Assembly: GCA_046712825.1 (NCBI GenBank)
Contig: JBKKCR010000096.1
Location: forward strand, 590 to 64,589
DNA: 64,000 nt
Reading direction: 5' to 3'
From: Actinomycetota bacterium
GTDB lineage: Bacteria; Actinomycetota; AC-67
A program made the translations under genes and the position numbers. This document shows, piece after piece, positions 1 through 64,000 of this stretch; within the stretch, counting starts at the first letter, position 1, and every line of letters starts with the position of its first letter. The notes under the pieces were generated by a model. That model searched no databases, had not been told where the DNA came from, and worked only from the letters and a program-made list of their open reading frames with translations.

Positions 1-359
1 TTATCCATTATTGGTAGAAAAAGGAGGTAATGAGCGGATTCCTCGTGGCTGCGCCGGATGCTGATTCCTATGAGACGACCCCGGGCGTTTAGGTACTTTT
101 GATCCGATCCTTAACTTTCGGCTGCACTTGGGAGGGATTCGGTTGCCCCGATGGCGAACAGGACTAGTCGCAAGCAAGCCGCCGTCGGTTCCGGATGAGT
201 CGGACCGCACGGGATGAGCGGAAGCGATACCGGTGCACGAGGCCCGGCGGTTAGCCCGGGGTGATCGTCGGAGGGAGGTGGTCGGCGGAGTCGTGCAGTC
301 CTCCGGATTCTCGTTCCGGAGCGGCGGTCGAACGTAGGACTCTCGAAGAATGGAGCGTG

Positions 360-914
360 ATGCCTGTGAGGCATGTAGGTAGGCGTAGCCTCGTACTCGT
401 AGCGATCCTTGCGACCTTTGCGCTGCTGCTGCCATTCGGACCCGCGTCGGCGCACTCGGGTACTGGCGTTTCAGCATTTACCGGCACCGCCGCCACGGGT
501 GCGATCTGGTCACCTTACTCCCTGGCCTGCCCCAAGGTGGGGGCCCTGTGTGACGACGGGCCCAATATCCCATGGTCGTTCACCTCGTCGTCGGACGTCG
601 TCGTTCACCCGGGCAGCCCGATCGGGGCCGGCTCCGCCAGGGTCTCCGGCAGCGGTACTCTAACGGGCTGGTGCGGCCGGTCGGTCGGAAAGGGAAGCGT
701 CACCCTAAAGAACCCGGCCTCGACGTTGCATACGTTCAACATCAACTGGCAGAGCGCCGGGACCTTCCTGATCCTCACCGACGTCTCGCCGCCGAGCCGG
801 CTTGTCTCTATCGTGAACGCGCGCGCTGCGGGCTCCTCGGGAACGAACGTCAAGTGCGTTACCAGCGCCGCCACGTCGTTCACAGTGGTCGGCGTGTCCG
901 CAGGATCAGGCTAG
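360..914 (+). CDS. Small secreted hypothetical protein (paralog family A, copy 1); signal peptide MPVRHVGRRSLVLVAILATFALLL
   Basis: ORF 261..914, start re-assigned to the internal ATG at 360 because a signal peptide follows it. Shares the motif LACPKVGxLCDDGPNIPWSFTSxxDVVVHPGSPxGAGSARVSGSGTLTGWC with ORF 1014..1586. Confidence 0.6.
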   Translation: MPVRHVGRRSLVLVAILATFALLLPFGPASAHSGTGVSAFTGTAATGAIWSPYSLACPKVGALCDDGPNIPWSFTSSSDVVVHPGSPIGAGSARVSGSGTLTGWCGRSVGKGSVTLKNPASTLHTFNINWQSAGTFLILTDVSPPSRLVSIVNARAAGSSGTNVKCVTSAATSFTVVGVSAGSG

Positions 915-930
915 CGCGAACACTTCCGGA

Positions 931-963
931 CCAACTGAGGTCGCCGTTGGCGACCTCAGTTGG
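931..963. terminator. Perfect 15-bp inverted repeat (ccaactgaggtcgcc / ggcgacctcagttgg, 3-nt loop) 17 nt after the stop of the upstream gene
   Basis: Read directly from the sequence; sits between the two tandem paralogs; no clear T-tract follows. Confidence 0.5.
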
Positions 964-1013
964 TTCCTAACCCCTTGGCTCCAGGGCGTGTGCTGTCTTG
1001 CAGAGGATGCTGA

Positions 1014-1586
1014 GTGAGGAGGCCAGGCATGTGGCGCCGAGCTGTGCTACCTGTTGTGACAATGCTGACCGTGCTCTTGCCGGGTGGGCAGGCATCTACA
1101 CACCCGGGTGGGCTCGTCACGATATCGAGTTCTACCGCCGCCACGGGCGACCTCTGGTCCGCCTTCTCCCTGGCTTGCCCCAAGGTGGGACAGCTATGTG
1201 ACGACGGGCCGAACATCCCCTGGTCGTTCACCTCGGCGACGGACGTCGTCGTTCACCCGGGTAGCCCGGCCGGGGCCGGCTCCGCCAGGGTCTCCGGGAG
1301 CGGTACTCTGACGGGGTGGTGTGATCACGCGGTGGGAACCGGGTTCGTGACGGTCCAGAACCCCATTGGTGTTTCACATACGTTCCAGGTCCGCCTACAG
1401 CTGCAGGGATCGCTCGTGGGGGAATACTCAATACGATGGGTCTTCACCGACGTCAGCGTGCCCAGCCGGCTCGCCATGACCATGAATGGGCGTACTGCTG
1501 GCAACTCCGGGACGCACGTCAAATGCGTTACCAGCCCCGCCACCTCCTACACCTTCACGGGCGTGGCGGCAGGGCTGGCCGGGTAG
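1014..1586 (+). CDS. Small secreted hypothetical protein (paralog family A, copy 2)
   Basis: ORF track. N-terminal signal peptide (alternative start ATG 1029). Long conserved block shared with 360..914. Confidence 0.6.
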   Translation: MRRPGMWRRAVLPVVTMLTVLLPGGQASTHPGGLVTISSSTAATGDLWSAFSLACPKVGQLCDDGPNIPWSFTSATDVVVHPGSPAGAGSARVSGSGTLTGWCDHAVGTGFVTVQNPIGVSHTFQVRLQLQGSLVGEYSIRWVFTDVSVPSRLAMTMNGRTAGNSGTHVKCVTSPATSYTFTGVAAGLAG

Positions 1587-1862
1587 CCAAACGGGATCCA
1601 GGGCGAAAGCGTGGCATTGAGGAGCAGGAGCTGATGTCCTCCAAGGCCCGCCCTTCCGGGGGGCATGGGCGACAAGTCAGCATGGCTCCGGACTGCCGCG
1701 GGAACCGAACGAAAGCAGGTCTCGCGACAAGATAGTGGCGTGCGCGAATCGGGGGAGCCTCCCGAAGGAACCCTCGGAAATGACCGCGACCCAGGAAATG
1801 CCGGGCGGGCGTCGTATGTGGTATGAGCGGGATATTTCGATGGTTCTCGGAGCCGGTGAGGC

Positions 1863-4544
1863 ATGAGAAAGCGACAATTCGGCTCGTCAGTTCTCCTAGT
1901 GGGGGTGCTCGTGGCCCTTCCGCTTGCAATTGCCCCCGCTGGGGCTGAGGCGACGAGGCCCCGTGAGGTAGGCAGGATGCAGTCCGTTTCCGGGGGCTCG
2001 CAAGCCGAAACCCTAGTGATCAACTCGCGGACCCGGCGCGCCTACCAGATCAGCAACACGAACCCCTCGTCCGTCTCAGCCTTCGACGTTCGAAACCCGG
2101 CCCGACCCAAACTCTTAGGGACCATCGAATATCCGGGCTTGCTCAGGGCCGACGGACCCCACCTCGTCGACGAGCAGCGGGGACAGATCTTCCTGCCCAT
2201 AGTGGGTCTCGGGGGAAGCAGCGCCGCCTCCCCGTTCGCTGGTATCGCCGTCCTCGACGAGGACGAATTCCGGCCAGGGAACGCGAACGCCTTCCGCACG
2301 CTAACGCCTCGGACGAACTCTGCCGTGTACGGGCTGCTGTCCCTGGTGGGAATGCGATTCGAGCCCACGGCCCGAAAGCTGCTGATGCTCTTCGACAGTA
2401 TCCCTCAGCAGGGGCCCGAACAGATTGTCAATGCCGCGGCCGACAACACGAGCGGTCGTCAGCCCCTTTATCTCAGTCCCCTTGTGCAGTGGGACGCGGA
2501 CACGGGCGAGGAGGATTGGTTCGTGCTGGAAGCTTGTCCATCAGCGGCGGCCCAGGCGAATCAGGAACGCTCCCCGGACTGGGGGACGAGCGGGCCCTGG
2601 GTAACGCCTTTCCTCAGCGGCGACGGCAAGACCGTCAATTTCATCTGCTTCAGCGGGAGCCAGAACGCACAGTTCGCGCAGCTAGAGCTCGGAAAGGACG
2701 GCCAACCGACGGGCAGCATCGAGCGATTCCTGGGACCGCCGTTCGTTCGCCGCGTCCTGGTGGATCCGGAGCGTGAACGGACACACTTAGTGATGGTTGA
2801 TAGTTACGCCGTTACCTTCGACTGGGCACGGCGCCGCCTGGTCGGGACGGTCGCGCTGTCACCCCAGCAAGAACTCGGATGGCGTACGCCCGTCGGCATC
2901 GACCCCGCGTCGGGTCGCTGGTACGCGCTCATCCCCAAAGGATCCGCAACCCTGCACGGGCAACAATTGCTCGACCCGGGCGGCCTGCTGATGGTGGACG
3001 GGCGGCGCACCCCCCTGTCGCAGGCACTCGCGTTCCCGGAGTTCGCAGCTCCCACAATAAACTACGCCCCGCGAATCAACGTCTTGCCCGACCCGGAACG
3101 AGGACGGCGTTACGTCTTCGTCCGTCCGATGCAACCCGACGGAATCACAGTAGAGACCTTCTGGCGCATCATCGAAGACTCAGTACCAGTGACACAGGAC
3201 CCCCCACTGGGCGAACTGGACCGCACCGTAGACACCAACGAAGTCGAGGGTAAGACGGATCGAAGTTACGCAGGGCAGGCAACCGCCTATGGGTGGCGCG
3301 CGCTGCTCGTGTCCTTCGGGGTGGGCGTTGAGGAAGTCCTTGGGCCATGCCCCGCCGCGAACCGTGAGATCGTTGCGGCATCGGTGCAGAGCGCAAGCCT
3401 CTCAAGCATCGTCGCCGCGGCACGGGCGTTCCCCACAGATGCCGATCAGCGGACCCGCGAAGACTTGGGCGATGCTACCCGGTGTTGGCCTGCGGGCTTC
3501 CCGGACTTCAGAACTCCCGACCCCCCGGAAGCCCTTAGAGGCTTCGGGCCTGGGTGGGGACAGAGATCCGGGTACGTTCAAGGTGACCTGGACCCCGTTC
3601 TGGCTGCCGAGTGTGTGGGCGACGGAAACGGGGAGGGCCACGATCCGCGAGTGAGTGGCTCGGGAGCACACTCCGATTGCAGCCAGAAGGAGGAGAAGCT
3701 CGAGGCATGGGCCAACTACCCGGCTGTTCAGTTCGGATCGATTTCCGTCGGAAGGGCTTATTCGGCGACCAGGATGCACCGTGACCCGAAGTTGGGCGTG
3801 GTCGTGGAGACTCGTGCTCTGACTGAAGGTGTCGAGATCGCAGGGATTGGGTCGATCGAGGCAGTCCGTTCCTACGCCTACGCGCGGGCCAACGGCCGCA
3901 AGCCGCGTCCAGGGGATCCCGTTCGGGCCACTTGGGAGGTCGAATTCTGCGGCGTGCGAACCGGGGATTTCCAGCAGCAGGGCTGCGAGTTCCCAGACGC
4001 TGCACTTGCTGCGCTGAACGAAGCAGGCCGCGGGCAAGTCCTCTTCGTGCGACCGTCCCCCGACCCAAATCTGCGCCAGGGATCCCCCGGCGGCTTCGTT
4101 GCAGGCATCCAGCGGGACGAAGGCGACGCCCAGATCGCTTCGCTCGAGAACAACGATTCGCACCCAGCCGTGCCGGGCCTTGAGGTGCAGCTCCGGAACG
4201 ACGACAATAACGGTACACACCGCACGATCGTTCAGCTCGCCGGCGTGCAGGCGGTCGCAGCCTACGGCATCTCGTTGATCCCCGAGGATCGGCCCTTCGA
4301 TGACATCCCCGGGCCCGGCGGCATCATCCCACCCATCCCGGTGCCCCCCGTCGCGCCGTCTATTATCAACGAGCCGCCGAATCTGCCCGGCCCGGCCGAT
4401 GACATCGTCCGCGTGGTGAAGAAAGGGCTCGAGGTGTTCCTGCGGGCTTCCGTCGACGCGCTCGTGGCCGCGGGCATCTGGTCGATCTTCGCCACACCCG
4501 TATATCTCGTCGTGCGCAGGCGGCGCCTGCGCTTCGCCGGATGA
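1863..4544 (+). CDS. Large (893 aa) secreted protein with repeated LVxxD/YVTN-like beta-propeller-type segments, a Pro-rich stalk and a C-terminal hydrophobic anchor plus RRRR tail
   Basis: ORF track. Signal peptide MRKRQFGSSVLLVGVLVALPLAIAPAGAEA; C-terminus ...AAGIWSIFATPVYLVVRRRRLRFAG; stop overlaps the next start (ATGA at 4541-4544). Confidence 0.6.
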   Translation: MRKRQFGSSVLLVGVLVALPLAIAPAGAEATRPREVGRMQSVSGGSQAETLVINSRTRRAYQISNTNPSSVSAFDVRNPARPKLLGTIEYPGLLRADGPHLVDEQRGQIFLPIVGLGGSSAASPFAGIAVLDEDEFRPGNANAFRTLTPRTNSAVYGLLSLVGMRFEPTARKLLMLFDSIPQQGPEQIVNAAADNTSGRQPLYLSPLVQWDADTGEEDWFVLEACPSAAAQANQERSPDWGTSGPWVTPFLSGDGKTVNFICFSGSQNAQFAQLELGKDGQPTGSIERFLGPPFVRRVLVDPERERTHLVMVDSYAVTFDWARRRLVGTVALSPQQELGWRTPVGIDPASGRWYALIPKGSATLHGQQLLDPGGLLMVDGRRTPLSQALAFPEFAAPTINYAPRINVLPDPERGRRYVFVRPMQPDGITVETFWRIIEDSVPVTQDPPLGELDRTVDTNEVEGKTDRSYAGQATAYGWRALLVSFGVGVEEVLGPCPAANREIVAASVQSASLSSIVAAARAFPTDADQRTREDLGDATRCWPAGFPDFRTPDPPEALRGFGPGWGQRSGYVQGDLDPVLAAECVGDGNGEGHDPRVSGSGAHSDCSQKEEKLEAWANYPAVQFGSISVGRAYSATRMHRDPKLGVVVETRALTEGVEIAGIGSIEAVRSYAYARANGRKPRPGDPVRATWEVEFCGVRTGDFQQQGCEFPDAALAALNEAGRGQVLFVRPSPDPNLRQGSPGGFVAGIQRDEGDAQIASLENNDSHPAVPGLEVQLRNDDNNGTHRTIVQLAGVQAVAAYGISLIPEDRPFDDIPGPGGIIPPIPVPPVAPSIINEPPNLPGPADDIVRVVKKGLEVFLRASVDALVAAGIWSIFATPVYLVVRRRRLRFAG

Positions 4545-5944
4545 GCCGACTCCAGCGTTCCCCGCTCGGCACCGCGCTCATCCTGCTGGCGGTCGTGGTC
4601 GTGCTGAGCACCGTCGGCGTATCACTCCCGAGCGAGCGGGTTATTCGCACCGGCGGGCCGTCCGCCGCGCCGACCGGACCGGGGCAGCCATCGATCGACC
4701 CCACGACCGGCAAGACGATCGTTCCCACTCCCGGGGCCCGTCAGACGGTCATCGGCCGGGGCGGGCAGGTGCTGCAATGCGCCGCCGGCCGGAACGGCGG
4801 CGCGACGGCCGTCGGCGTCACGGCAACCGAGATCAAGCTCGCATCCACCGTGGTGCTCTCGGGCCCGGGGGCGACCTTCCTCTCGGGCTCGGTCACCGGT
4901 ATGCAGGCGGTGATCAACAAGGTCAACCGGCAGGGAGGGATCTGCGGGCGAAGGCTCGCGCTCACCGTGCGGGACGACGGATGGGACAAGAACCGCGGAC
5001 GCATCTTCCTCCAGAACTTCATCGAGGGCGGCTACTTCGCGCTTCCCGTCGTGCCGTCGTCGGAGGGGCTCACGGCAGCCATCGAGGCCGGAGACATCTC
5101 TCGGGCGCGCATCCCGGTCGTCGGCACCGACGGGATGCTGATCGAGCAGTACCGCGACCCATGGGTCTGGCCGGTCGCGTCGGCCACCATCTCGACCATG
5201 CGCATCATGGCGAAGTACGGCTACGGAAAAGGGGCACGGACTTTCGGCATCGTCTACGACAACCGGTACCGCTTCGGGAAGGAAGGCGCCGACGCGTTCC
5301 GCTCCTACGTCTCCAAGCTGTCCGGCGCTCAGGTGAAAGCGTTCGTCGGGATCGAGCCGGCGCAAGGCTCCTACGGCAGCGAGATCGATCGGTTCAACGG
5401 TATCTGCAATCCGTGCGACATGGTGGCGTATCTGCTCGAGCCCGGGACGGCAGAGACCTGGATGAACGGTCGCCCGAACCGCGGGTCGATCCTCACCAGC
5501 GGCGCACAGACGCTGTTCAATCGACGCTTCGCGTCGAACTGCCACAAGACCTGCCAGAGCATGCTGGTGTGGACGGGCTACACGCCGCCGATCGACGCCC
5601 TGGCTTCGATGCCCGACGTCGCCGAGTTCGTCGACGACGTGAAGGCCGTCGACCGCAGCGCCGACGTCGAGAACGCGTTCCTCGAGGGCGCCTACCTTGG
5701 GATGTCGGTGTTCGTGGAAGCGCTGCGCCGCGTCGGGCCGAACCTCACCCGAGAGGCGCTGCGAGCGGTCCTCAACGATATGACATATCCCACCCAGCTC
5801 GCGTCGTCTCTGTCATGGAAGGGCGGACGCCGCCACGCGAACATCCGCGCTCAGGCCTTTTCGCTCCAATACGCGGGCGAGCAATTCTCGGGCTTCCGGA
5901 ACGAGCAGACCGGCTGGATAACGGACCCGTCGTTCGGGGGCTGA
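4541..5944 (+). CDS. ABC transporter substrate-binding protein, LivK/Peripla_BP_6 family, N-terminally membrane anchored
   Basis: GVTATEIKLAS...LSGPGA...INKVNRQGGICGRRLALTVRDDGWD matches the branched-chain/amide-type binding-protein signature; followed by LivHMGF-like genes. Confidence 0.75.
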   Translation: MSRLQRSPLGTALILLAVVVVLSTVGVSLPSERVIRTGGPSAAPTGPGQPSIDPTTGKTIVPTPGARQTVIGRGGQVLQCAAGRNGGATAVGVTATEIKLASTVVLSGPGATFLSGSVTGMQAVINKVNRQGGICGRRLALTVRDDGWDKNRGRIFLQNFIEGGYFALPVVPSSEGLTAAIEAGDISRARIPVVGTDGMLIEQYRDPWVWPVASATISTMRIMAKYGYGKGARTFGIVYDNRYRFGKEGADAFRSYVSKLSGAQVKAFVGIEPAQGSYGSEIDRFNGICNPCDMVAYLLEPGTAETWMNGRPNRGSILTSGAQTLFNRRFASNCHKTCQSMLVWTGYTPPIDALASMPDVAEFVDDVKAVDRSADVENAFLEGAYLGMSVFVEALRRVGPNLTREALRAVLNDMTYPTQLASSLSWKGGRRHANIRAQAFSLQYAGEQFSGFRNEQTGWITDPSFGG

Positions 5945-5948
5945 GGCT

Positions 5949-6830
5949 TTGGAGACGCTGTTCGTCATCGTGCTGCTGTCCCTGCCCAAGATCGGCGCGA
6001 TCGCGATCTTCGCCATCGGCATCGTGCTGATGTACCGGGCCTCCCGCATCCTCAACCTCGCACACGGAGCGATGGCGATGGTGCCGGCGTACGTCGTCTA
6101 CTCCCTCGTGCAGGCGAGCGTTCCTACTCCGCTTGCGATCCTGATCGGCATCGCAGCCGGAGCGGTCCTCGGCGTCGCAGTGCAGCGTGTGTTCATCCGG
6201 CGGCTGCAGAACGAGACGGCCTCCGTCCAGACGGTCGCGACCGTGGCCGCGCTCGGACTCCTGGTGGCTGTGGCCGCCAAGGTTTGGGGCACTGCCTCGC
6301 TTCCTGCCGTGCGTGTGTTCCCCGACGCGTTCTTCTCGGTCGGCAACTCGGGGGTCCGCGCCGGGGAGATCGGCCTGTTCGTTGTCATGGTCGTTCTGAC
6401 CGTCGCGCTTCTCGTGCTGTTCCGAAAAACCGACATCGGGCTCCACCTGCGGGGCGCGGCCGAGAACCGGCGGGCGGCGGCGCTCATGGGCGTAGATCCC
6501 GACCGAATGACCGATCTGGCGTGGGCTATCGGCGGCGGCCTTGCGGCGCTGGCCGGCGTCCTGCTCGCGAGCGTCACCAACCTTCATCCCTACACGCTGA
6601 CGCTCCAGGCTCTGCCGGCCTTCGTGGCCGCGCTGCTCGGAGGACTCGGCAGCATCGAGGGCGCGGTAGCGGGCGCAGCCGTGGTAGGACTCACCCAGGG
6701 CGCCGTGCCCTACCTGCCGCTCGGCGAGTCCGAAGGCGCGCCCCAGTTGTTCCTCGCCGTGATCGCGCTGCTGGCGATGGCCGCGCGCGGCCAGAAACTC
6801 GTCGGAACGGATGTGCGGGGTGGGATCTAA
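5949..6830 (+). CDS. ABC permease, LivH-like
   Basis: Polytopic; N-terminus IAIFAIGIVLMYRASRILNLAHGAMAMVPAY is typical LivH; TTG start per the track. Confidence 0.8.
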   Translation: METLFVIVLLSLPKIGAIAIFAIGIVLMYRASRILNLAHGAMAMVPAYVVYSLVQASVPTPLAILIGIAAGAVLGVAVQRVFIRRLQNETASVQTVATVAALGLLVAVAAKVWGTASLPAVRVFPDAFFSVGNSGVRAGEIGLFVVMVVLTVALLVLFRKTDIGLHLRGAAENRRAAALMGVDPDRMTDLAWAIGGGLAALAGVLLASVTNLHPYTLTLQALPAFVAALLGGLGSIEGAVAGAAVVGLTQGAVPYLPLGESEGAPQLFLAVIALLAMAARGQKLVGTDVRGGI

Positions 6831-8819
6831 GTGGTGAGCGCCGCCGTCGCGAGCGTTGGTCGTGTCGTGGGCGGAGGTGTTCGACGCCTCGGTCGGGGCG
6901 CGCGGCGCCTGGTCGCGCCCTCGTTCCTCGCACGAGTGGCGCTGCTTGGTGTGGTCCTCGCGTTTCCCATCCTGCCCTTCGTCCCGTTCTCGGTAGTCGG
7001 CAGTGCCAACCTCGGGGCGTCCTACGCGCTCGTCGCCATCGCGCTGGTCATGCTCACCGGCTGGGTCGGCCAGATCTCCCTCGGCCATGCGGCCTTCGTT
7101 GGAGTCGGCGCCTATGCAACCGGCTGGGCATCGTCGGCGCTGAATATCCCCTTCCCCGTGAGCGCGCCGGTCGCCGGCATCGCCGGCGGCGCGGTCGCGC
7201 TCGTGCTGGGCGCCGTCGCGCTTCGCGTTCGCGGACTCTACCTGGCGGTCGCGACGCTCATCTTCTCGTGGATGGCCGACTCCTTCCTCTTCCGCCAGGA
7301 CTGGATCACCGACTACTCGACCCTCCCCAGCCGGCACGTCGGAAACCCCGGCGATCTGCCCTCCTTCGACCTAACCAACCGACGCACGATCTATTACCTC
7401 GTGTGGGTGCTCGTCGCGCTCGGCCTCGTCGTCGCCGCGAACGTGCGCGACTCCAAGAGTGGACGGGCGTTCTTCGCCATCCGCGGATCTGAGGTGGCAG
7501 CCGCCTCGCTCGGGATCGACGTCACGCGTTACAAGCTCCTCGCGTTCGGCGTCTCCGGCTTCCTCGCCGGGGTCGCCGGTTCGATCATCATGGGGGACGC
7601 CCGCGTGGTCAGCCCCGACCAGTTCAGCTTCAATGCGTCCCTGTTCTACCTCGCCATCGCTGTGGTCGGCGGCATCCGCAGCCTGCCCGGCGCCATCGTG
7701 TCCGCCCTCGTCTTCGCAAGCCTGAACGAGGTCTTCTTCCGAGTCGAGGCGCTCGGTGGCTACCTCGAGGTCGTCTCCGCCAGCCTGCTCGTCGTGGTTC
7801 TGCTGGTCCACCGCGGGGGCCTGGCCGCGCTCGCCACCGAAGGCGCCACCAGCCTGCGGCATCTGGTTTTTGGACGCCGACGCGCCGCGGGAGCGGGGGA
7901 AGCACCCCTGGAGCTGGTGTCGCTGCCCGTCTCGCTGGTCGCCTCGATCAATGGGCCGGAGTCGCCCCCGAAGCAGCCGGCCCGCGTCGGAAAGAAGAAA
8001 CGCGCGCCCGAGCCGGAGCGTCCTGCTCGCGAGGAGAGTCCGGCCATCATGCAGACGCAAAGCGTCACCGTGCAGTTCGGTGGGCTCACTGCCGTGAGCG
8101 ACGTCTCGCTTTCGGTGCGCGAAGGCGAGATCGTCGGGCTCATCGGCCCGAACGGGGCCGGCAAGACCGTCACGTTCAACTCCATCGCCGGCCTCGTCGT
8201 TCCGACGTCGGGGCGCGTCTTCCTCTTCGGCCAGGACGTCACCAACGCGGCGGTGCACGAGCGGGCGCGGATGGGCGTCGCTCGCACCTTCCAGGCGATC
8301 CAGCTCTTTCCTCAGCTCACCGTGTTCGAGAATCTGCTCGTCGCCACCCACGTGCACAACCCCACCGGATTCGTCAGCCATCTCCTCGTGACCGAACGCT
8401 CGGTAGCGCAGGAGCAACGCCACCGCCAACGCGTCCGGGAGGTGATGGCGCGCATGGGGCTGGAGGCCGTCGCCGACCGGCACGTGATCGATCTGCCCTT
8501 CGGCGTGCTTCGGATGGTCGAGGTGGCGCGAGCGCTCGTCACCGACTTCCGGTTCATCATGCTCGACGAGCCCGCCTCCGGCCTTGACAACCGCGAAACC
8601 GACGCGCTCGTCGCCGTACTGCGCGGCCTCCACGCAGACGGCATCACGCTGCTGCTGATCGAGCACGATGTGAAGATGGTCACCTCGGTGTGCGACTTCA
8701 TCTATGTGCTCGATCGCGGTCAGCTCATCGCCGAGGGCACGGCCGAGACGATCGCGCGCAACCCGCACGTGATCGAGGCCTACATCGGCCGTGCGCTCGA
8801 AGAGGAGCCGGTGGCATGA
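6831..8819 (+). CDS. Fused LivM-like permease plus LivG-like ATPase (662 aa) joined by a ~70-aa Pro/Lys/Arg-rich linker
   Basis: Continuous frame with no stop; permease part (LGASYALVAIALVMLTGWVGQISLGHAAFVGVGAYA); ATPase part begins at the internal ATG 8049 (MQTQSVTVQFGGLTAVSDVSLSVREGEIVGLIGPNGAGKT; Walker A). Confidence 0.7.
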   Translation: MVSAAVASVGRVVGGGVRRLGRGARRLVAPSFLARVALLGVVLAFPILPFVPFSVVGSANLGASYALVAIALVMLTGWVGQISLGHAAFVGVGAYATGWASSALNIPFPVSAPVAGIAGGAVALVLGAVALRVRGLYLAVATLIFSWMADSFLFRQDWITDYSTLPSRHVGNPGDLPSFDLTNRRTIYYLVWVLVALGLVVAANVRDSKSGRAFFAIRGSEVAAASLGIDVTRYKLLAFGVSGFLAGVAGSIIMGDARVVSPDQFSFNASLFYLAIAVVGGIRSLPGAIVSALVFASLNEVFFRVEALGGYLEVVSASLLVVVLLVHRGGLAALATEGATSLRHLVFGRRRAAGAGEAPLELVSLPVSLVASINGPESPPKQPARVGKKKRAPEPERPAREESPAIMQTQSVTVQFGGLTAVSDVSLSVREGEIVGLIGPNGAGKTVTFNSIAGLVVPTSGRVFLFGQDVTNAAVHERARMGVARTFQAIQLFPQLTVFENLLVATHVHNPTGFVSHLLVTERSVAQEQRHRQRVREVMARMGLEAVADRHVIDLPFGVLRMVEVARALVTDFRFIMLDEPASGLDNRETDALVAVLRGLHADGITLLLIEHDVKMVTSVCDFIYVLDRGQLIAEGTAETIARNPHVIEAYIGRALEEEPVA

Positions 8820-9562
8820 CCGCGCTGCTCGAAGTGGATGGCATCGACGTGTTCTACGGCTCGGTGCAGGCCCTTCGGGGCGTCTCGATCCGGGTGGAGG
8901 AACGCGAGCGCGTCGCGTTGCTCGGCGCCAACGGAGCCGGCAAGACCACGACGCTACGAACGATCTCCGGAATGGTCGGACCCGGCAGCGGCTCGATCCG
9001 TTTCGCCGGGGAGGACATCGCGGGCCTCCAGGCGCACCAGGTGATCACGCGCGGGCTCGCACATCTCCCGGAAGGACGTGAGCTGTTCCCGTCGCTCACC
9101 GTCGAGGAGAACCTCCGCTACGGCTACTACACGAAGCGCAAGGACCGCTCCGGCTACGCACGGCAGCGCGACCGCGTGATGGACTTCTTCCCGAAGCTCC
9201 GGGAGCGGCGCGACCAGGCCGCGTCGACGATGTCGGGCGGGGAGCAGCAGATGGTCGCCGTGGCCCGCTCACTCATGTCGTCGCCGCGGCTGCTGTGCGT
9301 CGACGAGCTGTCGCTCGGCCTCGCGCCGATCATCGTCGAGCAGCTCTACGGGATCCTGGGCGAGGTGAACCGCGAGGGCACGGCGCTCATCATCGTGGAG
9401 CAGTTCGTGCACATGGCGCTCGCGAACACCGACCGGGCCTACGTGCTGGCCAAGGGCGGGATCGTCATGGAGGATCGCTCGGAAGCGCTTGCTGGCAGCC
9501 CGGAGCTGGTGGCCTCCTATCTCGGCGAGGCGGCGGCCATGGAGAGGGCCCCCCGCAAGTGA
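8816..9562 (+). CDS. ABC ATPase, LivF-like
   Basis: MTALLEVDGIDVFYGSVQALRGVSIRVEERERVALLGANGAGKTT; ATGA overlap with the upstream gene; internal start chosen within ORF 8690..9562. Confidence 0.8.
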   Translation: MTALLEVDGIDVFYGSVQALRGVSIRVEERERVALLGANGAGKTTTLRTISGMVGPGSGSIRFAGEDIAGLQAHQVITRGLAHLPEGRELFPSLTVEENLRYGYYTKRKDRSGYARQRDRVMDFFPKLRERRDQAASTMSGGEQQMVAVARSLMSSPRLLCVDELSLGLAPIIVEQLYGILGEVNREGTALIIVEQFVHMALANTDRAYVLAKGGIVMEDRSEALAGSPELVASYLGEAAAMERAPRK

Positions 9563-10113
9563 CCCGGCGGAGGCGGGTCGCCGCGGCGCTGGCGATGGCT
9601 TTGGCTCTAGCCCTCACCGGGTGCAGCACGCGATCTGTCGCCGACGGTCGCTCCTCCCCGGGCCCGGGCGGCACGGCCGCTTCGCCTACGCAGTCCGGAC
9701 CGTCGCGCTCAAGTGGAGGTACGGGAGGCCCGCCAGCCTCCCCGACCGCGGGCAACAGCACGAAGACGCCGACCGCAGCACCGACCGGCGGGGCGACGGT
9801 GGCGAATAGCGACTTCCGGCTCGAGATCCAGGCCCCGGGTTGCGCGCGCATCGGTGGAACGCTCCCCGTCGCGATCACGACCGAACCGGAGGCAGACGTC
9901 GCACTCATCATCGCCTTCTCCGACGGTGACGCGCATGAGGCCCACCAGTTCGGAACGGCCGACGAAAAGGGCGCGTTCTCCACGCAGGTCCCGATCCCGG
10001 CCGCCGCCCCGAAGGGTGACGCCCAGCTGCTCGTGACCGTGGGTCGAGAGCTGAAGGGCAACTCCGGACAGAAGCCGTTCACCGTCGTCGGCGCGGCGGA
10101 CTCGTGCTCCTGA
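9559..10113 (+). CDS. Lipoprotein (lipobox LALTGC), Ser/Thr/Pro-rich linker
   Basis: GTG start overlapping the LivF stop (GTGA); the rest of ORF 9295..10113 upstream lies inside livF in another frame. Confidence 0.55.
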   Translation: MTRRRRVAAALAMALALALTGCSTRSVADGRSSPGPGGTAASPTQSGPSRSSGGTGGPPASPTAGNSTKTPTAAPTGGATVANSDFRLEIQAPGCARIGGTLPVAITTEPEADVALIIAFSDGDAHEAHQFGTADEKGAFSTQVPIPAAAPKGDAQLLVTVGRELKGNSGQKPFTVVGAADSCS

Positions 10114-10727
10114 GCCTCCTGCGCTTCCGGGCCGCCCCGGCCTTGCTCGCCCTGGCTGCGCTGTCCGTCGTCGGATGCCGCGACGGATCGCCCCGAGTCC
10201 TGAACGAGTTCTACTCGCAAGCGGCTCGGTTCACCGTCGAGGTGCGAGGCCACCGCAACGTTAGCTTCGACGGCGAGTGGCGGCTCGTCGTGCTCCGCAA
10301 CGAGGGAGCGGCCGGCATCCAGCTGCTCGTAGTGGGGACCGACACGCCGATCGAGACGCCGGAATGGACGATCGAAGCCTTCGTCGAGCTGGTGGACTTC
10401 CGCGGGGACGGCACCTATGAGGCGCGGCCGCCGACCGGCGCCGGGCAGCAGCAGCTCGTCAACGACGCCTACGCCCAGATCGTCCAACGCATGCCGTCGG
10501 GCATGCCCGAGGCGTTCCGCTACGACCGGGTGGTAAAGCCCTGTCGCTTCCGAATCGAGACCGAAGGACGGAAGGGATCGGCGGTATGCGATGGCCTCGC
10601 AGCCGACGAGGGGGCCAGTCTCCTAGTAACGCTGGAGATGTCGTGGGAGGGCCATGGACCTCTGCAACGGATCACGCCGGAACCGACACCGTCCGCGACC
10701 GCGACCGCGGCGCCGACTTCCACCTAA
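10104..10727 (+). CDS. Putative lipoprotein (…LSVVGC lipobox)
   Basis: ORF track (GTG start); signal peptide plus Cys; 10-nt overlap with the preceding lipoprotein gene. Confidence 0.5.
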   Translation: MLLSLLRFRAAPALLALAALSVVGCRDGSPRVLNEFYSQAARFTVEVRGHRNVSFDGEWRLVVLRNEGAAGIQLLVVGTDTPIETPEWTIEAFVELVDFRGDGTYEARPPTGAGQQQLVNDAYAQIVQRMPSGMPEAFRYDRVVKPCRFRIETEGRKGSAVCDGLAADEGASLLVTLEMSWEGHGPLQRITPEPTPSATATAAPTST

Positions 10728-10794
10728 AGAGGCGGAGAAGGCCCGAAACGTTAGTGCCCGGCCGGCGGCCGGGCACCACGATGAGATCTGCGTC

Positions 10795-11301
10795 CTACAG
10801 TGTCCTGCTCCATGCGAACTTGGCAACCGGCAGGCCGTCGGGCGGGCATTGGGCGAAGATTCGGGTGAAGAAGGTCCCGGCGCCCACCTCTCCGCCGTCG
10901 AAGATCAGGAACGGCGAGGCGACCGGGAAGGTCGTGAGCGGCGCCGCCCATCTCTCGGTCAGGATCAAGGGCACGAGGGTCGCGAAGCTGGTCAGAGTGA
11001 CAGTCACTTTGAGTTCCAGGTTCTGCACGAAGTCGGTCCCACCGCAACGGCCGAGCGTGTCCGAGGTCCCGGTGCCGCTGAACTCGACCGAATAGGTGCC
11101 GTGACCGTCTCCCTGACACGAGCCCTTCCCTAGGATGCTCCAGGGGCTCGCCGCCGGGCCGGGGGGGTTGGCCGTGAACTCCACAATGCCGGACGCGTCG
11201 CACGTGATCAGGCCGATATGGTTAGCCCCCGCCGTGCTCGGGAAGAGCGTGAGCAGCCCCAACGCCGCGAGCATCGCCGCGAGGCCCCGCCGGAATCTCA
11301 T
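10795..11301 (-). CDS. Small secreted hypothetical protein (paralog family B, copy 1)
   Basis: ORF 10795..11406; start re-assigned to MRFRRGLAAMLAALGLLTLFPSTAGA (frame arithmetic gives 11301). Shares GSCQGD..GTY...F.GAGTSDT.G.C......VQNL motifs with 24385..24900. Confidence 0.6.
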   Translation of the reverse strand: MRFRRGLAAMLAALGLLTLFPSTAGANHIGLITCDASGIVEFTANPPGPAASPWSILGKGSCQGDGHGTYSVEFSGTGTSDTLGRCGGTDFVQNLELKVTVTLTSFATLVPLILTERWAAPLTTFPVASPFLIFDGGEVGAGTFFTRIFAQCPPDGLPVAKFAWSRTL

Positions 11302-11698
11302 GGACTTGTCTCTCACCTGGACCCACCTCCCTGGTGGCATGCCCCCAACCCACCTCAATCCGTCGGGAACGCAAGCCATCCCTAGCCCTAAGCTACATTT
11401 CGCCACGAAGTGGACGTCCCCTGCTCAATCCGCGCCCGATTTTCGGCCTGGTGGCTGCGATGCCGGCTCAGGCCGTCTCTCCCGTTGCCGGACGACGAGG
11501 AACCAGGCCAAAGCTTCTGAACCGGCGTCGCTCGTCCCCGTTCTCTTCGAGGGAGGCGACCGGTTCCCTCTCGGACGGGGCGGTCGCGACGGCTGAGGGC
11601 GGACGAAGGGCCGCCACCCCTGAGTACGGGGTGGAGCGCCGCCGCCGTTCGGCTACGGGTACGGCGGAGGCAACAAGGGCCGCGCCGATGGAGAAGGG

Positions 11699-11842
11699 AT
11701 GTACACGTCGACCTGGGTCGTGCGGATCGACGCGCCGGTTGGGCCGGCGCGGGCGGACGTCATCGCCGCCGACGGCGAAAGCTTCGGCTACGACGACCCG
11801 CCCTTCTACGTGGCTGCCTCCAGTGCCGGCTGTCCGGGCTGA
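11699..11842 (+). CDS. Possible unlisted 47-aa ORF (MYTSTWVVRIDAPVGPARADVIAADGESFGYDDPPFYVAASSAGCPG)
   Basis: Not in the six-frame track (<60 aa). About 90% G/C at third codon positions over the whole ORF; GGAGAAGGG directly upstream of the ATG; lies in a 700-bp otherwise unassigned divergent intergenic region. Confidence 0.3.
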   Translation: MYTSTWVVRIDAPVGPARADVIAADGESFGYDDPPFYVAASSAGCPG

Positions 11843-12041
11843 TGGCCCCCAGGCCACCCGGCGAATAACCCCAGGTCAGACCCTCTCCCGGTTAGACCTT
11901 GCCCTGATTTGGGTACAAACGGAGCAACTCAGCCGGCTCAGGTGATAAAGCGAACATCCCGAAACAAGCGTTGCGGGAACTTCGCTCGAATCGTTGAACT
12001 AAGCAGATGTAGGCGTATCGTTGGTATCGGAGGTATGCAGG

Positions 12042-12308
12042 TTGCGGTCCAGGGCACGCGTCATCGTCGGCCTCGCAACGGCCTTGTGGCTGGCCGTCAT
12101 GCATTCGACCGCCTTCGCCCAGGGCTATCCCGGAGGCGGGAACACGCCCCCTCCCACGGTTGGTGGATCGAAGTTCTTCCCGGGCGACGACAAGCTTCCG
12201 CGTACGGGCACCGACCTTCTGCTGATCATCCTGGTCGCCCTCATCATCCTGTTCGTCGGGCTCGCGCTGCATCGGCTTTCTCGCCGCGCGAATCCAAGTG
12301 ACGGCTGA
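12042..12308 (+). CDS. Micro-protein with signal peptide, LPRTG motif, hydrophobic segment and basic tail (LPXTG-type sorting-signal architecture)
   Basis: Frame of ORF 12021..12308. The GC3 bias begins near TTG 12042, which sits 9 nt after GGAGG. Product: MRSRARVIVGLATALWLAVMHSTAFA|QGYPGGGNTPPPTVGGSKFFPGDDKLPRTG-TDLLLIILVALIILFVGLAL-HRLSRRANPSDG. Confidence 0.5.
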   Translation: MRSRARVIVGLATALWLAVMHSTAFAQGYPGGGNTPPPTVGGSKFFPGDDKLPRTGTDLLLIILVALIILFVGLALHRLSRRANPSDG

Positions 12309-14052
12309 TCGTTCCGCCGCTCTAAACGGCGCGCAACCTCCCGTTCCGATGCGTTCACGCGTACGCGTTCGCATCGTCTTGCTCGCGGGAGCAGCGATCG
12401 TTCTCATGATCGGAGGGCTCGCGCTGCTCGATGCGTTGGCGGTCGCGGATGACCTCCGCTCCGGTCGTGTCGCATTCAAGATGCTGACCGATCAAGGACT
12501 CACCGGCGACGGGAAGCTCGCCCTCCAAGTCGAGCGAGGCGCGGCGATATTCGCCGAAGCAGACCGGCGCGCGCAGGGAAGCGTGTGGCTCGACGGCCTC
12601 GGGAAGATCCCGTTCCTCGGACGGCCGGCCCGGTGGTTGCAAGCGGCATCGGATATCGCTGCACGACTCGGCGAAGAAGCGGCCGATTCCGTCGGGCGCA
12701 TCGAGCCGCGCCTGAAAGCTTCCGGGGAACCCAACGGGCGGCTCGAGATGATCTCGCTCGTCGAGACCGAGCTGGCGCGTCTTGGACGCCTCGTCGGCGA
12801 CATCCGCCTCCCATCCACCGGGGGGTTCCTGCCGCCGGTAAGCGCAGCCGATCGCGAGCTGCGCTCGGATCTTGCCCGGCTACGGCGAGCGCTCGTCGCC
12901 GGAACGGTGACCACTAAAGGACTTCGTGCGTTCCTCGCCGGACCGAGCACCTACGTGGTGCTCGCCGCGAACAACGCGGAGATGCGCTCCGGGGGGATGG
13001 TGCTCCAGGTCGGCGTCCTTCAGGCATCCGGGGGGCGGGTCCTCGCGGGCGGATTCCGATCGACGGGTGAAGCTGTGCTCCGCGATCCGGCGCCGTTGCC
13101 GCCGGAACTGGAGTCGCTGTACGGCTGGCTCGATCCCGACACCGAATGGAGGAACCTCGGCACCTCTCCCAACTTTCCGGGGATCGCGCCCGTCTACGCC
13201 TCGATGGCTCAGAAGAGCGGTCTGTCCCGCGTGGACGGCGTACTCCAGATCGACGTGCTCGGCGTTCGCGCCTTGCTCGAGGTGATCGGGCCGATCGAGG
13301 TCGACGGACGGCGGTACGATCCTTCCAACGTCGAGAAGCTCATGATGCACGACCTCTACGTCGCATACGGCGACGAGCAGTTCGAGCGTCGACACGAGTT
13401 CTCGCGCCTGGCGGCAGAGGCATTCCGTGTGCTGACCGAACGCAGCTCCGATCTCGGAAAGCTCGCCAAGGCGGTGAGCCGCGCGGCCGCGGGCAGGCAC
13501 CTGCTCGCATGGTCGGCGCGCCCGGACGAGCAGCGCGCCTGGGAGCGGCTGGGTATGGACGGGAGACTCGAGCGCGACGGCTTCATGGCGACGGTTCAGA
13601 ACCACGGCGGGAACAAGCTGGATTGGTACGTGCGGGCCTCGGTCGATTTGGCGGTCGAGCGTCCGGAAGGACGTTTCCGGCGCGTTCGCGCCAAAATAAA
13701 GATCGAGAACTTGACCCCGCCCGGCGAGCCTCCCTACGTCGCCGGGAATGGCGCCATCGTTCCGAAGAACGTCTACCGAGCTTTCGTCGCCGTTTACCTT
13801 CCGGGGTGGGCGACGAACGTCGAGCTCGTGGGGCGTGAGGCCCTCGTGATCGGAACCGACGGTCCGATGCGCGTCATCGCAACGCGACTCGACATCCGCC
13901 GCGCGGCCTCGGAGGTCGTGGAAGTCGTGTTCTCGGTGCCGCCGGGTATGGAACGGATCCTGCTGCTTCCGTCCGCTCGCCCGGCACCGGTTCCGTTCCG
14001 CATCGGCGATCGCACGGTCGACGATTCGGCCAAGCGTCTCGTGACCGTCTAG
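12298..14052 (+). CDS. DUF4012-like membrane-anchored protein
   Basis: N-terminal TM; the segment YVVLAANNAEMRSGGMVLQVGVLQASGGRV resembles the DUF4012 core (NNAExRxxGG). This family is commonly found in actinobacterial polysaccharide loci. Confidence 0.6.
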   Translation: MTADRSAALNGAQPPVPMRSRVRVRIVLLAGAAIVLMIGGLALLDALAVADDLRSGRVAFKMLTDQGLTGDGKLALQVERGAAIFAEADRRAQGSVWLDGLGKIPFLGRPARWLQAASDIAARLGEEAADSVGRIEPRLKASGEPNGRLEMISLVETELARLGRLVGDIRLPSTGGFLPPVSAADRELRSDLARLRRALVAGTVTTKGLRAFLAGPSTYVVLAANNAEMRSGGMVLQVGVLQASGGRVLAGGFRSTGEAVLRDPAPLPPELESLYGWLDPDTEWRNLGTSPNFPGIAPVYASMAQKSGLSRVDGVLQIDVLGVRALLEVIGPIEVDGRRYDPSNVEKLMMHDLYVAYGDEQFERRHEFSRLAAEAFRVLTERSSDLGKLAKAVSRAAAGRHLLAWSARPDEQRAWERLGMDGRLERDGFMATVQNHGGNKLDWYVRASVDLAVERPEGRFRRVRAKIKIENLTPPGEPPYVAGNGAIVPKNVYRAFVAVYLPGWATNVELVGREALVIGTDGPMRVIATRLDIRRAASEVVEVVFSVPPGMERILLLPSARPAPVPFRIGDRTVDDSAKRLVTV

Positions 14053-14058
14053 AGCGTC

Positions 14059-15540
14059 ATGAGGGCGAAGAGCTTGCTCGTCCGAACCCATATGGATGAG
14101 GTCTCTGCTCCTAGAAAGAGCGTTATCCCCCAGCAGATAGTCAGCTTCCTCCTTGCGTTGTTCGTCGGTGTTGCACCGATCGCTTCCTCGGTGCAGTCCG
14201 CATCCCCGGTCACCGTCGCACGGCTCGAGGTTCGGATCACCACGACTTCGCCGATGACGCAGGTGATCCTGAGACCGGGCCGGATCGCCGCTCAGCGTGC
14301 AATCTCAGTGCCCGACGACGTCAAGGTCACGCAACTGCCCGCCGGATGGGTGCTCAACACACCTGGGGGCCAGCTTCGCACCGTTGTGATGCGCGCCGTT
14401 TTCGAGGAAACCGCTCGCGCGTCGAAGATCCAGGTCGCCGTGCGGAAAGGTTTCGCGGGCAGGACGGACGTGGATATCCGTAACGTGTCCGGCGCTTCGT
14501 TCGCCGCTGCGCGGGTCGTGAACGATCTTCCGCGGTCCGCCACCGGAGCCAAGTCGAGCGACGGACTCACCGTGGTGCTCACCCGAACGCGCGCGCAGCT
14601 TCTCGGCTCGGCCAACCCCACTGCGATGCTTCCGGTCGATCCGCAGCGTCTCGTCCTTGCCGCGTACTACCCGTGGTACCCGGGGACGGAAGGCAGGTAC
14701 GCCAACCCGCAGTTCGCAGACCGTCCCGTGGATGGCCGCAGCACCGCGACATGGGCCGGGGTGCTTTCGATGACGCAGCAAGCCCGGCAGGTGGGGGTCG
14801 ACGGCTTCATCGTCTCGTGGGAAGGCGAGGGTTACTCGGGCAAGAGCTTCGACCTTGCGCTTACGGCCGCGCGTCAAACCGGCGGCGTTGTCTCTCCATA
14901 CCTCGAGATGCTGCGCGCGCGTGCTCCCGGCGACACGAGCGGCAAAGCCAACCCGCTCGTCGTTCTCGAGTGGCTGAGCGCGGTGCTGGGGAGGGCCGAC
15001 AACCCGGCGTTCTTGCGATCGGGTGGCATCCCGGTGGTCTTCGTCTGGCAGATGGGCAACCTGAGCCGTCTCGGCTGGCTGAACGTGCTCGGCGAGCTCG
15101 CCAAACAAGGGAAGGATGTGCGGCTCGTCGGCGACGCCGACAACTCCTACGGAGCGGTGCAGTGGGGCGTGCAGGAGTACAACCCGAACTTCATGTCGCC
15201 CGCCGATCTGGCGCGGCACAACCGCGACGTGATGCTCGACACGAGGTTGTTGGCGACGTCCGACGCGACGGCACCGCATGTGTACGTCGCGACCGTCTCT
15301 CCCGGCTACGACGATTCGAAGATCCCCGACCCCGCGCGCACGGCTCCGGTCGTCGCGCGCGGTGAGGCGGGCGAGCGGTACATCGCCTCATGGGATGCCG
15401 CTCTCGCAGCCCAGCCGGACTGGGTGATGATCACCTCATGGAACGAGTGGTTCGAGGGCACGGCCATCGAGCCGAGCATCGGCCACGGGGACCTTGCGCT
15501 CCGTCAAACCGCGGAACAGGCCGCGCGTTTCGCCGAATAG
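14059..15540 (+). CDS. Secreted GH99-like protein (endo-alpha-mannosidase / WbsX-related fold), copy 1
   Basis: YYPWYPG...VDGFIVSWEGEG... and C-terminal WVMITSWNEWFEGTAIEP (compare the GH99 catalytic NEWHE region). Paralog of 41030..42478. Confidence 0.55.
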   Translation: MRAKSLLVRTHMDEVSAPRKSVIPQQIVSFLLALFVGVAPIASSVQSASPVTVARLEVRITTTSPMTQVILRPGRIAAQRAISVPDDVKVTQLPAGWVLNTPGGQLRTVVMRAVFEETARASKIQVAVRKGFAGRTDVDIRNVSGASFAAARVVNDLPRSATGAKSSDGLTVVLTRTRAQLLGSANPTAMLPVDPQRLVLAAYYPWYPGTEGRYANPQFADRPVDGRSTATWAGVLSMTQQARQVGVDGFIVSWEGEGYSGKSFDLALTAARQTGGVVSPYLEMLRARAPGDTSGKANPLVVLEWLSAVLGRADNPAFLRSGGIPVVFVWQMGNLSRLGWLNVLGELAKQGKDVRLVGDADNSYGAVQWGVQEYNPNFMSPADLARHNRDVMLDTRLLATSDATAPHVYVATVSPGYDDSKIPDPARTAPVVARGEAGERYIASWDAALAAQPDWVMITSWNEWFEGTAIEPSIGHGDLALRQTAEQAARFAE

Positions 15541-15613
15541 GGCCCAAACGGTTGACCCCTTCTCCCTGCCCGGCCAGAATAGCGTCCTCTCCGGGGCCCG
15601 AGACGAGGGCGGC

Positions 15614-16333
15614 ATGAGCGGAAACGCCAGAGAATCGATGCGGACGTATTGGGACGAGGCCGCCAGGACCAACGCGGCCTGGTACGTCGATACCAGCCTC
15701 AGCTTCGACTCTCCGGACCTCGACCGGTTCTTCGAGACGGGCCGAACGGTCGTTGCCGCCGCGCTGGACGAGGCGAACGTCGTTCCGGCGGGCCGCGCCC
15801 TCGCCGTCGAGATCGGCTCGGGACTGGGGCGCATCTGCCGTGCGCTGTCGGAACGGTTCGATCGTGTGATCGGCCTCGACATCTCCGAAGAGATGGTGCG
15901 CCGGGCGAAGGAGTTCGTGCCCGAGCCGCGCATCGCATTCGAGGTCTCCAGCGGAACGGATCTGCGTTCGGTTCCCGACGCGGCGGCAGATCTCGTGCTG
16001 ACGTTCACCGTGTTCCAGCACATCCCCGACGTCGGTGTCATCGAGGGATACGTGCACGAGGCGGGGCGCGTCTTGAAGCCCGGCGGCGTGTTCGTGTTCC
16101 AGTGGAACAACACGCCCGGCGCGCGACGGTGGGCGTTCAAGCGGAGTTTGCTGGGGTTCCTGCAGCGGACCGGCTTGCGATCGGAGCGCTACAAGCGCAA
16201 CGCTCCGGAGTTCCTCGGCAGCCGAGTTCCGCTCGATCGCATGCGCGCCGCGCTGACCGCCGGGGGGATGGATCTGCGCGACACCATGGGCCTCGACACG
16301 CTATACGCCTGGGCGTGGGCGGTGAAGCGATGA
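15614..16333 (+). CDS. Class I SAM-dependent methyltransferase
   Basis: VEIGSGLGRICRALSERFDRVIGLDISEEMV (motif I) ... VLKPGGVFVF; internal ATG chosen in ORF 15494..16333. Confidence 0.7.
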   Translation: MSGNARESMRTYWDEAARTNAAWYVDTSLSFDSPDLDRFFETGRTVVAAALDEANVVPAGRALAVEIGSGLGRICRALSERFDRVIGLDISEEMVRRAKEFVPEPRIAFEVSSGTDLRSVPDAAADLVLTFTVFQHIPDVGVIEGYVHEAGRVLKPGGVFVFQWNNTPGARRWAFKRSLLGFLQRTGLRSERYKRNAPEFLGSRVPLDRMRAALTAGGMDLRDTMGLDTLYAWAWAVKR

Positions 16334-17463
16334 GGAAGCGCGAGCTCGCGAAGTCCGCGGTGCGCAACGGCGTCCCGCTCGCGCTCGTCGCCACGGCGCT
16401 GCGGCCCCGCGCGTCGCGTCTGCAGCGTGCCGGCGCCCTCGCTGCCCTGCTCGGCTTCTGGAGCGTCATCTACGCGCGCTACCGCAAGGGCGGCGTCGCG
16501 CAAACTCACCATGAACGCGAGCTGCTCAAGGGCGTCTCCTGGGAAGCGTTCTGGCGGCACTACAACGAACGCGTGCCCACGATCGAGGAAGAGTTCGAGA
16601 TGTGGGGCGCGTATCACCAGCATCGCCACGAGATGCGCTACGACCTCGTCGCCGACGAGGTACGCAAGTACCTTCCGCCCGGCGGCCGGGTGCTCGACGT
16701 CGGGTGTGGAAGCGCGCTGGTCGCCGACCGGATCCGCGACATGGACGCGACCTATGTGGGCTTCGATTTCGGCGGGCACCACATCGAGTACGCGGCGAAG
16801 AAATACGCGGATATCACCGACCGCAAGCTCGGAACCGTGTTCGCCCGCGGCGACGCGCAAAAGATGCCGTTCACCGATGCGAGCGCGGATGTCGTGGTAT
16901 TCAGCGAAGTCATCGAGCATCTCCTTCAGCCGGAGCTGGCCGTGTGGGAGATCGCCCGGGTCCTCAAACCGGGCGGCGTGCTCGTGATGACGACGAACAA
17001 CGCATCCGAGGTGCCGCTGCGCTCTCCGCTGTCGCACCTGTTCGCTTGGCTCGAGAAGGCTTTCGGGGCCGAGCACCCGAAGCTCATCTCGCTGCGACCG
17101 TGGGTCTGGCCGTGGCCGGTCGACCGGGATCTGCTACCGGAGGGATCCCCGGACGTCTACCTGCCGCACACGCACCACATCATGGGCGAGACCCGCGCGA
17201 TGTTCGGTGCCGCCGGGCTCGACACGTTCGAGTGGTCGACGTTCGAGTTCCCGCCGCCGCAAGCAGCGTCCGCGCAGTGGCTCGATAAGCGCGGGGCGCC
17301 GGGACGCAAAGCCGTGGACGCGATCGAGTGGGCGGCGCAACGCACGCCCCTCGTTTGGCGGCTCGGCTGTCACGTGTTCATGCGCGCGCGAAAGGTGTCC
17401 GACCCCGTGTCGCCAACGCCGCCTCCGGGCGTGTGGCCGGGACCCTTCTCGGGCGGGGACTAG
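16330..17463 (+). CDS. Class I SAM-dependent methyltransferase (with N-terminal extension)
   Basis: VLDVGCGSALVADRI...VVVFSEVIEHLLQPELAVWEIARVLKPGGVLVMTT; ATGA overlap with the upstream methyltransferase. Confidence 0.65.
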   Translation: MRKRELAKSAVRNGVPLALVATALRPRASRLQRAGALAALLGFWSVIYARYRKGGVAQTHHERELLKGVSWEAFWRHYNERVPTIEEEFEMWGAYHQHRHEMRYDLVADEVRKYLPPGGRVLDVGCGSALVADRIRDMDATYVGFDFGGHHIEYAAKKYADITDRKLGTVFARGDAQKMPFTDASADVVVFSEVIEHLLQPELAVWEIARVLKPGGVLVMTTNNASEVPLRSPLSHLFAWLEKAFGAEHPKLISLRPWVWPWPVDRDLLPEGSPDVYLPHTHHIMGETRAMFGAAGLDTFEWSTFEFPPPQAASAQWLDKRGAPGRKAVDAIEWAAQRTPLVWRLGCHVFMRARKVSDPVSPTPPPGVWPGPFSGGD

Positions 17464-17482
17464 ACTCCGCCGGGAAAAGACG

Positions 17483-17508
17483 GCGGCCCCCGGTTTCCCG
17501 GGAGCCGC
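17483..17508. terminator. GC-rich hairpin (gcggcccccgg-tttc-ccgggagccgc) between convergent genes
   Basis: Read from the sequence; one mismatch in an 11-bp stem. Confidence 0.35.
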
Positions 17509-17581
17509 GTTGGAGCATCCCTCGCAGGCTATAGGGATGATTCGCTATTTCCGGGCGGACTCCTGCTTGCGAAGAGAAGTC

Positions 17582-18598
17582 TTAGAGCACGGCCCGGCGG
17601 CTGCGGAGGCTGCCGGAAACGAGGGAAACCAGGCCGACGGCGTCCCCGGCGGCGAGCTGGCCCAGGCGGGCAAGACGCGGCCGCCCCGGCTTCCGTCCGG
17701 CCTGCCGCCAGCGAGCCGCGAGCCAGGGGAGCGCCGCGAGGGCCGGCCATGGCTTGCGGCTCATCAGCCCGGCGAGCCCTCCGGCGAGCGCCAGGTCGAA
17801 CAGCGCGGTATCCCACGACAAGAAGACGCCCAGCCGCATCGCGCGACGCAAGCCGGGGGCGCGTCGGACGAGGTCGGGGAACAGGCGGAGCCGGCGACGC
17901 TCGGCGAGCCAGTCCGCGAACGTGGCCGGATGGACACGGTGATGGACGAGGGCCGCCGGACGATAAACCGTCGTGCCGCCGTCGGCTATCAGTCTCCAGC
18001 CGAGCTCCGCGTCCTCACCGAAATGCGCGCGCGTGCCGGTTGGAGCGTCGGGCCTTCCGGCGGCGAATCCGCCGAGCCGCTCGAAGGTCCCGCGACGCCA
18101 GCCGATGTTGCAGGTCTCGTAGAGCTGCGTTGCGGCGGTGATCCAGACGGTGCGCGCCCAGGGCCCGGCGGCGGCCTGTTCCGACGGCGGCGGGAGCGTC
18201 CGCCCCTGGACGACGTCCGCGTCGCCCAACCCGCGCGTGATGGCGTCGAGCCAGCCCGGCGTCGGAAGACAGTCGTCGTCGGTGAACGCGAACGCCGGCG
18301 CGCGTGCGAGCGAGGCGGCGAGGTTCCGCGCGACGGCCGGGCCGCGATTTCCCTCCGCGCGTGCGGCGAGCATGCGCAGCGGCGTCGAGGATACGAGCCG
18401 TCGCAATACCTCCCACGTGTCGTCGGTCGACGCATCGTCCACGACGACCACCTCGAAGAGCGCTGGGGCGAGGGTTTGCGCTTCGAGCGACGCGATCAGC
18501 TCGGGCAGGAAAGTGGCGCGGTCGTGCGTCGGAACGATGACCGAGGTCGACGGCGTGCCTGCGGTGCTCCAAGAAGGGCTTTCGACGCGTTCGGTCAT
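17582..18598 (-). CDS. Glycosyltransferase family 2
   Basis: VIVPTHDRATFLPELIASLEAQT...EVVVVDDASTDDT...FTDDDCLP (DXD); start at MTERVE by frame arithmetic. Confidence 0.8.
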   Translation of the reverse strand: MTERVESPSWSTAGTPSTSVIVPTHDRATFLPELIASLEAQTLAPALFEVVVVDDASTDDTWEVLRRLVSSTPLRMLAARAEGNRGPAVARNLAASLARAPAFAFTDDDCLPTPGWLDAITRGLGDADVVQGRTLPPPSEQAAAGPWARTVWITAATQLYETCNIGWRRGTFERLGGFAAGRPDAPTGTRAHFGEDAELGWRLIADGGTTVYRPAALVHHRVHPATFADWLAERRRLRLFPDLVRRAPGLRRAMRLGVFLSWDTALFDLALAGGLAGLMSRKPWPALAALPWLAARWRQAGRKPGRPRLARLGQLAAGDAVGLVSLVSGSLRSRRAVL

Positions 18599-18602
18599 CG
18601 GT

Positions 18603-19859
18603 TCACCGCAGCTCGAGCCGGCGGTCGGGCGGATGGCCCGTTGCGAAGCGCCCGGCCGCGGCGACGTGCCATTCCTCGACGACGTCGGCGTACCGGTCGA
18701 GGCTGAGCTCGGCCGCGGCGCGGAGCCCTCCGGCCACGAGGCGCTTGCGCAGCGACGCATCGTCGGCGAGGCGGCGCACGGCGGCGGCGGTCGCCTCGGC
18801 GTCTTCCGTGGGGACGATCAGCGAGTTCACGCCGTCGAGAAGGTACTCGCCCGACCCTCCCGTACCGGTCCCGACCACCGGGGTCCCGCAGGCCATCGCT
18901 TCGAGCGGCACGAGCCCGAGCGGTTCCTCCCAGATGACTGGGAAGACGAAGACGTCGGCCGCCGCGTATCGCTCACGGAGTTCGATCCGGTCGGCCACAC
19001 CGAAGGTCACGCGCTCGGTGAGCCCGAGCCGCGCAACCTGCGCTCGAAGCTGCTCGGCATAGCGCTCGTCGCCGCGACCGATGATGTCGAGGGTCGCTTC
19101 TTGGGGCAGCAGCGCGAGCGCGTCGATCAGCACGTGGATGCCCTTGCGTTCGTCGAGGCGACCGACGTGGAGGAGCTTCCACTGCCAGGGGCGGGGCGGG
19201 GGCGGCTCGGCCGGCAGCGGGAACTCCTCGGTGTTGATCCCGCAATAGACGACGCCGGCCATCTTCGGCGCGGCCCAGCGCGATTTCCGTTCGACGCTGC
19301 GGCGGATCATGTCGCTGATGTAGCAGAAGGCTGCGTGCTCGCCTAGATCCGGGAGCACGGTGGGCACGCCGGCGAACGGACGCACGACGCGTCCGAGCAA
19401 TCCGCGACCGTCGAACGTCCGCATCCAGGGGTCGATGTTGGGCGCGTACCACGGCCACTCGTCGAGGAGCATCAGCACGAGCGGGATGCGCCGTTCCACG
19501 ACCGTCGTGAGGAGGCCGAGCGACATGGCTCCCATGTTCCACGCCGAGACCACGTCGGGCTTGGTGCGCGCGATCGCGGCAGCGATGGCGCGCTGGTTCC
19601 CACGCTCTATCGCGAGCCGGCGTGCGAGCGGAGGGGAGACCAGACGGTGGTCGTCCCAGTAGAACTCGAGGTCGCGATGGATCCCCCGCACGCGCTCGTC
19701 GGCGGGTTCGCGAACGTCGGGCAAGCGCATCGTGGTCGTGAGGATCTCGATCTCGTGGCCGCGGCCGCGGAGCCGGTCCATCACATCGCGGCAGGCGAGT
19801 TCGTATCCGCCCAGATGATGCGGCGGGTACATGTTCGAGACGACGAGGATCCGGGTCAC
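18603..19859 (-). CDS. Glycosyltransferase family 4
   Basis: MTRILVVSNMYPPHHLGGYE...; C-terminal EPLGLVPLEAMACGTPVVGTGTGG; GTG start. Confidence 0.8.
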   Translation of the reverse strand: MTRILVVSNMYPPHHLGGYELACRDVMDRLRGRGHEIEILTTTMRLPDVREPADERVRGIHRDLEFYWDDHRLVSPPLARRLAIERGNQRAIAAAIARTKPDVVSAWNMGAMSLGLLTTVVERRIPLVLMLLDEWPWYAPNIDPWMRTFDGRGLLGRVVRPFAGVPTVLPDLGEHAAFCYISDMIRRSVERKSRWAAPKMAGVVYCGINTEEFPLPAEPPPPRPWQWKLLHVGRLDERKGIHVLIDALALLPQEATLDIIGRGDERYAEQLRAQVARLGLTERVTFGVADRIELRERYAAADVFVFPVIWEEPLGLVPLEAMACGTPVVGTGTGGSGEYLLDGVNSLIVPTEDAEATAAAVRRLADDASLRKRLVAGGLRAAAELSLDRYADVVEEWHVAAAGRFATGHPPDRRLELR

Positions 19860-19865
19860 GACGAC

Positions 19866-21272
19866 TCAGATATAGCCGAGCTGCCGGAGCCGCTCTTCGA
19901 GCTCGGCGGCTTCATCGCCGTCGATGGCCGCAGGCGTCTCCGACGCGTCCTCCGCCGGCGCGTACGACTCGACTTCGTCGATCGCTGCGCGAAGGGCCGG
20001 CGCGGAGGGTTCGGCCGCGGCATCCAGCGGACGAGATTCCGCCGGGTCGGAACCGAGGTCGTACAAGCGCTCGCCGCTCTCGTCGCGGATCAGCTTGAAG
20101 CGGCCGTCCGTCGCCGATGTCATCGAGCTCGCCATACGTCGGATGGCCTCGTCGGGGATCCCCCACGCGCGAGCGAGCGCCTCCTTTTCGGGGAGCATGA
20201 TCTGTCCCGCGACCTGTGAGACGGCGGCGCCGCCCGGCCGGACTTCATCGCTCCACGGATGATCCTCGATCCCGAGCGCGCCGGCGATCATCGCCGGAAG
20301 CTCGGCCAGGCTCACCGGGCCATCGTGCCCCGGCTCGACCGGCGTGGAAAAAACCAGCGGCACCCGAAGCAATCGTTCGGACATCGAGAGCAGGTGCCCG
20401 ACCATGCCGTCCTCGCCGAGGTTCTCGCCGTGATCGGACGTGAGCACGATGAGCGTCTCCTCGAGCATCCCACGGCGGTCCAGCTCCTCCGCGATCCCAC
20501 CCAGCCACGCGTCCATCTGGAAGATCGCGCGCGCGTACAGATGCCGGGTGCGCCGGATCGTGTCCTCCGGCATCCGCAGCTCGCCGACGGTCACGCGGTA
20601 CGAGCCCTCCGGCGTCTGGTATCGCGCGGCGTCGAGCGCGGCGCCTATCCGCTGCAGCCCTGAGAGGTCGTTGAACGGGCGCGGAGGGAGGTACGGCCCG
20701 TGGCACTCCATCAGGTTCACGAACCAGAAGAACGGCGCGTCGGCCTTCCGCTCGTCCATCCACTTGCGCAGGATGTGCCCTGCGGTGGTCGCGCCGTCGT
20801 CCGCGCGTGCGCGCCACGCGTCGAGCGCCCACTCGAGCCGCGTCCGCAGGCTCCGGCCCGGCGCCTTGCGCTCTACGCCCCGGATGCTGTGGAAGAGGTC
20901 GAAGCCCGTCGCGAAGCCGTTGACCTCGTGGATCCAGGGGTTGGCGCTGATCCCGCCGGTCGCGTAGCCCTTCCGTCGCAAGAACTCCGCGAGCACACGG
21001 TCGCTCCGTTCCTCGAGCAACGCGCGCGAGTTCACCCCGACCTTCGATCCTTTCTTGATCCCGCTCGTGAGCCCCAGGGCGCCGGGAAGCATCCCAGTGA
21101 ACATCGAAGCATGCGAGGGGAGGGTCCAGTTCGACGGCGCGACGACGTGCCGAGGCGCCGAACCTCCTCGCGCCAGCTGAGCGGCGACCGGTGTCGCTCC
21201 GGGCGGCGCGCCCCACGGCTCGAACCCGTCCGCGCGCGCGGTGTCGAAGACGATGAGGATCAGGTTGCGCAT
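19866..21272 (-). CDS. Alkaline-phosphatase-superfamily enzyme of the NPP/type-I phosphodiesterase kind (usually auto-annotated 'sulfatase')
   Basis: LILIVFDTARADG (metal Asp), nucleophile region TLPSHASMFTGMLPG (T-x-P-S-H...TG, NPP-like, not C/S-x-P-x-R), LTSDHGENLGEDG. Confidence 0.65.
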   Translation of the reverse strand: MRNLILIVFDTARADGFEPWGAPPGATPVAAQLARGGSAPRHVVAPSNWTLPSHASMFTGMLPGALGLTSGIKKGSKVGVNSRALLEERSDRVLAEFLRRKGYATGGISANPWIHEVNGFATGFDLFHSIRGVERKAPGRSLRTRLEWALDAWRARADDGATTAGHILRKWMDERKADAPFFWFVNLMECHGPYLPPRPFNDLSGLQRIGAALDAARYQTPEGSYRVTVGELRMPEDTIRRTRHLYARAIFQMDAWLGGIAEELDRRGMLEETLIVLTSDHGENLGEDGMVGHLLSMSERLLRVPLVFSTPVEPGHDGPVSLAELPAMIAGALGIEDHPWSDEVRPGGAAVSQVAGQIMLPEKEALARAWGIPDEAIRRMASSMTSATDGRFKLIRDESGERLYDLGSDPAESRPLDAAAEPSAPALRAAIDEVESYAPAEDASETPAAIDGDEAAELEERLRQLGYI

Positions 21273-21291
21273 CAACCCACGGTGGGCGGCG

Positions 21292-21963
21292 TCATCGACG
21301 GCCGTCCCGTCCGGCCTTGCGGCGCAGCGCGTCGACGGTGTTACGAGCCGCGAACTTCCACAATTGCGGGATCGTCATCCGGATCGGGCCGAGGTCCACG
21401 GGATGGCCTTGGCCCCAACGCTTGCACGCGGCGTCCGTGCGGGTGAACCGTTCTCGTCTGAGTTCCTCGAAAGGCCCTTTCACCCCGACCCCGTGCACGC
21501 CTTCGGGCAATAGGTCGAACCCGTACCCGAACGCGAGTGAGCTCTCGAATGGCTCGAGCAGCAGCTGGAATCCTTCCGGGGTGAATCGCCAGAAGTCCCA
21601 GGGGTGAGCGTGGATCGGCATGAACATCACCGAGGTCAGTATCGCCACGCCGCCCGGCTTGAGCACGCGATGGATCTCCCGAACGCCGCGGAGCGGATCG
21701 GCGACGTGCTCGAGGGTCTCGACGCAGACGATCGTACCGACGCTGTTATCGGCGAAGGACAGCGCGTGGATGTCTTCGACCTGGTCGACGTTGGCCCCCT
21801 CCTGGAAGTCGCACCCGATGTATGTGTGGCCGGCGAAGAGGGAGCGAAGGTTGGCCTCGCGCTCCTGTCCCTCGGCCGGCCGGGATCCGATCTCGACGAC
21901 CGGGTCGGCGATCGGAAGGGCCTCGACCGCATCTTCGACGAACATCCGCACGGTGGGTCGCAT
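21292..21963 (-). CDS. Class I SAM-dependent methyltransferase
   Basis: VVEIGSRPAEGQ...IGCDFQEGANVD...VCVETLEHVADPLRGVREIHRVLKPGGVAILTS. Confidence 0.7.
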   Translation of the reverse strand: MRPTVRMFVEDAVEALPIADPVVEIGSRPAEGQEREANLRSLFAGHTYIGCDFQEGANVDQVEDIHALSFADNSVGTIVCVETLEHVADPLRGVREIHRVLKPGGVAILTSVMFMPIHAHPWDFWRFTPEGFQLLLEPFESSLAFGYGFDLLPEGVHGVGVKGPFEELRRERFTRTDAACKRWGQGHPVDLGPIRMTIPQLWKFAARNTVDALRRKAGRDGRR

Positions 21964-22038
21964 CGGCCGGAAAGCATAGCCGCTCGTTCCCCGACTCTCC
22001 GGCGCCGTCGGCTGCCTCTTCGGCTCGTTTCGGGCGTT

Positions 22039-23169
22039 TCAGCCGCCGGATGATCCGTGGCCGGCGAGCCTCGCGTAGATCTCCTCGTGGAGCGGGCCCA
22101 CCCGCTCTTCCCATCCCCACCGCGTGGCGTGCTCCCGGCAGCGCGCCGGGGTCCCCGGCCGGCCGGCGAGGGCGATCGTCTCCTCGAGGGCTCGGGCAAG
22201 GGCGGCCGCGTCGCCGAAGGGGGCCGTTCGGCCGACCTCGGGGCGGTCGATGATCTCGGGCATGCCGCCGTCGGCGCCGCAAACGGCCGGCGTGCCGCAG
22301 GCGAGCGACTCGACCAGGATGAGCCCGAAAGCCTCGTTGGTGGAAGGCAGCGCCGTGACGGTCGCCTCGGCGTACCGAGCGGGGAGGTCCTCGATGTTGC
22401 CGACGCCCGGCAGGTCGGTCGCCGCGCGCACCCGCTCGGCCCGCGGGCCGAGCCGCTCGAAGGCCCACCCGTGGTCGCCCGGCCCGGCGAGAACCAGGCG
22501 CGCCTCCGGAACCCGATCGAGCAGGAGGTCGAAGGCCTCGACCAGCGTGCCGAGCCCCTTCTCGGGGTTGGTTGCGAAGGCGGGGAACAGGACGCGCGGC
22601 GGGCCGGTGCGTGGCTCCGGTCGCAGCGGGAACCGATCGATGATCACGCCGGGCGGAAGCACTTCCGTCGGACGGCCGAACGCTTCCTCGGTCGCGCGGG
22701 CGGACGCGGAACTCAGGGCTGCGACCATCGACGCCGTGCGAACGGCCCGCCCGAGGAGCCGGCTCTCGCGCGGAAGGGCTTCGACCAGCTCGCGCGACGG
22801 GTGCCCGAGCACCGTGTACAGCGTGCGGTGACCCGCCAGCCGGGCCGCGATGGCCGCGGTCGGAGTGAACGCGTGCACGATCTCGAAGCCGCGGACGCGG
22901 AGCAGGGTGGGGAACGCACGCGCCCCGAACGTCTCGGCCTCGCCGTACCCGCGCCGCGCAAGCGGTCCGGGGGGCAGTTGTTTGAGCCTCCGGATCGTCG
23001 TGCCGCCGGCCGCCGAACGACCCGGCCGCCCGGAGGTGCCGGTGATGATCTCGACCCGATGTCCGGCGCGCTCGAGGTACCACGTGAGGTCGGCGAGGTA
23101 CCGCTCACCGCCGCGGCGCACCTCCGGCCACGAAAAGGGGTGAACGAGCGCGACGTGCAGGGGCTTCAA
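22039..23169 (-). CDS. Glycosyltransferase family 4
   Basis: ORF 22039..23469 trimmed to TTG 23169 (LKPLHVALVHPFSWPEVRRGGERY...), which forms a TTGA overlap with the stop of the upstream GT2; EAFGLILVESLACGTPAV. Confidence 0.7.
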   Translation of the reverse strand: MKPLHVALVHPFSWPEVRRGGERYLADLTWYLERAGHRVEIITGTSGRPGRSAAGGTTIRRLKQLPPGPLARRGYGEAETFGARAFPTLLRVRGFEIVHAFTPTAAIAARLAGHRTLYTVLGHPSRELVEALPRESRLLGRAVRTASMVAALSSASARATEEAFGRPTEVLPPGVIIDRFPLRPEPRTGPPRVLFPAFATNPEKGLGTLVEAFDLLLDRVPEARLVLAGPGDHGWAFERLGPRAERVRAATDLPGVGNIEDLPARYAEATVTALPSTNEAFGLILVESLACGTPAVCGADGGMPEIIDRPEVGRTAPFGDAAALARALEETIALAGRPGTPARCREHATRWGWEERVGPLHEEIYARLAGHGSSGG

Positions 23170-24089
23170 CGTCGTCGTGCGGGCAGGTGGGCGCCCAGCT
23201 CGCGCCGCCAGTAGGCCACCGCGCCGGGGTTGCCGCTCCGCCGCGCTCGAAGGTATCCACGAGCCGAACCAACGATGTTGAGCGCCCGGAACGCAGCCTC
23301 CGACGCGAGGCCGTATTCGGCCCGGTAGAAGCGGTACGTATTTCTCATGTACGCCTTCGTCCGTCGATCCCCGTAGGCTTGCGCTCCCGAAACGTTGCCG
23401 ACGTGTATCACTCGCGCGGCCGGCTCGAAGCGGATCGTCCACCCGCGCTTGCTCGCCCGCCAGCACCACTCGAGGTCCTCGACGTACATGAAGAACCGCT
23501 CGCTGAAGGGTCCGACATCCTCCAGAGCCACGCGAGGGATCAGTAGCGCGGCGCCTACCGCCCAGTCCACGTCGCGCGCACGATCGTGCCGCCAGCGTCC
23601 GACCAGCATCATCCGGTCCGCATCCTCATCGGAGATCCGGTTCGGGCCGCGCGCGGTCGCCGCCGCCACCCGCAGTGACGGGAACGGGAGCGTGGAGTGC
23701 TCGAGCTCGCCGTCGGGACGAAGCAGCAGGGGGGCGATCGCCGCGGCTTCGGGGTGCGCCCTGGCGGTCTCGATGAGGCGGCCTATCGCTCCCGGCTCGG
23801 GCCAGGCGTCCGGGTTCAGCGCGAGGAACCACGGCGCTTCGGACCTCGCGATCAAACGGTTCATCCCCGCGGCGAATCCGAGATTTTCCGTGCCGGCCTC
23901 GATCTCGGCTTCCGGTACAGACCGTGCGATCACTTCGGCGCTTCCATCGGAGGACGCGTTGTCGCGAACGAGGAGCCGGATGTCGCACCCCTGATCCGTA
24001 TCGAGCAGTTTGCGCAGGGCGGTCGCGGTGAGCTCGGCTGTGTTCCAGGTGACCACGCCGACGTCCACGGGCTCGCGTTCAGTGGCCAT
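23166..24089 (-). CDS. Glycosyltransferase family 2 (rhamnosyltransferase-like)
   Basis: VDVGVVTWNTAELTATALRKLL...RLLVRDNASSDGS...LNPDAWPEPGAIGRLIE. Confidence 0.8.
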   Translation of the reverse strand: MATEREPVDVGVVTWNTAELTATALRKLLDTDQGCDIRLLVRDNASSDGSAEVIARSVPEAEIEAGTENLGFAAGMNRLIARSEAPWFLALNPDAWPEPGAIGRLIETARAHPEAAAIAPLLLRPDGELEHSTLPFPSLRVAAATARGPNRISDEDADRMMLVGRWRHDRARDVDWAVGAALLIPRVALEDVGPFSERFFMYVEDLEWCWRASKRGWTIRFEPAARVIHVGNVSGAQAYGDRRTKAYMRNTYRFYRAEYGLASEAAFRALNIVGSARGYLRARRSGNPGAVAYWRRELGAHLPARRR

Positions 24090-24260
24090 TCGGTGGACGA
24101 GTCTAAACGACCACGCCTCGCCGCCCGACGAGCTACCTCAACCCACACAAAACGGGCGCCAGACCGGGTCCTTCCTCCCTTGTCGTGAGAAAGCTCACAT
24201 CTCCGACGTATTGTTTCGAGGGGAGGAAGGAGGTTCGCTTAATCGAGTCGAATCTTCTCG

Positions 24261-24304
24261 ACTGGTGCCTTCCGGCTAGGGGACTGGTGCCTTCCGGCTA
24301 GGGG
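24261..24304. repeat. Perfect tandem direct repeat 2 x 22 bp (actggtgccttccggctagggg) ~80 bp upstream of gene 24385
   Basis: Read directly from the sequence. Confidence 0.85.
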
Positions 24305-24384
24305 AGGTGAGGCACGGCTCCAGGGGATCGCAGCAATACCTTCGCACGGTTCTGTTACAAGCCACCCACAGGGAGGGGGCGACA

Positions 24385-24900
24385 ATGCAAAAAAAGGCTT
24401 ACGTACGCCGGATTCTTGCGGCGCTCGCGTTGACAGGATTGCTCGTGCCGGCGGCGGCTGGTCCGGCAAGTGCCGCGCCCCTGCCCATCGTTTGCACGGC
24501 GGCGGGAACGGTTGTCGTTGTCCAAGGGAACATCGACTCGTGGTCGGTTCAGGGCCGCGGCTCGTGTCAGGGCGACCTCGGGGGGACCTACTTCCTCGAC
24601 TTCGTCGGCGCAGGCACCTCGGACACGGTTGGGCTCTGCGACCAGACGCTGCTCGTGCAGAACCTCAACATCAACGTGCTCGGCTCGCTGACGAACGCGC
24701 AGACGGGCGTCCCGAAGTTCTTCAATCACGATTGGGTTGCTCCGGTTACCACGTACCCACTCGCGACACCGTTCCTGATCACGGAGAACGCGTCCGGTGA
24801 TCTGGCAGGTGCCGGGAACTTCTTCAACCACATCTTCCTGCAGTGCAACGGACCGACGGTGGCTCAGTTCACCCTCGTGTTCCTGCCGGGCGTGTTTTAA
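24385..24900 (+). CDS. Small secreted hypothetical protein (paralog family B, copy 2)
   Basis: Internal ATG of ORF 24307..24900 preceded by GGGAGGGGG; signal peptide MQKKAYVRRILAALALTGLLVPAAAGPASA; shares motifs with 10795..11301. Confidence 0.6.
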   Translation: MQKKAYVRRILAALALTGLLVPAAAGPASAAPLPIVCTAAGTVVVVQGNIDSWSVQGRGSCQGDLGGTYFLDFVGAGTSDTVGLCDQTLLVQNLNINVLGSLTNAQTGVPKFFNHDWVAPVTTYPLATPFLITENASGDLAGAGNFFNHIFLQCNGPTVAQFTLVFLPGVF

Positions 24901-24967
24901 CCGGAAGACAGAACCTTGGGGGCCTGCCGCTCGCGGCAGGCCCCCGAACTTTGCGCCGGTTCTCGCC

Positions 24968-26239
24968 CTAACGTTCCGCGTCGTTCCCGAGGGCGAACCG
25001 GTAATACGTGAGGCGGGCAACCCTTCCGTCCTCGAGGGTGACGGCCAAGATCCGGAGATGCAGAGACCCATCCGGGGCAGCGAACTTCATCACGGCCGTG
25101 GACGTCGGGACCCCCGGATGCAGATCGCCGGCCACCTGACGGCCGTCGAGCGCGGGGTCGTTCCGGGTCTCCTCGGCCAGTCGGTCCCACGCGGCGGCGC
25201 CGCGGCCCTTCCAATCGCCGCTCGGCGCGACGACCCGCACCAAGACCGACCCAAGGAGCGATTCGTTCAGCTCGTTCGCGCGCCGGCCGACGACCGCGGC
25301 GGCGATGCGGTCCACGGTCCTTTGGATATCCGTGATCTGTGAGACGTCGCTGCGCGCGCGATGCCCGCGCTCCCGGTCACGCAGCCGTCCACGCAAACGC
25401 CGCAGCGGCGGTTCGGGAAGCGGAGCCGCGGCACCGCTTGCCGACTTCGCGGCGAACTCCGGCTCGAGGTATCCCAAGCGCTCGAGGGTTCCGCCGGCGA
25501 CTTTCATAAGTGCGCTCAGGTCTGTCTCCGAGATCTTTTCGCGCCACTTCCCGGCACCCACCCGTCCGGTCGTCGGGTCCTGGTTGAAGGCGACCTTCGC
25601 CTCGCGGAGCGCCTCCTCGACCATCACCGGTGTCGCCGGGAGTCCGAACCATGCGAAGAGCTCCGCGACGTGAGCCTGTGGATCTACGAGCATCTCCTCG
25701 TAGCGGACGGTCCGAAATCGCTCCAGGCCCGCGCTCGCGGTTTCTGCGGCCTCGACCGAGCTACGCCACTCCATCGCCGCTTCCTCGAACGTGCGCGGAG
25801 CGTTCTTCCACGGCTGGGTCATGAGAGACCGTGCGACGTCGCGTCCATCACGGACGATGTTCAGGATCCACGCATCGGGATAGATCTCGCCGATCAGCTC
25901 GAGACACGTCACGTGCTCCGGGGTTCGCTCGGCCAGGCGCGTGGCGCCGGGGACGGTCTTGAGGAAGGGCAAGAAGACCCCGTCGCATAGGTTGCGCAGC
26001 GCGCGGGTCATCTCGCTTGGGTCCATGTACACGAAAGCCGTTCCCGGCGACCCCAGCACGCCGTGGTGGAAGCGCTCCCGGAGCGGCTTTATGCCTCGCG
26101 AGAAGAGATAGGTTTCCGAGGGCACCAAGGCCACCTCGGGGTGAGCGCCGAGGATGCGCTGTACCCAGTTGGTGCCGCTGCGGCGTGCGCCGACTAGGAA
26201 GATCATCCGGTCGCGCAGTGGTCCTTCGATGGAGCCCAT
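24968..26239 (-). CDS. Sulfotransferase domain (PAPS 5'-PSB loop GARRSGTNW) fused to a C-terminal ~150-aa NTF2/SnoaL-like domain
   Basis: MIFLVGARRSGTNWVQRILGAHPEV... then a RDV arginine region; C-terminal extension beyond a normal ~280-aa sulfotransferase. Confidence 0.6.
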   Translation of the reverse strand: MGSIEGPLRDRMIFLVGARRSGTNWVQRILGAHPEVALVPSETYLFSRGIKPLRERFHHGVLGSPGTAFVYMDPSEMTRALRNLCDGVFLPFLKTVPGATRLAERTPEHVTCLELIGEIYPDAWILNIVRDGRDVARSLMTQPWKNAPRTFEEAAMEWRSSVEAAETASAGLERFRTVRYEEMLVDPQAHVAELFAWFGLPATPVMVEEALREAKVAFNQDPTTGRVGAGKWREKISETDLSALMKVAGGTLERLGYLEPEFAAKSASGAAAPLPEPPLRRLRGRLRDRERGHRARSDVSQITDIQRTVDRIAAAVVGRRANELNESLLGSVLVRVVAPSGDWKGRGAAAWDRLAEETRNDPALDGRQVAGDLHPGVPTSTAVMKFAAPDGSLHLRILAVTLEDGRVARLTYYRFALGNDAER

Positions 26240-26272
26240 CCGATATGGTTCGATACCGGCGTCCTCAGCCCT

Positions 26273-26848
26273 TTACGGGCACGACCCGTTCCCTGCCGCG
26301 AGCGTGTAGACCAGATCGAACTGCCCCTCCTGGGTGATGACTCGCACCAAAGCCGGGCCCGACGGAGCGTTGGCGGGAGGTATCCAGACGCTGCGGAAAA
26401 CGCCGCTGCTGTCGGCGAACTTTGCGTCGTAGCCCGTCTTGTAGTCCGACTTCCCATCCACGCTGGAGCTGCCGTCCGAGTAGAGGGTGTTGAACCCGGC
26501 GGGACCTCCGGGGGCCGTTTGGACCGTGATGCCCTGGGTGTCGACGCCGGCACGCGCGCACGTGAGATCCAGCCGACCGGTCGATCCTCCGGTCGCGGTT
26601 GCCGAGGGCGACGGCTTCGTGGTCTTGGGGATATTCGTCGGTGTGCCGAAAGCGACGGGAGGCGACGACGTGGCGGGCGTCGTCGGCGTGGAGGTCCCGA
26701 CGGTATTTGTGGTCCCAAGGGCCGTCGGCTGCGCGCCCGGCTCCTTGTCGCCGCCGCATGCCGAAAGAACGATCGCGAGGGCCAGCACGCCCCCGCGAAT
26801 GAGGAAGCCGCCGCGCCGTCGTGAGGCTGAGTGATGAGAAGTGTTCAT
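26273..26848 (-). CDS. Lipoprotein (lipobox LSACGG) with Thr/Pro-rich linker
   Basis: ORF track; signal peptide plus Cys. Confidence 0.55.
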   Translation of the reverse strand: MNTSHHSASRRRGGFLIRGGVLALAIVLSACGGDKEPGAQPTALGTTNTVGTSTPTTPATSSPPVAFGTPTNIPKTTKPSPSATATGGSTGRLDLTCARAGVDTQGITVQTAPGGPAGFNTLYSDGSSSVDGKSDYKTGYDAKFADSSGVFRSVWIPPANAPSGPALVRVITQEGQFDLVYTLAAGNGSCP

Positions 26849-26928
26849 GGTTTCGGCCCTGAAGGGAGCCGAATCTTACACCTCGACCGGGGAGGACGCG
26901 GGTCGCCCGCCGGGACGCAGCCGGTACC

Positions 26929-27792
26929 ATGACCCGCATGCAACCCGTGGAAACGCCGCAACCGAGGCTGCCCACGTTCGTCATCATCGGCGCCATGAAA
27001 TCGGGGACGACCACGCTCGGGGCCTATCTCAATGCCCACCCCGACGCGTACTGCGCTCAAGAGCCGCACTTCTTCGACCAGAACTTCGAGCGAGGGGTGC
27101 CGTGGTACCGCGAACGCTTCCGGGACGCCGGGGCTGCGGCGGTGGTCGGCGAGAAGTCGCCTTCCTACATGTATCACCCGGATGCGATCCGGAGGCTCAC
27201 CGAGGTCTTGCCGGATGCCCGGCTGGTCGCGATCCTTCGGCATCCGGGTCACCGCGCATATTCGCACTACTGGCACGAGCGGCGGATCAAACAAGAGACG
27301 CTTTCCTTCGGCGACGCCCTCGACGCGGAGCCGCGCCGGCTGCGCGACTACGCGGACGGCCTGTGCCCCTTCGCCTACGTGGACCGCGGCCTCTACCTGG
27401 AGCAGCTCCGGCGCGTGGTCGGGTTCGCGCCGAGGGAGCGGCTGCTCGTGCTGCTCTTCGAGGATCTCCTGCGGGTGCCCGTGGAAACCTACTCCGAACT
27501 CGGTCGCTTCCTCGGCATCGACGGCTCTTTGGCCGCCCCGCCGGGCCCGGAGGAGTCGAACGCGTACCGCACCTATCATCCGGAATGGGCTTGGAAGCTG
27601 ATGCACCGGTATCGGCTCTGGGGACGCCTTCCGCGCCCGATCGCGGGACGGCTGTGGCGTGCGATGCAGCGCGAGGCGACGTATCCGCCGATCACCGAGG
27701 CGCAGCACGCGCGACTCCTCGATCGTTTCGCGGAACCCAACCGCGAGTTGGCCGATTGGTTAGGGCGCGACCTCTCCGAGTGGAGCGTCTGA
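26929..27792 (+). CDS. Sulfotransferase (heparan-sulfate/Sulfotransfer_3-like)
   Basis: PTFVIIGAMKSGTTTL (5'-PSB K-x-G-T-T) ... ILRHPGHRAYSHY (3'-PB region). Confidence 0.75.
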   Translation: MTRMQPVETPQPRLPTFVIIGAMKSGTTTLGAYLNAHPDAYCAQEPHFFDQNFERGVPWYRERFRDAGAAAVVGEKSPSYMYHPDAIRRLTEVLPDARLVAILRHPGHRAYSHYWHERRIKQETLSFGDALDAEPRRLRDYADGLCPFAYVDRGLYLEQLRRVVGFAPRERLLVLLFEDLLRVPVETYSELGRFLGIDGSLAAPPGPEESNAYRTYHPEWAWKLMHRYRLWGRLPRPIAGRLWRAMQREATYPPITEAQHARLLDRFAEPNRELADWLGRDLSEWSV

Positions 27793-27802
27793 ACTACCGG
27801 AG

Positions 27803-28633
27803 CTAGCCGATGCCCCAGCCGTCGAAGCCGGGCGGCATGTAGGCGCGCAGCCGCTCGACCGTCGGCTGCAGCCGCTCCCGAAGTTCCGACTCGACCGTGG
27901 CGGGAACCGCAACCGAGTCGGGAGCAGTGTGCCGCGTTGTGAGGCGCCGCAGCCTCCGCGCGATCGGTCGGGGCGTGGAGGGCCGTTCGGCGAGACGCCG
28001 CAGGGCCGGGATGCGATCGCCAAGGAGCGTCGGCGCAGGCTTGTCCTCGGTCCGGTGAAGCCTCTCGTCCAGGTTCGGCGGTGTCCGGCGGTCGTCCACC
28101 CCGATGAAGCCATAGATCGTTCGCAGGGTATCGGCGCGACGATCATCGAGCTCTTCGCTCGTCACGATCAGCAGCTGCTCACGAGGGAAGGACCCGAGGT
28201 ATCGCTCGATCTGGGTCGCGTAGTCGCTCAACGCGAACAGCATCGGGTTCGTCAAGAGGACTTCCGATGCCGGCCCACGTTCGCCGTACTCCGCAACATG
28301 GTGGAGGTACTGCGAAACCATGCGCCGGATGGGATGACGAACGACGTACACCATGCGCGCTTCGGGCAGCACCCGCTTGATGCGCTCGGGAACCCCCGGA
28401 AAGAACGGATGTTTCGTGTAGGAGGTCGAAGCCTCGCCTCGAGCGGCAGCGGCACCGCCCGATGCGAAGCAGCTCTCGTACCAGTCGACGCCGCGTTCCC
28501 AATTCTTGCCTTCGACGAAGAATTCGAGCTCCTTCGGCTCGGCCATGAACACGTCTGGGTGCGCTTGAAGGTACGCGTGGAGGCTCGTCGTGCCCGCCTT
28601 CATCGCGCCGATAACCAGGAAGGTCGGAAGCAT
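27803..28633 (-). CDS. Sulfotransferase (tandem duplicate of 28944..29777)
   Basis: MLPTFLVIGAMKAGTTSLHAYLQAHP...; start by frame arithmetic in ORF 27803..28774. Confidence 0.75.
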   Translation of the reverse strand: MLPTFLVIGAMKAGTTSLHAYLQAHPDVFMAEPKELEFFVEGKNWERGVDWYESCFASGGAAAARGEASTSYTKHPFFPGVPERIKRVLPEARMVYVVRHPIRRMVSQYLHHVAEYGERGPASEVLLTNPMLFALSDYATQIERYLGSFPREQLLIVTSEELDDRRADTLRTIYGFIGVDDRRTPPNLDERLHRTEDKPAPTLLGDRIPALRRLAERPSTPRPIARRLRRLTTRHTAPDSVAVPATVESELRERLQPTVERLRAYMPPGFDGWGIG

Positions 28634-28678
28634 CTGAGCTCGCACGATAACACCGGGTTGGGGGCGGCTGGGGGCCGA

Positions 28679-28790
28679 GACTACAGCACGATCGTCCGTG
28701 AGCTGATCGACCCGCGCACCATCGCGGTGACCTCCGCGAGATCGACGATCAGCGCGCCGGGAAGCTCCAGCCATCGCTGCCGGCGTCCCT
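28679..28790 (-). pseudogene. Relic of the 3' end of a GT2 gene, carried along with the sulfotransferase duplication
   Basis: ORF 28681..28941 ends ...RRQRWLELPGALIVDLAEVTAMVRGSISSRTIVL, near-identical to the C-terminus of the GT2 at 29778..30764 (...RRQRWLVLPGALLVDLAEVTAMVRGSISSRTIVL); DNA ~85% identical over ~110 bp. Confidence 0.5.
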
Positions 28791-28943
28791 CGACGACGAT
28801 CCGATCGACGACGACACGCCGACCGAACGGGGTGAGCCGCGCGTTACGATGAGCCACGAGAGCCTCCTCTCGGTTCGCACCTCGACAGCCCAAACCGTGC
28901 AGGGAGGCTCTCTCTTTGTAAAGAACGGCGCTGGGAACCACAA

Positions 28944-29777
28944 CTAGGCGATACCCCAGCCGTCGAATCCGGGCCCCATGTAGGCGCGCAGCTTCATGAT
29001 GTCGGGGCGGATCTGCGCGCGGATCCGCTCCTCGAGCTCCGCGGGGAGCTCTAGCGTGGACGTCGTCAGCGTCTTCGTGGTCACCCGGAAATGCAGGCGG
29101 CGGAGGGGAGCCGGAGTGAGCCTGGCGGCCGCGCGGTACAGACGGTTGTCGCGTATCTTTTCGATCGACTCCTTGCGGAGGTAGACCTCCCCGGTCGTGT
29201 TCGTCCGGCTCGACACCTCAGGCGGCGTCCAGCCCGGATCGACATCGAGGAAGGAGTAGACCGAGCGCATTGTCTCCACATACGAACCACGCAAGCCTTC
29301 GGTCGTGATGAGGAGGATCTGCTCGCGCGGGAAGTGACTCAGATAGTGCTCCAGTTGCCACGCGTACTGACTCGCGCGCACGTACCCGGGATGCTCACGC
29401 AAGGCCCGCTCCGGCGACCGCGACTCGCTTCCGGCGCGCAAGCGCTCCAGGTAGTGGGAGCGTAGACGCTTCATCGGGTCGCGTAACAGGTAGATGAGCT
29501 TCGCGTCCGGGATCAGGTCCGCGATCCGACCCGGCACTCCCGGATATGCATGGGCGAGTGTGTACTCCGGCGAGGCTTCTCCGATTGCCGTGGCGTCCCC
29601 AGCGCCGGCGAATTGGTCCAGGTACCAGTTCTGCCCGCGCCCCCAGTTCTTCTCCGCGATGAAATAAGCGAGCTCCTTTTCGGCCGGAGTGAAGATCTGC
29701 GGGTGGGCTCGCAGGTGGTGCCAGAGGCTGGTGGTCCCCGCCTTCATCGCGCCGATGACCAAGAAGGTCGGAAGCAT
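28944..29777 (-). CDS. Sulfotransferase
   Basis: MLPTFLVIGAMKAGTTSLWHHLRAHP...; ~50% identical to 27803..28633. Confidence 0.75.
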   Translation of the reverse strand: MLPTFLVIGAMKAGTTSLWHHLRAHPQIFTPAEKELAYFIAEKNWGRGQNWYLDQFAGAGDATAIGEASPEYTLAHAYPGVPGRIADLIPDAKLIYLLRDPMKRLRSHYLERLRAGSESRSPERALREHPGYVRASQYAWQLEHYLSHFPREQILLITTEGLRGSYVETMRSVYSFLDVDPGWTPPEVSSRTNTTGEVYLRKESIEKIRDNRLYRAAARLTPAPLRRLHFRVTTKTLTTSTLELPAELEERIRAQIRPDIMKLRAYMGPGFDGWGIA

Positions 29778-30764
29778 CTACAAGACGATCGTTCGTGAAC
29801 TGATCGATCCGCGCACCATCGCCGTAACCTCGGCGAGATCCACGAGAAGCGCGCCGGGAAGCACGAGCCAGCGCTGTCGCCGTCCCTGAGCGAGCGGCGC
29901 CGTCCGCACCCGATACCAGATCCAAGGGATCGCAAGCAGCAGCGCTGCGCGCTTGCGCGGCGCCAGGAGCAAACCGGCCATGGCGGCCAGCGCGGTCGGA
30001 TGAGACGGCTTCCAGAAGAGCCCTCCGTACAGATAGCCGCGCCCTTCCGGGTGCAACTTGACGACGCGGGGGATACCCGTCCATTTGAGCGCGTCCCGGG
30101 TTGCCGCGCGCAGGTCGCTCGGCTTCACGTCGTGATGCACGAGCGCCTCGGGCGCGAAGATGGCTTCCACGCCGCGGCGACGGATGCGCCAGCCGAGGTC
30201 GGTGTCTTCACCTCCGTGACGGCTGAAGGCCTCGTCGAAGCCGCCTGCTGCCTCGAGGTCGCTCCGGCGATAGAAGATGTTGCACGTCTCGAAGTAGGTG
30301 GCGTCCCTGACCGTGATCGTCCGTGAGAACGGGCCTTCAAGGTGCTGCTGGGCCGGGTCGGGGAGCGTGCGGCCGACGACGATCCGGGGACCCGCCCCCA
30401 GAGCTTCCAGACCTCGCTCGAGCCACGACGGCGTCGGGACGCAATCGTCGTCGGTGAACGCGACGACCGGTGCACGGGCACGGCCCCAGCCGATGTTGCG
30501 CGCGGCCGCCTGCCGCCGGTTGCGGCCGTCTCCGAGGATCTCGATGGACAACGTGCTGCGTCGCGCCAGGCCGGCGAGCAGCTCCACGGTTCCGTCGGTG
30601 GAGCCGTCGTCGACGAAGATCACCTCGAAGGAGCTCGGTGGAAGCGTCTGGGCCTCGAGCGCGCCGATGAGCCGCGGGAGGAGCTCGGCGCGATTGTAGG
30701 TTGCGATCACGACCGAGACGCGCGGGGCATCGCCGTTCGCGCTGCCGCGCTTCAGGCGCGCCAT
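29778..30764 (-). CDS. Glycosyltransferase family 2
   Basis: VSVVIATYNRAELLPRLIGALEAQT...EVIFVDDGSTDGT...AFTDDDCVP; start MARLKRG by frame arithmetic. Confidence 0.8.
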   Translation of the reverse strand: MARLKRGSANGDAPRVSVVIATYNRAELLPRLIGALEAQTLPPSSFEVIFVDDGSTDGTVELLAGLARRSTLSIEILGDGRNRRQAAARNIGWGRARAPVVAFTDDDCVPTPSWLERGLEALGAGPRIVVGRTLPDPAQQHLEGPFSRTITVRDATYFETCNIFYRRSDLEAAGGFDEAFSRHGGEDTDLGWRIRRRGVEAIFAPEALVHHDVKPSDLRAATRDALKWTGIPRVVKLHPEGRGYLYGGLFWKPSHPTALAAMAGLLLAPRKRAALLLAIPWIWYRVRTAPLAQGRRQRWLVLPGALLVDLAEVTAMVRGSISSRTIVL

Positions 30765-31591
30765 GACGACAAGTCCCTCCCGAGAAGCTGTTCGAGGCCG
30801 GCGATCTGGTCCGCGTATGCCTGGACGAGGCGGCGGCGAAGCTCGGGATCCATCGGCTCGTACGTGCTGCGGTCCGGACGCACGTTCATCGCGTTGATAC
30901 GCCAAGCCCACGAGCGCGGGATGCGACGCTTCAGGCGGGCCTTCAACACCGCCTCTCTCAGACGCACGGAGCGGACGCGCATCCGCGGATTGTAGGTCTT
31001 GCCCAGGTTGTCGGGCCGGTACCCGTCGTCGACGCCGAGGAATCGGCAGGCGTCGCCATACACGCCCGAAGCGTCCGACGCCAGATCCTCGAATAGCATC
31101 ACCATCAACGCCGAGGGCGGAAAGAGGCCGTGGAGTTTCCGGATCTGTTCCAGGTATCTGCCTCGAGCGAGGTAGAAGCCGAACGGTGGCGCCGTCCCCG
31201 CAAGCTCCTCGTCCACGACTTGAGCGAGCGGACGCTTTTCGCGGCCGATCGCACGGAGGTGGAGGAACTGCGAGTAGATCCGCTCCGCGGGATGCCGCAG
31301 GATCGCGATCATGCGGACGTCGGGCAGTAGCTTCGCCATCCGGTCCGGAACGTCCGGATGGGCCATGTACCCGGGGGTCGCCTCACCGATGGCGGGTTTG
31401 CCGGCACCGGCAGCGAACTGCGCTCGGTACCACTCTTCTCCCGCCTCGTAGCGATGAGGGTTGTCGAAGAAGTGAAGTTCCTTCTCCGAGGGGATGAAGA
31501 CCTCGGGGTGTTCGCGCAACCATGCCGCGAGCGAGGTGGTTCCGGCTTTCATCGCACCGATGATGAGGAAGTTCGGCAGCGGCGCGGTCAT
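30752..31591 (-). CDS. Sulfotransferase
   Basis: LPNFLIIGAMKAGTTSLAAWLREHP ... MIAILRHPAERIYSQF. Confidence 0.75.
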   Translation of the reverse strand: MTAPLPNFLIIGAMKAGTTSLAAWLREHPEVFIPSEKELHFFDNPHRYEAGEEWYRAQFAAGAGKPAIGEATPGYMAHPDVPDRMAKLLPDVRMIAILRHPAERIYSQFLHLRAIGREKRPLAQVVDEELAGTAPPFGFYLARGRYLEQIRKLHGLFPPSALMVMLFEDLASDASGVYGDACRFLGVDDGYRPDNLGKTYNPRMRVRSVRLREAVLKARLKRRIPRSWAWRINAMNVRPDRSTYEPMDPELRRRLVQAYADQIAGLEQLLGRDLSSWRA

Positions 31592-31604
31592 CTCGTTGCC
31601 CGCC

Positions 31605-32477
31605 TCATGGGACGCGTCCCTCGACGAACGGCACCTCGAAGACCTTGTCGTGGGCGACGGGGCCGTGGCCGAAGTATCCGTCCTCACCGAAGAGCTCACC
31701 GTGGTCGGACGTCACAACGACCCAGGTGTTGCTCGGGACGAGGTCGAAGAGCCGCTCGACGACGCCGTCTAAATAGCGGACGGCGTTGATCTGACGGTCG
31801 CGCAGCTCGGCGAGCTTCGCGTCGTCGAAGAACTCCGGTTCGCCTTCGGCGCCCGGCTGGTCGTCGAGTCGTTTGAAGACGCCGTGCACGCCCGATATCC
31901 GCGGCCAGGTCGAGGGGTCCTCATCGGGAAGCGCGTAGGGGTAGTGCGTCTCGCCGGTGTTCAACAGGTAGAAGGAAGGCCGCTCTTCCGAGAACGTCAT
32001 CTGGTCGAGCATGGCCGCCATGTCGTTGTGCTTCGGCATCAGCTCGTATGAGTCGAAGTCGCGGTTGATTGGCGTATGCCGGTTCAGAACCGGCATCGAC
32101 ACCATCGCATGCGTCGCGTAGCCGAGCTCCTTGCGAAGGAAGGTCGGCATGAAGATCGACGGAAGGAGCCGCTTGAACTCGATGCCTTGGACGCCGATCC
32201 GTTCGCTGTACCGGGTGAAGTCTTGCTTGTAGTACTCGGACGCGTACACACGAGGAGGGCTCGTATGAGGGAGGAGACCCATCAGCAAGTTGTAATGCGA
32301 CGGCGCGGTCCACGACGCATAGCTCCACCGCCGTTCGGGCTTTCCGAGGAGGCTCAGGGTCTTGGGGGAAGCGGCGACCCACGAGTCGTAGCGGCAAGAG
32401 TCGAAGATGACGACGACGAGGTTCCGCGCGCCCTCGGGGGGGCGCGGGCGTTCGGGCGCGGCTTCGGAGGGATCCAT
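31605..32477 (-). CDS. Alkaline-phosphatase-superfamily NPP/phosphodiesterase-like enzyme (second copy)
   Basis: LVVVIFDSCRYDSW, TAPSHYNLLMGLLPH (T-x-P-S-H), VVVTSDHGELFGEDGYFGHG; start at MDPSEA. Confidence 0.65.
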   Translation of the reverse strand: MDPSEAAPERPRPPEGARNLVVVIFDSCRYDSWVAASPKTLSLLGKPERRWSYASWTAPSHYNLLMGLLPHTSPPRVYASEYYKQDFTRYSERIGVQGIEFKRLLPSIFMPTFLRKELGYATHAMVSMPVLNRHTPINRDFDSYELMPKHNDMAAMLDQMTFSEERPSFYLLNTGETHYPYALPDEDPSTWPRISGVHGVFKRLDDQPGAEGEPEFFDDAKLAELRDRQINAVRYLDGVVERLFDLVPSNTWVVVTSDHGELFGEDGYFGHGPVAHDKVFEVPFVEGRVP

Positions 32478-32559
32478 CGGTCTCCAGGCTCTCGCTACAG
32501 GCACGGGGTGACCCGTCCGAGGCATTCTACCGGCGGGTTTCGACCTGCAGGGTAGGCTG

Positions 32560-33411
32560 TTGCGGTTCGGCTTCTTGATGGAGGATCGAGTGGATCGAAG
32601 CGATCGTTCCGGGCTCGCGGGTGCGAAAGTGGTCGCCCACAAGGCGCTCGCGTGGGCGAAGCGTCACGAAGCCGAGGGAGCACGAGCGATCTACGGCGCA
32701 CGCCGCGCCGCGTTCATCGCGCGGATGAAGGTCCAGGCCGCGTGGCAAGGGGCCCAGGTCGACGTCGAGGTCGCTCCCGACGTCCGATTCGGCAAGGACA
32801 TCGCGATCACGGTCTGGCCGGGCTCGCGCAACAGCATCCGCATCGGAGCGGGTTCGCGCATCGGCGACCGCGTGCTCTTCATCCTGAACGACGGACGCAT
32901 CGACCTCGGCGACAACGTCGAAGTGCGCAGGGACAGCACGTTCATGATGTGGGGGGGCTCGCTCGAGCTCGCAGGCGACAACATCCTGTCGTGGGGCAAC
33001 GTGATCCATTGCGCGTCGTCGATCCGGCTCGGCAGGATGACGTCCACCAACGAGTGGGTCACGATCGTCGACTCGAGCCACTACTTCACCACGCCCGACG
33101 AGTTCTTCTACCACAACACCAAAACCGGCCCGATCGAAGTCGGCAAGAACACGTGGATCTGCTCCAAGGCGACGCTGGCGCGCAACGCGAAGATCGGCGA
33201 TCACTGCATCATCGCGGGCAACTCGATCGTGAGCGGCGAGGTCCCCTCGGGGCACCTCGCGTCGGGCGTCCCCGCGCAGGTCGTTCGCGAGCTGGAGCTG
33301 CCGTGGAGACAGTCGGCCCCAACGCTGGTGGGCGCGACGGAACCTCGCAAGCCGGCGAAGCGCCGTCCCGCCGCGCGCAAGCCGCCGAAGCCGGCCGAGC
33401 CGACCGACTAG
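32560..33411 (+). CDS. Left-handed beta-helix (hexapeptide-repeat) acyl/acetyltransferase
   Basis: Repeated [LIV]G-x-x-x-x-[LIV] hexads: IGAGSRIGDRVLF, DLGDNVEV, IGDHCIIAGNSIVSGEVP. Confidence 0.7.
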   Translation: MRFGFLMEDRVDRSDRSGLAGAKVVAHKALAWAKRHEAEGARAIYGARRAAFIARMKVQAAWQGAQVDVEVAPDVRFGKDIAITVWPGSRNSIRIGAGSRIGDRVLFILNDGRIDLGDNVEVRRDSTFMMWGGSLELAGDNILSWGNVIHCASSIRLGRMTSTNEWVTIVDSSHYFTTPDEFFYHNTKTGPIEVGKNTWICSKATLARNAKIGDHCIIAGNSIVSGEVPSGHLASGVPAQVVRELELPWRQSAPTLVGATEPRKPAKRRPAARKPPKPAEPTD

Positions 33412-34022
33412 CTCCGCCGATCGATCTGCACGGCGGCGACCACGAAACCATCCGCCGTCGCGTAGCGAGCCGTGAAGGTCGGCGGAACCCGGGCATCGAT
33501 CGCGTGGCTCACGATCCGTCCCTCGAGCATCCCGGGACTTGCTTCGATGTACGCGACGTCCTGGAACCCAAGTCGCCTCGCGCCGAGCGGCGCGAGGGCC
33601 TTGTACGTCGCTTCCTTGACGCAGAACAGAGCGAGCAGTACATGGGGCTCGGCAAATCGCGACAGCTCTTCGGGGGTGCAGATACGCCGCGCGGTTCGCG
33701 TGTTGATGTGGCGCCCTTGGGCCTCGACGTCGATGCCCAGGCTCTCCAGTTCACCGGTGGAGGCGGTCACCGCGATCGCGACATCGTTCGTGTGGGCTAT
33801 GGAGCCGGTCAGTCCTGAGGGCCACACGGGCTCGCCGTCTGGTCCACGAGGAACGTCCGGCTGTGTCGTGCCGAGGTCCTTCATCGCGGCCGCCGCCGCC
33901 TCGCGACCGGCGACGAACGGACCGGCGCCACCGACCGCGACCACTCCGATCCCGACCGTGACCCGGAAGAGGGCACGCACGGCGTCGATGGACGGAGCAG
34001 GCTCAGAGATGGGGAGGGTCAC
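33408..34022 (-). CDS. 4'-phosphopantetheinyl transferase, Sfp/EntD type
   Basis: WPSGLTGSIAHTNDVAIAVTAS...LGIDVE and FCVKEATYKA (PPTase motifs 2 and 3). Confidence 0.7.
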   Translation of the reverse strand: MTLPISEPAPSIDAVRALFRVTVGIGVVAVGGAGPFVAGREAAAAAMKDLGTTQPDVPRGPDGEPVWPSGLTGSIAHTNDVAIAVTASTGELESLGIDVEAQGRHINTRTARRICTPEELSRFAEPHVLLALFCVKEATYKALAPLGARRLGFQDVAYIEASPGMLEGRIVSHAIDARVPPTFTARYATADGFVVAAVQIDRRS

Positions 34023-34053
34023 GGCTCAGGCCTCGAACCGTATAGTTGGCCCA

Positions 34054-34809
34054 ATGGACATACCGGGTTTGCAGCGTACCTGGGATGAGCTCGGCCGCAC
34101 CGATCCGCTCTGGGCGGTCTTGTCCTTGCCCGACAAGCGCGGGGGACGCTGGGAGCTCGATGAGTTCCTCGCAACCGGCGTCCGCGAGATCGATGAGGTG
34201 CTCGCCAGGGTGCGAGCGCTCGGGCTCGGACCGGTGCTCGGCAGGGCGCTCGACTTCGGCTGCGGCGTCGGCCGGCTCACGCAGCCACTCGCGGGCCGCT
34301 TCGAAGAGGCCACCGGCGTCGACATCGCTCCCTCGATGATCGAGCGGGCGAAGAGCATCAACAAGCACGGGGAGCGCTGCCGGTACGTGCTGAACGACCG
34401 CGACGATCTCGGGATCTTCCCCGACGGAACGTTCGACTTCATCTACTCGAGCATCACCCTGCAGCACATGCCGCGGCCGCTGATGATGACCTACGTCGCG
34501 GAGTTCATCCGACTGTTGACCCCTGCCGGCGTCCTCGTGTTCCAGCTCCCCGCGCGGCCACCTCGCACCTTGCGCAGCCGGCTGAAGCGCTTGGTGCCGT
34601 CGGTTCTTCGGACGAGGTGGCGACGTTTCCGGCACAAGCGGGGAGCGGAGGCTCGGATGCAGATGTTCTGGACCTCCCCGGAACGAGTAGCGAGACTGGT
34701 GCGCCGCTCCGGCGGGCGGATCGAGGCCGAGCAGGACGACTACTCGGCAGGCCCGGGCTGGACGGGAAAGCGATACGTGGTCCGCCGCGCCGGGGCAGCC
34801 GCGTCGTAG
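34054..34809 (+). CDS. Class I SAM-dependent methyltransferase (paralog of 49524..50243)
   Basis: LGRTDPLWAVLS...ALDFGCGVGRLTQPLAGRFEEATGVDIAPSMIERA...ITLQHMP; internal ATG of ORF 33472..34809. Confidence 0.7.
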   Translation: MDIPGLQRTWDELGRTDPLWAVLSLPDKRGGRWELDEFLATGVREIDEVLARVRALGLGPVLGRALDFGCGVGRLTQPLAGRFEEATGVDIAPSMIERAKSINKHGERCRYVLNDRDDLGIFPDGTFDFIYSSITLQHMPRPLMMTYVAEFIRLLTPAGVLVFQLPARPPRTLRSRLKRLVPSVLRTRWRRFRHKRGAEARMQMFWTSPERVARLVRRSGGRIEAEQDDYSAGPGWTGKRYVVRRAGAAAS

Positions 34810-34822
34810 CGACCGGCTCGCC

Positions 34823-35671
34823 TCAGCCTCGGCGCGTGATCCTGCCGGTCCATCGAGCGGCGAGCACCACCGCGTGGACGGGACCGAGGTGCCGTCGCCG
34901 GAGCGCCGGCCCGTCGGCGGCAACCTGATCGATGGCGGTGCCGAGGCGGAGGAGCATGGCGCCGTCCCGCCAGGGCTTCGGCCGGATCCCGTAGCGAGCC
35001 AGCTCGGAGAATCCCATCCCGAGCTTGCGATGCAGCGCCCAGGTGTCGCGCAGCGTCGCGCGCGGGTGGTGCTTCACCTGCGCCTCGGCCGCGTACACGA
35101 GCCGGTAACCGGCGCGCGACGCCCGCCGACAAAGCTCCTGATCTCCCGAGGCGGTGAGCTGCGGCACGAACCCTCCGAGGTCGGCGAACACCTTCGCTCG
35201 CACGAACAGGTTGGCGGTCGCGGCGAAGTGCTCGACCCGGATGTACAGATCCTGATCGAGGTAGGTCGCGCGGTCGTAGCGCTCCCAAACCGACGGGTCC
35301 GGGCTCGCCATCTGCACGATCCGCCCTCCGACGAGGTCGGCACCGCCGTCGAGGGCGGCGACGCCTTCGGCGAGCCACCGCGGATCGGGAAGACAGTCGG
35401 CGTCGGTGAACGCGAGGATCTCTCCTCGAGCGGCGGCGATGCCGGTGTTCCGGGCCGCGTACGGGCCGCGAGCGGGCTCCATCTCGAGTCGAGCGCCGAT
35501 CCTGTGGGTCCGCACCAGGTCCGGCGTCGCGTCGCGCGATCCGTTGTCGACCACGATCACCTCGAACGGCGGCGCGCCTTCTTGCGCCGCGAGCGCATCG
35601 AGACACGCGGTAACGCGCCGGGCCTCGTTCAGCACCGGCATGATCACGCTGACGCGCGGCGCTCCCGTCAT
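34823..35671 (-). CDS. Glycosyltransferase family 2
   Basis: VSVIMPVLNEARRVTACLDALAAQ...EVIVVDNGSRDAT...AFTDADCLP. Confidence 0.8.
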   Translation of the reverse strand: MTGAPRVSVIMPVLNEARRVTACLDALAAQEGAPPFEVIVVDNGSRDATPDLVRTHRIGARLEMEPARGPYAARNTGIAAARGEILAFTDADCLPDPRWLAEGVAALDGGADLVGGRIVQMASPDPSVWERYDRATYLDQDLYIRVEHFAATANLFVRAKVFADLGGFVPQLTASGDQELCRRASRAGYRLVYAAEAQVKHHPRATLRDTWALHRKLGMGFSELARYGIRPKPWRDGAMLLRLGTAIDQVAADGPALRRRHLGPVHAVVLAARWTGRITRRG

Positions 35672-36750
35672 CCGATCATGGTCTCGTAGAGGCCGTCCAT
35701 CGCTCGGGCAGTCTCCGCCCAGTCGAAGCGCTTCACCCATTCCGGACCGGCGGCGCCCATGCGCCGCGCGAGCGGTTCGTCGGAGAGCACGCGCTCGAGT
35801 GCGTCCGCCAGCCCGGCAGGGTCGTTCTCGGGGACGACCAGCGCGGTGCGGCCCTCATCCACGAACTCGGGGATCCCGCCGTGACGGGTCGTGACGACCG
35901 GCCGGCCGCTCGCCATCGCCTCGAGGTTGACGAGGAGCAACGTCTCGACGTCACCGTCGGCTGCCGTGCGGCTCGGCGTCACGATCACGCGGGCTCGCCT
36001 GATGGCGTCGCGCACCTGCGTACCTCGCCGTGACGGATCGGCCGGCTCCACGACGACGCCCTCGCCGCCCGAGTGCGCGAGGTTCTCGAGCGGACCGAAG
36101 CCGAGAAGGACCAACCGAGCTCCGGGCACGCGACGCCGGACCTCCTCCCACGCTTTCAACAGGACGTCGAGGCCCTTCTTCTCGACGAAGCGTCCGACGA
36201 ACAGGGCCTCCGGGACACCGTCGGGAAGCGGCGTCGGTGTGAAGAACGACGTCTCGACCCCCGACGGGATGACGTGTATGCGGTCGCCTGGAACTCCGGC
36301 CTCCTCGACCGCGCCGATGATGAATCGCGACGGGACGACCACGGCATCGGCTACCCGCAGCGGGTCGACGACCCCCGGCCACTGCCGCGCGTACGCCGTA
36401 ACGTCTTGCCCGTGGACCGACACGACCAGGGGCAGCTTCATGCGGCGCACGGCACCGAGCACATCCGAAAGACGGTACGCGTGGTGGTGATGGACGAGCT
36501 TCGCGCGATGAGCCGTCCCGATCGACACGATCGCAGCCGTCAGGATCCGTCGCTCGGCGATCGTGGGCGGGTCGTGCCGTTTCGCCAGGCGCGCGAGGCT
36601 GTAGAGCGGCTTGATCGGGAACGTCTCGCGGTTCTCGATGGCGTCGCGAGAAACCACCACGACCTTGTGCCTCGTGCGCGTGAGGAGCGTGTGCACGAAC
36701 TGCTCCGACAGCGGCAGATACCGCTGCATCGTGTGGAGCACCGTATTCAT
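35668..36750 (-). CDS. Glycosyltransferase family 4
   Basis: ...LVNLEAMASGRPVVTTRHGGIPEFV...; ATGA-type overlap with the downstream GT2. Confidence 0.8.
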   Translation of the reverse strand: MNTVLHTMQRYLPLSEQFVHTLLTRTRHKVVVVSRDAIENRETFPIKPLYSLARLAKRHDPPTIAERRILTAAIVSIGTAHRAKLVHHHHAYRLSDVLGAVRRMKLPLVVSVHGQDVTAYARQWPGVVDPLRVADAVVVPSRFIIGAVEEAGVPGDRIHVIPSGVETSFFTPTPLPDGVPEALFVGRFVEKKGLDVLLKAWEEVRRRVPGARLVLLGFGPLENLAHSGGEGVVVEPADPSRRGTQVRDAIRRARVIVTPSRTAADGDVETLLLVNLEAMASGRPVVTTRHGGIPEFVDEGRTALVVPENDPAGLADALERVLSDEPLARRMGAAGPEWVKRFDWAETARAMDGLYETMIG

Positions 36751-36784
36751 CTCACGGCCCGTCCGCCCCGCGGAGCCCGAGCGA

Positions 36785-38533
36785 TCATGCCGATGCTGCG
36801 CTGGGCTCCCCGGATCCGATGTAGCCCTCACGCTCGAGGTGCAACACGATCTGCTGGGCGGCTTCCTCAGGCGTGAGCTCGGTGGTATCGATCGTGATGT
36901 CGGCGTCCACGGGCTCCTCGTATGGATCCGAGATCCCGGTAAACTCCTTGAGGATCCCGGCGCGGGCCTTGGCGTAGAGCCCCTTCCGGTCGCGCTCCTC
37001 GCAGATCTCGAGCGGCGTCGCGACGTGGATCAGCACGAACCCGCCCATCGGCTCGATCATCCCGCGCACCTCTTTGCGGATGCTGTCGTAGGGCGCGATC
37101 GGGGCACAGATCGCTATGCCGCCGTTCTTGGTGATCTCGGACGCCACATAGCCGATGCGACGGATGTTGATGTCGCGATGCTCGCGGGAGAAGCCGAGCT
37201 CCGAAGACAGGTTCTTGCGAACCAGATCCCCATCGAGCATCGTGACCGGCCGCCCGCCCATCTCGAGGAACTTCACGAACAGCGCGTTCGCGATCGTCGA
37301 CTTCCCCGATCCCGACAGCCCGGTGAAGAAGACTGTGAGTCCCTGCTTGTGCCGCGCCGGATGCGTCTTGCGTAGCTCGGTGACGACCTCGGGGAACGAG
37401 AACCAGCTCGGGATATCGCGACCGTCCCCGAGCCGTTCGCGCAGCTCGGTTCCCGAGATATCGAGCACGCGCTCGCCTTCGGGCACCTCGTCCTCGGGGA
37501 AGTACGTGTCCCGGTCGGGCACGTAGAGCATCTGGCGGAACGGCACCATCCCGACGCCCAGTTCCTCCTCGTACTTCCGGAGCAGGTCCTGCGCGTCGTA
37601 GGGGCCGTAGTAGGGCGTTCCCTCGGGATCCTTGCCCGGTCCGGCGTGGTCGCGTCCCACGATGAAATGGGTGCAGCCGTGGTTCTTGCGGATGATCGCG
37701 TGCCAGACGGCCTCACGCGGTCCGGCCATGCGCATCGCCAGCGGCAGCAACGCCAGCTTCGCCGAGTACGACGGATAGCGATGCATGAGCGCCTCATAAC
37801 AGCGGACGCGTGTGTAGTGGTCGACGTCGCCGGGCTTGGTCATCCCGACCACCGGGTGCACGAGTAGGTTCGCCTCGAGCTCCTTGGAGGCGCGCAGCGT
37901 CAGCTCGAAATGCGCGCGGTGCATCGGGTTCCGCGTCTGGAACGCGACGATCTGCCGCCACCCCAGTCGCGAGAACTCCTCTCGGAGCTGCCGTGGCCCG
38001 AGGCGAAGTCCCGTGTAGTCGTAATGGATCGGCAGTTGGAGCCCCTCGATCTTGCCGCCAACGAACCACGCGTGCGTGCGGTCGGCCAGGTGCCCGACGC
38101 CGGGATGAGAGGTGTCGGTGTTTCCGTACACCTGCTCTGCCTCGGCCATCCGATCCGGCTTCCACACGTCGGTGATGTGGAGGACGGCGAGCATGACGCC
38201 TTCGGGATCCCGCAGCGCGAGCGCAGCGCCCGACCCGAGGCCCTTCGCGACGTCCTCGGTGACGTCGAGCACGACGGGGATGGGCCACAGCGTGCCGTCC
38301 GCCAAGCGCATGCGCTCGCAGACCTCCCGATGGTCCGCCTCCCCCATGAACCCCTCAAGCGGAGAGAAGCCGCCGGTGAGCAAGAGTTCCAGGTCGCAGA
38401 TCTGGCGGGGGGTCAGGTCCCAGGACGGCCATTCGCGGGAGGCGACCTTGAGCTGTGCCGAGCGGTTCTCGTCGGTCATGAGGTCGACGAGGCTGCCGCC
38501 GTGGGGCGGGATGAGATGGTCTTGGGCGCTCAC
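36785..38533 (-). CDS. Bifunctional sulfate adenylyltransferase (ATP sulfurylase) / adenylylsulfate kinase = PAPS synthase
   Basis: N-terminal sulfurylase (QTRNPMHRAHFEL, HFIVGRDHAGPG) plus C-terminal APS kinase (GLSGSGKSTIA Walker A, DGDLVRKNLSSELGFS). Confidence 0.85.
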   Translation of the reverse strand: MSAQDHLIPPHGGSLVDLMTDENRSAQLKVASREWPSWDLTPRQICDLELLLTGGFSPLEGFMGEADHREVCERMRLADGTLWPIPVVLDVTEDVAKGLGSGAALALRDPEGVMLAVLHITDVWKPDRMAEAEQVYGNTDTSHPGVGHLADRTHAWFVGGKIEGLQLPIHYDYTGLRLGPRQLREEFSRLGWRQIVAFQTRNPMHRAHFELTLRASKELEANLLVHPVVGMTKPGDVDHYTRVRCYEALMHRYPSYSAKLALLPLAMRMAGPREAVWHAIIRKNHGCTHFIVGRDHAGPGKDPEGTPYYGPYDAQDLLRKYEEELGVGMVPFRQMLYVPDRDTYFPEDEVPEGERVLDISGTELRERLGDGRDIPSWFSFPEVVTELRKTHPARHKQGLTVFFTGLSGSGKSTIANALFVKFLEMGGRPVTMLDGDLVRKNLSSELGFSREHRDINIRRIGYVASEITKNGGIAICAPIAPYDSIRKEVRGMIEPMGGFVLIHVATPLEICEERDRKGLYAKARAGILKEFTGISDPYEEPVDADITIDTTELTPEEAAQQIVLHLEREGYIGSGEPSAASA

Positions 38534-38729
38534 GGGTGTCCTCCGGTCTGTCGTCGGGTTTCGGCCCCGGGCCCGGGTCGGTCATACCTGGCCGGGAGGG
38601 GGTCCCCATGGTACCGGCCCGGTCGCCACCTGCCGAGACCCGAAACCGGGTCCGGAGTCCCCGCTACGCGGGAACGCTATCGGTCGTGACGGCAGGGCGA
38701 TACCCTGTGCGCCCCGCTACCGTTGTTAG

Positions 38730-39575
38730 GTGGGACACCAGATGGCCTCAGTTCCGGTCGAACAAGGGTTCGAGCTGCGCGGAGAGCGCAGCCGCTTGTC
38801 CACGCTCGTTCGCGACCTGTGGCGCTCTCGCGAGCTCGTCATCATGCTGGCGCGCAAGGACTTCTTCGTCCGCTACCGCCGCGCGTCGCTCGGAATCATC
38901 TGGGCCATCGGCCTTCCACTCGTCCAGGCGTCCGTCTTCGCCTTCGTCCTGAGTCAGTTCGCTCGGTTCGAGACACCCATCCCCTTCGCGGTCTTCGTTT
39001 TCTCGGGCGTCCTTCCGTGGAGCTTCTTCAACAACGCGGTGACGATGGGTACCACCTCGATCATCGACGGGTCGGCGCTTGCGACGAAGATCTACTTCCC
39101 GAGGGCTGTCTTGCCGCTCGTAACGGTCTTCTCGGGTTTCTACGGACTGATTATCGGCATCGTGGTCATGGTCGCGATGGCCGGCGCATTCGGCGCGCCG
39201 CTCGGCCTTCCGCTGCTCCTCCTGGTGCCGGCGATGGCGCTGCTCGTACTGCTCGCTTCCGGATTCGCTCTGATCCTGGGAGCGCTCCAGGTCTACTTCC
39301 GCGACATCAAGCACGTGATAGCGGCGATCACGCTGCCGTGGTTCTGGGCCTCCGGCGTCTTCTACCCCCAATCGGTCCTGAGTGAGGACTTCCGCCGCCT
39401 GATAGCGATCAATCCTGCGGTCGGGATGATCTCGCTTTTCCGAGCCGCGATCGGCTCCGCCCCCGCCGGCTGGGAGACGAGCGTCTTTTGGTCGATCGGC
39501 TGGGTCGTTGCGTTGTTCGTCCTCGCGGCCGTTCTGTACCGGCGCTGGGACCGAGTATGCGTGGATCTCCTGTGA
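38730..39575 (+). CDS. wzm: ABC-2 type polysaccharide exporter permease (Wzm/TagG-like)
   Basis: LWRSRELVIMLARKDFFVRYRRASLGIIWAIGLP (ABC-2 signature), 6 TM. Confidence 0.8.
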   Translation: MGHQMASVPVEQGFELRGERSRLSTLVRDLWRSRELVIMLARKDFFVRYRRASLGIIWAIGLPLVQASVFAFVLSQFARFETPIPFAVFVFSGVLPWSFFNNAVTMGTTSIIDGSALATKIYFPRAVLPLVTVFSGFYGLIIGIVVMVAMAGAFGAPLGLPLLLLVPAMALLVLLASGFALILGALQVYFRDIKHVIAAITLPWFWASGVFYPQSVLSEDFRRLIAINPAVGMISLFRAAIGSAPAGWETSVFWSIGWVVALFVLAAVLYRRWDRVCVDLL

Positions 39576-39600
39576 CGAGGAGACCGAAGGGCTCGCGCGC

Positions 39601-40845
39601 ATGACGCAGCGCGGCCGCGTCCATCTCGACGATGCCGGAAAGCGGTACGTCAAGTACGACGACGTCCCTCTTCTGCTCACCCGCGCGTTGCGTTTCCGCG
39701 CGGGGCACAAGAAAACCCATCTCTGGGCGGTCCGGCATGTAAACCTGATGGTAGAGCCTGGGGAGACCGTCGGCGTCATCGGACGCAACGGCTCGGGAAA
39801 ATCCACGATGTTGCGGATGCTCGCCGGGGTAACGGCCCCGACGGAGGGGGTCGTGACCGTTCACGGGCGCGTCGCGCCGCTCATCTCCGTCGGCGTGGGT
39901 TTCCACCCCGAGCTGACCGGACGCGAGAACGTGTACGTCAACGCGACGGTGCTCGGCATGCGGCGTAAAGAGATCGACCAGCTCTTCGATTCGATCCTCG
40001 AGTTCTCCGAGATCGAGAATTTCATCGACACCCCCGTCAAGTTCTACTCGTCGGGGATGTTCGTGCGACTCGGCTTCGCCGTCGCGGTCGCTGCGCGGCC
40101 GGACGTGCTCCTGATCGACGAGGTGCTCGCCGTCGGCGACGTCGCCTTCCAGGCCAAGTGCTTCGACCGCATGGAGGAGATCCGCAGTCAGGGGACGAGC
40201 GTGCTCGTCGTCAGCCACAACCTGAACGCCGTCCGGCTGCTGTGTAAAAGGACCCTCGTTCTGCACAACGGCGAGATGAAGTTCCTCGGCGACACCGATG
40301 CGGCGATCTCCCTGTACCACGAACTACTCGCGGTCCCCGTCGAGGAGCCGTCCGAGCCGGGCAACCAGGCGGCTCCCGTCCGGATCGAATCGTTCGCCAT
40401 GGTGGGGGAGAACGGGCTGGCGACCAACCATGTGAAGTTCGGTGAGGACGTGGCCTTCGTGCTCGAAGCGGAATTCCTGGCCGCCGTGCCTCGCCCGGCC
40501 TTCTCGTTCGTCCTCGCCAACGAGAAAGGCCAGATCGTCTACTCCGACGACGCGCACAACGCGGAGTTCCAGCGCTCATACCAGGCGGGAGAACGGGCAC
40601 GGTTCGAGGCGAGGATCCGAGCTACCCTTCCGACCGGCACATACAAAGCGCGCTGCGCGGTTCGATGGAAGGTCGGCGAAGAGGTCGACCGCGCCGCGCG
40701 CTACGTCACCTTCTTCGTGTCGGGGCGTCCGTTGGTGAAAGGCCTCGCCGATCTCGAGGCGGCGTTCACGGTTGAAGGAGGGTCGTCGGCCCTCACGGAG
40801 GCCGAGGCGACGCCGGTCGAACCGCTCGAGTCGGACGCGGGGTAG
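39601..40845 (+). CDS. wzt: ABC exporter ATPase (Wzt/TagH-like) with C-terminal carbohydrate-binding (Wzt_C-like) domain
   Basis: GVIGRNGSGKSTMLRMLAG, LSGG-equivalent YSSGMFVRLGFAVA, D-loop; ~190-aa C-terminal beta-rich extension. Confidence 0.8.
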   Translation: MTQRGRVHLDDAGKRYVKYDDVPLLLTRALRFRAGHKKTHLWAVRHVNLMVEPGETVGVIGRNGSGKSTMLRMLAGVTAPTEGVVTVHGRVAPLISVGVGFHPELTGRENVYVNATVLGMRRKEIDQLFDSILEFSEIENFIDTPVKFYSSGMFVRLGFAVAVAARPDVLLIDEVLAVGDVAFQAKCFDRMEEIRSQGTSVLVVSHNLNAVRLLCKRTLVLHNGEMKFLGDTDAAISLYHELLAVPVEEPSEPGNQAAPVRIESFAMVGENGLATNHVKFGEDVAFVLEAEFLAAVPRPAFSFVLANEKGQIVYSDDAHNAEFQRSYQAGERARFEARIRATLPTGTYKARCAVRWKVGEEVDRAARYVTFFVSGRPLVKGLADLEAAFTVEGGSSALTEAEATPVEPLESDAG

Positions 40846-41029
40846 CACAGGGGGAGGAAGGTCGTCGCCATGTGACACCTGATCGTTGACTGGTTATCTG
40901 GCCGGAGGGGGCGGAAAGTTCCTTCTGATTCGGGAAAAACCTAGTGGCGAAGCGGCAGGAACTTCCGGAATCATGCCGAATCAGGTGTTGTCCTAGGGAA
41001 AAAGTTGTCTTCGCTGACGTCCGGGGGGG

Positions 41030-42478
41030 ATGCGCGTGCGATATCGGATCGGGGCAGTCGTCGCCGTACTTGCTTTGCTTGTCACCGCCATGGGCATTCC
41101 ATCGGCGACGGCGAGTGGCAGTCCATATGTGACACGGCTCCGGGTCGAGCTGTCGGGAACCAGCGACTGGCAATACCTCCGTATCTCCGACAGCGGGATC
41201 GCCAGCTACCACCCAGACGTCCTCGCTTCGGGCACGACGGTAAGCCGTGGCCCGAACACCATGCTCATCGCCGGTCCGGGATACCAGAACGTTTCGGCGA
41301 CGATCAGCATGGTCGTGGAGACGTACAACGCGAACTCGTTCAACGTATCGCTGGTTAAAGGCAAGATCGGCGAAGCCCATATGAAGCTCTACCGGCTCAA
41401 CGACTCCACGCCCGTACAGATCCTGAGCTTGAACAACTACGAGACCAGCGGCGATGCGACGGTTTCCGCCACCGTCTCGCGGGCGACGCTGGTAGCCAAC
41501 GGGTACACCATGCCGCGTATGGACCCTCGGCGTCTGGTTCTCTCTTTCTACTACCCCTGGTTCGGTGAAGGCTCGTTCGACAAGGGACCCTGGTACGACA
41601 CTCCGACGGGACCCTACGACACCAAGAAACCCAGCGAGGTCTCCAAGATCGTGGCCCAAGCCCACTACGCGGGCGTCGACGGCTTCGTCGTGTCCTGGGA
41701 CGACGTCGGAGATCACACCGCCGCGTTCGACCTCGCGATGAATGAGCTCGCGACCCGTTCGATGTACGTCTCCCCGGTGATCGAGCTGCTCATGTTCAAG
41801 ACGTCCTCGGGAGCTTTCGACGTGCCGAAGATCATCGACACGATGAAGAAGGCGCTCCAGCGCTCTTCCAACCCCGCGTTCTTGAAGGTCGGCTCGCGGC
41901 CCGTGCTGTGGACCTTCGGGATGTGGGAGATGGACGTTCCGACCTGGACTGCGATCCGCGCCGCGGTGGTCTCCGCCGGATACAACCCCTTCTTCATAGG
42001 CGAACCCATGTCGACGGAGTGGGGATTGGACGGCACGTACTACTACACCCCGAACGGCATGACGTACGACGGCATCGTCTCGAAGTTCAGCCAGATCAAG
42101 CGTCAGCTGCGTTACGACGCGCAGGTGAACCCGCTCGTCAAGCAGCGCCTGTGGGCGGCACCGGTGTCCCCCGGCCAGAACCTGTCGTACACGTCGCCGC
42201 TGTTCCCGCAGCATCAGGACCGTAAAGACGGGGAGCGCTACGACCAGACCTGGAGTGCGGCCCTCACCTCGGAGCCCGAATGGATGCTCGTCACTTCGTG
42301 GAACGAATGGTTCGAAGCGACGCACATCACCCCGAGCGAGAAGTTCGGATCGAGGGCACTCAACCAGACGGCGGCGTGGAGCGATGCTTTCCACAACCCG
42401 CAGCCTTGGGGCCAGGGGGAGAGCCAGGGTGGCTTCTTGCCCATCAACCTCCCGCTGAAATTCGGCCCGGGCAAGTAG
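41030..42478 (+). CDS. Secreted GH99-like protein, copy 2
   Basis: Signal peptide; RRLVLSFYYPWFGEG...VDGFVVSWDDVGDH...WMLVTSWNEWFEATHITP; paralog of 14059..15540. Confidence 0.55.
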   Translation: MRVRYRIGAVVAVLALLVTAMGIPSATASGSPYVTRLRVELSGTSDWQYLRISDSGIASYHPDVLASGTTVSRGPNTMLIAGPGYQNVSATISMVVETYNANSFNVSLVKGKIGEAHMKLYRLNDSTPVQILSLNNYETSGDATVSATVSRATLVANGYTMPRMDPRRLVLSFYYPWFGEGSFDKGPWYDTPTGPYDTKKPSEVSKIVAQAHYAGVDGFVVSWDDVGDHTAAFDLAMNELATRSMYVSPVIELLMFKTSSGAFDVPKIIDTMKKALQRSSNPAFLKVGSRPVLWTFGMWEMDVPTWTAIRAAVVSAGYNPFFIGEPMSTEWGLDGTYYYTPNGMTYDGIVSKFSQIKRQLRYDAQVNPLVKQRLWAAPVSPGQNLSYTSPLFPQHQDRKDGERYDQTWSAALTSEPEWMLVTSWNEWFEATHITPSEKFGSRALNQTAAWSDAFHNPQPWGQGESQGGFLPINLPLKFGPGK

Positions 42479-42773
42479 CGCGTTCGATCGTCCGCGGGCC
42501 TGAGCGAGCCTCGGTCCGCCATGCGATACCCTTGCCTGTAAATGGCCGTTCTTCGACTCAGGCAGGTATCAGATCCGAACGCGTAAGCAATCCACCGAAC
42601 CCAAAGAAGCCGGCGGAGGACAAGCTCCTGCGGCCGAATCGCCGCCTCCGGCCGAGCCGGTAGCGCCGCCGACGCCGGCCCCAGCCCCAGCCCCAGCGCC
42701 TACACCCCGACCGCCGCGGCTGCAGTTCCGTGCCCCATCCCTGCGCCTGCTCATCGCGGCGGCTCTCATCGGT

Positions 42774-43328
42774 GTGATCGCCGCGGGCATCGCGGCCGCC
42801 TCGGTTCTTCGCCAGCCGGCCCGCTATTCGAGCCGCGCAGTGCTCGTCATCGACCAGCCGGGGCTCATCGCGAGGAGCTTGAGCGAGGGCGTTCTCGTGA
42901 AGCTCAACCAGCTTCGAACGAAGTACGCGCTTTTGGCCAGGACCGTGCAAGTAACCAAGCCCGTCGCCGATAAGACCGGCTTGCCCCCGGGTCTCATCGC
43001 CGGCGCGATCAACGTGTCCTTACCGGGCCCGTCGCTGATCATGGTGGTGGAGGCAAAAACCGGACAGCCGCCCATCTCGCGGGTCGTGGCTGATGCGACG
43101 GCCGAGCAGCTGGTCGCGTTGGTGAAAGCCGAGCAGGACGCCGCCAAGCCGGCCATCGCTCCGGAGTCTCGGATCCTATTGACGATCGCAGCCCCGGCTC
43201 AGCCCGGCGTCAAGATCCTGCCAACCCGTGATCGAGCGATGATGGTCGGAGCTCTCTGGGGCGTCCTCGCCTTTGCGGGCACGATAGCTTTGGTCGAAAC
43301 CTTCGGAGCCATGCGCAGAAGACGTTGA
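42774..43328 (+). CDS. Small Wzz-like (chain-length-regulator/PCP-like) bitopic protein; true 5' end uncertain
   Basis: YSSRAVLVIDQP (Wzz N-terminal motif) after a TM; C-terminal TM MMVGALWGVLAFAGTIALV plus RRRR. The open frame extends back to 42504 (Pro/Ala-rich stretch then a TM) but the first canonical start is GTG 42774, inside the TM. Confidence 0.45.
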   Translation: MIAAGIAAASVLRQPARYSSRAVLVIDQPGLIARSLSEGVLVKLNQLRTKYALLARTVQVTKPVADKTGLPPGLIAGAINVSLPGPSLIMVVEAKTGQPPISRVVADATAEQLVALVKAEQDAAKPAIAPESRILLTIAAPAQPGVKILPTRDRAMMVGALWGVLAFAGTIALVETFGAMRRRR

Positions 43329-45145
43329 TCTCGATCCTGGTCGGCGTCGCGATAGCGCTTCTCCTCGCCCGCTATCTCGTGCGGGCTTCGATAAAGGTTG
43401 CGCTCGTCGCTCTGCTGGCGACAACCCTTCTTCTCACCGGGAAGGTACTCGTCCCCGGGTCTTCATCGGGCTACACCACATTCCACCGGATCGTGCTCGG
43501 GATCTTCGTGCTCAACATCATCAGGAAGGTCGCGTTGAGACAGATCCCCCTGTCCGTCCTTTCGCCCAACCGTCTCACGATCGCGCTCGCTGGCTGGGTC
43601 GTACTCTCGTTCTCCATCGGCGTGGCTCTTGCCGATCCGACGATCTCGGTCAGCTTCTCGACGTACCTGTGGGTCTTCGTCGTGGACTACGGCGTGTTCT
43701 TCTACTTCGTGGTCGCGGCGCTCCGCGCGATTGACGACGTGTGGTGGTTCGCCCGGGTGCTCGCCGGGCTGATAGTTCTTTCGGCCGGCATCGCCGTGTA
43801 CGAACATTACTTCGGAGTGTCGGTCGCCCGGTGGTTGTCGAGGCTCATCCGTGGGCCCGGGTACCTCGGGGTCCCCGCGCTCGGGAGCCGTGGTGGCGAG
43901 GTCCGCGCCCAGGCGGGGTTCGAATTTCCGCTCGCCTACGCCTGGGCGGCTACGGCAACGCTGCCTTTGGTCGTCGTCGTCGCTTCTCGGGCCCGCCACT
44001 GGATAGCGCGTTTCGCCCCGGCTCTCGCCGTCCTTGCGGTGGCTTGGACGTACACCCGCAGCGCGTACATCGGTGTCGCAGCCGCCGGCCTGCTCCTGCT
44101 TTTGACGTCCGGCTTCGATCGCAGGATCGCCGGCATGGTCATAGCGGGAGTAGCCGTCGTCGGACTCGCGATCTCGGTCACTCCGGTGCTGAACCGCACG
44201 TTCTCGTCACCCGAGGTCTCTGGGTCGACCGAGGTCCGGGAAGAGCGGTTCCCGCTCGTTCTCTCGTCGGCTGCGGAGCGCCCCTATGTGGGCCGCGGTC
44301 TCTCGTCGGCCGTCGAGCAAGGGATCCTTGTGACGGATTCCACGTTCTTGCTCGTGTACGCGGAGATGGGTGTCGTCGGGATCACCGGGCTCGTGTTGTT
44401 GATGCTGGCCACGGTTTGCTTCGTCGCCCCTGCCATGCGCGCACCCTCACCCGACCGGCTCTTAGGAGCGGCCGCATTCTGTGGGGTGCTTCTCGGGATC
44501 GCGTCAGGAGCGTTCCTCGACACGTTCAACGTTTCGGGATCTGCGCGGGTGTTCTGGGCGATGGCTGCGCTCGGCGTCGTCGTGGCCGAGCGAGCCGGTG
44601 TTCGATGGCCGATCGCGCAAGGGAGGCATCTCCTCACGCGGGCATGGATGCCGGCGGTGGCCGTGGCCGCCGGGTTCCTCCTCATCGCGAACACCGCTCC
44701 GAGGTCGTCGCAGGTGATCAGGTTCACGACCCGGTCGCCGACCTTCGAAGCCGCCTCCCTGGGACCTGCGCCGTTCATCGGGACCATGCTCGTCAATACG
44801 ACGTGCGAGATCTTCGAGACCCGAGTGGCGACGGCCGGCCACAAGGTGACGTGCTACGACCTGCAGAGCGGATTGGGGATAGGAGACGTTCGTATCGAGG
44901 CGCCGGATGCCGCGTCACTCACCCGGGTTACGCTCTCCGCGGCAACGGTGGTGCGTCGCCTTCTCGGGAGTCCTCGCTTCTATCTGCTGGAGGCCGACTA
45001 CAGCGTTCGTCCGACGTGGGTCCGGACCGCCCCGGTGTGGATGGGGATCGCCGGCGGGGCCCTGGCGGTTCTCGTACCTCCGCTGCCGCCCGTCCGCCGC
45101 CGATCCCGCGTGCGCGGGCCGGTCGCGACACCGCTGCCTGCGTAG
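43325..45145 (+). CDS. O-antigen ligase/polymerase-like (Wzy_C family) polytopic membrane protein with ~200-aa C-terminal extra-membrane extension
   Basis: 10-12 TM; WTYTRSAYIGVAAAGLLLLL region; TTG start in TTGA overlap with the upstream stop. Confidence 0.65.
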   Translation: MISILVGVAIALLLARYLVRASIKVALVALLATTLLLTGKVLVPGSSSGYTTFHRIVLGIFVLNIIRKVALRQIPLSVLSPNRLTIALAGWVVLSFSIGVALADPTISVSFSTYLWVFVVDYGVFFYFVVAALRAIDDVWWFARVLAGLIVLSAGIAVYEHYFGVSVARWLSRLIRGPGYLGVPALGSRGGEVRAQAGFEFPLAYAWAATATLPLVVVVASRARHWIARFAPALAVLAVAWTYTRSAYIGVAAAGLLLLLTSGFDRRIAGMVIAGVAVVGLAISVTPVLNRTFSSPEVSGSTEVREERFPLVLSSAAERPYVGRGLSSAVEQGILVTDSTFLLVYAEMGVVGITGLVLLMLATVCFVAPAMRAPSPDRLLGAAAFCGVLLGIASGAFLDTFNVSGSARVFWAMAALGVVVAERAGVRWPIAQGRHLLTRAWMPAVAVAAGFLLIANTAPRSSQVIRFTTRSPTFEAASLGPAPFIGTMLVNTTCEIFETRVATAGHKVTCYDLQSGLGIGDVRIEAPDAASLTRVTLSAATVVRRLLGSPRFYLLEADYSVRPTWVRTAPVWMGIAGGALAVLVPPLPPVRRRSRVRGPVATPLPA

Positions 45146-45163
45146 CCTCGTATCCTGCGCAGT

Positions 45164-46450
45164 ATGGAAGAGTCCCCCGGCGAGAAACTGCCCAGGGTTT
45201 CCGTCGTCATCCCGGTGCGCAACCGTCCGGACGGGATCCGCGCATGCCTCGACAGTCTCGTCGCCCTCGATTACCCGCACGCGTGCCTCGAGATCATCGT
45301 GGTCGACGACGCCTCGACCGACGAGACGCCGTCGGCCGTCGCTTCCTACAGCCGGGGCTCGGTGCGACTCCTCGCGCAGAAGCAGCATCGAGGGCAGTCC
45401 GAATGCCGGAACGTCGGCGCTCGGGAGGGGACGGGCGAGTTGGTCGCCTTCATCGACAGCGATTGCATCGCCGACGCGGCTTGGTTACGGACCCTCGTTC
45501 GGGATCTCGATGATCGACACGTGGTCGCGACGGGGGGCAGCGTACGCGAGGCGAGCCCGCACGGGTGGCTGAAGCGCTACGAGGCCTCCGCCTCCCCGTT
45601 GCACATGGGGGAGACCCCAGCGCGGGTCATGCCCGGCTCCGGGGTGGAGTTCCTTCCTTCGTGCAATATCGTGGTGCGCAAGCAGGTTTTCCTCGAAGCG
45701 GGAGGATTCGATGCGTCACTCCGCTTCGGCGAGGACGTCGATCTCATTTGGCGGCTGTGTGAGCGTGGCGAAGTCAGATACCTGCCGGCCGCCGTCGTGT
45801 GGCACGATAGCCGCGGCCGTCTCGGCTCTTTCCTATCGAACCGGATCAGCTACACGACGGCGCAGGCGGTCTTCCTTTCCAGATTCCCCGCCAACCGCCG
45901 ACGCCTCGACGTTCCCGTCGGTCTGGTGTTGGGCGTCGCTGCGGGGGTGGGCCTGGCGATGTTCCATCCGGCCTTCATCGCCGTTGGGCTGATGCCGCCG
46001 CTGGCGGAGGGTACCGCGGCTATCGTGGGCGCGACCGGCTCCCGATCCGTCGCGGACGGAGCCCGTGCGGTCATCGGTGGATACGCGTCGAGCGCTTACC
46101 GCGCGTTGTCGTTCGCCGGTCGCACCTACGCGATCCCCATCGCACTTAGCTCCGTCGCTCTGGCCGTGGTGTGGCCCGGATGGCTCATCGGTCTCGGCCT
46201 TGCGGGAGCGTGCGTCATCCTTCCGGCGATCGTGGAGTGGTTCCGCCGCAGACCCCGCCTCGATCCTGTGCGGTTCGTTGCCGCGTTCGCGCTCGATTCG
46301 CTTGCGGTCGGCAGCGGCACATTGGCGGGCTGCGTCCGCTATCGAACTCTGCGGCCGATGGCTCTTGGGATACGGCTCCATCGATCCGCGCGCACCCTTC
46401 CCTCGACGCGCGTGGCGCTGCCGGAGCCGCACGTGCCGGAGCCGTCGTGA
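45164..46450 (+). CDS. Glycosyltransferase family 2 with C-terminal multi-TM domain
   Basis: VSVVIPVRNRPDGIRACLDSL...EIIVVDDASTDET...FIDSDC; ~150-aa C-terminal hydrophobic region. Confidence 0.7.
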   Translation: MEESPGEKLPRVSVVIPVRNRPDGIRACLDSLVALDYPHACLEIIVVDDASTDETPSAVASYSRGSVRLLAQKQHRGQSECRNVGAREGTGELVAFIDSDCIADAAWLRTLVRDLDDRHVVATGGSVREASPHGWLKRYEASASPLHMGETPARVMPGSGVEFLPSCNIVVRKQVFLEAGGFDASLRFGEDVDLIWRLCERGEVRYLPAAVVWHDSRGRLGSFLSNRISYTTAQAVFLSRFPANRRRLDVPVGLVLGVAAGVGLAMFHPAFIAVGLMPPLAEGTAAIVGATGSRSVADGARAVIGGYASSAYRALSFAGRTYAIPIALSSVALAVVWPGWLIGLGLAGACVILPAIVEWFRRRPRLDPVRFVAAFALDSLAVGSGTLAGCVRYRTLRPMALGIRLHRSARTLPSTRVALPEPHVPEPS

Positions 46451-47355
46451 CGGAGGGGCCGGCCTCCGGCGTGACGGTCGTGCTCGCGACGCGCGACCGG
46501 CCGGCGCTCCTCGAAGGCGCCGTCGCATCGATCGTCGAGAGTCTCCGCACCTCCGACGAGCTGATCGTGGTCGACTCGGCCTCACGAGATCCTGCGACCT
46601 CACGGATCGGCCGTGCTGCGGGGGCACGGGTGATCCGCCTCGAGATCCCCGGCACGTCGCGGGCCCGCAACGCGGGGTGGATGGCCGCTCGCTCGCCCAT
46701 CGTGGCCTTCACCGACGACGACTGCGAGGTCCCATCGGATTGGCTCCTGAAGATCGAAGCGGCGCTCGACGACCCGGAGGTCGGCTTCGTCACCGGAAGG
46801 GTGCTCGGCGATCGTGAAGCGTCGATCGCATCGGCCGCCGTCGTCGGCGAGACACCGAAACGGTTCGACGGGCCGTCGGATCCGGCCGGGTTCGGTTCGG
46901 GAGCGAACATGGCTTTCCGCAGAGACGCGCTCGTGGCGATCGCCGGCTTCGACGAGGGGATGGGTCCGGGAACCCCCTTTCGTGCGGCGGAAGATCAGGA
47001 TGCCTTCTGGAGGGCGCTGAGGGCGGCGAGGATCGGTCTCTACGACCCGGCGATCGTCGTAACGCACCGGCTCTGGCGAACCCGAGGGGGTGCCGTGGCA
47101 CGCGAGTACGCCTACGGAGTCGGAGCGGGCGCCCTGGCGGTGAAGCTGATCCGCAACGATGACCCGGGGGCTTGGCGGCTATTCCGACGTCGGCTGTGGG
47201 GCGACGGGTTCGCGCTTGCGGCGCGCCATCTCGTGACGGGCTACGAGTCGGGGGCCGCCGGCGCCGCGATGAAGGCGTTCGGCGTGGTGGTCGGGTCGAT
47301 CCGAGCCTCGAGGAGGCGGCTCGAGTCCGGGCTGTTCGCGCGACCGCATCGCTAG
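46447..47355 (+). CDS. Glycosyltransferase family 2
   Basis: GTG start in GTGA overlap; VTVVLATRDRPALLEGAVASIVES...LIVVDSASRD...FTDDDCEVP. Confidence 0.7.
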   Translation: MTEGPASGVTVVLATRDRPALLEGAVASIVESLRTSDELIVVDSASRDPATSRIGRAAGARVIRLEIPGTSRARNAGWMAARSPIVAFTDDDCEVPSDWLLKIEAALDDPEVGFVTGRVLGDREASIASAAVVGETPKRFDGPSDPAGFGSGANMAFRRDALVAIAGFDEGMGPGTPFRAAEDQDAFWRALRAARIGLYDPAIVVTHRLWRTRGGAVAREYAYGVGAGALAVKLIRNDDPGAWRLFRRRLWGDGFALAARHLVTGYESGAAGAAMKAFGVVVGSIRASRRRLESGLFARPHR

Positions 47356-48287
47356 GCCGTGCGTTCGCGACTTTCGATCATCCGCCACAAGGTCCGCGCG
47401 CCGATCGCAGGATCGCCGATCACCCATCCGACCCGGGCCGCCAGCGACTCGGCGGCGACGATCGAGCGGATCTCGCGAGGAAGCTCGAACAGGAAGCGCC
47501 GGTGAAGAGCCAGGCGGTCGCGCTGGCTCTCTGCTCCGATCAGCTTCAGCTTCGCCTGATGGTAGGCGAGACACGCTTCGGACATCTCGGCGCGGTGCTT
47601 GGAGATGAACCGCACGTGTCCGTCGCGCAGCTTGTCTCGGGTCCCGGTCAGCGCTTGAGCCCCGTGGTAAACGTAGGTGCAGAGGGGCTCCGGCACGACG
47701 TCGAAGCGTCGCTTCTCGGCCAGGCGATACCAGAGATCCCAGTCCTCGCACGGCGGCAAACCTTCGTCGAATCTCACAAGGCTCTCGTCGAACGCGCTGC
47801 GGCGAAGCGCCACGAACGACGCGCCCCCTGCGAAGTCGTTCCACAGGAGCCCGCGCGCGGATAGCCGCGTCGGACCTTTCCAGACGTAGGTTCGCGGTTT
47901 GCCCTCGAAGACGATCCGGTAATGACACGAAACGGCGCCCACATCCGGATGCTCGGTCATGTACTCAACCTGCCGCTCGACCTTGGAGGGATGCCACGCG
48001 TCGTCGTCATCGAGGAAACCGATGAACTCGCCGCCGGCGTGCGCTATCCCGTGGTTTCGAGCGTTCGCGGCGCCGGACGCCTGCGGTATCCGTAGGTAGC
48101 GGATCCGGCGGTCTTCGGCGGCCAGCGCTTCCACGACCTCGGGTGTCGAATCGGACGACCCATCATCGACCACGAGGATCTCGATGTTGCGGAACGTCTG
48201 CGCGCTCGCGCTGCGAACGGCGGCCGGCAGCCGATCGGCGCGATCGTGCGTCGGAAGGACGACGCTCAGCAGCGGCTGGGCGGTCAT
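47352..48287 (-). CDS. Glycosyltransferase family 2
   Basis: LSVVLPTHDRADRLPAAVRSASAQT...EILVVDDGSSDST...FLDDDDAWHP. Confidence 0.8.
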   Translation of the reverse strand: MTAQPLLSVVLPTHDRADRLPAAVRSASAQTFRNIEILVVDDGSSDSTPEVVEALAAEDRRIRYLRIPQASGAANARNHGIAHAGGEFIGFLDDDDAWHPSKVERQVEYMTEHPDVGAVSCHYRIVFEGKPRTYVWKGPTRLSARGLLWNDFAGGASFVALRRSAFDESLVRFDEGLPPCEDWDLWYRLAEKRRFDVVPEPLCTYVYHGAQALTGTRDKLRDGHVRFISKHRAEMSEACLAYHQAKLKLIGAESQRDRLALHRRFLFELPREIRSIVAAESLAARVGWVIGDPAIGARTLWRMIESRERTA

Positions 48288-49399
48288 GCGGTCCGGTGCG
48301 CGGCCGTCGCGGAACCGGCACGCTCGATCGCGCGGGCGTAGATCGCACGGATGCGCGGGACCACGGCTTCCGTCGTGTGGTGCGCAAGCGCGTACCGACG
48401 GCCGGCCTCGCCCAGCCTCCCGGCGAGCTTGTCGTCGTCTAGGAGCCGGTCTATCGCGGTCGCGAGCGCCTCGGCCGACTCCGGCGGTACGACCAGCCCA
48501 CCGTCGCTGCGGTCGACGAACTCCCGGAGCGCACGGTCGTCGCTCACCACGACCGGCCGCCCGAGCAACGCGGCTTCGATCACCGTGATGCCGGCGCCTT
48601 CGGGGCGTAAGCGCGGGATGGCCGGAGCGACGAGCGTGCGCGCACCTGCCATGAGCGCGCGCACGGCATCCTCGTCGAGCCTCCCGAGCATCTTGACGCG
48701 GTCGCCGAGCGGAGCGGCGAGTGCGGCCAAAGCAGCCGACTCGGAACCATCCCCGGCGATAAGGAGCCGCGCAGAGGGGTGCCTGCCGGCGATCCGTCCG
48801 AACGCAGCGACGGCGATGTGCGCGCCCTTGTCGCGGCTGAGCCGTCCGACGAAGACGACGTCCGTCGCGGTCCCGACCGGCGCAGGCTCCTCCGTCGGGT
48901 TCGGAGCGAAGACGGGAACGTGCTCGACGTCTGGGAACCCGGCTGCGCGCAGGCGGTGCGCGATCTGTTCGGAGACCGCGGTCGCGACGTGGATGCGGCG
49001 GCGCGCCACGCGGGTGTCGAGAGCCCCTTTGAGGCGCCCTGCGGCCGAGCGGAGGCCGCGGGCACGGTCGTCGGGCACACCGAACAACCGAAAGTCATGG
49101 ACGGTCAGAACGTTCGCGGTGCCCGCCGGGACGCCCAAGACCGAGGCGGAGAGCTCGCGAAGGACGTTGTGATGGTGGACGACGTCGGGCTTGAAGTGAG
49201 CGGCAACCCGGGTGAGCGCGCGACGGGCGAACGGATCCCACGCGTCGAGGAGGCGGCCGATGCCTCGATGCTCCACTTCGCCGGCGAAAACCACGACCTC
49301 GTCGCCTGCGCTCCGCAACCCGTCGAGCAAGCGGCCGGCATAGATCTCGGCGCCCCAGCCGGCGCCGAGCGGGAGGTCGTTCACGAAGAGGATGCGCAT
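48284..49399 (-). CDS. Glycosyltransferase family 4
   Basis: MRILFVNDLPLGAGWGAEIY...EGAGITVIEAALLGRPVVVSD. Confidence 0.8.
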   Translation of the reverse strand: MRILFVNDLPLGAGWGAEIYAGRLLDGLRSAGDEVVVFAGEVEHRGIGRLLDAWDPFARRALTRVAAHFKPDVVHHHNVLRELSASVLGVPAGTANVLTVHDFRLFGVPDDRARGLRSAAGRLKGALDTRVARRRIHVATAVSEQIAHRLRAAGFPDVEHVPVFAPNPTEEPAPVGTATDVVFVGRLSRDKGAHIAVAAFGRIAGRHPSARLLIAGDGSESAALAALAAPLGDRVKMLGRLDEDAVRALMAGARTLVAPAIPRLRPEGAGITVIEAALLGRPVVVSDDRALREFVDRSDGGLVVPPESAEALATAIDRLLDDDKLAGRLGEAGRRYALAHHTTEAVVPRIRAIYARAIERAGSATAAHRTA

Positions 49400-49523
49400 C
49401 GTCTGCGGCAGGGCCGCACGGTCAACCTACCAGGGCCGTCACCCGAGCCGGGCTTGCCTCGATGCTGCGGCTAACCGTCCCGAAGGGTCCTCCGCCGTCT
49501 CGGTCGAATACGCTGAACCCTCT

Positions 49524-50243
49524 ATGGTTTCCCTGCGCAGGATCCAGAAGGACTGGAACGAGTTCGGGAAGACCGATCCGTTGTGGGCCGTGATCACCGC
49601 CGAGGGTACGCGCGGTGGCAAGTGGGATGCGGACGCGTTCTTCGAGACCGGACGGACCGAGATCAGCCAAGTCATGCAAGTGATCGACGGGCTGGGTGTG
49701 CCGGTCGGGAGGGCGCGAGCGCTCGATTTCGGCTGCGGGGTCGGCAGGCTCTCGCGGGCGCTCGCCGATCATTTCGCGGAAGTCGTGGGGGTCGACATCG
49801 CGCCGTCCATGATCGAGCTTGCCAACAAGATGAGCTCCGTCGACGGCCGGTGCACGTACGTCCTCAACGAGTCGGATGAGCTCCGCATGCTTCCGACCGA
49901 CTCCTTCGACCTGGTTTACTCCAACATCACGCTCCAGCACATGCCCCCGCGCTACGGCTGCCGCTACCTTGAGGAGTTCTTGCGGGTCACGCGGCCCGAA
50001 GGATTGATCGTGTTCGAGCTGCTTCGCCCTCCGGACAGTCGCTACCGAAGGGCTCGAGCCTTCGCGGGCCACATCAGGAACCAGCTCATGAGACGGCCGT
50101 CGATGCACGCCTACTGGATGACTGGCCGAGCGGTTCGAAGGTTCTTCGATGGTCGAGGTGCTACGGTCCTCGACGAGGCGAACACGTATCACGACGGATA
50201 CGCCCAGCGGGTCAGGTACTGCGTCGCGCCTGCGCGGACCTAG
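49524..50243 (+). CDS. Class I SAM-dependent methyltransferase (paralog of 34054..34809)
   Basis: FGKTDPLWAVIT...ALDFGCGVGRLSRALADHFAEVVGVDIAPSMIELA...ITLQHMP. Confidence 0.7.
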   Translation: MVSLRRIQKDWNEFGKTDPLWAVITAEGTRGGKWDADAFFETGRTEISQVMQVIDGLGVPVGRARALDFGCGVGRLSRALADHFAEVVGVDIAPSMIELANKMSSVDGRCTYVLNESDELRMLPTDSFDLVYSNITLQHMPPRYGCRYLEEFLRVTRPEGLIVFELLRPPDSRYRRARAFAGHIRNQLMRRPSMHAYWMTGRAVRRFFDGRGATVLDEANTYHDGYAQRVRYCVAPART

Positions 50244-50268
50244 GAGGGCTTGAGCGTGCGGCCCGAGC

Positions 50269-51744
50269 CTAGTTGGGGCCGCGGCGGTGGAGGAGCGCCG
50301 GGATCGTGCGGACCAGAAGCCGCATGTCGAGCCACAGCGACCAGTTCTCGATGTACGCGAAGTCGAGCTTGATCATCTCTTCGTAGGTCAGCTCGTTCGA
50401 TCCCGAGACCTGCCAATAGCCGGTGATGCCGGGGCGCACGGCGTGACGCTGATTGTCGACCGGGCCGAAATCCTGCGGCTCGACGGCGAGCGGCCGGGGG
50501 CCGACGAGCGACATGTCGCCGCGGATGACGTTCCAAAGCTGCGGCAGCTCGTCGATCGACAGGCGGCGGATCAGTCGTCCGACCTTCGTGATACGCGGGT
50601 CGTCGTACACCTTGAACAGCAGCCCGTTGCTGACGTTGTGATCGCGGAGATCGATGATCAGTCGCTCGGCGCCGACGACCATCGAGCGGAACTTGAGCAT
50701 GTGGAACACCTTGCCGTCGCGCCCGACACGGCGCTGCCGGTACAGGATCGGCCCGCGGTCGAGCACCTTGATGCCCAGCGCGACCGCCGCGAGGATCGGC
50801 GCGATCACGAACATGATCAGCGAGCCGACGACGATGTCGAACAGGCGCTTGCCCGGGAGCGCGCGGTGGTGTTGCGCGATCTTGCCGAGCGGGATCAGCG
50901 GCAGTCCGCCGGCCTGAGTGACGAGTCCCGGGTGGAGGAAGAACTCGGACATCGGCGGCAACATCGAGAAGGACACGTCCCCTTCGGAACCCTTGACGCA
51001 TTCGAGGATCGCCTCGTCGCTGCCGTCAGGCGCGAGCACCACGTGCTCGATGTCGGCGTCGGCGATCGCGCGCGAAAGCTCCTGCGCGGCGGGGAACGAA
51101 GGGACGAACCGCGTGTAGCCGTGACCGTTACCCGTCGGCAGCATCGCGACGGGAAGGAGTCCGACCTCGGGGAAGCTCATGAGCTTGTGGGAGAGCAGGC
51201 GCCCGTGCTTGCTGTCGCCGACGATCAGCGTGCGCCGCAGGCCGACGCCGCGGCGGCGTGACTCGACGAGCGTCAGCCAGGTGATGAGCCGCATCCCGAT
51301 CAGCGCCGAGGCCGCGACGATCCCGAAACGGACGACGTCCTTGCGCACCCAAAAGGCGACGTCCGGCGCGATCGCGAACGCGACGAGAACCGTGAGGGCC
51401 GTCGGCATCCCGATCAGCGAGATCGCCCAGAGGACGCCCTGTGTTTCCAGGGTCGTCCGGAATCGGTACCAGTTGGAGACGTAGAGGACGGTGACGAGGG
51501 CGGCCGTGAGCGGTACAAGCGCCTTCAACGGTACGCCGGCCAGCGCGGCCGCTCCCCCTATCGCAAGAGCGTCGATCGGCAGGACCCGCGGTCCGTCCGC
51601 CCGGTGAACCGTGTCGAGGGCCCGGAGCCAGCGCGGGAACCGGCCGCCCGCCTTAACGGAGACATGCGTCTTGACCTGCGGCTTAGCAGGTCGAGGTGGG
51701 GCGAGGCGTTCCTCTACGGTGCCGGTTGCCATGTCAGTTGTCAC
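50269..51744 (-). CDS. Undecaprenyl-phosphate sugar-1-phosphate transferase (WbaP/CpsE-type polyprenyl glycosylphosphotransferase)
   Basis: N-terminal TM block plus C-terminal 'bacterial sugar transferase' domain: KRLFDIVVGSLIMFVIAPIL...PILYRQRRVGRDGKVFHMLKFRSM...DELPQLWNVIRGDMSLVGPRP. Confidence 0.85.
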   Translation of the reverse strand: MTTDMATGTVEERLAPPRPAKPQVKTHVSVKAGGRFPRWLRALDTVHRADGPRVLPIDALAIGGAAALAGVPLKALVPLTAALVTVLYVSNWYRFRTTLETQGVLWAISLIGMPTALTVLVAFAIAPDVAFWVRKDVVRFGIVAASALIGMRLITWLTLVESRRRGVGLRRTLIVGDSKHGRLLSHKLMSFPEVGLLPVAMLPTGNGHGYTRFVPSFPAAQELSRAIADADIEHVVLAPDGSDEAILECVKGSEGDVSFSMLPPMSEFFLHPGLVTQAGGLPLIPLGKIAQHHRALPGKRLFDIVVGSLIMFVIAPILAAVALGIKVLDRGPILYRQRRVGRDGKVFHMLKFRSMVVGAERLIIDLRDHNVSNGLLFKVYDDPRITKVGRLIRRLSIDELPQLWNVIRGDMSLVGPRPLAVEPQDFGPVDNQRHAVRPGITGYWQVSGSNELTYEEMIKLDFAYIENWSLWLDMRLLVRTIPALLHRRGPN

Positions 51745-51951
51745 GCGTGTCCCCTGTACATGTACGCAGGTTACGTCTGGGCCTTACACGCGGATAACGA
51801 ATCCCCCTGCCACTCGATTCGACGGCGAGCCAAGGAATCCTCTCTAAGCGGTAAGTTCGGGCGACTATGGGTGATCCGGTCGAGACTCCGAGTGAGTCGA
51901 ACTGGTTAGTGGAGGGGCGGCGGCCAGGCGACGGGCTACACTCGGCCCTCG

Positions 51952-53121
51952 ATGCGCTTGGCCGTTTACCACCCCTGGACATACCTGCAAGGCGGGATCG
52001 AGCGGATCCTCGTCGAGCTCTTCCGTCGAAGCAGACACTCCTGGACTCTCTATACCCACCGATTCGAGTCGGAAGGAACGTTCCCGGAGCTTTCGAGTAA
52101 TCCGGTCGTCGAGCTGTCACCGAGAGTGTCGGTGAAGCGATCGCTGGGCCCCCTTGCCCACGCTGCGTGGACGATGGGGAGGGCTCGCCTTCCCGAGCAA
52201 GGCAACAAGGCGCTTCTGGTGTCTTCGGAGGGGCTGGGTGACTTCATCGTCGCCCGCAACCGCCTGCCGGCCGTCTGCTACTGCCACACGCCGCTCAAGA
52301 TCTTCCACGACCCCGCCACGAACCAGGCGCTCAAGCGCCGCGATCCGCGCAAGGCACTCGCCTTGTCCTTGCTCGGCCCGGCTTTCAACGTCGCCGACCG
52401 GCGCATGTGGCGGCGCTTCCGGCACGTGTTCGTCAGCAGTGAGGAGATCAGGGGCCGCGCCGAGCGCGCCGGTCTGCGTCCGTCGGGTCCGGTCGAGATC
52501 CTTCCGCCCGGCGTCGATCTCGAGTGGTTCAGCGACGACGGGAACCCGCGAGAGCGGTTCCTGCTCGTCGCGGGTCGCGTGAAGTGGTGGAAGAACATCG
52601 AGCTCGCGATCTCCGGGCTCGCCGAAGCGCATCGCCGCGGCTCGACCGCGCCGATGGTGATCGCCGGCGGCGTCGATCCACTCGACGGGGAGTATCTGGA
52701 CCGTCTGCGCGCGCAGGCCAGCGGCCTGCCGGTGACGTTCGAGACCGAGCCCACACAGGAGCGGCTGCGGGAGCTCTACCGCCGCTGCGCGGCTCTCGTC
52801 CTTCCGACGCTCAACGAGGACTTCGGCATGGTGCCGCTCGAGGCTATGGCGTGCGGAGCCCCCGTCGTGGCCGTCGACTCCGGCGGCCCACGTGAGACCG
52901 TCGTGCCGGGGAAGACGGGCTGGCTCGTGCCGCCAACGCCGGAGGCGTTCGCCGAGGCGATCGCGCGAGCGACCTCCGGTGAAGGGCCCATCCCCGGCGT
53001 TCGCGAGGCTGCACGGGCCCGCGCCGAGCAATTCACCTGGGGGAGATTCGTAAACCGACTGGACGACGTGATGGAGGCGGTGGCGCTACAGGAACCCGAG
53101 CGAGGACAACGCGGCCCGTAG
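51952..53121 (+). CDS. Glycosyltransferase family 4
   Basis: ...EDFGMVPLEAMACGAPVVAVDSGGPRETV. Confidence 0.75.
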   Translation: MRLAVYHPWTYLQGGIERILVELFRRSRHSWTLYTHRFESEGTFPELSSNPVVELSPRVSVKRSLGPLAHAAWTMGRARLPEQGNKALLVSSEGLGDFIVARNRLPAVCYCHTPLKIFHDPATNQALKRRDPRKALALSLLGPAFNVADRRMWRRFRHVFVSSEEIRGRAERAGLRPSGPVEILPPGVDLEWFSDDGNPRERFLLVAGRVKWWKNIELAISGLAEAHRRGSTAPMVIAGGVDPLDGEYLDRLRAQASGLPVTFETEPTQERLRELYRRCAALVLPTLNEDFGMVPLEAMACGAPVVAVDSGGPRETVVPGKTGWLVPPTPEAFAEAIARATSGEGPIPGVREAARARAEQFTWGRFVNRLDDVMEAVALQEPERGQRGP

Positions 53122-54120
53122 CTGCTCGGCGGCGTCGGACCAGCGCCACGCGGGCGGTGGGCCGAAGGCGACCTCGCCGCGGAGCGCATCTCGCATCGCG
53201 GAAGCCCACGCTTCGACGTCCCCCGGACGCACGAACCTCGCGGCGTCTCCCGTGCTCTCGTGCAGCACCGGGATGTCAGACACCAACGCCGGCACGCCGC
53301 ACGCGAGCGCCTCGACGGGGGGGAGTCCGAAGCCTTCGTAGCGCGACGGGAACACCAGCGCGGCCGCGCCCGTGAGCAACGAGCGCAGGTCCTCGTTCGG
53401 CAGGTATCCGATGACCTGGACGGTCGGGGCGTCCGGGATGTGAACGGGCCCGAAGTTGGAGTGCGGACGGCCGACGACGACCAGGCGGTGCGGGGTCTCA
53501 GCGACGATGGAGAGATGTGCCGCGACCGCGGTTGCAACGTCCTTGCGCGGGTCGGCCCAGCCGACGCACAAGAGATACGGCTCGGTGAGTCCCAGACGCC
53601 CCTTTGCTGCCGCGACGGCATCGGGTGTGGCGGGTCCGTACCCGTCATCGAGCGCGTTCCGTACCGCGAAGACGCGGTCGGGGGAGTAGCCACCGGCGAT
53701 GAGCTCCCGCCGGACCTGCTCGCTCGGCGTGAGGATCCCGCGAGCCCGTTTCGCGGACGCCCCGGCCAGCCGGCCGTAGAGGCGGCCGATCCGGCTGAAC
53801 CACGTGGGGTCGATCTCCCAGCCGAGGTCGTGGATCATCACGATGCTTCGTCGCACTGCGAGAGGTGCGGTGTTGGCCAACGAGATGATCGGGCGTCGCC
53901 CGGCCGCCCGCGGCAGCAGGACCTGCTCCCAGACGTGCTCGCCGAACCGCCCGGGAGGCGCCCAAACCGCTCGATCCACTCGGGGGTCGTCGGCGCCCGC
54001 TGGGGCGATAACCTCGAGTCGGAGCCCCGCAGCCCGGCCACCGTCCACCAGGCCCCTCCCGACCCGGTGGATGCCGGTAGCCGCCCCCCGCAAGAAGCGG
54101 CCGTTGACGACCAGACTCAC
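53086..54120 (-). CDS. Glycosyltransferase family 4 (mannosyltransferase-like)
   Basis: ...YEGFGLPPVEALACGVPALVSD; convergent 36-nt overlap with the previous gene. Confidence 0.75.
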   Translation of the reverse strand: MSLVVNGRFLRGAATGIHRVGRGLVDGGRAAGLRLEVIAPAGADDPRVDRAVWAPPGRFGEHVWEQVLLPRAAGRRPIISLANTAPLAVRRSIVMIHDLGWEIDPTWFSRIGRLYGRLAGASAKRARGILTPSEQVRRELIAGGYSPDRVFAVRNALDDGYGPATPDAVAAAKGRLGLTEPYLLCVGWADPRKDVATAVAAHLSIVAETPHRLVVVGRPHSNFGPVHIPDAPTVQVIGYLPNEDLRSLLTGAAALVFPSRYEGFGLPPVEALACGVPALVSDIPVLHESTGDAARFVRPGDVEAWASAMRDALRGEVAFGPPPAWRWSDAAEQLRAALSSLGFL

Positions 54121-54349
54121 GTGGCTCCCTTCAGCGTTCTCGGCGGGTGCGAGCGTAGCGGCGCAGCAGGATAGAGGCCCTGGTCCGGCATGTCACGGGG
54201 CAGATTCACCGACCTTCCGAATGGGCAGGAAACCACCCAGGGCACGACGAACCAAACGGAATGCTACTGTCCGGTCGGAATTTTTCTGGAGCATGAAGAT
54301 CGGACCGCGTCGGACGCGACGTGAAACACCCTGGGGAGGGAGCCAACTC

Positions 54350-56251
54350 ATGCATGGGCGTATCCGGGTCGTGCTCCTTGTCGGCAGCATCGTCGCGGCG
54401 GGTCTCGGCGTCGCAGCGGCGGCGCCATCGCCCGTCCACCCGCTCCCGCACCCCCTTCCCGAGCCCGGCTTTCTCGAGCCCGTCCCGGCAGGCGAGTGCA
54501 CGTCCACGAACGAGTACGAGTCCAAGCTATGGTCCGGCTACGGGGACAAGTGCAAGCGGCTCCACTTCGTCTTCGGCCCGATCATCGCGAAGCCCGGCCA
54601 GAACGACGTCCTCATCGAGCCGGTCACCATCCAGAAGCCGGCCTACGACGGATACATCGTGCGGTTCCGGCCCGACCTGGTGGACGTGACCGGGCAGCCC
54701 CCGCCGATCGAGGAGATCCACCTCCACCATGCCACTTGGCTGAACGTCTATCCGCAATACGGCAGCGGCCCCTTCTTCGCCGCCGGTGAGGAGAAGACGA
54801 TCGCCACCTTCCCGCCGGGCTACGGCATGCACGTCGGCGCGACCGACACGTGGCTGCTGCTCTACATGGTGCACAACGCGATCCAGTCGCCGCGGCCGGT
54901 CTGGATCACCTACGACGTCGACTTCGTTGCCGAGGAGGACGCCGAGGCGCTCGGAATCGTTCCGGTGAAGCCGGTCTGGCTGGACGTGCAGCAGAAGCCG
55001 ATCGCCCCCGGTGCGACGGATACGGGCGGCAACCCGGTGTTCAACGTTCAGCGCGGGTTCGGCGCCACCGACTCGGCGCTCTTCGGCGATCCGGCCATCG
55101 GTGCGGGTACCGGACGGAACGTGTGCTCGTGGCCCGAACAGAACTGCGCGCGCCATGACGTCTACGGCAATGTGACGCCGCAACAAGGCGTGCCGATCAC
55201 GGTCCCCGGTGCCGACTGGACGGTGGGGGAAGGCTTCGAAGGCACGTTGATCGGGATCGGCGGGCACCTGCATCCCGGTGGGATCCGCGACGAGGTGAGC
55301 CTCGTCCGGAACGGCGTCGAGAAACCGATCTTCTTCTCTGAGGCCGTCCCGTGGGAGCACAACGACATCAACGGCAACGGGAAGATCGACGCAGGCGTCT
55401 ACGACGAGCTGGACTCGTGGGACTTCTCGATGACGGTGACCGGCTCGACGCTGGGATGGAAGGTCAAGATCAAGGAAGGCGACGTCCTCCGGCTCAACGC
55501 GATCTACGACTCCCAGAACGCCTCGTGGTACGAGAACATGGGGATCGTCGTCGCGATGGTCGCCCCCGCGGAGACGGAGCGGGAAGATGCGCTTCACAAC
55601 GGACCAGGCGTCGACGTCTTCGACGACAACGTGATCCTGGATCAGGGACTGCCGGTGATGGCGACGGAGGCTCCAGGATGGCCGACGCCGTCGTGCGCGC
55701 CCGACGCGGTGAGCGCGACGAAGCGGCTCTGCCTGCGCGGTCAGGTGACGCACGGGCACATGGAGGAGGCCAGCCACCATGGCGGCGCCGCAGGACCGGC
55801 CCTCCCGGAGGCGCCCGGGCCGATGGTCGACCAGCTCGTTTCAGTCGGGTTCACGTACGGGCAGGCGGACCTCGGTCTCGCGGGAACCATGGGCGTCCCG
55901 CAGCTGAAGCTCGGGAAGTCGGCGCGTTTCTGGAACCTCGATTCGCCGCTCGATATCTGGCACACCTGGACCCGCTGCAAGGAACCGTGCACCGGCGGTA
56001 CGGGGATCTCGTATCCGCTCGCGAACGGCGGAACCGGGCTGAGCGACACGATGGACTTCGATTCGACCGAGATCGGCTACGGCCTGTTCTTTTCTCCGGC
56101 GAGCGGCCAGCTGGGCGGCCCGAACAAGTCGACGGGCGAGGCGCTGCAGGATGGGCTCTTCTGGGACTTCACGCCATCCCAGACCGGCACGTTCTCGCTG
56201 TTCTGCCGGATCCATCCGTTCATGCGCGGCGTGTTCCAAGTCGTGGAGTAA
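54350..56251 (+). CDS. Secreted His-rich 633-aa protein with C-terminal cupredoxin-like (type-1 Cu) domain
   Basis: Start re-assigned inside ORF 53804..56251 to MHGRIRVVLLVGSIVAAGLGVAAAAPSP (signal peptide; the upstream part is antisense to the GT4). His clusters EIHLHHATW, GGHLHPGG; C-terminus ...NLDSPLDIWH...FSLFCRIHPFMRGVFQVV (H...C-x-x-H-x-x-M). Confidence 0.55.
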   Translation: MHGRIRVVLLVGSIVAAGLGVAAAAPSPVHPLPHPLPEPGFLEPVPAGECTSTNEYESKLWSGYGDKCKRLHFVFGPIIAKPGQNDVLIEPVTIQKPAYDGYIVRFRPDLVDVTGQPPPIEEIHLHHATWLNVYPQYGSGPFFAAGEEKTIATFPPGYGMHVGATDTWLLLYMVHNAIQSPRPVWITYDVDFVAEEDAEALGIVPVKPVWLDVQQKPIAPGATDTGGNPVFNVQRGFGATDSALFGDPAIGAGTGRNVCSWPEQNCARHDVYGNVTPQQGVPITVPGADWTVGEGFEGTLIGIGGHLHPGGIRDEVSLVRNGVEKPIFFSEAVPWEHNDINGNGKIDAGVYDELDSWDFSMTVTGSTLGWKVKIKEGDVLRLNAIYDSQNASWYENMGIVVAMVAPAETEREDALHNGPGVDVFDDNVILDQGLPVMATEAPGWPTPSCAPDAVSATKRLCLRGQVTHGHMEEASHHGGAAGPALPEAPGPMVDQLVSVGFTYGQADLGLAGTMGVPQLKLGKSARFWNLDSPLDIWHTWTRCKEPCTGGTGISYPLANGGTGLSDTMDFDSTEIGYGLFFSPASGQLGGPNKSTGEALQDGLFWDFTPSQTGTFSLFCRIHPFMRGVFQVVE

Positions 56252-56263
56252 GGAGGATCGTCG

Positions 56264-56629
56264 ATGAGATCTCGCACCGACAAGCGTCGTGGTTCCGTGT
56301 TGATCGCGCTCGTCGCGGTGGTCGCCGTGCTGGCGATGCTGACGCCGGCGAGCGCCGCACCGTCGTTCGTGGTCGCCGGGCCCGGCAACGCCGCCTCGCC
56401 CGTCTACTACACGCCGTTCGTCGTTCTGCAGAAGGGTCAGCCGCTCAACTTCGTCAACCTCGATATCGCGCCTCACGATGTTCGCTCGACGAGCGGCCTG
56501 TTCTTCTCTGCCTTGATCACCATCGGCAAGAAGACGGCGGTCAATGGCGTCCAGAACCTGGCGAAGGGTTCCTACAAGTTCTACTGCTCGCTCCACCCGA
56601 TCATGAAAGGCACGCTCCGGGTCATCTGA
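56264..56629 (+). CDS. Small secreted cupredoxin (plastocyanin/amicyanin-like blue copper protein)
   Basis: Signal peptide; NFVNLDIAPHDV (His ligand) ... YKFYCSLHPIMKGTLRV (Cys-His-Met ligands). Confidence 0.7.
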   Translation: MRSRTDKRRGSVLIALVAVVAVLAMLTPASAAPSFVVAGPGNAASPVYYTPFVVLQKGQPLNFVNLDIAPHDVRSTSGLFFSALITIGKKTAVNGVQNLAKGSYKFYCSLHPIMKGTLRVI

Positions 56630-56651
56630 CGTCTCGACGCGAGGACGAGTC

Positions 56652-58418
56652 ATGCTCAACTGGAAACGCTCCTGGCCGGAACTGTCCGAGGATCTGCCGT
56701 TGGATGTAACGCCGTATTCGAACGGTGAGTTCATCCCACCGCCGCCGACCGAGAAGCAGAAGCTCATCATGCGGCTCGCGAACGAAGAGTCCGAGCGGCT
56801 GCGCCGCAAGATGGGGATGTCCCGTCGCCAGTTCGTGCGCACCGCCGCTGCGTACACCGTGGGCCTATGGGCGATCAATCAGGTCGGATTGCGGTTCGGA
56901 AGCGACGCCGGCGCCGACAACACCGAGACGACCGCTCCGTGCGACCTCGAGTGGGAGGGCGCGAGCGGCGTCGCAACGCTCGGCAACATGCCCGGCGAGT
57001 TCATCTTCGACATCCAAAGTCACCACATCGACGCCAACGGCCTCTGGCGGGTGAAGAACCCGGCGTTCGAGGTGTTCTTCGCGGCCGCGTGGTCGCAGGC
57101 CGGCCCGACCGGCGGCTGGCCGGGCGTTCGTCCGGACGGGACGATCCGCGGGTTCGGCGCCGGGGAGCTCGACCCGATCGCCAATCTGTCCCGCTACCAC
57201 TACGTCAAGGAGATGTACCTCGACAGCGCGACGAACATGTGCGTGCTCTCGGCCGTGCCGTCTTCGCCTGAGAATCAGCCGTTGCCGATCATGGAAGCCG
57301 CGGAGACCGTGGCGATGGTCAACGAGATGGCCGGCGGCACCCAGCGCGCCGTCATGCACGCGTTCGTGATGCCCAACCGCGGCGCGTACGGCACCAATCA
57401 GGCTCCCGTCGGTCCGAAGCCGCTGTACATGCAGGAGGAGTTCGACGCGATGGAGGAGATCGCCGGCCTCTACGGGCCCGGCGGCTCGAACATCCTCCGC
57501 GGCTGGAAGACGTACTGCCCGTGGGGCGACGTTCCGAACGCGACCGGATGGATGTTCGACGACCGGGTCGGCGAGGCGTTCATCGCGCAGGTTCGTCACG
57601 TCGGCGACACGCTCGGCGCACCCAAGGTCATCGCGACGCACAAGGGGTTCGCGCTTCCGGGCTTCGACCAGCGCGCCGCCTCTCCCCGCGACATCGGTCC
57701 GGCCGCGAAGCAGAATCCCGATATCGCTTTCATCGTGTACCACTCGGGCTACGACATCGGGGACTCGCAAGGCCCGTATCCGACGCCGAACTTCGTGACG
57801 CGGCAGGGACGCGGCATCGATTCGCTGATCAAGAGCCTCATCGACGCGGGGCACGACGCGGCCGTCTACGTTCCGGCCGGCAAGACCTTCGGCAACGTCC
57901 CGAACGTCTATGCCGAGCTCGGCTCGGTGTGGTCGGGCGTGATGTCGGATCAGTTCGAGGCTGCGCATCTGCTCGGCAAGCTCATCAAGTACGTCGGCCC
58001 GAAGCGCGTCGTATGGGGAACCGACAGCATCTGGGGCGGATCGCCTCAAGGCATGATCGCCCGTCTCCGCGAGTTCCCGCGCGCCAACGAGACACAGGCG
58101 CTCGAGATCTTCAACAGCTACGGGATGCCGTGGGCGCTGGAAGGCGACGTCGAGGACCCGACGGTCAAGGCTCCGACCCCGGAACGGACGATCCGCAACG
58201 CGATCCTCGGGCGCAACGCCGCGGTGCCGTATGGGATCGACCCGGACGCACAGCGCAACGCGATCAACTGTGATGACCTTCATCGCACTCGGGACGACTA
58301 CATAGTCGACGTCGGCACGATGCAGGAATCGGCTCCGATGCGTTCGAACGTCGTCTACGGCTACCGGAGCCGTCGCGAGCTGTTCCGCGACCTGGCCTCG
58401 AAGCCCTGGGCACCGTAG
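56652..58418 (+). CDS. Tat-exported metal-dependent hydrolase, Amidohydro_2 (TIM-barrel) family
   Basis: Twin-arginine motif MSRRQFVRTAAAYTVGLWA (the true start may be ATG ~56811); ...VYHSGYD..., VVWGTDSIWGG. Confidence 0.6.
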   Translation: MLNWKRSWPELSEDLPLDVTPYSNGEFIPPPPTEKQKLIMRLANEESERLRRKMGMSRRQFVRTAAAYTVGLWAINQVGLRFGSDAGADNTETTAPCDLEWEGASGVATLGNMPGEFIFDIQSHHIDANGLWRVKNPAFEVFFAAAWSQAGPTGGWPGVRPDGTIRGFGAGELDPIANLSRYHYVKEMYLDSATNMCVLSAVPSSPENQPLPIMEAAETVAMVNEMAGGTQRAVMHAFVMPNRGAYGTNQAPVGPKPLYMQEEFDAMEEIAGLYGPGGSNILRGWKTYCPWGDVPNATGWMFDDRVGEAFIAQVRHVGDTLGAPKVIATHKGFALPGFDQRAASPRDIGPAAKQNPDIAFIVYHSGYDIGDSQGPYPTPNFVTRQGRGIDSLIKSLIDAGHDAAVYVPAGKTFGNVPNVYAELGSVWSGVMSDQFEAAHLLGKLIKYVGPKRVVWGTDSIWGGSPQGMIARLREFPRANETQALEIFNSYGMPWALEGDVEDPTVKAPTPERTIRNAILGRNAAVPYGIDPDAQRNAINCDDLHRTRDDYIVDVGTMQESAPMRSNVVYGYRSRRELFRDLASKPWAP

Positions 58419-58422
58419 CGCG

Positions 58423-60348
58423 ATGACGAGGCGCATGGTCTTCCGTGCGGCGCTTCTCGCCGTCGCTCTAGCGGCCGTCGTCGTTGCGCCTGGTGCCGGA
58501 GTTGCGGCCGCGACCTGTGCTCCCACGACGACCTCGACGGGCGACCCATGGCCCGGCGGTGAGTGGCGATGGTATGGCCACGATTACTCGAACTCACGGA
58601 GTCAGCCCGAGGAGACCGTGATCGGAGCGGACAACGTCCGTGATCTCGGTCCCGCCTGGGTCTTCTCCACGTCCAACGCCGTCGCCGACGGCGGCGGGTT
58701 CAGCAACACGCCGGTCGTCGCCGACGGATGCGTCTACCTGGCTTCGAACACCGGCTGGGTCTTCTCGCTCAACGCCGACACGGGCGAGCTGCTTTGGAGC
58801 ACGAAGCTCACGGGCGAAGGGCAGACGCTCGTTGGTGGTGTCATCGTTGGCTCGCCGACCGTCGTCAACGGGCTCGTGTTCTTGGGCGTGAGTCAGCCCG
58901 GCGCCCCCTACGTCGCCGCGCTAGACCAGGCGACGGGGGAAGTCCTTTGGACCACCGTCGTCGAGACCGGCCAGCCGAGCTCGTTCATCAACGCCGGACC
59001 GTTGTACTTCGACGGCATGATCCTTCAGGGCTTCGCGGGCTTCGAAGGGAACACGGAGGTCTCGCGCGGCGGGTTCGCCGTCGTCGATGCCGGGCGCGAG
59101 TGCGAATCGAGTTCGGTCACCGTCTGCACCGACTCGATCGCCGGCGCGCTCGGCGGTCGGGTCCTCGCCCATCAGCACACGATCCCCGACGACCTCTACG
59201 CTGAGGGGTTCCGGGGCGCTTCGTTCTGGTGCACGCCGTCGCTCGACGTCGAATCCCGCTACGCCTTCGGCTGCGGCGGGAACCCGCACAGCGAGGGCAT
59301 GGAGGCTCCGCACGCGAACTCTTTGTTCAAGATCGACCTCGATCGGAACCGGCCGACCTTCGGGACGATCGTCGACCACTACAAGGGCAACGTCGATCAG
59401 TACTACCCGGGCATCGATAAGCAGCCGGTATGCGAGAACTTCCGCGACGAGACGACCGTGGTCGTGTGGAGCCTCGGGTGCTTCATGCTCGACCTCGACT
59501 TCGGGGGGTCGCCGAACCTGTTCCGCAACGCGGCGGGTCGCCTGGTGATCGGCGATCTGCAGAAGTCGGGTGTGTACCACGCCGCCTACGCGGACGATAT
59601 GACCGCCGCGTGGAAAGCGATCGTCGGCGTGCCGTGCTTCAGCTGTAACGGGACGTCGGGGGCGTTCGACGGCGAGGGCATCTACACGGTGGGCACACCC
59701 CCGAGCCAGCTCGTCGGTCTCGATCGCGAAGGTGGCGCGGCTCCGTACAAGTGGGTGACGCCGATCCTCGACCTCATCCACTATCAGTCGGTGACCGTCG
59801 CGAACGGTGTCGTCTACGTCATGGACAACCTCGGCTCGCTCAACGCGGTCGACGCCCGCACCGGCGTGCCGCTCCTCAAGCGGCCGCTTACGCTCGACGC
59901 CGAGGGGGAGATCGCGACGGATGCGGGGAGCAGCGCGGGCGTTTCCGTGGCTCGCAACACGGTGTACGCGGCGGCGAGCGAGTTCGTCGTCGCCTACAAG
60001 GTCGGCGGTGAAGGCGGCGGCCCCAGTCTTCCCGGCCTGCCTTCGCTGCCCGGCATCGGCGGCGGGGTCCCGGTCGTCGCCGGCCCCGGCGCAGCAGCCG
60101 CGACGTATCTCACGCCCGTTTCGCTCGTGCAGGCCGACGCTCCGTCGCTGTCGTTCCTGAACCTCGATATCGCACAGCACGACGTGGATCACAAGCCTGC
60201 GGCCGGCCAGCCGAAGCTGTTCGACAGCCCGCTCATCGGGACCGGTCAGACGGCCCAGGTCACGTTTACCGGCCCGCTCGAGGCGGGAACCTACGACTTT
60301 TACTGCTCGATACACCCCAATATGTTCGGGAAGCTGATCGCGACATAG
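58423..60348 (+). CDS. Secreted PQQ-dehydrogenase-like 8-bladed beta-propeller fused to a C-terminal cupredoxin domain
   Basis: Signal peptide; WRWYGHDYSNSRSQPEETVIGADNVRDLGPAWVFST (quinoprotein-ADH N-terminal signature); PQQ-type repeats (NADTGELLWST, ALDQATGEVLWTT, AVDARTGVPLL); C-terminus FLNLDIAQHDV...YDFYCSIHPNMFGKLIA. Confidence 0.65.
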   Translation: MTRRMVFRAALLAVALAAVVVAPGAGVAAATCAPTTTSTGDPWPGGEWRWYGHDYSNSRSQPEETVIGADNVRDLGPAWVFSTSNAVADGGGFSNTPVVADGCVYLASNTGWVFSLNADTGELLWSTKLTGEGQTLVGGVIVGSPTVVNGLVFLGVSQPGAPYVAALDQATGEVLWTTVVETGQPSSFINAGPLYFDGMILQGFAGFEGNTEVSRGGFAVVDAGRECESSSVTVCTDSIAGALGGRVLAHQHTIPDDLYAEGFRGASFWCTPSLDVESRYAFGCGGNPHSEGMEAPHANSLFKIDLDRNRPTFGTIVDHYKGNVDQYYPGIDKQPVCENFRDETTVVVWSLGCFMLDLDFGGSPNLFRNAAGRLVIGDLQKSGVYHAAYADDMTAAWKAIVGVPCFSCNGTSGAFDGEGIYTVGTPPSQLVGLDREGGAAPYKWVTPILDLIHYQSVTVANGVVYVMDNLGSLNAVDARTGVPLLKRPLTLDAEGEIATDAGSSAGVSVARNTVYAAASEFVVAYKVGGEGGGPSLPGLPSLPGIGGGVPVVAGPGAAAATYLTPVSLVQADAPSLSFLNLDIAQHDVDHKPAAGQPKLFDSPLIGTGQTAQVTFTGPLEAGTYDFYCSIHPNMFGKLIAT

Positions 60349-60594
60349 ACTCGGACGGCTCCATGGCAAGGCCTCGAGGGATCCGGACGAGCCGGGCCGC
60401 CTCGGCTCTCTTCTCGCCGGTCCTCGCGCTGACGACGTTCACGTCGCGTCGACGGTGCTGGCGGCCGCCGCGGTTCGCAGATGAGCGCCAGGAAACGCAT
60501 GCCTCTCTTTTTTCTGGCGGACCGAGCCCCACGCGTCCCTTCGTGAGTCGCGAGAACGACCTGCGGTTAGCGGATCACCCCGCGAGGGTAAGGA

Positions 60595-60861
60595 ATGGCG
60601 GACGAAAGGAGGCGAGCCGTGGGCATCGGAGCCAGCATCTTCTTGTTTGCCGTCGGTGCGATCCTGGCGTTCGCTGTTGAGGCGAACACGCGAGGGATCG
60701 ACCTCAACGCGGTTGGAGTCATTCTCATGGTCGTCGGAGCGATCGGGCTTTTGATCTCAATGATGCTGTTGAGCAGCTGGTCGCCGTGGTACCGGCGTCG
60801 CGACGAGACCATCATCACCGAAGACGTGCACGAGCCCCGCGCCGTGCACCATCACCACTAA
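60595..60861 (+). CDS. Small 2-TM membrane protein (DUF6458-like), His-rich C-terminus
   Basis: GIGASIFLFAVGAILAFAV...GIDLNAVGVILMVVGAIGLLISMML; the likely real start is GTG 60622, 8 nt after AAAGGAGG. Confidence 0.55.
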   Translation: MADERRRAVGIGASIFLFAVGAILAFAVEANTRGIDLNAVGVILMVVGAIGLLISMMLLSSWSPWYRRRDETIITEDVHEPRAVHHHH

Positions 60862-60867
60862 GCCGCT

Positions 60868-60905
60868 CAGACCGGCACCGGGCCAGACGCTCCGGTGCCG
60901 GTCTG
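60868..60905. terminator. Perfect 14-bp inverted repeat (cagaccggcaccgg / ccggtgccggtctg, 10-nt loop) 7 nt after the stop codon
   Basis: Read directly from the sequence. Confidence 0.5.
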
Positions 60906-60908
60906 TGA

Positions 60909-61148
60909 CGGTCCCAAAGGAACGTACCCGGCGAGCTCTCGGTCGAACTGCCGCTTCCACGCCATTTCGAGCAAGCCTCGGAGCTTCTGTCCGAGGACGA
61001 TGTATGCAAGGAGCTCACGTGCGGGCCGGATCCCGACCGCCACCACGAAGCCATCCGCACCTACACCGAGGCGGGGTACGACCACGTCTACGTCCATCAG
61101 ATCGGGCCGGATCAGCGCGGATTCTTCGAGTTCTACGAGGAAGAGATC
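60909..61148 (+). pseudogene. C-terminal ~75-codon remnant of an F420-dependent LLM-family oxidoreductase (Fgd-like)
   Basis: Frame with no start codon: ...HFEQASELLSEDDVCKELTCGPDPDRHHEAIRTYTEAGYDHVYVHQIGPDQRGFFEFYEEEILPRF (compare the Fgd/LLM C-terminal ...GPDQ..F..FY...VLP motif); strong GC3 bias; begins right at the hairpin. Confidence 0.45.
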
Positions 61149-61164
61149 TTGCCGCGTTTCGGGA

Positions 61165-62331
61165 CTAGGCTGCGCGCCGGCGCGACTTCCGCTTGGCCGC
61201 CTTCAAGCTCCTGTGAAGCGCATCCCCGACGGAAGGCATGGATTCCGGGAGGCCCTTCAAGAACGCAAGAAGGGTCGCCTCGTCCGGGCGAAGCCGGTCG
61301 TCTGGCTCCGAGCCGTTCTTCCTCGCCCGTCGGCGAGGCAACGTAACGAGTGAGCCGTCGAGGTAGGCGTCGACGATCGCGGGATGCACGTAGCACGCGC
61401 GGCACACCGCGACCGTGTTCCCGAGGGTCGACGCGACCGTCTCGATGGCGGCAAGGATATTGCTCTTGGTCTCGCGGTCCGACGTCGCCGGCGCCGCGTC
61501 TCGCAGCGCCCGCAACGCGAGCACCGTTCCGGCCCAGGTGCGGAAGTCTTTCGCAGTGAAGTCCTCGTCGGTCGACGCCCGCAGGTAGGCATTCACGTCC
61601 TCGGAGTCGATCGGCTTCCTCTCGCCCGACTCGTCGAGGTACTGGAAAAGGTGCTGGCCGGGGATCTCCTGACACCGCTTGACGATGCGCGCGACTCGTT
61701 GATCGCGGAGGTCGACCGTGTGCATCTTGCCGCTCTTGCCGCGGAACTCGAACCGGATCGTCGAGCCCGACACGTCCACGTGGCGGCCTCGCATCGTCGT
61801 CAACCCGAACGACCCGTTGTCCTTGGCATAGCGCGTGTTGCCGACACGGATATACGTGAGGTCGATCAGGCGCACGACGGTCGCAAGAACCTTTTCGCGC
61901 GGGAGCCCCGGCAAGCTCATGTCCTCACGGACGTGCTTGCGGATCGCCGGCAAGGCTTCACCGAATGCCGCTAGGCGGTTGTACTTCGTCTGATCGCGGG
62001 TCTGTCGCCAAGCCCGGTGGTAGCGGTATTGCTTGCGGCCGCGCGCGTCCCGGCCCGTCGCCTGGATGTGTCCGCGGGGCGAAGGGCAGATCCAGATGTC
62101 GATCCACGCGGGCGGCACGGCCAGCGCCTTGATGCGGTGAAGGTCCGCCTTGTCGCGGATGGGCTTCCCGTCGGGGCCGATGTAGGAGAAGCCGCGGCCG
62201 GAGCGTTTCCGACGGATCCCCGGGGCCTCGTCGACGACGTAGATCAGCCCGGCATCGTGTGCGGCTTCGACGGCCGGATCCTCGACCGGCGCGCGCACGG
62301 TCCTTTGAGTACGATTCGTCTTCTTCGTCAT
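61165..62331 (-). CDS. DNA topoisomerase IB (poxvirus/bacterial TopIB type)
   Basis: ...RVGNTRYAKDNGSFGLTTMRGRHVDVSGSTIRFEFRGKSGK... matches the TopIB N-terminal and catalytic-domain pattern; ~388 aa with a basic C-terminal tail. Confidence 0.7.
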   Translation of the reverse strand: MTKKTNRTQRTVRAPVEDPAVEAAHDAGLIYVVDEAPGIRRKRSGRGFSYIGPDGKPIRDKADLHRIKALAVPPAWIDIWICPSPRGHIQATGRDARGRKQYRYHRAWRQTRDQTKYNRLAAFGEALPAIRKHVREDMSLPGLPREKVLATVVRLIDLTYIRVGNTRYAKDNGSFGLTTMRGRHVDVSGSTIRFEFRGKSGKMHTVDLRDQRVARIVKRCQEIPGQHLFQYLDESGERKPIDSEDVNAYLRASTDEDFTAKDFRTWAGTVLALRALRDAAPATSDRETKSNILAAIETVASTLGNTVAVCRACYVHPAIVDAYLDGSLVTLPRRRARKNGSEPDDRLRPDEATLLAFLKGLPESMPSVGDALHRSLKAAKRKSRRRAA

Positions 62332-62465
62332 GGTCGCTTCTCCGGGATGAGGCTCGGGTTCCTTTCCCAGCCGGGGCTTTTCCCAAGCGTTCGCACTCTG
62401 CGCGTTTGATCGTGACCGGATCGCGGTAGGTATCCGGAATCGTTCTTCGGCCGGGGGAGGACCTC

Positions 62466-62801
62466 GTGGACGGCGCGTTCCACACGAAGCTCGAGCACGA
62501 CGATCTTGCTTGGACCCTTGTCTGCGGCGGCGAGCTCGATCTCGCGACCGCGATGCGACTCGAGGAGGCGTTCGACCTCTGCGAGCAGATGCGCCCCCGA
62601 TCCATCCACATAGACGCTCGCGATGTGTCCTTCATCGATAGCGCTGGGATCACCGCGCTGATCCGGTGTGCTCACCGGTGCAACGAAGAAGGGATCGGCT
62701 TCAGCTTGGAGCCCAGCCAACAGGTGAGAGCCATCCTGCACGAGGCGGGGATCGCGGAGCGTCTTCTGCTGGGGCGGCCCACAGCGCCGGCTCCCGCCTA
62801 G
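62466..62801 (+). CDS. STAS-domain protein (anti-sigma-factor antagonist-like)
   Basis: LVCGGELDLATAMRLEEAF...IHIDARDVSFIDSAGITALIR; GTG start. Confidence 0.6.
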   Translation: MDGAFHTKLEHDDLAWTLVCGGELDLATAMRLEEAFDLCEQMRPRSIHIDARDVSFIDSAGITALIRCAHRCNEEGIGFSLEPSQQVRAILHEAGIAERLLLGRPTAPAPA

Positions 62802-62833
62802 GCCGGATCCAGCGACGAACCGACGTCCACGGC

Positions 62834-63180
62834 GTGAGCTGTCGGACGTCGATCCGGCGGCGTTCACGATCCGCACCGTCCCCGAACGATTCGCCTCGAT
62901 CGGCGATCCCCTCGCCGGCATCGACGACCACGCATACTGGCTGGATGCTCTGCTCGAGCTGGCGGACCGTCAGGAGAGCGCCGGTGCCGAGGACGCCCCC
63001 TGGCCACCGCAGTTCCCCAAGGCTGAAGGGGAACCCAGGCGGGTCGCGCCGTCGCGAGCGAAAGATATGCGAAACAATCAGGCTGCGGAGGTTGGCGCCG
63101 AGAAGAAGGCTCCGGTCAAGAAGGCTTCGATGAAGAAGGCGTCCGCAGGGACGACGAAGTCGAAGAGGAAGGCCATATGA
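62834..63180 (+). pseudogene. Ku-protein C-terminal remnant (no start codon, N-terminal core absent) ending in a Lys-rich tail
   Basis: Frame open from 62728 (the 5' part overlaps the STAS gene): ...DVDPAAFTIRTVPERFASIGDPLAGIDDHAYWLDALLELADRQESAGAED... resembles the mycobacterial Ku C-terminus (DRYHDTYQEQLQELIDTKLEGG...AED); tail KKAPVKKASMKKASAGTTKSKRKAI; strong GC3 bias; stop overlaps the ligase start (ATGA). Confidence 0.4.
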
Positions 63181-64000
63181 AGCTGCCGGTGATGCCGCCC
63201 GTGAAGCCGATGCTCGCGAAGCTTGTGACCGAGATCCCCGAGGGTGCCTTCTACGAGCCCAAGTTCGACGGCTTCCGGTGCGTCGTGTTCCGGGACGGCG
63301 ACGATATTGAGCTCGGCAGCCGGAACGAGCGGCCGTTGAACCGGTACTTCCCGGACGTGATCGACGCGCTGAAGCGCGAGGCGCCACCGCGATGCGTGCT
63401 CGACGGCGAGATCGTGCTCATGGCCGACGGGCGTCTGGACTTCGAGGCGTTGCAGCAGCGCATCCATCCAGCGGCTTCCCGCGTCGCGATGCTCGCCCGC
63501 GATACACCCGCATCGTTCATCGCTTTCGACCTCCTCGCGTTGGGGGACGAATCCATGACCGAACGGCCGTTCGCCGACCGGCGGCGCGCGCTCGAGGAGG
63601 CGCTCGCCGGCGCCGAGCCGCCCGTGTACGTGACCCCGGCGACGTCGTCCATCGAGGAGGGACGCGATTGGTTCGACCGGTTCGAAGGCGCCGGCGTCGA
63701 CGGGATCATCGCCAAGCCTCCCTCGATAAAGTACGTGCCAGACAAGCGCGTGATGTTCAAGATCAAACACGAGCGAACCGCGGACTGCGTCGTCGCGGGC
63801 TGCCGCCCTTACAAGAGTGGCGATGGGATCGGCTCGCTCCTCCTCGGGCTCTACGATGGCGACAACCTGTGGCCGGTGGGCGTCGCGGCGTCGTTCGCGG
63901 CGACGTTCCGCAAGAAGCTCGTCGAGGAGCTTGAGCCGTACCGATTGGCGAAGGGCGACACTCACCCGTGGGCTCCGGAAGGCGTGTTCGAGCGCATGCC
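63177..64000 (+). CDS. ATP-dependent DNA ligase (LigC/LigD ligase-domain type), 3' partial at window edge
   Basis: Not in the ORF track (runs off the end). Translation: MKLPVMPPVKPMLAKL...FYEPKFDGFRCVVF (KxDG motif I) ...DGEIV...FIAFDLL...DGIIAK (motif IV)...MFKIKH (motif V). Confidence 0.75.
   Translation, partial: MKLPVMPPVKPMLAKLVTEIPEGAFYEPKFDGFRCVVFRDGDDIELGSRNERPLNRYFPDVIDALKREAPPRCVLDGEIVLMADGRLDFEALQQRIHPAASRVAMLARDTPASFIAFDLLALGDESMTERPFADRRRALEEALAGAEPPVYVTPATSSIEEGRDWFDRFEGAGVDGIIAKPPSIKYVPDKRVMFKIKHERTADCVVAGCRPYKSGDGIGSLLLGLYDGDNLWPVGVAASFAATFRKKLVEELEPYRLAKGDTHPWAPEGVFERM

What the first reader, a model, noticed from the sequence alone, without database searches (positions are those of the whole stretch)
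54350..60348. Secreted copper cluster: three proteins with cupredoxin domains plus a Tat-exported amidohydrolase
Three consecutive products carry the H…C-x-x-H-x-x-M cupredoxin signature, each with an upstream NLD[IS]..HD/LDIWH His ligand: the C-terminus of a His-rich 633-aa protein, a 121-aa stand-alone cupredoxin, and the C-terminus of a PQQ-like propeller. A twin-arginine amidohydrolase sits between them. This looks like an extracytoplasmic oxidative pathway with its own electron carriers. The substrate is unknown; given its position next to the glycan locus, modification or catabolism of the polymer or of a sulfated or amino compound is conceivable.
Basis: partly seen in the sequence, partly recalled or inferred. 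Interest (0 to 1): 0.6.

Follow-up and report, generated by a model that had tools for sequence, protein, structure and literature searches.

The report
Bacterial PHM-like copper monooxygenase operon
Four secreted proteins from an uncultured soil actinobacterium form a conserved, unstudied operon whose first protein looks like the animal hormone-processing copper monooxygenases PHM/DBH but carries its own blue-copper electron-entry domain, next to a quinoprotein-like dehydrogenase that has the same kind of domain.

Summary
Four tightly packed + strand genes (54350-60348) carry three cupredoxin modules. The motif C-x2-H-x2-M occurs exactly three times in the six-frame translation of the window, at those three sites.

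The interpretation needs sharpening:
- **Protein A (633 aa).** Its "His-rich" N-terminal part is predicted to have the two-domain fold of peptidylglycine alpha-hydroxylating monooxygenase and dopamine beta-hydroxylase (the top 30 PDB matches). An HxHH...H / HxH...M residue set is invariant in 79 relatives. A type-1 copper domain follows.
- **Protein D.** It is a PQQ-dehydrogenase-like propeller with a C-terminal cupredoxin. It keeps the Trp243 and Asn261 equivalents of methanol dehydrogenase but lacks the Cys-Cys pair.
- **Protein C.** It is a divergent Amidohydro_2 barrel, closest in fold to decarboxylases and lactonases. Its Tat-like motif sits behind a conserved 55-residue extension.
- **Conservation.** The order A, C, D is kept in 44 of 57 informative loci. 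In at least two MAG lineages A and D are fused in frame.
- **Glycan locus.** The adjacency is not conserved.

Best reading: an extracytoplasmic C-H-oxidising module that does not use ascorbate. The dehydrogenase would feed electrons through blue-copper domains to the monooxygenase. The substrate is unknown. I found no description of the family, and every database entry I saw is from uncultured bacteria.

The parts
54333..54342 (+). Shine-Dalgarno-like GGGGAGGGAG ahead of the ATG of gene A
   Evidence: Read from the sequence. It supports the start at 54350 rather than the upstream in-frame GTG at 53804.
54350..56251 (+). Gene A, 633 aa: signal peptide, PHM/DBH-fold (Nod19-like) domain, linker, C-terminal cupredoxin
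   Evidence: ORF. More than 2000 homologues, none with a functional name. AF2 model with pLDDT 78 and pTM 0.83. Foldseek against the PDB gives PHM/DBH as the top 30 hits.
54350..54424 (+). A, residues 1-25: Sec-type signal peptide (MHGRIRVVLLVGSIVAAGLGVAAAA)
   Evidence: Kyte-Doolittle 15-residue maximum of 2.57 at residues 7-21. Four pairs of Cys conserved in 74-79 of 79 relatives fit an exported protein.
54482..55579 (+). A, residues about 45-410: two beta-sandwich domains of the PHM/DBH fold. Proposed CuH-type residues are His124/His126/His127 (54719-54730) and His175 (54872-54874). Proposed CuM-type residues are His306/His308 (55265-55273) and Met397 (55538-55540).
   Evidence: Foldseek E 3e-8 to 1e-5, probability 1.00, to 1phm, 3mll, 1opm, 4zel and others. 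All seven residues are invariant in 79 sequences of 36-75% identity and in the sister subfamily. Weak SURNod19 hit at residues 94-135.
55580..55804 (+). A, residues 411-485: linker region with conserved Cys449/Cys461 and the motif QVTHGH (His468, 55751-55753)
   Evidence: Thr467 and His468 are conserved in at least 97% of 79 sequences. The role is unknown. A part in electron transfer between the type-1 site and the CuH-type site is only a guess.
55805..56248 (+). A, residues 486-633: cupredoxin module with an insertion of about 40 residues. Proposed ligands His538 (55961-55963), Cys619 (56204-56206), His622 (56213-56215), Met625 (56222-56224).
   Evidence: Alignment to amicyanin over CRIHPFMRG. 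Ligands invariant. Pfam Copper-bind or Cupredoxin_1 weak in 15 and 11 of 38 members. The register of His538 is ambiguous.
56264..56629 (+). Gene B, 121 aa: secreted stand-alone amicyanin-like cupredoxin. Ligands His71 (56474), Cys108 (56585), His111 (56594), Met114 (56603).
   Evidence: Pfam Cupredoxin_1 and Copper-bind above their cut-offs. phmmer to amicyanin E 3e-6 with all four ligand-bearing segments aligned.
56652..58418 (+). Gene C, 588 aa: divergent Amidohydro_2 (beta/alpha)8 barrel with a conserved N-terminal extension and a Tat-like motif
   Evidence: Pfam Amidohydro_2 24.4 bits. More than 3700 homologues, most with PF04909. AF2 model with pLDDT 70. Foldseek to IDCase, dihydroxybenzoate decarboxylases, LigW, ACMSD and a cog3618 amidohydrolase, E 2e-6 to 9e-4.
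56652..56816 (+). C, residues 1-55: conserved N-terminal extension (SWPxLSEDLPxDVxPxSNGExxPPPP...ERxRRK)
   Evidence: Conserved at the protein level in 34 homologues of 57-85% identity, with Pro16, Pro21, Ser23, Asn24, Glu26, Pro29, Arg51 and Arg52 invariant. tblastn hits in many loci start at residue 1.
56817..56891 (+). C, residues 56-80: Tat-like motif MSRRQFVRTAAA followed by a weakly hydrophobic stretch
   Evidence: Arg58, Phe61, Val62 and Arg63 are invariant. Arg59 is R in 24, A in 8 and S or G in 2 of 34 homologues. The Kyte-Doolittle 15-residue maximum is only 1.21 and no 19-residue window exceeds 1.6, so a transmembrane anchor is unlikely.
56985..58256 (+). C, residues about 112-535: catalytic barrel. 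Invariant Asp120/Gln122/His124/His125 (57009-57026), His330 (57639), His364 (57741), Asp458 (58023).
   Evidence: Invariant columns. Alternating strand-helix pattern in the model. Assigning these residues to barrel strands 1, 5, 6 and 8 rests on motif resemblance and my own knowledge of ACMSD-type enzymes. It was not verified by superposition.
58423..60348 (+). Gene D, 641 aa: signal peptide, PQQ-dehydrogenase-like beta-propeller, Gly/Pro linker, C-terminal cupredoxin
   Evidence: Pfam PQQ 60.6 bits, PQQ_2 58.8 bits, Copper-bind 27.1 bits. TIGR03075 79.8 bits, far below its 480 cut-off. PDB sequence hits.
58555..60012 (+). D, residues 45-530: propeller. Glu208 (59044), Trp269 (59227), Asn287 (59281), Asp359 (59497), Lys381 (59563). 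The positions of the methanol dehydrogenase Cys-Cys pair are Gly143/Ser144.
   Evidence: The profile of 32 homologues matches quinoprotein alcohol and methanol dehydrogenases over the N-terminal half, E 5e-27 to 4e-16. hmmalign to 1h4i maps Trp243 to Trp269, Asn261 to Asn287 and Cys103/104 to Gly143/Ser144. Glu208 is kept in 29 of 32, Asp359 in 30 of 32 and Lys381 in 32 of 32.
60103..60345 (+). D, residues 561-641: cupredoxin module. Ligands His586 (60178), Cys628 (60304), His631 (60313), Met634 (60322).
   Evidence: Pfam Copper-bind above its cut-off. Amicyanin hit E 1.6e-5 over residues 555-640. Ligand columns in the joint alignment.

Best explanation
The four genes encode an extracytoplasmic oxidative module built around a bacterial relative of the noncoupled binuclear copper monooxygenases (PHM, DBH, TBM).

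Proposed roles:
- Protein A would bind three coppers. An electron-accepting CuH-type site (His126/His127/His175, perhaps with His124) and an O2-activating CuM-type site (His306/His308/Met397) would hydroxylate a C-H bond. A fused type-1 copper domain would take the place of ascorbate, which the eukaryotic enzymes use, as the port for single electrons.
- Protein D, a PQQ-dehydrogenase-like propeller with its own type-1 copper domain, would oxidise a substrate and send the two electrons to A. Transfer would be direct or go through the free cupredoxin B.
- Protein C, an Amidohydro_2-type barrel exported to the same compartment, would hydrolyse or decarboxylate a product of the pathway.

The most economical version is a redox-balanced loop. 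A hydroxylates a C-H next to a heteroatom or an aromatic ring. D oxidises the resulting alcohol or hemiacetal to a carbonyl or lactone and returns exactly the two electrons that A needs. C then opens or trims the product. Such a module would need only O2 and no soluble reductant outside the cell.

What is shown and what is inferred:
- Shown: the gene set, the domain folds, the invariant residues, the conserved gene order and the A-D fusions.
- Inferred: copper occupancy, the direction of electron flow, the PQQ cofactor, the loop stoichiometry and every statement about the substrate.

The confidence of 0.55 applies to the core claim: a PHM-type copper monooxygenase with a cupredoxin electron port that works together with D and C. 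For the redox-balanced loop alone I would give about 0.3.
For: 1. Fold of A. An AF2 model (pLDDT 78, pTM 0.83) gives PHM or human DBH as the top 30 Foldseek PDB hits (E 3e-8 to 1e-5, probability 1.00). The next hits (E 1e-4 and weaker) include two copper enzymes, a nitrite reductase and a multicopper oxidase whose entry title names a C-terminal cupredoxin domain. I read those two as matches to A's cupredoxin.
2. Ligand pattern. HxHH and H lie on strands of the first sandwich. HxH and M lie in the second sandwich. This is the same order as PHM His107/His108/His172 and His242/His244/Met314 (PHM sequence checked; ligand roles from PMC12164859). All are invariant in 79 relatives down to 36% identity and in a sister subfamily (hhalign E 1e-110).
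3. Type-1 sites. These are documented in B and D and largely in A.
4. Functional coupling. A, then C, then the propeller, then a cupredoxin occur in this order in 44 of 57 loci with enough downstream sequence. These loci span Thermoleophilia, Acidimicrobiia, Frankiaceae/Mycobacteriales and unclassified Actinomycetota. A and D are fused in frame through a Pro-rich linker in L054 and L042. P0276 (1211 aa) has the same domain order.
5. D resembles quinoprotein dehydrogenases. It keeps the N-terminal W-x-x-G-x-D...R...N-V...L...W-x-F signature. Trp269 and Asn287 align to methanol dehydrogenase Trp243 and Asn261, and Glu208 is kept in 29 of 32 homologues.
6. Location. A, B and D have hydrophobic N-terminal signals. 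C has a Tat-like motif. A has four conserved Cys pairs.
7. Indirect. The family touches Pfam SURNod19: P0332 scores 25.7 bits against a cut-off of 25, and there are repeated weak hits over both the HLHH and the HxH...M regions. Plant Nod19 is a validated target of miR398b and falls together with the copper enzyme CSD1 under copper deficiency (PMC3882225).
Against: - No sequence method links A to PHM. phmmer and hmmsearch against the PDB, hhalign, a global pairwise alignment and hmmalign all fail. Pfam Cu2_monooxygen and Cu2_monoox_C do not hit.
- The fold match rests on a predicted model. TM-scores are modest (0.38-0.54 on the target). I could not superimpose the ligands, so their register is inferred from order and domain location.
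- D lacks the vicinal Cys-Cys of methanol and ethanol dehydrogenases. The second half of its propeller does not align to them. The equivalents of Asp303 and Arg331 are by-eye motif matches only. Whether the organism makes PQQ is unknown.
- The first His of the usual HxH of C is a Gln, and its solved neighbours are decarboxylases and a lactonase. Its chemistry is open.
- 9 of 57 informative loci have A alone. The roughly 500-aa sister subfamily is always stand-alone in the two contexts I examined. A can therefore work with other electron donors, and the loop is not obligatory.
- There are no expression, metal or activity data.
Confidence: 0.55

Rival explanations
1. A dehydrogenase-to-respiratory-chain shuttle. 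D is the only catalyst that matters. It oxidises an alcohol, aldehyde or sugar outside the membrane. The cupredoxins, including the one on A, carry the electrons to a membrane terminal oxidase, as in the methylamine dehydrogenase-amicyanin and quinohaemoprotein alcohol dehydrogenase-azurin systems (my own knowledge). In this reading the PHM-like part of A is an oxidase or electron sink that reduces O2 to H2O2 or water, not a substrate hydroxylase.
For: All three modules have the short amicyanin-type C-x2-H-x2-M loop. D resembles quinoprotein dehydrogenases. A glyoxal-oxidase-like gene, whose family I know as H2O2-producing copper radical oxidases, lies near the module in 6 related loci. That hints at peroxide chemistry.
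Against: A complete CuM-type His2Met set is invariant over thousands of sequences. Conserving the whole set strictly is hard to explain for a mere sink. A also occurs without D in many genomes. No membrane oxidase or cytochrome gene is conserved next to the module.
Confidence: 0.2
2. The cluster modifies or degrades the polymer made by the adjacent glycan locus, or a sulfated or amino compound. The amidohydrolase is the central enzyme and the copper proteins are accessories.
For: In the window the cluster starts 230 bp from a divergent GT4 glycosyltransferase. It follows a Bac_transf gene, a second GT4 and a methyltransferase. The closest long relative, L001, has the same arrangement, with Wzy_C, GT2 and GH99-like genes.
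Against: Only L001 of 79 related loci shares that neighbourhood, and L004 shares it weakly. The module is found in unrelated contexts, for example inside the Pup-proteasome region in L002. The conserved core is A + C + D, not the glycan genes. C is closest in fold to decarboxylases and a lactonase, not to deacetylases.
Confidence: 0.07
3. Copper handling rather than catalysis. A and its partners are periplasm-type copper-binding, storage or resistance proteins, comparable to CopI-type cupredoxin-like proteins. The His and Met residues buffer Cu(I)/Cu(II).
For: There are several His/Met/Cys sites and secreted cupredoxin-like modules. Plant Nod19 responds to copper supply. One stand-alone locus has an ArsR-type regulator and an Nramp transporter next to A.
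Against: The conserved residues are few, fixed and arranged as in catalytic sites. They are not His/Met-rich low-complexity tracts (His is only 3.2% of A). A is consistently linked and sometimes fused to a dehydrogenase-like propeller and linked to a hydrolase-fold enzyme. No CopA/CopB/CopC/CopD-type neighbours are conserved.
Confidence: 0.06
4. The PHM resemblance is only a shared jelly-roll double sandwich, as in PNGase F, which shares the PHM fold (my own knowledge). The N-terminal part of A would then be a binding or hydrolytic domain with a different metal site, or none.
For: There is no sequence-level link to PHM. TM-scores are modest and RMSD values high. The model is a prediction from 38 fairly similar sequences.
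Against: The top 30 PDB hits are all PHM or DBH. No PNGase F or other double-sandwich protein appears at E below 1e-4. The six invariant His plus one Met fall in the two domains in the PHM order. A fused electron-transfer domain makes sense only for a redox site.
Confidence: 0.1

Closest known systems
Peptidylglycine alpha-hydroxylating monooxygenase, dopamine beta-monooxygenase and tyramine beta-monooxygenase (noncoupled binuclear copper monooxygenases; Pfam Cu2_monooxygen + Cu2_monoox_C)
   Same: Predicted two-sandwich fold. The same order of candidate ligands: HH...H in domain 1 and HxH...M in domain 2 (PHM ligands per PMC12164859). A secreted, disulfide-rich protein.
   Different: No detectable sequence similarity and no Pfam membership. 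One extra invariant His (HxHH). Large insertions, for example 131 residues between His175 and His306 against 70 in PHM. A fused type-1 copper domain in place of dependence on ascorbate. Bacterial, and embedded in an operon with a dehydrogenase-like propeller and a hydrolase-fold enzyme.
Plant 'Stress up-regulated Nod19' / MtN19 family (Pfam PF07712), function unknown
   Same: The only Pfam family touching the domain. The window protein hits profile positions 28-69 with its FRPDLVD...HLHH region. Members of the sister subfamily hit positions 275-369 with the HxH...M region, and P0332 is above the cut-off. Plant Nod19 is regulated together with copper proteins by miR398b (PMC3882225).
   Different: The window protein itself is far below the cut-off (12.8 bits against 25). 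The Pfam SURNod19 profile is 377 positions long, which leaves no room for a cupredoxin module; I did not examine plant sequences directly. I could not check whether they keep the His/Met set.
Amicyanin with methylamine dehydrogenase, and type II quinohaemoprotein alcohol dehydrogenase with azurin (quinoprotein-to-cupredoxin electron transfer; partner relations from my own knowledge)
   Same: Amicyanin is the best PDB sequence match of all three modules, with the same short C-x2-H-x2-M loop. D pairs a quinoprotein-like propeller with a one-electron carrier domain at its C-terminus. Quinohaemoprotein alcohol dehydrogenases do the same with a haem c domain, and they are among D's PDB hits (1yiq, 1kv9, 1kb0).
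   Different: Here the carrier is covalently fused to the propeller and is a cupredoxin, not a cytochrome. The proposed acceptor is a monooxygenase, not a cytochrome or terminal oxidase. D lacks the Cys-Cys pair, and its C-terminal half does not align to known PQQ enzymes.
Fungal dehydrogenase-LPMO pairs (cellobiose dehydrogenase or AA12 PQQ pyranose dehydrogenase donating electrons to a copper monooxygenase outside the cell; my own knowledge)
   Same: The same logic: a secreted dehydrogenase with a built-in electron-transfer domain would prime a secreted copper monooxygenase where no NAD(P)H is available. The dehydrogenase product, a lactone, would suit a lactonase-type Amidohydro_2 enzyme.
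   Different: The folds and copper sites are unrelated: a histidine brace against a PHM-type dicopper site, and haem b against type-1 copper. No carbohydrate-binding module or conserved glycoside hydrolase neighbours were seen. This is an analogy only.
ACMSD-type decarboxylases and cog3618 lactonases of the Amidohydro_2 branch (IDCase 4lak, 2,3-DHBD 7bp1, gamma-resorcylate decarboxylase 2dvt, LigW 4l6d, ACMSD 4ofc, amidohydrolase 4do7)
   Same: Best structural neighbours of C. C has a conserved His/His/Asp set (His330, His364, Asp458). By motif these sit where I would expect the strand 5, 6 and 8 residues of these enzymes.
   Different: C is about 250 residues longer. It has a Q-x-H-H in place of the usual H/E-x-H on strand 1, a conserved 55-residue N-terminal extension and a Tat-like motif. 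It has no PDB sequence match even with a profile. All the solved relatives are cytoplasmic enzymes, as far as I know.

Membership tests
Type-1 (blue) copper cupredoxins, plastocyanin/azurin/amicyanin family | Sequence membership in Pfam Copper-bind or Cupredoxin_1 above the curated cut-off | tested here: met
   B: 31.4 bits (cut-off 27) and 23.6 (cut-off 21.2). D C-terminus: 27.1 (cut-off 21.2). The C-terminus of A is not met on its own. Only 15 and 11 of 38 family members give weak hits.
Type-1 (blue) copper cupredoxins, plastocyanin/azurin/amicyanin family | Four ligands, His...Cys-x2-His-x2-Met, in register with a solved type-1 site | tested here: met
   B and D align to the ligand-bearing segments of amicyanin. 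A matches the Cys, His and Met. Its upstream His538 is invariant but lies about 3 residues later in the alignment.
Type-1 (blue) copper cupredoxins, plastocyanin/azurin/amicyanin family | Copper bound, with an intense absorption near 600 nm and small EPR hyperfine splitting | not testable with these tools
   Needs expressed protein.
Noncoupled binuclear copper monooxygenases (PHM/DBM/TBM) | Two-domain beta-sandwich catalytic core | tested here: met
   Foldseek of the AF2 model against the PDB gives PHM or DBH for ranks 1-30, E 3e-8 to 1e-5, probability 1.00. This is a prediction, not an experimental structure.
Noncoupled binuclear copper monooxygenases (PHM/DBM/TBM) | CuH site of three His (HH...H) in domain 1 and CuM site of His-x-His...Met in domain 2 | tested here: inconclusive
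   The pattern is present in the right order and domains and is invariant in 79 sequences plus the sister subfamily. Sequence alignments do not put the ligands in register.
Noncoupled binuclear copper monooxygenases (PHM/DBM/TBM) | Sequence membership in Pfam PF01082/PF03712, or detectable homology to PHM | tested here: not met
   No Pfam hit even at E up to 10 in 38 members. No PHM hit by phmmer or hmmsearch against the PDB. hhalign probability 0.05.
Noncoupled binuclear copper monooxygenases (PHM/DBM/TBM) | Ascorbate as the physiological reductant | not testable with these tools
   I expect this not to hold. The fused cupredoxin and the partner dehydrogenase suggest protein-mediated reduction (inference).
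Pfam SURNod19 (PF07712) | Score above the gathering cut-off of 25 bits | tested here: not met
   The window protein scores 12.8 bits, and 9 of 38 close relatives give weak hits. A relative at E 9e-33 to the window domain, P0332, does pass with 25.7 bits. Four of 28 members of its subfamily match at E up to 0.05, best 1e-6. The family is therefore at the edge of this Pfam model, not inside it.
PQQ-dependent 8-bladed propeller dehydrogenases | Pfam PQQ propeller domain and the N-terminal quinoprotein signature | tested here: met
   PF01011 60.6 bits (cut-off 26.7). The profile matches alcohol and methanol dehydrogenases at E 5e-27 to 4e-16, but only over the first 230-260 of 479 profile positions. 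NCBIfam TIGR03075 scores 79.8 against a cut-off of 480, so subfamily membership is not met.
PQQ-dependent 8-bladed propeller dehydrogenases | Metal- and PQQ-contacting residues (methanol dehydrogenase Glu177, Trp243, Asn261, Asp303, Arg331; roles from my own knowledge) | tested here: inconclusive
   Trp243 maps to Trp269 and Asn261 to Asn287 by hmmalign. They are conserved in 30 of 32 and 32 of 32 homologues. Glu208 (29 of 32), Asp359 (30 of 32) and Lys381 (32 of 32) are motif-level matches by eye. The profile did not align them.
PQQ-dependent 8-bladed propeller dehydrogenases | Vicinal Cys103-Cys104 disulfide of methanol/ethanol-type enzymes | tested here: not met
   The aligned positions are Gly143/Ser144. 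As far as I know, glucose-type PQQ dehydrogenases also lack this pair.
PQQ-dependent 8-bladed propeller dehydrogenases | PQQ biosynthesis genes (pqqA-E) in the genome | not tested
   Only 64 kb of a MAG is available. I did not scan the rest of the window for pqq genes. None lies among the genes I scanned with Pfam on either side of the cluster (49392-54120 and 60595-62801).
Amidohydrolase superfamily, Amidohydro_2 branch (PF04909) | Pfam membership | tested here: inconclusive
   The window protein scores 24.4 bits against a cut-off of 26.4. Most of the 120 listed homologues, including the 100%-identical record, carry a precomputed PF04909 hit.
Amidohydrolase superfamily, Amidohydro_2 branch (PF04909) | (beta/alpha)8 barrel resembling solved members | tested here: met
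   Foldseek E 2e-6 to 9e-4, probability 1.00, to IDCase, dihydroxybenzoate decarboxylases, LigW, ACMSD and a cog3618 amidohydrolase. The model has pLDDT 70, with residues 80-110 and 127-182 unreliable.
Amidohydrolase superfamily, Amidohydro_2 branch (PF04909) | Metal and catalytic residues: H/E-x-H after strand 1, His after strands 5 and 6, Asp after strand 8 | tested here: inconclusive
   His330, His364 and Asp458 are invariant. The strand 1 motif is D-x-Q-x-H-H, with Gln in place of the first His or Glu. The strand assignment is by motif and was not verified by superposition.
Twin-arginine (Tat) signal peptides | N-terminal S/T-R-R-x-F-L-K motif, a mildly hydrophobic h-region and a cleavage site | tested here: inconclusive
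   S-R-R-Q-F-V-R is followed by a weakly hydrophobic stretch (Kyte-Doolittle 1.21) in the window protein. The motif begins at residue 57, after a conserved extension. The second Arg is absent in 10 of 34 homologues. A second, invariant RR pair lies at residues 51-52. No signal-peptide predictor was available.

The most novel reading that the evidence does not exclude
The operon encodes a self-sufficient extracellular C-H oxidation machine that has not been recognised before. A PHM-type dicopper monooxygenase would be wired through blue-copper domains to a quinoprotein-like dehydrogenase that recycles the two electrons from the monooxygenase's own product. The module would then run on O2 alone. 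It would be widespread in uncultured soil Actinomycetota and would attack recalcitrant substrates such as ethers, amines, or benzylic or lignin- and humic-derived carbon. The same fold and ligand set would also make the plant Nod19 proteins, whose function is unknown, copper monooxygenases.
Probability: 0.3. Interest if true: 0.85.

Novelty: new variant of a known kind. Interest (0 to 1): 0.72.

Why it matters
- **A family thought to be eukaryotic.** PHM, DBH and TBM are treated as a small, ascorbate-dependent family. A 2025 review of PHM chemistry names only PHM, DBM and TBM as related monooxygenases and likens the active site of a BURP cyclase to that of PHM. It never uses the word 'prokaryote'.
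- **A large bacterial branch.** The N-terminal domain matches 826 clusters at 50% identity, each of two subfamilies has more than 2000 sequences, and 329 of about 185,000 species representatives carry a relative. A protein-borne type-1 copper donor in these enzymes would give bioinorganic chemists a natural system for studying electron entry into the CuH site and the long-range CuH-to-CuM transfer.
- **New C-H hydroxylases.** Such enzymes would work without ascorbate.
- **Soil carbon turnover.** The conserved coupling to a dehydrogenase-like propeller and a hydrolase-fold enzyme suggests an undescribed extracellular oxidative pathway. It occurs in abundant but uncultured soil lineages (Thermoleophilia, Acidimicrobiia and unclassified Actinomycetota).
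- **Plant Nod19.** The link gives a testable hypothesis for a plant stress and nodulation protein family whose function is unknown.

Tried and rejected
1. Sequence-level proof of homology between A and PHM. I tried phmmer and a 38-sequence profile against all PDB chains, hhalign of the N-domain profile against the verified PHM core sequence, and a global BLOSUM45 alignment and hmmalign. None aligned the ligands. The PHM assignment rests on the fold search and the residue pattern only.
3. A profile of C against PDB sequences found nothing. Only the fold search placed it.
4. Exact-sequence look-ups of the window's own contig for gene calls and Pfam context failed.
5. All-against-all clustering of ORFs in 79 loci was blurred by overlapping high-GC ORFs. 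It showed no further universally conserved neighbour. Targeted tblastn then found three partial companions: a 2-Cys small protein (20 loci), a TetR regulator (14) and a glyoxal-oxidase-like gene (6).
6. Nine literature searches found no paper on bacterial PHM-like enzymes, cupredoxin-fused monooxygenases, quinoprotein-cupredoxin fusions or a biochemical function for Nod19.
7. An N2O-reductase-like reading of D (propeller plus cupredoxin) was rejected. D has no conserved His cluster, and its sequence affinity is to the PQQ family.
8. A membrane-anchor reading of the hydrophobic stretch of C was rejected because the hydropathy is too low.
9. The glycan-locus link was rejected because the linkage is not conserved.

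Full report
**1. What is in the sequence**

Positions 54350-60348 hold four + strand genes:
- A, 54350-56251, 633 aa
- B, 56264-56629, 121 aa
- C, 56652-58418, 588 aa
- D, 58423-60348, 641 aa

The gaps between them are 12, 22 and 4 nt, which is an operon-like layout. The mechanical ORF list extends A upstream to 53804. However, the ATG at 54350 follows a GGGGAGGGAG run, and the 633-aa product is on record with exactly this start. An identical copy of C lies on an NCBI contig of 64,797 bp. Near-identical copies of A and C are named only 'MAG: hypothetical protein [Actinomycetota bacterium]'. The window has 63-72% G+C throughout.

**2. The three cupredoxin signatures are real and not chance**

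- The motif C-x2-H-x2-M occurs exactly three times in all 127,996 residues of the six-frame translation of the window. These are the C-termini of A, B and D.
- B passes Pfam Cupredoxin_1 and Copper-bind. The C-terminus of D passes Copper-bind.
- B aligns to amicyanin (E 3e-6). The segments carrying amicyanin's four copper ligands match B His71, Cys108, His111 and Met114. The amicyanin residue numbers His53, Cys92, His95 and Met98 are from my own knowledge.
- D matches amicyanin over residues 555-640 (E 1.6e-5). Its His586, Cys628, His631 and Met634 fall in the same columns of a joint alignment.
- The C-terminal module of A is weaker by sequence. Its CRIHPFMRG is almost amicyanin's CTPHPFMRG. 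His538, Cys619, His622 and Met625 are invariant in 79 relatives of 36-75% identity.
- The upstream His of A lies about three residues later than in B and D, and about 40 extra residues lie between it and the Cys. That one ligand is inferred.

**3. The N-terminal two-thirds of A has the PHM/DBH fold**

A has more than 2000 relatives, none with a Pfam domain or a functional name. In a 38-sequence alignment the invariant residues include His124, His126, His127, His175, His306, His308 and Met397.

An AlphaFold2 model has pLDDT 78 and pTM 0.83. Searched against the PDB with Foldseek, its first 30 matches are all rat PHM or human dopamine beta-hydroxylase (E 3e-8 to 1e-5, probability 1.00). The next matches (E 1e-4 and weaker) include a copper nitrite reductase and a multicopper oxidase whose title names a C-terminal cupredoxin domain. 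I read those two as matches to the cupredoxin module.

In the model, HxHH and His175 lie on strands of the first sandwich. HxH and Met397 lie in the second sandwich. This is the order of the PHM ligands: His107/His108/His172 for CuH and His242/His244/Met314 for CuM. I checked the PHM sequence against PDB entries. The ligand roles come from a 2025 review (PMC12164859). All seven residues are invariant in 79 sequences from loci of many lineages.

Caveats:
- No sequence method connects A to PHM.
- Pfam Cu2_monooxygen and Cu2_monoox_C do not hit.

The statement 'works like PHM' is therefore supported by fold plus pattern. 'Is a member of the PHM Pfam families' was tested and not met.

**4. A link to plant Nod19**

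- The only Pfam family that touches the domain is SURNod19. The window protein hits profile positions 28-69 with its FRPDLVD...HLHH region, but the score is sub-threshold. Nine of 38 relatives do the same.
- A search of 1.84 billion cluster representatives with the N-domain alone found 826 clusters at E up to 1e-3.
- One of them, P0332 (E 9e-33 to the window domain), passes the SURNod19 cut-off with its HxH...M region (25.7 bits against 25). Four of 28 members of its subfamily match at E up to 0.05.
- That subfamily has more than 2000 sequences of about 500 aa. It is clearly homologous to the window's subfamily (hhalign E 1e-110) and keeps every proposed ligand and the cupredoxin.
- In the two contexts I examined it is encoded by stand-alone genes.
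- Plant Nod19 has no known function. It is a validated target of miR398b and falls together with the copper enzyme CSD1 under copper deficiency (PMC3882225). That fits a copper protein but is indirect.

**5. Protein D**

- Pfam PQQ and PQQ_2 match the N-terminal part.
- A profile of 32 homologues matches quinoprotein and quinohaemoprotein alcohol dehydrogenases and methanol dehydrogenases at E 5e-27 to 4e-16. The matches cover only the first half of the propeller.
- I aligned the profile to methanol dehydrogenase 1H4I, whose sequence I verified. Trp243 maps to Trp269 and Asn261 to Asn287, both conserved. The Cys103-Cys104 pair maps to Gly143/Ser144.
- Glu208 (29 of 32), Asp359 (30 of 32) and Lys381 (32 of 32) resemble the Glu177, Asp303 and Arg331 motifs by eye only.
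- There is no conserved His cluster, so a CuZ-like centre is unlikely.

D is best called a quinoprotein-dehydrogenase-like propeller with a fused cupredoxin. The cofactor is unproven.

**6. Protein C**

- The family has more than 3700 members. Most carry a precomputed Amidohydro_2 hit.
- Invariant residues include Asp120, Gln122, His124, His125, His330, His364 and Asp458.
- No PDB sequence matches even a profile.
- An AF2 model (pLDDT 70) matches isoorotate decarboxylase, 2,3- and 2,6-dihydroxybenzoate decarboxylases, LigW, ACMSD and a cog3618 amidohydrolase (E 2e-6 to 9e-4). 'Amidohydrolase' is therefore right for the fold but says little about the chemistry.
- The SRRQFVRTAAA motif begins at residue 57. 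The 55 residues before it are conserved at the protein level. The second Arg is kept in only 24 of 34 homologues, and an invariant RR pair lies at residues 51-52.
- The following stretch is too weakly hydrophobic for a membrane anchor.

Tat export is plausible but atypical. The conserved extension is unexplained.

**7. The genes form a conserved module**

- A scan of one genome per species found 329 relatives of A. The 77 best loci are all from MAGs. They include unclassified Actinomycetota, Thermoleophilia (Thermoleophilaceae, Solirubrobacterales), Acidimicrobiia, Frankiaceae/Mycobacteriales and some Chloroflexota/Dormibacterota.
- With two loci fetched earlier, 79 loci were analysed. Among the 57 with at least 4.5 kb downstream of A, 44 have both the C-type and the D-type gene in the same order. 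Two have only the propeller, two have only C, and nine have neither.
- Where D lacks its cupredoxin, a separate cupredoxin gene follows it.
- In L054 (Acidimicrobiia) and L042 (labelled Chloroflexi) A runs in frame through a Pro-rich linker into the propeller. P0276 (1211 aa) has the same domain order. These fusions argue that A and D act together.
- Several loci carry two copies of A or two complete modules.
- Partial companions are a secreted 2-Cys protein between C and D in 20 loci (absent from the window), a TetR regulator in 14 and a glyoxal-oxidase-like gene in 6.
- The glycan genes next to the cluster in the window (two GT4, Bac_transf and a methyltransferase) recur only in L001.

**8. 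How it most likely works**

Shown:
- a secreted protein with the PHM/DBH fold
- an invariant HxHH...H / HxH...M residue set
- a fused type-1 copper module
- conserved linkage, and occasional fusion, to a quinoprotein-like propeller that carries the same module
- a co-located Amidohydro_2 barrel

Inferred:
- A hydroxylates a C-H bond at a CuM-type site.
- Its two electrons enter one at a time through the cupredoxin into the CuH-type site. This would replace ascorbate, which I would not expect to be available outside a bacterial cell.
- D supplies those electrons by oxidising a substrate. B is an optional shuttle.
- C processes a product.

A balanced loop is attractive because it needs no external reductant. 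It would run in three steps: hydroxylation, dehydrogenation of the new alcohol or hemiacetal (which returns two electrons), then hydrolysis or decarboxylation. It is speculation.

The substrate is unknown. The characterised relatives act on glycine C-alpha-H or benzylic C-H (PHM, DBH), alcohols (PQQ enzymes) and hydroxybenzoates or lactones (Amidohydro_2). That is compatible with aromatic or heteroatom-adjacent carbon, but it does not identify the substrate.

**9. Novelty**

- Nine full-text searches found no description of a bacterial PHM-type enzyme, a cupredoxin-fused monooxygenase of this fold, or a quinoprotein-cupredoxin fusion.
- A 2025 review names only PHM, DBM and TBM as related monooxygenases and likens a BURP cyclase site to that of PHM.
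- The PDB matches with the PHM/DBH fold are all rat or human enzymes. No bacterial protein of this fold appears.
- Database names are 'hypothetical protein', 'plastocyanin' or 'cupredoxin domain-containing protein'.

I rate it a new variant of a known kind: a noncoupled dicopper monooxygenase with a built-in blue-copper donor, inside a conserved three-enzyme extracytoplasmic module. The verdict rests on predicted structure and comparative genomics. No biochemical property has been tested.

Noticed in passing
window 56652-56816 (C residues 1-55): A 55-residue N-terminal extension is strongly conserved in front of the Tat-like motif of the Amidohydro_2 protein (Pro16, Pro21, Ser23, Asn24, Glu26, Pro29, Arg51 and Arg52 invariant). 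Signal-peptide n-regions are normally short and variable. It might be a docking site for an export chaperone, or a cytoplasmic or regulatory segment.
   Followed up: partly
L054:1905-5696 and L042:7470-11687; protein P0276: Natural in-frame fusions of the PHM-like/cupredoxin protein with the propeller/cupredoxin protein through a Pro-rich linker. These loci have no Amidohydro_2 gene.
   Followed up: yes
L002:13619-14188 and the equivalent position in 19 other loci (for example L011:11651-12103, L048:8462-8929): A secreted protein with an aligned conserved core of about 150 residues lies between the Amidohydro_2 and propeller genes in 20 related loci. It has two invariant Cys and no Pfam match. 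The window lacks it. It may be a small subunit of the propeller enzyme.
   Followed up: partly
L002:5785-7824; also L048, L010, L008, L014, L006: A glyoxal-oxidase-like gene (Glyoxal_oxid_N + GO-like_E_set) lies close to the module in six related loci. Two conserved unknown genes lie between it and A in some of these loci. I know this family as H2O2-producing copper radical oxidases, so this hints at peroxide chemistry.
   Followed up: partly
proteins P0332, P0411-P0529 (alignment A5); loci L080, L081: A sister subfamily of about 500 aa has the same PHM-like ligand set and cupredoxin. It has more than 2000 sequences and is encoded by stand-alone genes in unrelated contexts. A few members pass Pfam SURNod19. 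Plant Nod19 proteins may therefore be copper monooxygenase-like, which fits their regulation by miR398.
   Followed up: partly
L063, L057, L059, L049, L050, L053: Two copies of the PHM-like gene, or two complete A-C-D modules in tandem, occur in single loci of Thermoleophilaceae MAGs. This suggests paralogous diversification, as is typical of catabolic enzymes.
   Followed up: no
L059:7130-7825 and 13 other loci: A TetR-family regulator gene lies beside the module in 14 related loci. The window has none.
   Followed up: partly
window 55751-55753 (A His468, motif QVTHGH) and Cys449/Cys461: A conserved THGH motif and a Cys pair lie in the linker between the PHM-like domains and the cupredoxin. 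They are also kept in the sister subfamily. They might be a fourth metal site or an electron-transfer relay.
   Followed up: no
window 49392-54120: A glycan-assembly locus lies directly upstream on both strands: a class I methyltransferase (49392-50243), a Bac_transf priming transferase (50269-51744, - strand) and two GT4 glycosyltransferases (51952-53121 + and 53086-54120 -). The two GT4 ORFs overlap by 36 nt at their 3' ends.
   Followed up: partly
window 60595-62801: Downstream genes look unrelated to the cluster: a DUF6458 small membrane protein (60595-60861), a bacterial type IB topoisomerase (61165-62331, - strand) and a STAS-domain protein (62466-62801). The same trio follows the module in L001.
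   Followed up: partly
L030 (labelled Burkholderiales MAG) and L033 (labelled Streptomyces sp. MAG): Two relatives of A sit on short contigs whose MAG taxonomic labels lie outside the main distribution. This could be mis-binning or lateral transfer.
   Followed up: no

What the first reader, a model, noticed from the sequence alone, without database searches (positions are those of the whole stretch)
58423..60348. PQQ-dehydrogenase-like beta-propeller fused to its presumptive cupredoxin electron acceptor
The N-terminal WxWYGHDYSNSRSQ…NV..L..AWVFST and repeated A.D..TG..LW motifs match the quinoprotein dehydrogenase propeller. The last ~100 aa form a cupredoxin (AQHDV…YDFYCSIHPNMFGKLIA). Quinohemoproteins with fused cytochrome c are known; a fused blue-copper acceptor is, to my knowledge, rare or undescribed.
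Basis: partly seen in the sequence, partly recalled or inferred. Interest (0 to 1): 0.6.

Follow-up and report, generated by a model that had tools for sequence, protein, structure and literature searches.

The report
Quinoprotein-like propeller with tethered cupredoxin
A secreted protein of an uncultured soil actinobacterium joins a PQQ-dehydrogenase-type propeller to a blue-copper electron carrier, and it nearly always sits beside a copper monooxygenase carrying the same kind of carrier, which points to an undescribed, self-wired extracellular oxidation system.

Summary
ORF 58423-60348 (+) encodes 641 aa: a signal peptide, an eight-bladed propeller whose closest structures are PQQ alcohol/methanol dehydrogenases, a Gly/Pro linker, and an amicyanin-like cupredoxin with all four type-1 copper ligands (H586, C628, H631, M634).

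The propeller keeps the equivalents of the metal ligands (E208, N287), the PQQ-stacking Trp (W269), an invariant Asp pair at the catalytic-base position (D357/D359) and the Arg331 equivalent (K381). It lacks the vicinal Cys pair and scores far below the curated family cut-off. PQQ binding and PQQ supply could not be tested.

The gene ends a tight four-gene operon:
- a PHM/dopamine-beta-hydroxylase-like two-copper monooxygenase with its own C-terminal cupredoxin
- a free cupredoxin
- a TAT-exported amidohydrolase-2 protein
- this protein

In species-representative genomes, 18 of 18 fused homologs with enough upstream DNA have the monooxygenase next door. None of 25 homologs without a nearby cupredoxin do. 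Two divergent proteins fuse monooxygenase, cupredoxin, propeller and cupredoxin into one chain.

Best reading: a quinoprotein-type dehydrogenase whose tethered cupredoxin passes electrons to the copper monooxygenase. It is a new variant of a known kind. The cofactor, substrate and electron path are inferred.

The parts
54350..56251 (+). First gene of the operon: secreted PHM/dopamine-beta-hydroxylase-like two-copper monooxygenase with a C-terminal cupredoxin (633 aa). Candidate CuH ligands H126/H127 (H124 of the HLHH motif is also invariant) plus H175. Candidate CuM ligands H306, H308, M397. Cupredoxin ligands H538, C619, H622, M625.
   Evidence: ATG at 54350 preceded by GGAGG. The His and Met residues are invariant in 30 of 30 homologs (whose numbering is one lower). 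In the model (pLDDT 76, pTM 0.80) the best PDB folds are human dopamine beta-hydroxylase 4zel (E 3e-8) and about 30 PHM entries. There is no Pfam hit apart from weak SURNod19 and Copper-bind matches.
56264..56629 (+). Free amicyanin-like cupredoxin, 121 aa, with a signal peptide. Ligands lie in APHDV ... YCSLHPIM.
   Evidence: Cupredoxin_1 E 2e-7 and Copper-bind E 7e-5. It is 48% identical to the cupredoxin domain of the target (E 1e-19). Its start lies 12 nt after the previous stop and has an AAGGAGG ribosome-binding site.
56652..58418 (+). Amidohydrolase-2-superfamily protein, 588 aa. It has a twin-arginine motif (SRRQFVR) after a conserved N-terminal extension of about 55 aa.
   Evidence: Amidohydro_2 PF04909 matches 21 of 21 family members (best E 8e-11) and TAT_signal matches 4 of 21. 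The window copy scores 24.4 bits against a 26.4 cut-off. Invariant residues: D120, Q122, H124, H125, H330, K331, H364, D458. No homolog by sequence in the PDB.
58423..60348 (+). The target gene: signal peptide, PQQ-dehydrogenase-type propeller, linker and cupredoxin (641 aa plus stop).
   Evidence: The start lies 4 nt after the stop of the previous gene.
58423..58512 (+). Signal peptide (residues 1-30, MTRRMVFRAALLAVALAAVVVAPGAGVAAA), followed by the invariant C32.
   Evidence: Hydrophobic helix at residues 2-20 in the model. C32 is present in 117 of 121 sequences and covaries with C103. Five covarying Cys pairs indicate an extracytoplasmic protein. The export route (Sec or TAT) is not decided.
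58513..60006 (+). Eight-bladed propeller (residues 31-528). Candidate active-site residues: E208 (59044-59046), W269 (59227-59229), N287 (59281-59283), D357 (59491-59493), D359 (59497-59499), K381 (59563-59565).
   Evidence: Blades from DSSP. Fold hits. E208 to E177, W269 to W243 and N287 to N261 of MxaF, from HMM and HHalign alignments. K381 to R331 from a register test. D357 and D359 tie for the D303 position. Conservation counts.
60007..60069 (+). Flexible Gly/Pro-rich tether (residues 529-549, GEGGGPSLPGLPSLPGIGGGV).
   Evidence: pLDDT below 50 for residues 531-547. Variable in length and sequence across the alignment.
60070..60345 (+). Amicyanin-like type-1 copper domain (residues 550-641). 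Ligands: H586 (60178-60180), C628 (60304-60306), H631 (60313-60315), M634 (60322-60324).

Best explanation
The protein is a secreted quinoprotein-type dehydrogenase. Its propeller oxidises an alcohol, aldehyde or hemiacetal-type substrate at a PQQ/metal site, with D357 or D359 as the base.

The two electrons leave one at a time through the type-1 copper domain that is tethered to the C-terminus by a flexible Gly/Pro linker of about 20 residues. That cupredoxin then reduces the cupredoxin domain of the PHM/dopamine-beta-hydroxylase-like copper monooxygenase encoded three genes upstream. Transfer may be direct or go through the free 121-aa cupredoxin. In this scheme the dehydrogenase takes the role that ascorbate plays for the animal enzymes, supplying the two electrons the monooxygenase needs to activate O2.

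The TAT-exported amidohydrolase-2 protein encoded between them handles a hydrolytic step of the same pathway.

What is shown: the domain architecture, the intact copper ligands, the fold and homology, the conservation of part of the PQQ/metal pocket, the strict gene linkage, and the natural four-domain fusion.

What is inferred: that PQQ is bound, the direction and route of electron flow, the substrate, and the order of the reactions.
For: 1. Fold and homology. The best PDB folds are quino(hemo)protein alcohol/methanol dehydrogenases. HHalign against a PQQ-ADH alignment gives probability 99.95%.

2. Pocket residues. E208, W269 and N287 align with the Ca ligand E177, the stacking Trp W243 and the Ca ligand N261 of MxaF. 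K381 aligns with R331 in the clearly best register. The invariant D357-L-D359-F-G lies just before strand A of blade 5, where D303 lies in MxaF. W269, N287, D357, D359 and K381 are present in 121 of 121 family sequences.

3. The cupredoxin is complete. All four ligands are kept in 35 of 35 fused members, and a cupredoxin is a dedicated electron-transfer module.

4. The fusion has a partner-gene origin. Unfused homologs have one or two cupredoxin genes directly downstream (L004, L006, L014-L026). These are 36% identical to the fused domain.

5. Linkage. Among the 80 best loci of species-representative genomes, 18 of 18 fused loci with more than 4.5 kb of upstream DNA carry the monooxygenase gene and 17 of 18 the amidohydrolase gene. 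The figure is 0 of 25 for loci without a nearby cupredoxin. No other neighbour is conserved.

6. Rosetta-stone fusions. L050 (7571-11788) and P0261 (1211 aa) are only 63% identical to each other. Both encode monooxygenase, cupredoxin, Pro-rich linker, propeller and cupredoxin in one chain, without the propeller's signal peptide.

7. The neighbour has the invariant HH + H and HxH + M pattern and the fold of PHM/DBH. By established knowledge of that family, these enzymes need two externally supplied electrons per turnover.

8. Precedent. A fungal PQQ pyranose dehydrogenase with a built-in cytochrome domain drives a copper monooxygenase (LPMO) (PMC5960967, found).
Against: - PQQ binding is untested. 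The C103-C104 pair, the R109 equivalent and the W540 loop of MxaF are absent.
- The score is 79.8 bits against the 480-bit cut-off of TIGR03075.
- No pqq genes are in the 64-kb window or in about 1.4 Mb of related loci, as far as the conserved-neighbour analysis can tell.
- From my own knowledge, PQQ enzymes are unusual in Actinomycetota, and PQQ-less relatives of these propellers exist: tetrathionate hydrolase (hit) and the NCBIfam model named acido-empty-quinoprotein.
- The alignment of the second half of the propeller is ambiguous. Global HHalign misplaces blade 5, and D357 and D359 cannot be told apart.
- No redox potentials, docking geometry or expression data are available. The substrate is unknown.
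- All members come from uncultured organisms.
Confidence: 0.5

Rival explanations
1. It is a quinoprotein dehydrogenase, but the tethered cupredoxin feeds the respiratory chain. The route would run from blue copper to a cytochrome or terminal oxidase, as amicyanin does for methylamine dehydrogenase. The neighbouring monooxygenase would be only a pathway partner that gets its electrons elsewhere.
For: - The cupredoxin is most similar to amicyanin, a respiratory shuttle.
- The same evidence for a PQQ-type site applies.
- A free cupredoxin is encoded in this operon, which could serve as a diffusible shuttle.
Against: - The module is self-contained. No cytochrome, oxidase or membrane partner is conserved next to it.
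- Most fused loci lack a free cupredoxin (28 of 31).
- The monooxygenase carries its own cupredoxin and is fused to the propeller in two divergent proteins. That fits internal electron hand-over better.
Confidence: 0.2
2. The propeller has no PQQ and does a non-redox step, such as a lyase, hydrolase or substrate-binding role. It would play the part that the propeller-shaped PAL domain plays after PHM in animal peptide amidation. Its cupredoxin would be just one more relay for reducing the monooxygenase from an outside donor.
For: - The four-domain fusion (monooxygenase followed by propeller) echoes the PHM-PAL order of bifunctional PAM (the PAM architecture is from established knowledge).
- PQQ-less members of this fold exist: tetrathionate hydrolase 6l8a/7cqy is among the hits.
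- Several PQQ-contacting features are missing.
- No pqq genes were seen.
Against: - The residues that are kept are the metal-ligand, stacking-Trp, base and Arg/Lys positions of the dehydrogenases, and they are invariant.
- The cupredoxin genes follow the propeller gene in unfused loci, not the monooxygenase, which already has its own.
- PAL is a six-bladed Zn enzyme with a His triad. Here only H386 and H453 are conserved His residues in the propeller.
Confidence: 0.17
3. It is part of a copper-homeostasis or copper-resistance cluster, in which cupredoxins and a PQQ_2-type propeller handle periplasmic Cu(I)/Cu(II).
For: - The Myxococcus xanthus curA copper-tolerance operon contains a cupredoxin protein, a multicopper oxidase and a lipoprotein with PQQ_2 domains (PMC3707914).
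- A multicopper oxidase gene lies about 3.5 kb upstream of the unfused homolog in L004.
Against: - No P-type ATPase, CopC/CopD, CusF or copper-sensor gene is in the conserved module.
- The conserved partners are a PHM-type monooxygenase and an amidohydrolase, which are catalytic enzymes.
- The multicopper oxidase is not a conserved neighbour.
Confidence: 0.04
4. It is a BamB-like structural propeller, as many database annotations say, with an unrelated cupredoxin appended.
For: Several source annotations call homologs 'outer membrane protein assembly factor BamB'. BamB chains are the top phmmer hits by repeat similarity.
Against: - BamB matches cover only the repeated blade motif of residues 76-192.
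- BamB equivalog scores are 56 and 54 bits against cut-offs of 423 and 285.
- The fold ranks PQQ dehydrogenases first.
- The N-terminal dehydrogenase-specific segment and the pocket residues are present.
- By inference from the MAG names, the hosts are Actinomycetota, which have no BAM machinery.
Confidence: 0.01

Closest known systems
Type II/III quinohemoprotein alcohol dehydrogenases (for example ADH IIB of Pseudomonas putida HK5, 1kv9; qhEDH of Comamonas testosteroni, 1kb0; Gluconobacter ADH subunit I, 8gy2)
   Same: An eight-bladed PQQ-type propeller is followed by a flexible linker and a C-terminal one-electron carrier domain. These are the best structural matches (E 1e-22 to 7e-22). The N-terminal segment, the Ca-ligand Glu and Asn, and the stacking Trp all align.
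   Different: - The carrier is a type-1 copper domain, not a haem c domain; there is no CxxCH motif.
- Only 15-16% identity.
- The propeller is about 100 residues shorter.
- No vicinal Cys-Cys pair.
- The score is far below the family cut-off.
- The hosts are Actinomycetota rather than Proteobacteria.
Methylamine dehydrogenase with amicyanin (for example 1mg2, 2gc4); also azurin as acceptor of quinohemoprotein ADH IIB (from memory)
   Same: A quinone-cofactor dehydrogenase built on a propeller hands single electrons to a blue copper protein. The fused domain's closest solved relatives are amicyanins, with the same Cys-x2-His-x2-Met loop.
   Different: - There the copper protein is a separate, diffusible partner and the cofactor (TTQ) sits on a small subunit.
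- Here the copper domain is covalently tethered and no light-subunit or mau genes are present.
- The amicyanin equivalog score is 30.8 bits against a 110.2 cut-off.
Fungal AA12 PQQ-dependent pyranose dehydrogenase with a fused AA8 cytochrome b domain, which drives lytic polysaccharide monooxygenases (PMC5960967)
   Same: This is the closest functional analogue of the proposed mechanism. A secreted PQQ dehydrogenase with a built-in electron-transfer domain reduces a secreted copper monooxygenase.
   Different: - A six-bladed propeller of another family, with a cytochrome b carrier.
- The recipient is a mono-copper LPMO, not a two-copper PHM-type enzyme.
- A eukaryotic system with unlinked genes and no gene fusion of donor and acceptor.
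PHM / dopamine beta-hydroxylase / tyramine beta-monooxygenase (for the neighbour and proposed electron recipient)
   Same: Same fold (4zel, 1phm) and the same invariant HH + H / HxH + M ligand pattern.
   Different: - A bacterial, secreted protein with an added C-terminal cupredoxin.
- No match to the Pfam models of the animal enzymes; only weak SURNod19 hits in 9 of 30 members.
- The animal enzymes are reduced by ascorbate.
Cupredoxin-tethered copper enzymes (NirK with an extra cupredoxin or cytochrome domain, 6hbe; Nitrosopumilus multicopper oxidase with a C-terminal cupredoxin, 9cck) and N2O reductase (propeller plus C-terminal CuA cupredoxin)
   Same: A catalytic domain is covalently linked to a cupredoxin-fold electron-transfer domain. 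9cck and 6hbe appear among the weak hits. NosZ shares the propeller-then-cupredoxin order (from established knowledge).
   Different: - The catalytic domains are unrelated.
- NosZ has a seven-bladed propeller with a His-rich CuZ site and a binuclear CuA centre. Here only two His are conserved in the propeller, and the copper site is mononuclear type 1.
Uncharacterised 'PQQ-binding-like beta-propeller repeat proteins' of Proteobacteria (for example Paraburkholderia BEI72397.1), and the polyvinyl-alcohol dehydrogenase label given to some homologs
   Same: The closest annotated relatives in cultured bacteria: 25-27% identity over 84-87% of the propeller. They share the D-Y-D-F-G-x-G-P-N and K-S-G-V-Y motifs. 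JGI labels five homologs polyvinyl alcohol dehydrogenase (cytochrome).
   Different: - No cupredoxin and no monooxygenase neighbour.
- The function is unknown.
- I could not check the polyvinyl-alcohol dehydrogenase label against a characterised sequence.

Membership tests
PQQ-dependent dehydrogenase, methanol/ethanol family (TIGR03075; quino(hemo)protein ADH/MDH) | Eight-bladed beta-propeller of the quinoprotein type | tested here: met
   The model has eight four-stranded blades. The top 12 Foldseek PDB hits are PQQ ADH/MDH/sorbose dehydrogenases.
PQQ-dependent dehydrogenase, methanol/ethanol family (TIGR03075; quino(hemo)protein ADH/MDH) | Score above the curated family cut-off over the whole model | tested here: not met
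   79.8 bits against a cut-off of 480. Only model positions 19-289 of 530 are matched.
PQQ-dependent dehydrogenase, methanol/ethanol family (TIGR03075; quino(hemo)protein ADH/MDH) | Metal ligands equivalent to Glu177 and Asn261 of MxaF | tested here: met
   E208 and N287 align in three independent alignments. N287 is present in 121 of 121 and E208 in 98 of 121 sequences; in one subgroup the Glu is shifted by two columns.
PQQ-dependent dehydrogenase, methanol/ethanol family (TIGR03075; quino(hemo)protein ADH/MDH) | Trp stacking on PQQ (Trp243 of MxaF) | tested here: met
   W269 aligns with W243 and is present in 121 of 121 sequences.
PQQ-dependent dehydrogenase, methanol/ethanol family (TIGR03075; quino(hemo)protein ADH/MDH) | Catalytic base Asp303, and Arg331/Lys at the end of the next strand | tested here: inconclusive
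   K381 to R331 is the clearly best register (score 2.2 against -12 or lower). D357 and D359 tie for D303 (-7.6 against -7.1). Both are invariant. Global HHalign misplaces this region. No 3D superposition was available.
PQQ-dependent dehydrogenase, methanol/ethanol family (TIGR03075; quino(hemo)protein ADH/MDH) | Vicinal Cys103-Cys104 disulphide over PQQ | tested here: not met
   No adjacent Cys pair exists. The Cys residues are at 32, 103, 227, 235, 270, 284, 337, 353, 405, 408 and 628. The aligned segment reads IVGSP.
PQQ-dependent dehydrogenase, methanol/ethanol family (TIGR03075; quino(hemo)protein ADH/MDH) | Bound PQQ, and a source of PQQ (pqqA-E or uptake) | not testable with these tools
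   No pqq genes were found among the ORFs of the window. Whole genomes could not be searched.
Quinohemoprotein ADH (type II/III) | C-terminal cytochrome c domain with a CxxCH motif | tested here: not met
   No CxxCH motif in the protein. The C-terminal domain is a cupredoxin.
BamB/YfgL (TIGR03300, NF008351) | Score above the equivalog cut-off; a lipoprotein of the Gram-negative BAM complex | tested here: not met
   53.8 bits against 285.2 and 56.2 against 423. Matches are limited to the blade repeats of residues 76-192. All homologs come from Actinomycetota or Chloroflexota MAGs.
Type-1 (blue) copper protein, plastocyanin/azurin family (PF00127) | Pfam score above the gathering cut-off | tested here: met
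   27.1 bits against 21.2.
Type-1 (blue) copper protein, plastocyanin/azurin family (PF00127) | His, Cys, His, Met ligand set in the canonical positions | tested here: met
   H586, C628, H631 and M634 align with the ligands of amicyanin. They are kept in 35 of 35 fused family members.
Amicyanin proper (TIGR02657 equivalog) | Score above the equivalog cut-off and association with methylamine dehydrogenase genes | tested here: not met
   30.8 bits against 110.2. No methylamine dehydrogenase genes are in the operon or window. The domain is amicyanin-like, not amicyanin.
PHM/DBM-type two-copper monooxygenase (neighbour gene 54350-56251) | CuH (His-His + His) and CuM (His-x-His + Met) ligand pattern on a two-domain beta-sandwich fold | tested here: met
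   The HLHH motif, H175, the HLH motif and M397 are invariant in 30 of 30 homologs (numbering). The fold hits are 4zel and PHM entries with probability 1.00. Assignment of individual ligands rests on pattern, not on superposition.
PHM/DBM-type two-copper monooxygenase (neighbour gene 54350-56251) | Match to the Pfam Cu2_monooxygen / Cu2_monoox_C models | tested here: not met
   No such hit in any of 30 members. Only weak SURNod19 hits in 9 of 30 (best E 0.0098).

The most novel reading that the evidence does not exclude
The three conserved proteins form a closed, cofactor-wired extracellular oxidation cascade that needs no outside reductant.

1. The PHM-type copper monooxygenase hydroxylates a C-H bond of an unknown, probably polymeric or amide/ether-type substrate.
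2. The amidohydrolase-2 enzyme and the propeller dehydrogenase process the hydroxylated product.
3. The two electrons released by the dehydrogenase are handed back, from cupredoxin to cupredoxin, to re-reduce the monooxygenase.

The net reaction is substrate + O2 giving a carbonyl or cleavage product + H2O. In Chloroflexota the donor and the acceptor have even become a single polypeptide of about 1,200 residues.

This would be a new type of self-sufficient copper monooxygenase system, and the first quinoprotein-like dehydrogenases wired through blue copper in Gram-positive soil bacteria. The cofactor could be scavenged PQQ bound with Ca2+ or a lanthanide, given the invariant D-x-D motif.
Probability: 0.3. 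Interest if true: 0.85.

Novelty: new variant of a known kind. Interest (0 to 1): 0.68.

Why it matters
How bacterial and secreted copper monooxygenases get their electrons outside the cell is an open problem. It applies to LPMOs and to PHM-like enzymes that have no ascorbate supply.

This locus offers a genetically defined answer that can be tested directly. A dehydrogenase and a monooxygenase each carry a tethered blue-copper domain. The pairing was found in every case that could be checked, and the two are sometimes fused into one chain.

It would also extend quinoprotein-type dehydrogenases to abundant uncultured soil Actinomycetota (Thermoleophilia, Acidimicrobiia, Frankiales), where PQQ enzymology is almost unknown. 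It adds a third kind of built-in electron-transfer module, type-1 copper, to the known haem c and haem b ones. Such self-wired dehydrogenases are of interest for biosensors and bioelectrocatalysis.

If the propeller turns out to lack PQQ, the system is still a new bacterial relative of the PHM/PAL logic.

Tried and rejected

- An exact-sequence look-up of the window protein found no record.
- Sequence searches of the PDB found nothing for the monooxygenase catalytic part or for the amidohydrolase, with a single sequence or with a profile. The monooxygenase was identified only by fold and ligand pattern.
- The promoter/terminator scan was uninformative in this high-GC DNA.
- Literature searches for a PQQ/cupredoxin fusion, for Nod19/copper monooxygenase, for bacterial PHM homologs with a cupredoxin, and for PQQ in Thermoleophilia/Acidimicrobiia found no description of this protein or system.

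**Alignment limits**
- Global HHalign of the family against MxaF, alone or against four PQQ dehydrogenases, aligns the first four blades well. It then mis-threads the 42-residue loop before blade 5. I replaced it with a register test, which settles K381 but not D357 against D359.
- I therefore do not claim the lanthanide-type Asp, although D-x-D resembles the W-D-Y-D of XoxF-type enzymes.

**Readings rejected**
- BamB.
- Quinohemoprotein: no CxxCH motif.
- A NosZ-like or other copper-cluster propeller: only H386 and H453 are conserved His residues.
- True amicyanin.
- The acido-empty-quinoprotein family: 56.6 bits against a cut-off of 650.

**Neighbour and fusion surveys**
- Conserved-neighbour analysis of the 35 homolog loci without a cupredoxin found no shared partner gene; the best family occurred in 7 loci.
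- The same analysis of the cupredoxin-linked loci found nothing conserved beyond the three-enzyme module.
- Longer fusion proteins of the family carry no cytochrome or other recognisable redox domain.
- The polysaccharide-synthesis genes upstream are shared with one close relative (L001) only and are not part of the module.

Full report
**1. The observation**

The window is 64 kb of about 67% GC DNA. The ORF at 58423-60348 (+) starts with ATG and encodes 641 residues. Its codon-position GC pattern is that of real genes here.

- Pfam finds the PQQ propeller families in the N-terminal part (PF01011 E 1.6e-16, PF13360 E 8.2e-16). It finds the plastocyanin/azurin family at residues 601-638 (PF00127, 27.1 bits against a cut-off of 21.2).
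- NCBIfam aligns residues 46-321 with the first half of the methanol/ethanol-family PQQ dehydrogenase model and residues 562-639 with amicyanin. Both scores are well below the curated cut-offs.
- An AlphaFold2 model built on 42 homologs has mean pLDDT 85. It shows an N-terminal helix, eight four-stranded blades, a disordered Gly/Pro stretch (531-547) and a small beta-sandwich.

**2. The cupredoxin**

The last 98 residues align end to end with amicyanins (E about 2e-6). H586 lies on the upstream His ligand, and C628-S-I-H631-P-N-M634 lies on the Cys-x2-His-x2-Met ligand loop (coordinates).

Among the 120 best database homologs, 34 carry this domain. With the query that makes 35, and all 35 keep the four ligands. 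This is a complete type-1 copper site, so the domain is an electron carrier by every sequence criterion available. It is amicyanin-like but not amicyanin (30.8 bits against 110.2; no methylamine dehydrogenase genes).

**3. The propeller**

Foldseek against the PDB ranks twelve PQQ dehydrogenases first:
- Gluconobacter ADH 8gy2
- quinohemoproteins 1kb0, 1kv9 and 1yiq
- the lanthanide enzyme PedH
- MxaF 1w6s
- ExaA 1flg
- XoxF 6dam and 6oc5
- Methylophaga methanol dehydrogenase 5xm3
- sorbose dehydrogenase 4mh1

These have E 1e-22 to 5e-19, and BamB begins at rank 13. A family profile matches quinohemoprotein ADHs over profile positions 7-266. HHalign against four PQQ dehydrogenases gives 99.95% probability.

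I checked my recalled MxaF sequence against 1h4i (100% identical) and used its numbering. In three alignments:
- E208 falls on the Ca ligand Glu177
- W269 falls on the PQQ-stacking Trp243
- N287 falls on the Ca ligand Asn261

Beyond blade 4 the automatic alignments break down, because this family has a 42-residue loop where MxaF has ten residues. The blade order in the model places the invariant L-D357-L-D359-F-G-G just before strand A of blade 5, where W-D303-Y-A-G lies in MxaF. It places Q380-K381-S-G at the end of strand B, where D-R331-N-G lies. A column-score register test confirms K381 on Arg331. It cannot separate D357 from D359 as the Asp303 equivalent.

W269, N287, D357, D359 and K381 are present in all 121 sequences examined.

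Missing features are the vicinal Cys103-Cys104, the Arg109 equivalent and the Trp540 loop. Five covarying Cys pairs (32-103, 227-235, 270-284, 337-353, 405-408) fit a disulphide-bonded secreted protein.

My reading is that this is a divergent relative of the PQQ dehydrogenases that keeps the core of the cofactor/metal/base pocket. I do not file it as a member of the methanol/ethanol family, because the cut-off and the Cys-pair features are not met. PQQ binding itself is untested.

**4. The operon**

Four genes lie head to tail with gaps of 12, 22 and 4 nt.

- **54350-56251.** This gene encodes a secreted 633-aa protein with no Pfam family. Thirty homologs share an invariant H-L-H-H, a further His, H-L-H and a Met, plus a C-terminal cupredoxin with His/Cys/His/Met. 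In its model (pLDDT 76) the best PDB folds are human dopamine beta-hydroxylase and about thirty PHM entries (E 3e-8 to 1e-5, probability 1.00). The pattern HH + H / HxH + M is that of the CuH and CuM sites of that enzyme family (established knowledge). It is therefore a PHM/DBH-like two-copper monooxygenase with a tethered cupredoxin.
- **56264-56629.** A free cupredoxin, 48% identical to the target's copper domain.
- **56652-58418.** An amidohydrolase-2 protein with a twin-arginine motif.
- **58423-60348.** The target.

The rest of the window is a sulfated-polysaccharide biosynthesis island and an ABC transporter. No pqq genes were found.

**5. Evidence from relatives**

All named homologs come from metagenome-assembled genomes of Actinomycetota.

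A scan of one genome per species found 200 relatives. The best 80 are MAGs of Thermoleophilia (Solirubrobacterales, Thermoleophilaceae), Acidimicrobiales, Frankiales, Nitriliruptoraceae and Mycobacteriales, plus two Chloroflexota.

I searched these loci with profiles of the four gene families. The table shows the three classes of locus.

| Class of locus | Loci | With >4.5 kb upstream | Monooxygenase present | Amidohydrolase present |
|---|---|---|---|---|
| Propeller fused to cupredoxin | 31 | 18 | 18 of 18 | 17 of 18 |
| Unfused, separate cupredoxin gene within 3 kb | 13 | 10 | 7 of 10 | 5 of 10 |
| Unfused, no cupredoxin nearby | 36 | 25 | 0 of 25 | 0 of 25 |

The usual gene order in fused loci is monooxygenase, amidohydrolase, propeller::cupredoxin.

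Other findings from the relatives:
- The separate cupredoxins that directly follow unfused propeller genes are 36% identical to the fused domain and share its A-G-P-G...Y-x-T-P...N-L-D-x-A-x-H-D-V motif. The fusion therefore arose from an adjacent partner gene.
- No other neighbour is conserved.
- One Chloroflexota locus (L050, 7571-11788) and an independent protein, P0261, are 63% identical to each other. Each encodes monooxygenase, cupredoxin, Pro-rich linker, propeller and cupredoxin as one chain of about 1,200 residues. The propeller's signal peptide and its C32-C103 pair are both gone. Two divergent copies rule out an assembly artefact.
- At 50% clustering the family has 233 clusters with E at or below 1e-30.

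**6. Mechanism**

A cupredoxin has no known role other than one-electron transfer. Here it appears in three forms: fused, next door, or fused on both partners.

The one partner whose chemistry is understood, the PHM/DBH-type monooxygenase, consumes two electrons per turnover. A PQQ-type dehydrogenase releases two.

The most economical reading is therefore this chain: substrate oxidation at the propeller, then the tethered type-1 copper, then (optionally via the free cupredoxin) the cupredoxin of the monooxygenase, then its CuH/CuM sites and O2. The amidohydrolase would carry out a hydrolytic step of the same pathway.

The fungal PQQ pyranose dehydrogenase that drives LPMOs through a built-in cytochrome is a functional precedent (PMC5960967).

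Shown: the architecture, the ligands, the homology, the linkage and the fusions. Inferred: PQQ occupancy, the direction and route of electron flow, and the substrate.

A stronger version would have the dehydrogenase oxidise the monooxygenase's own product, so that the cascade needs no outside reductant. This is chemically attractive but unsupported by direct evidence. I give it about 0.3.

**7. Rivals**

- *A respiratory link through the cupredoxin* remains possible (0.2). It does not explain the self-contained module or the four-domain fusion.
- *A PQQ-less propeller acting as a lyase or hydrolase*, echoing the PHM-PAL arrangement, is the most serious alternative (about 0.17). PQQ-less relatives of this fold exist, some pocket features are missing, and no PQQ source was seen. 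Against it stand the invariant dehydrogenase-type pocket residues and the fact that the cupredoxin genes follow the propeller gene.
- *Copper homeostasis* and *BamB-like* readings are poorly supported.

**8. Novelty and verdict**

Quinoproteins with tethered haem domains, and copper enzymes with tethered cupredoxins, are both known. A PQQ-dehydrogenase-type propeller with a tethered type-1 copper domain was not found in any paper I could search, and neither was its obligate pairing with a cupredoxin-bearing PHM-like monooxygenase.

It is not rare in nature, only unstudied, because every carrier found is uncultured. I rate it a new variant of a known kind with interest 0.68. The main uncertainty is the cofactor.

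Noticed in passing
window 14059-53121: A large island for a sulfated, methylated surface polysaccharide. It holds four sulfotransferases (24968-26239, 26929-27792, 28944-29777, 30752-31699), two sulfatase-family genes (19866-21275, 31605-32642) and a bifunctional ATP sulfurylase/APS kinase (36785-38533). It also has Wzm/Wzt ABC export genes (38730-40845), two GH99-like genes, an O-antigen-ligase-like gene, and many GT1/GT2/GT4 and methyltransferase genes. Sulfated glycans are unusual for Actinomycetota.
   Followed up: partly
L050 7571-11788; protein P0261: Natural four-domain proteins of about 1,200 aa: PHM-like monooxygenase, cupredoxin, Pro-rich linker, PQQ-type propeller, cupredoxin. One is from a Chloroflexota MAG and one from the protein collection, and they are 63% identical to each other.
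   Followed up: yes
L001 3661-5715; L002 11973-14066: In two close relatives, a gene for a soluble glucose/sorbosone-dehydrogenase-family protein (PF07995, another PQQ-type propeller family) with PKD domains lies directly beside the module. It is absent from the window.
   Followed up: no
L025 (CAZLKN010000056.1) 377-17822: An array of at least six paralogous propeller genes of this family on both strands, interspersed with several small cupredoxin genes.
   Followed up: no
L004 11566-12030: One of the two cupredoxin genes following an unfused propeller has Phe where the second His copper ligand should be (YCTVFPDM). It may not bind copper in the usual way.
   Followed up: no
window 56652-56830: The amidohydrolase-2 protein has an N-terminal extension of about 55 residues before its twin-arginine motif. 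The extension is conserved in relatives with only 53-60% overall identity, so it is probably translated and functional.
   Followed up: partly
window 61165-62331 (-): A bacterial type IB topoisomerase gene (Topoisom_I E 8e-41 with the bacterial N-terminal domain). It is followed by STAS and ATP-dependent DNA ligase genes in the same order as in relatives L001 and L002.
   Followed up: no
proteins P0254, P0267, P0299, P0305, P0311, P0338: Members of the propeller family with long extra regions (840-1,720 aa) that have no Pfam match, apart from an acetoacetate-decarboxylase-like domain in P0305. They could be further fusions or gene-call extensions.
   Followed up: partly
L031 715-6229: Two tandem paralogs of the monooxygenase::cupredoxin gene precede the fused propeller gene in a Frankiaceae MAG, and no amidohydrolase gene lies between them.
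   Followed up: no
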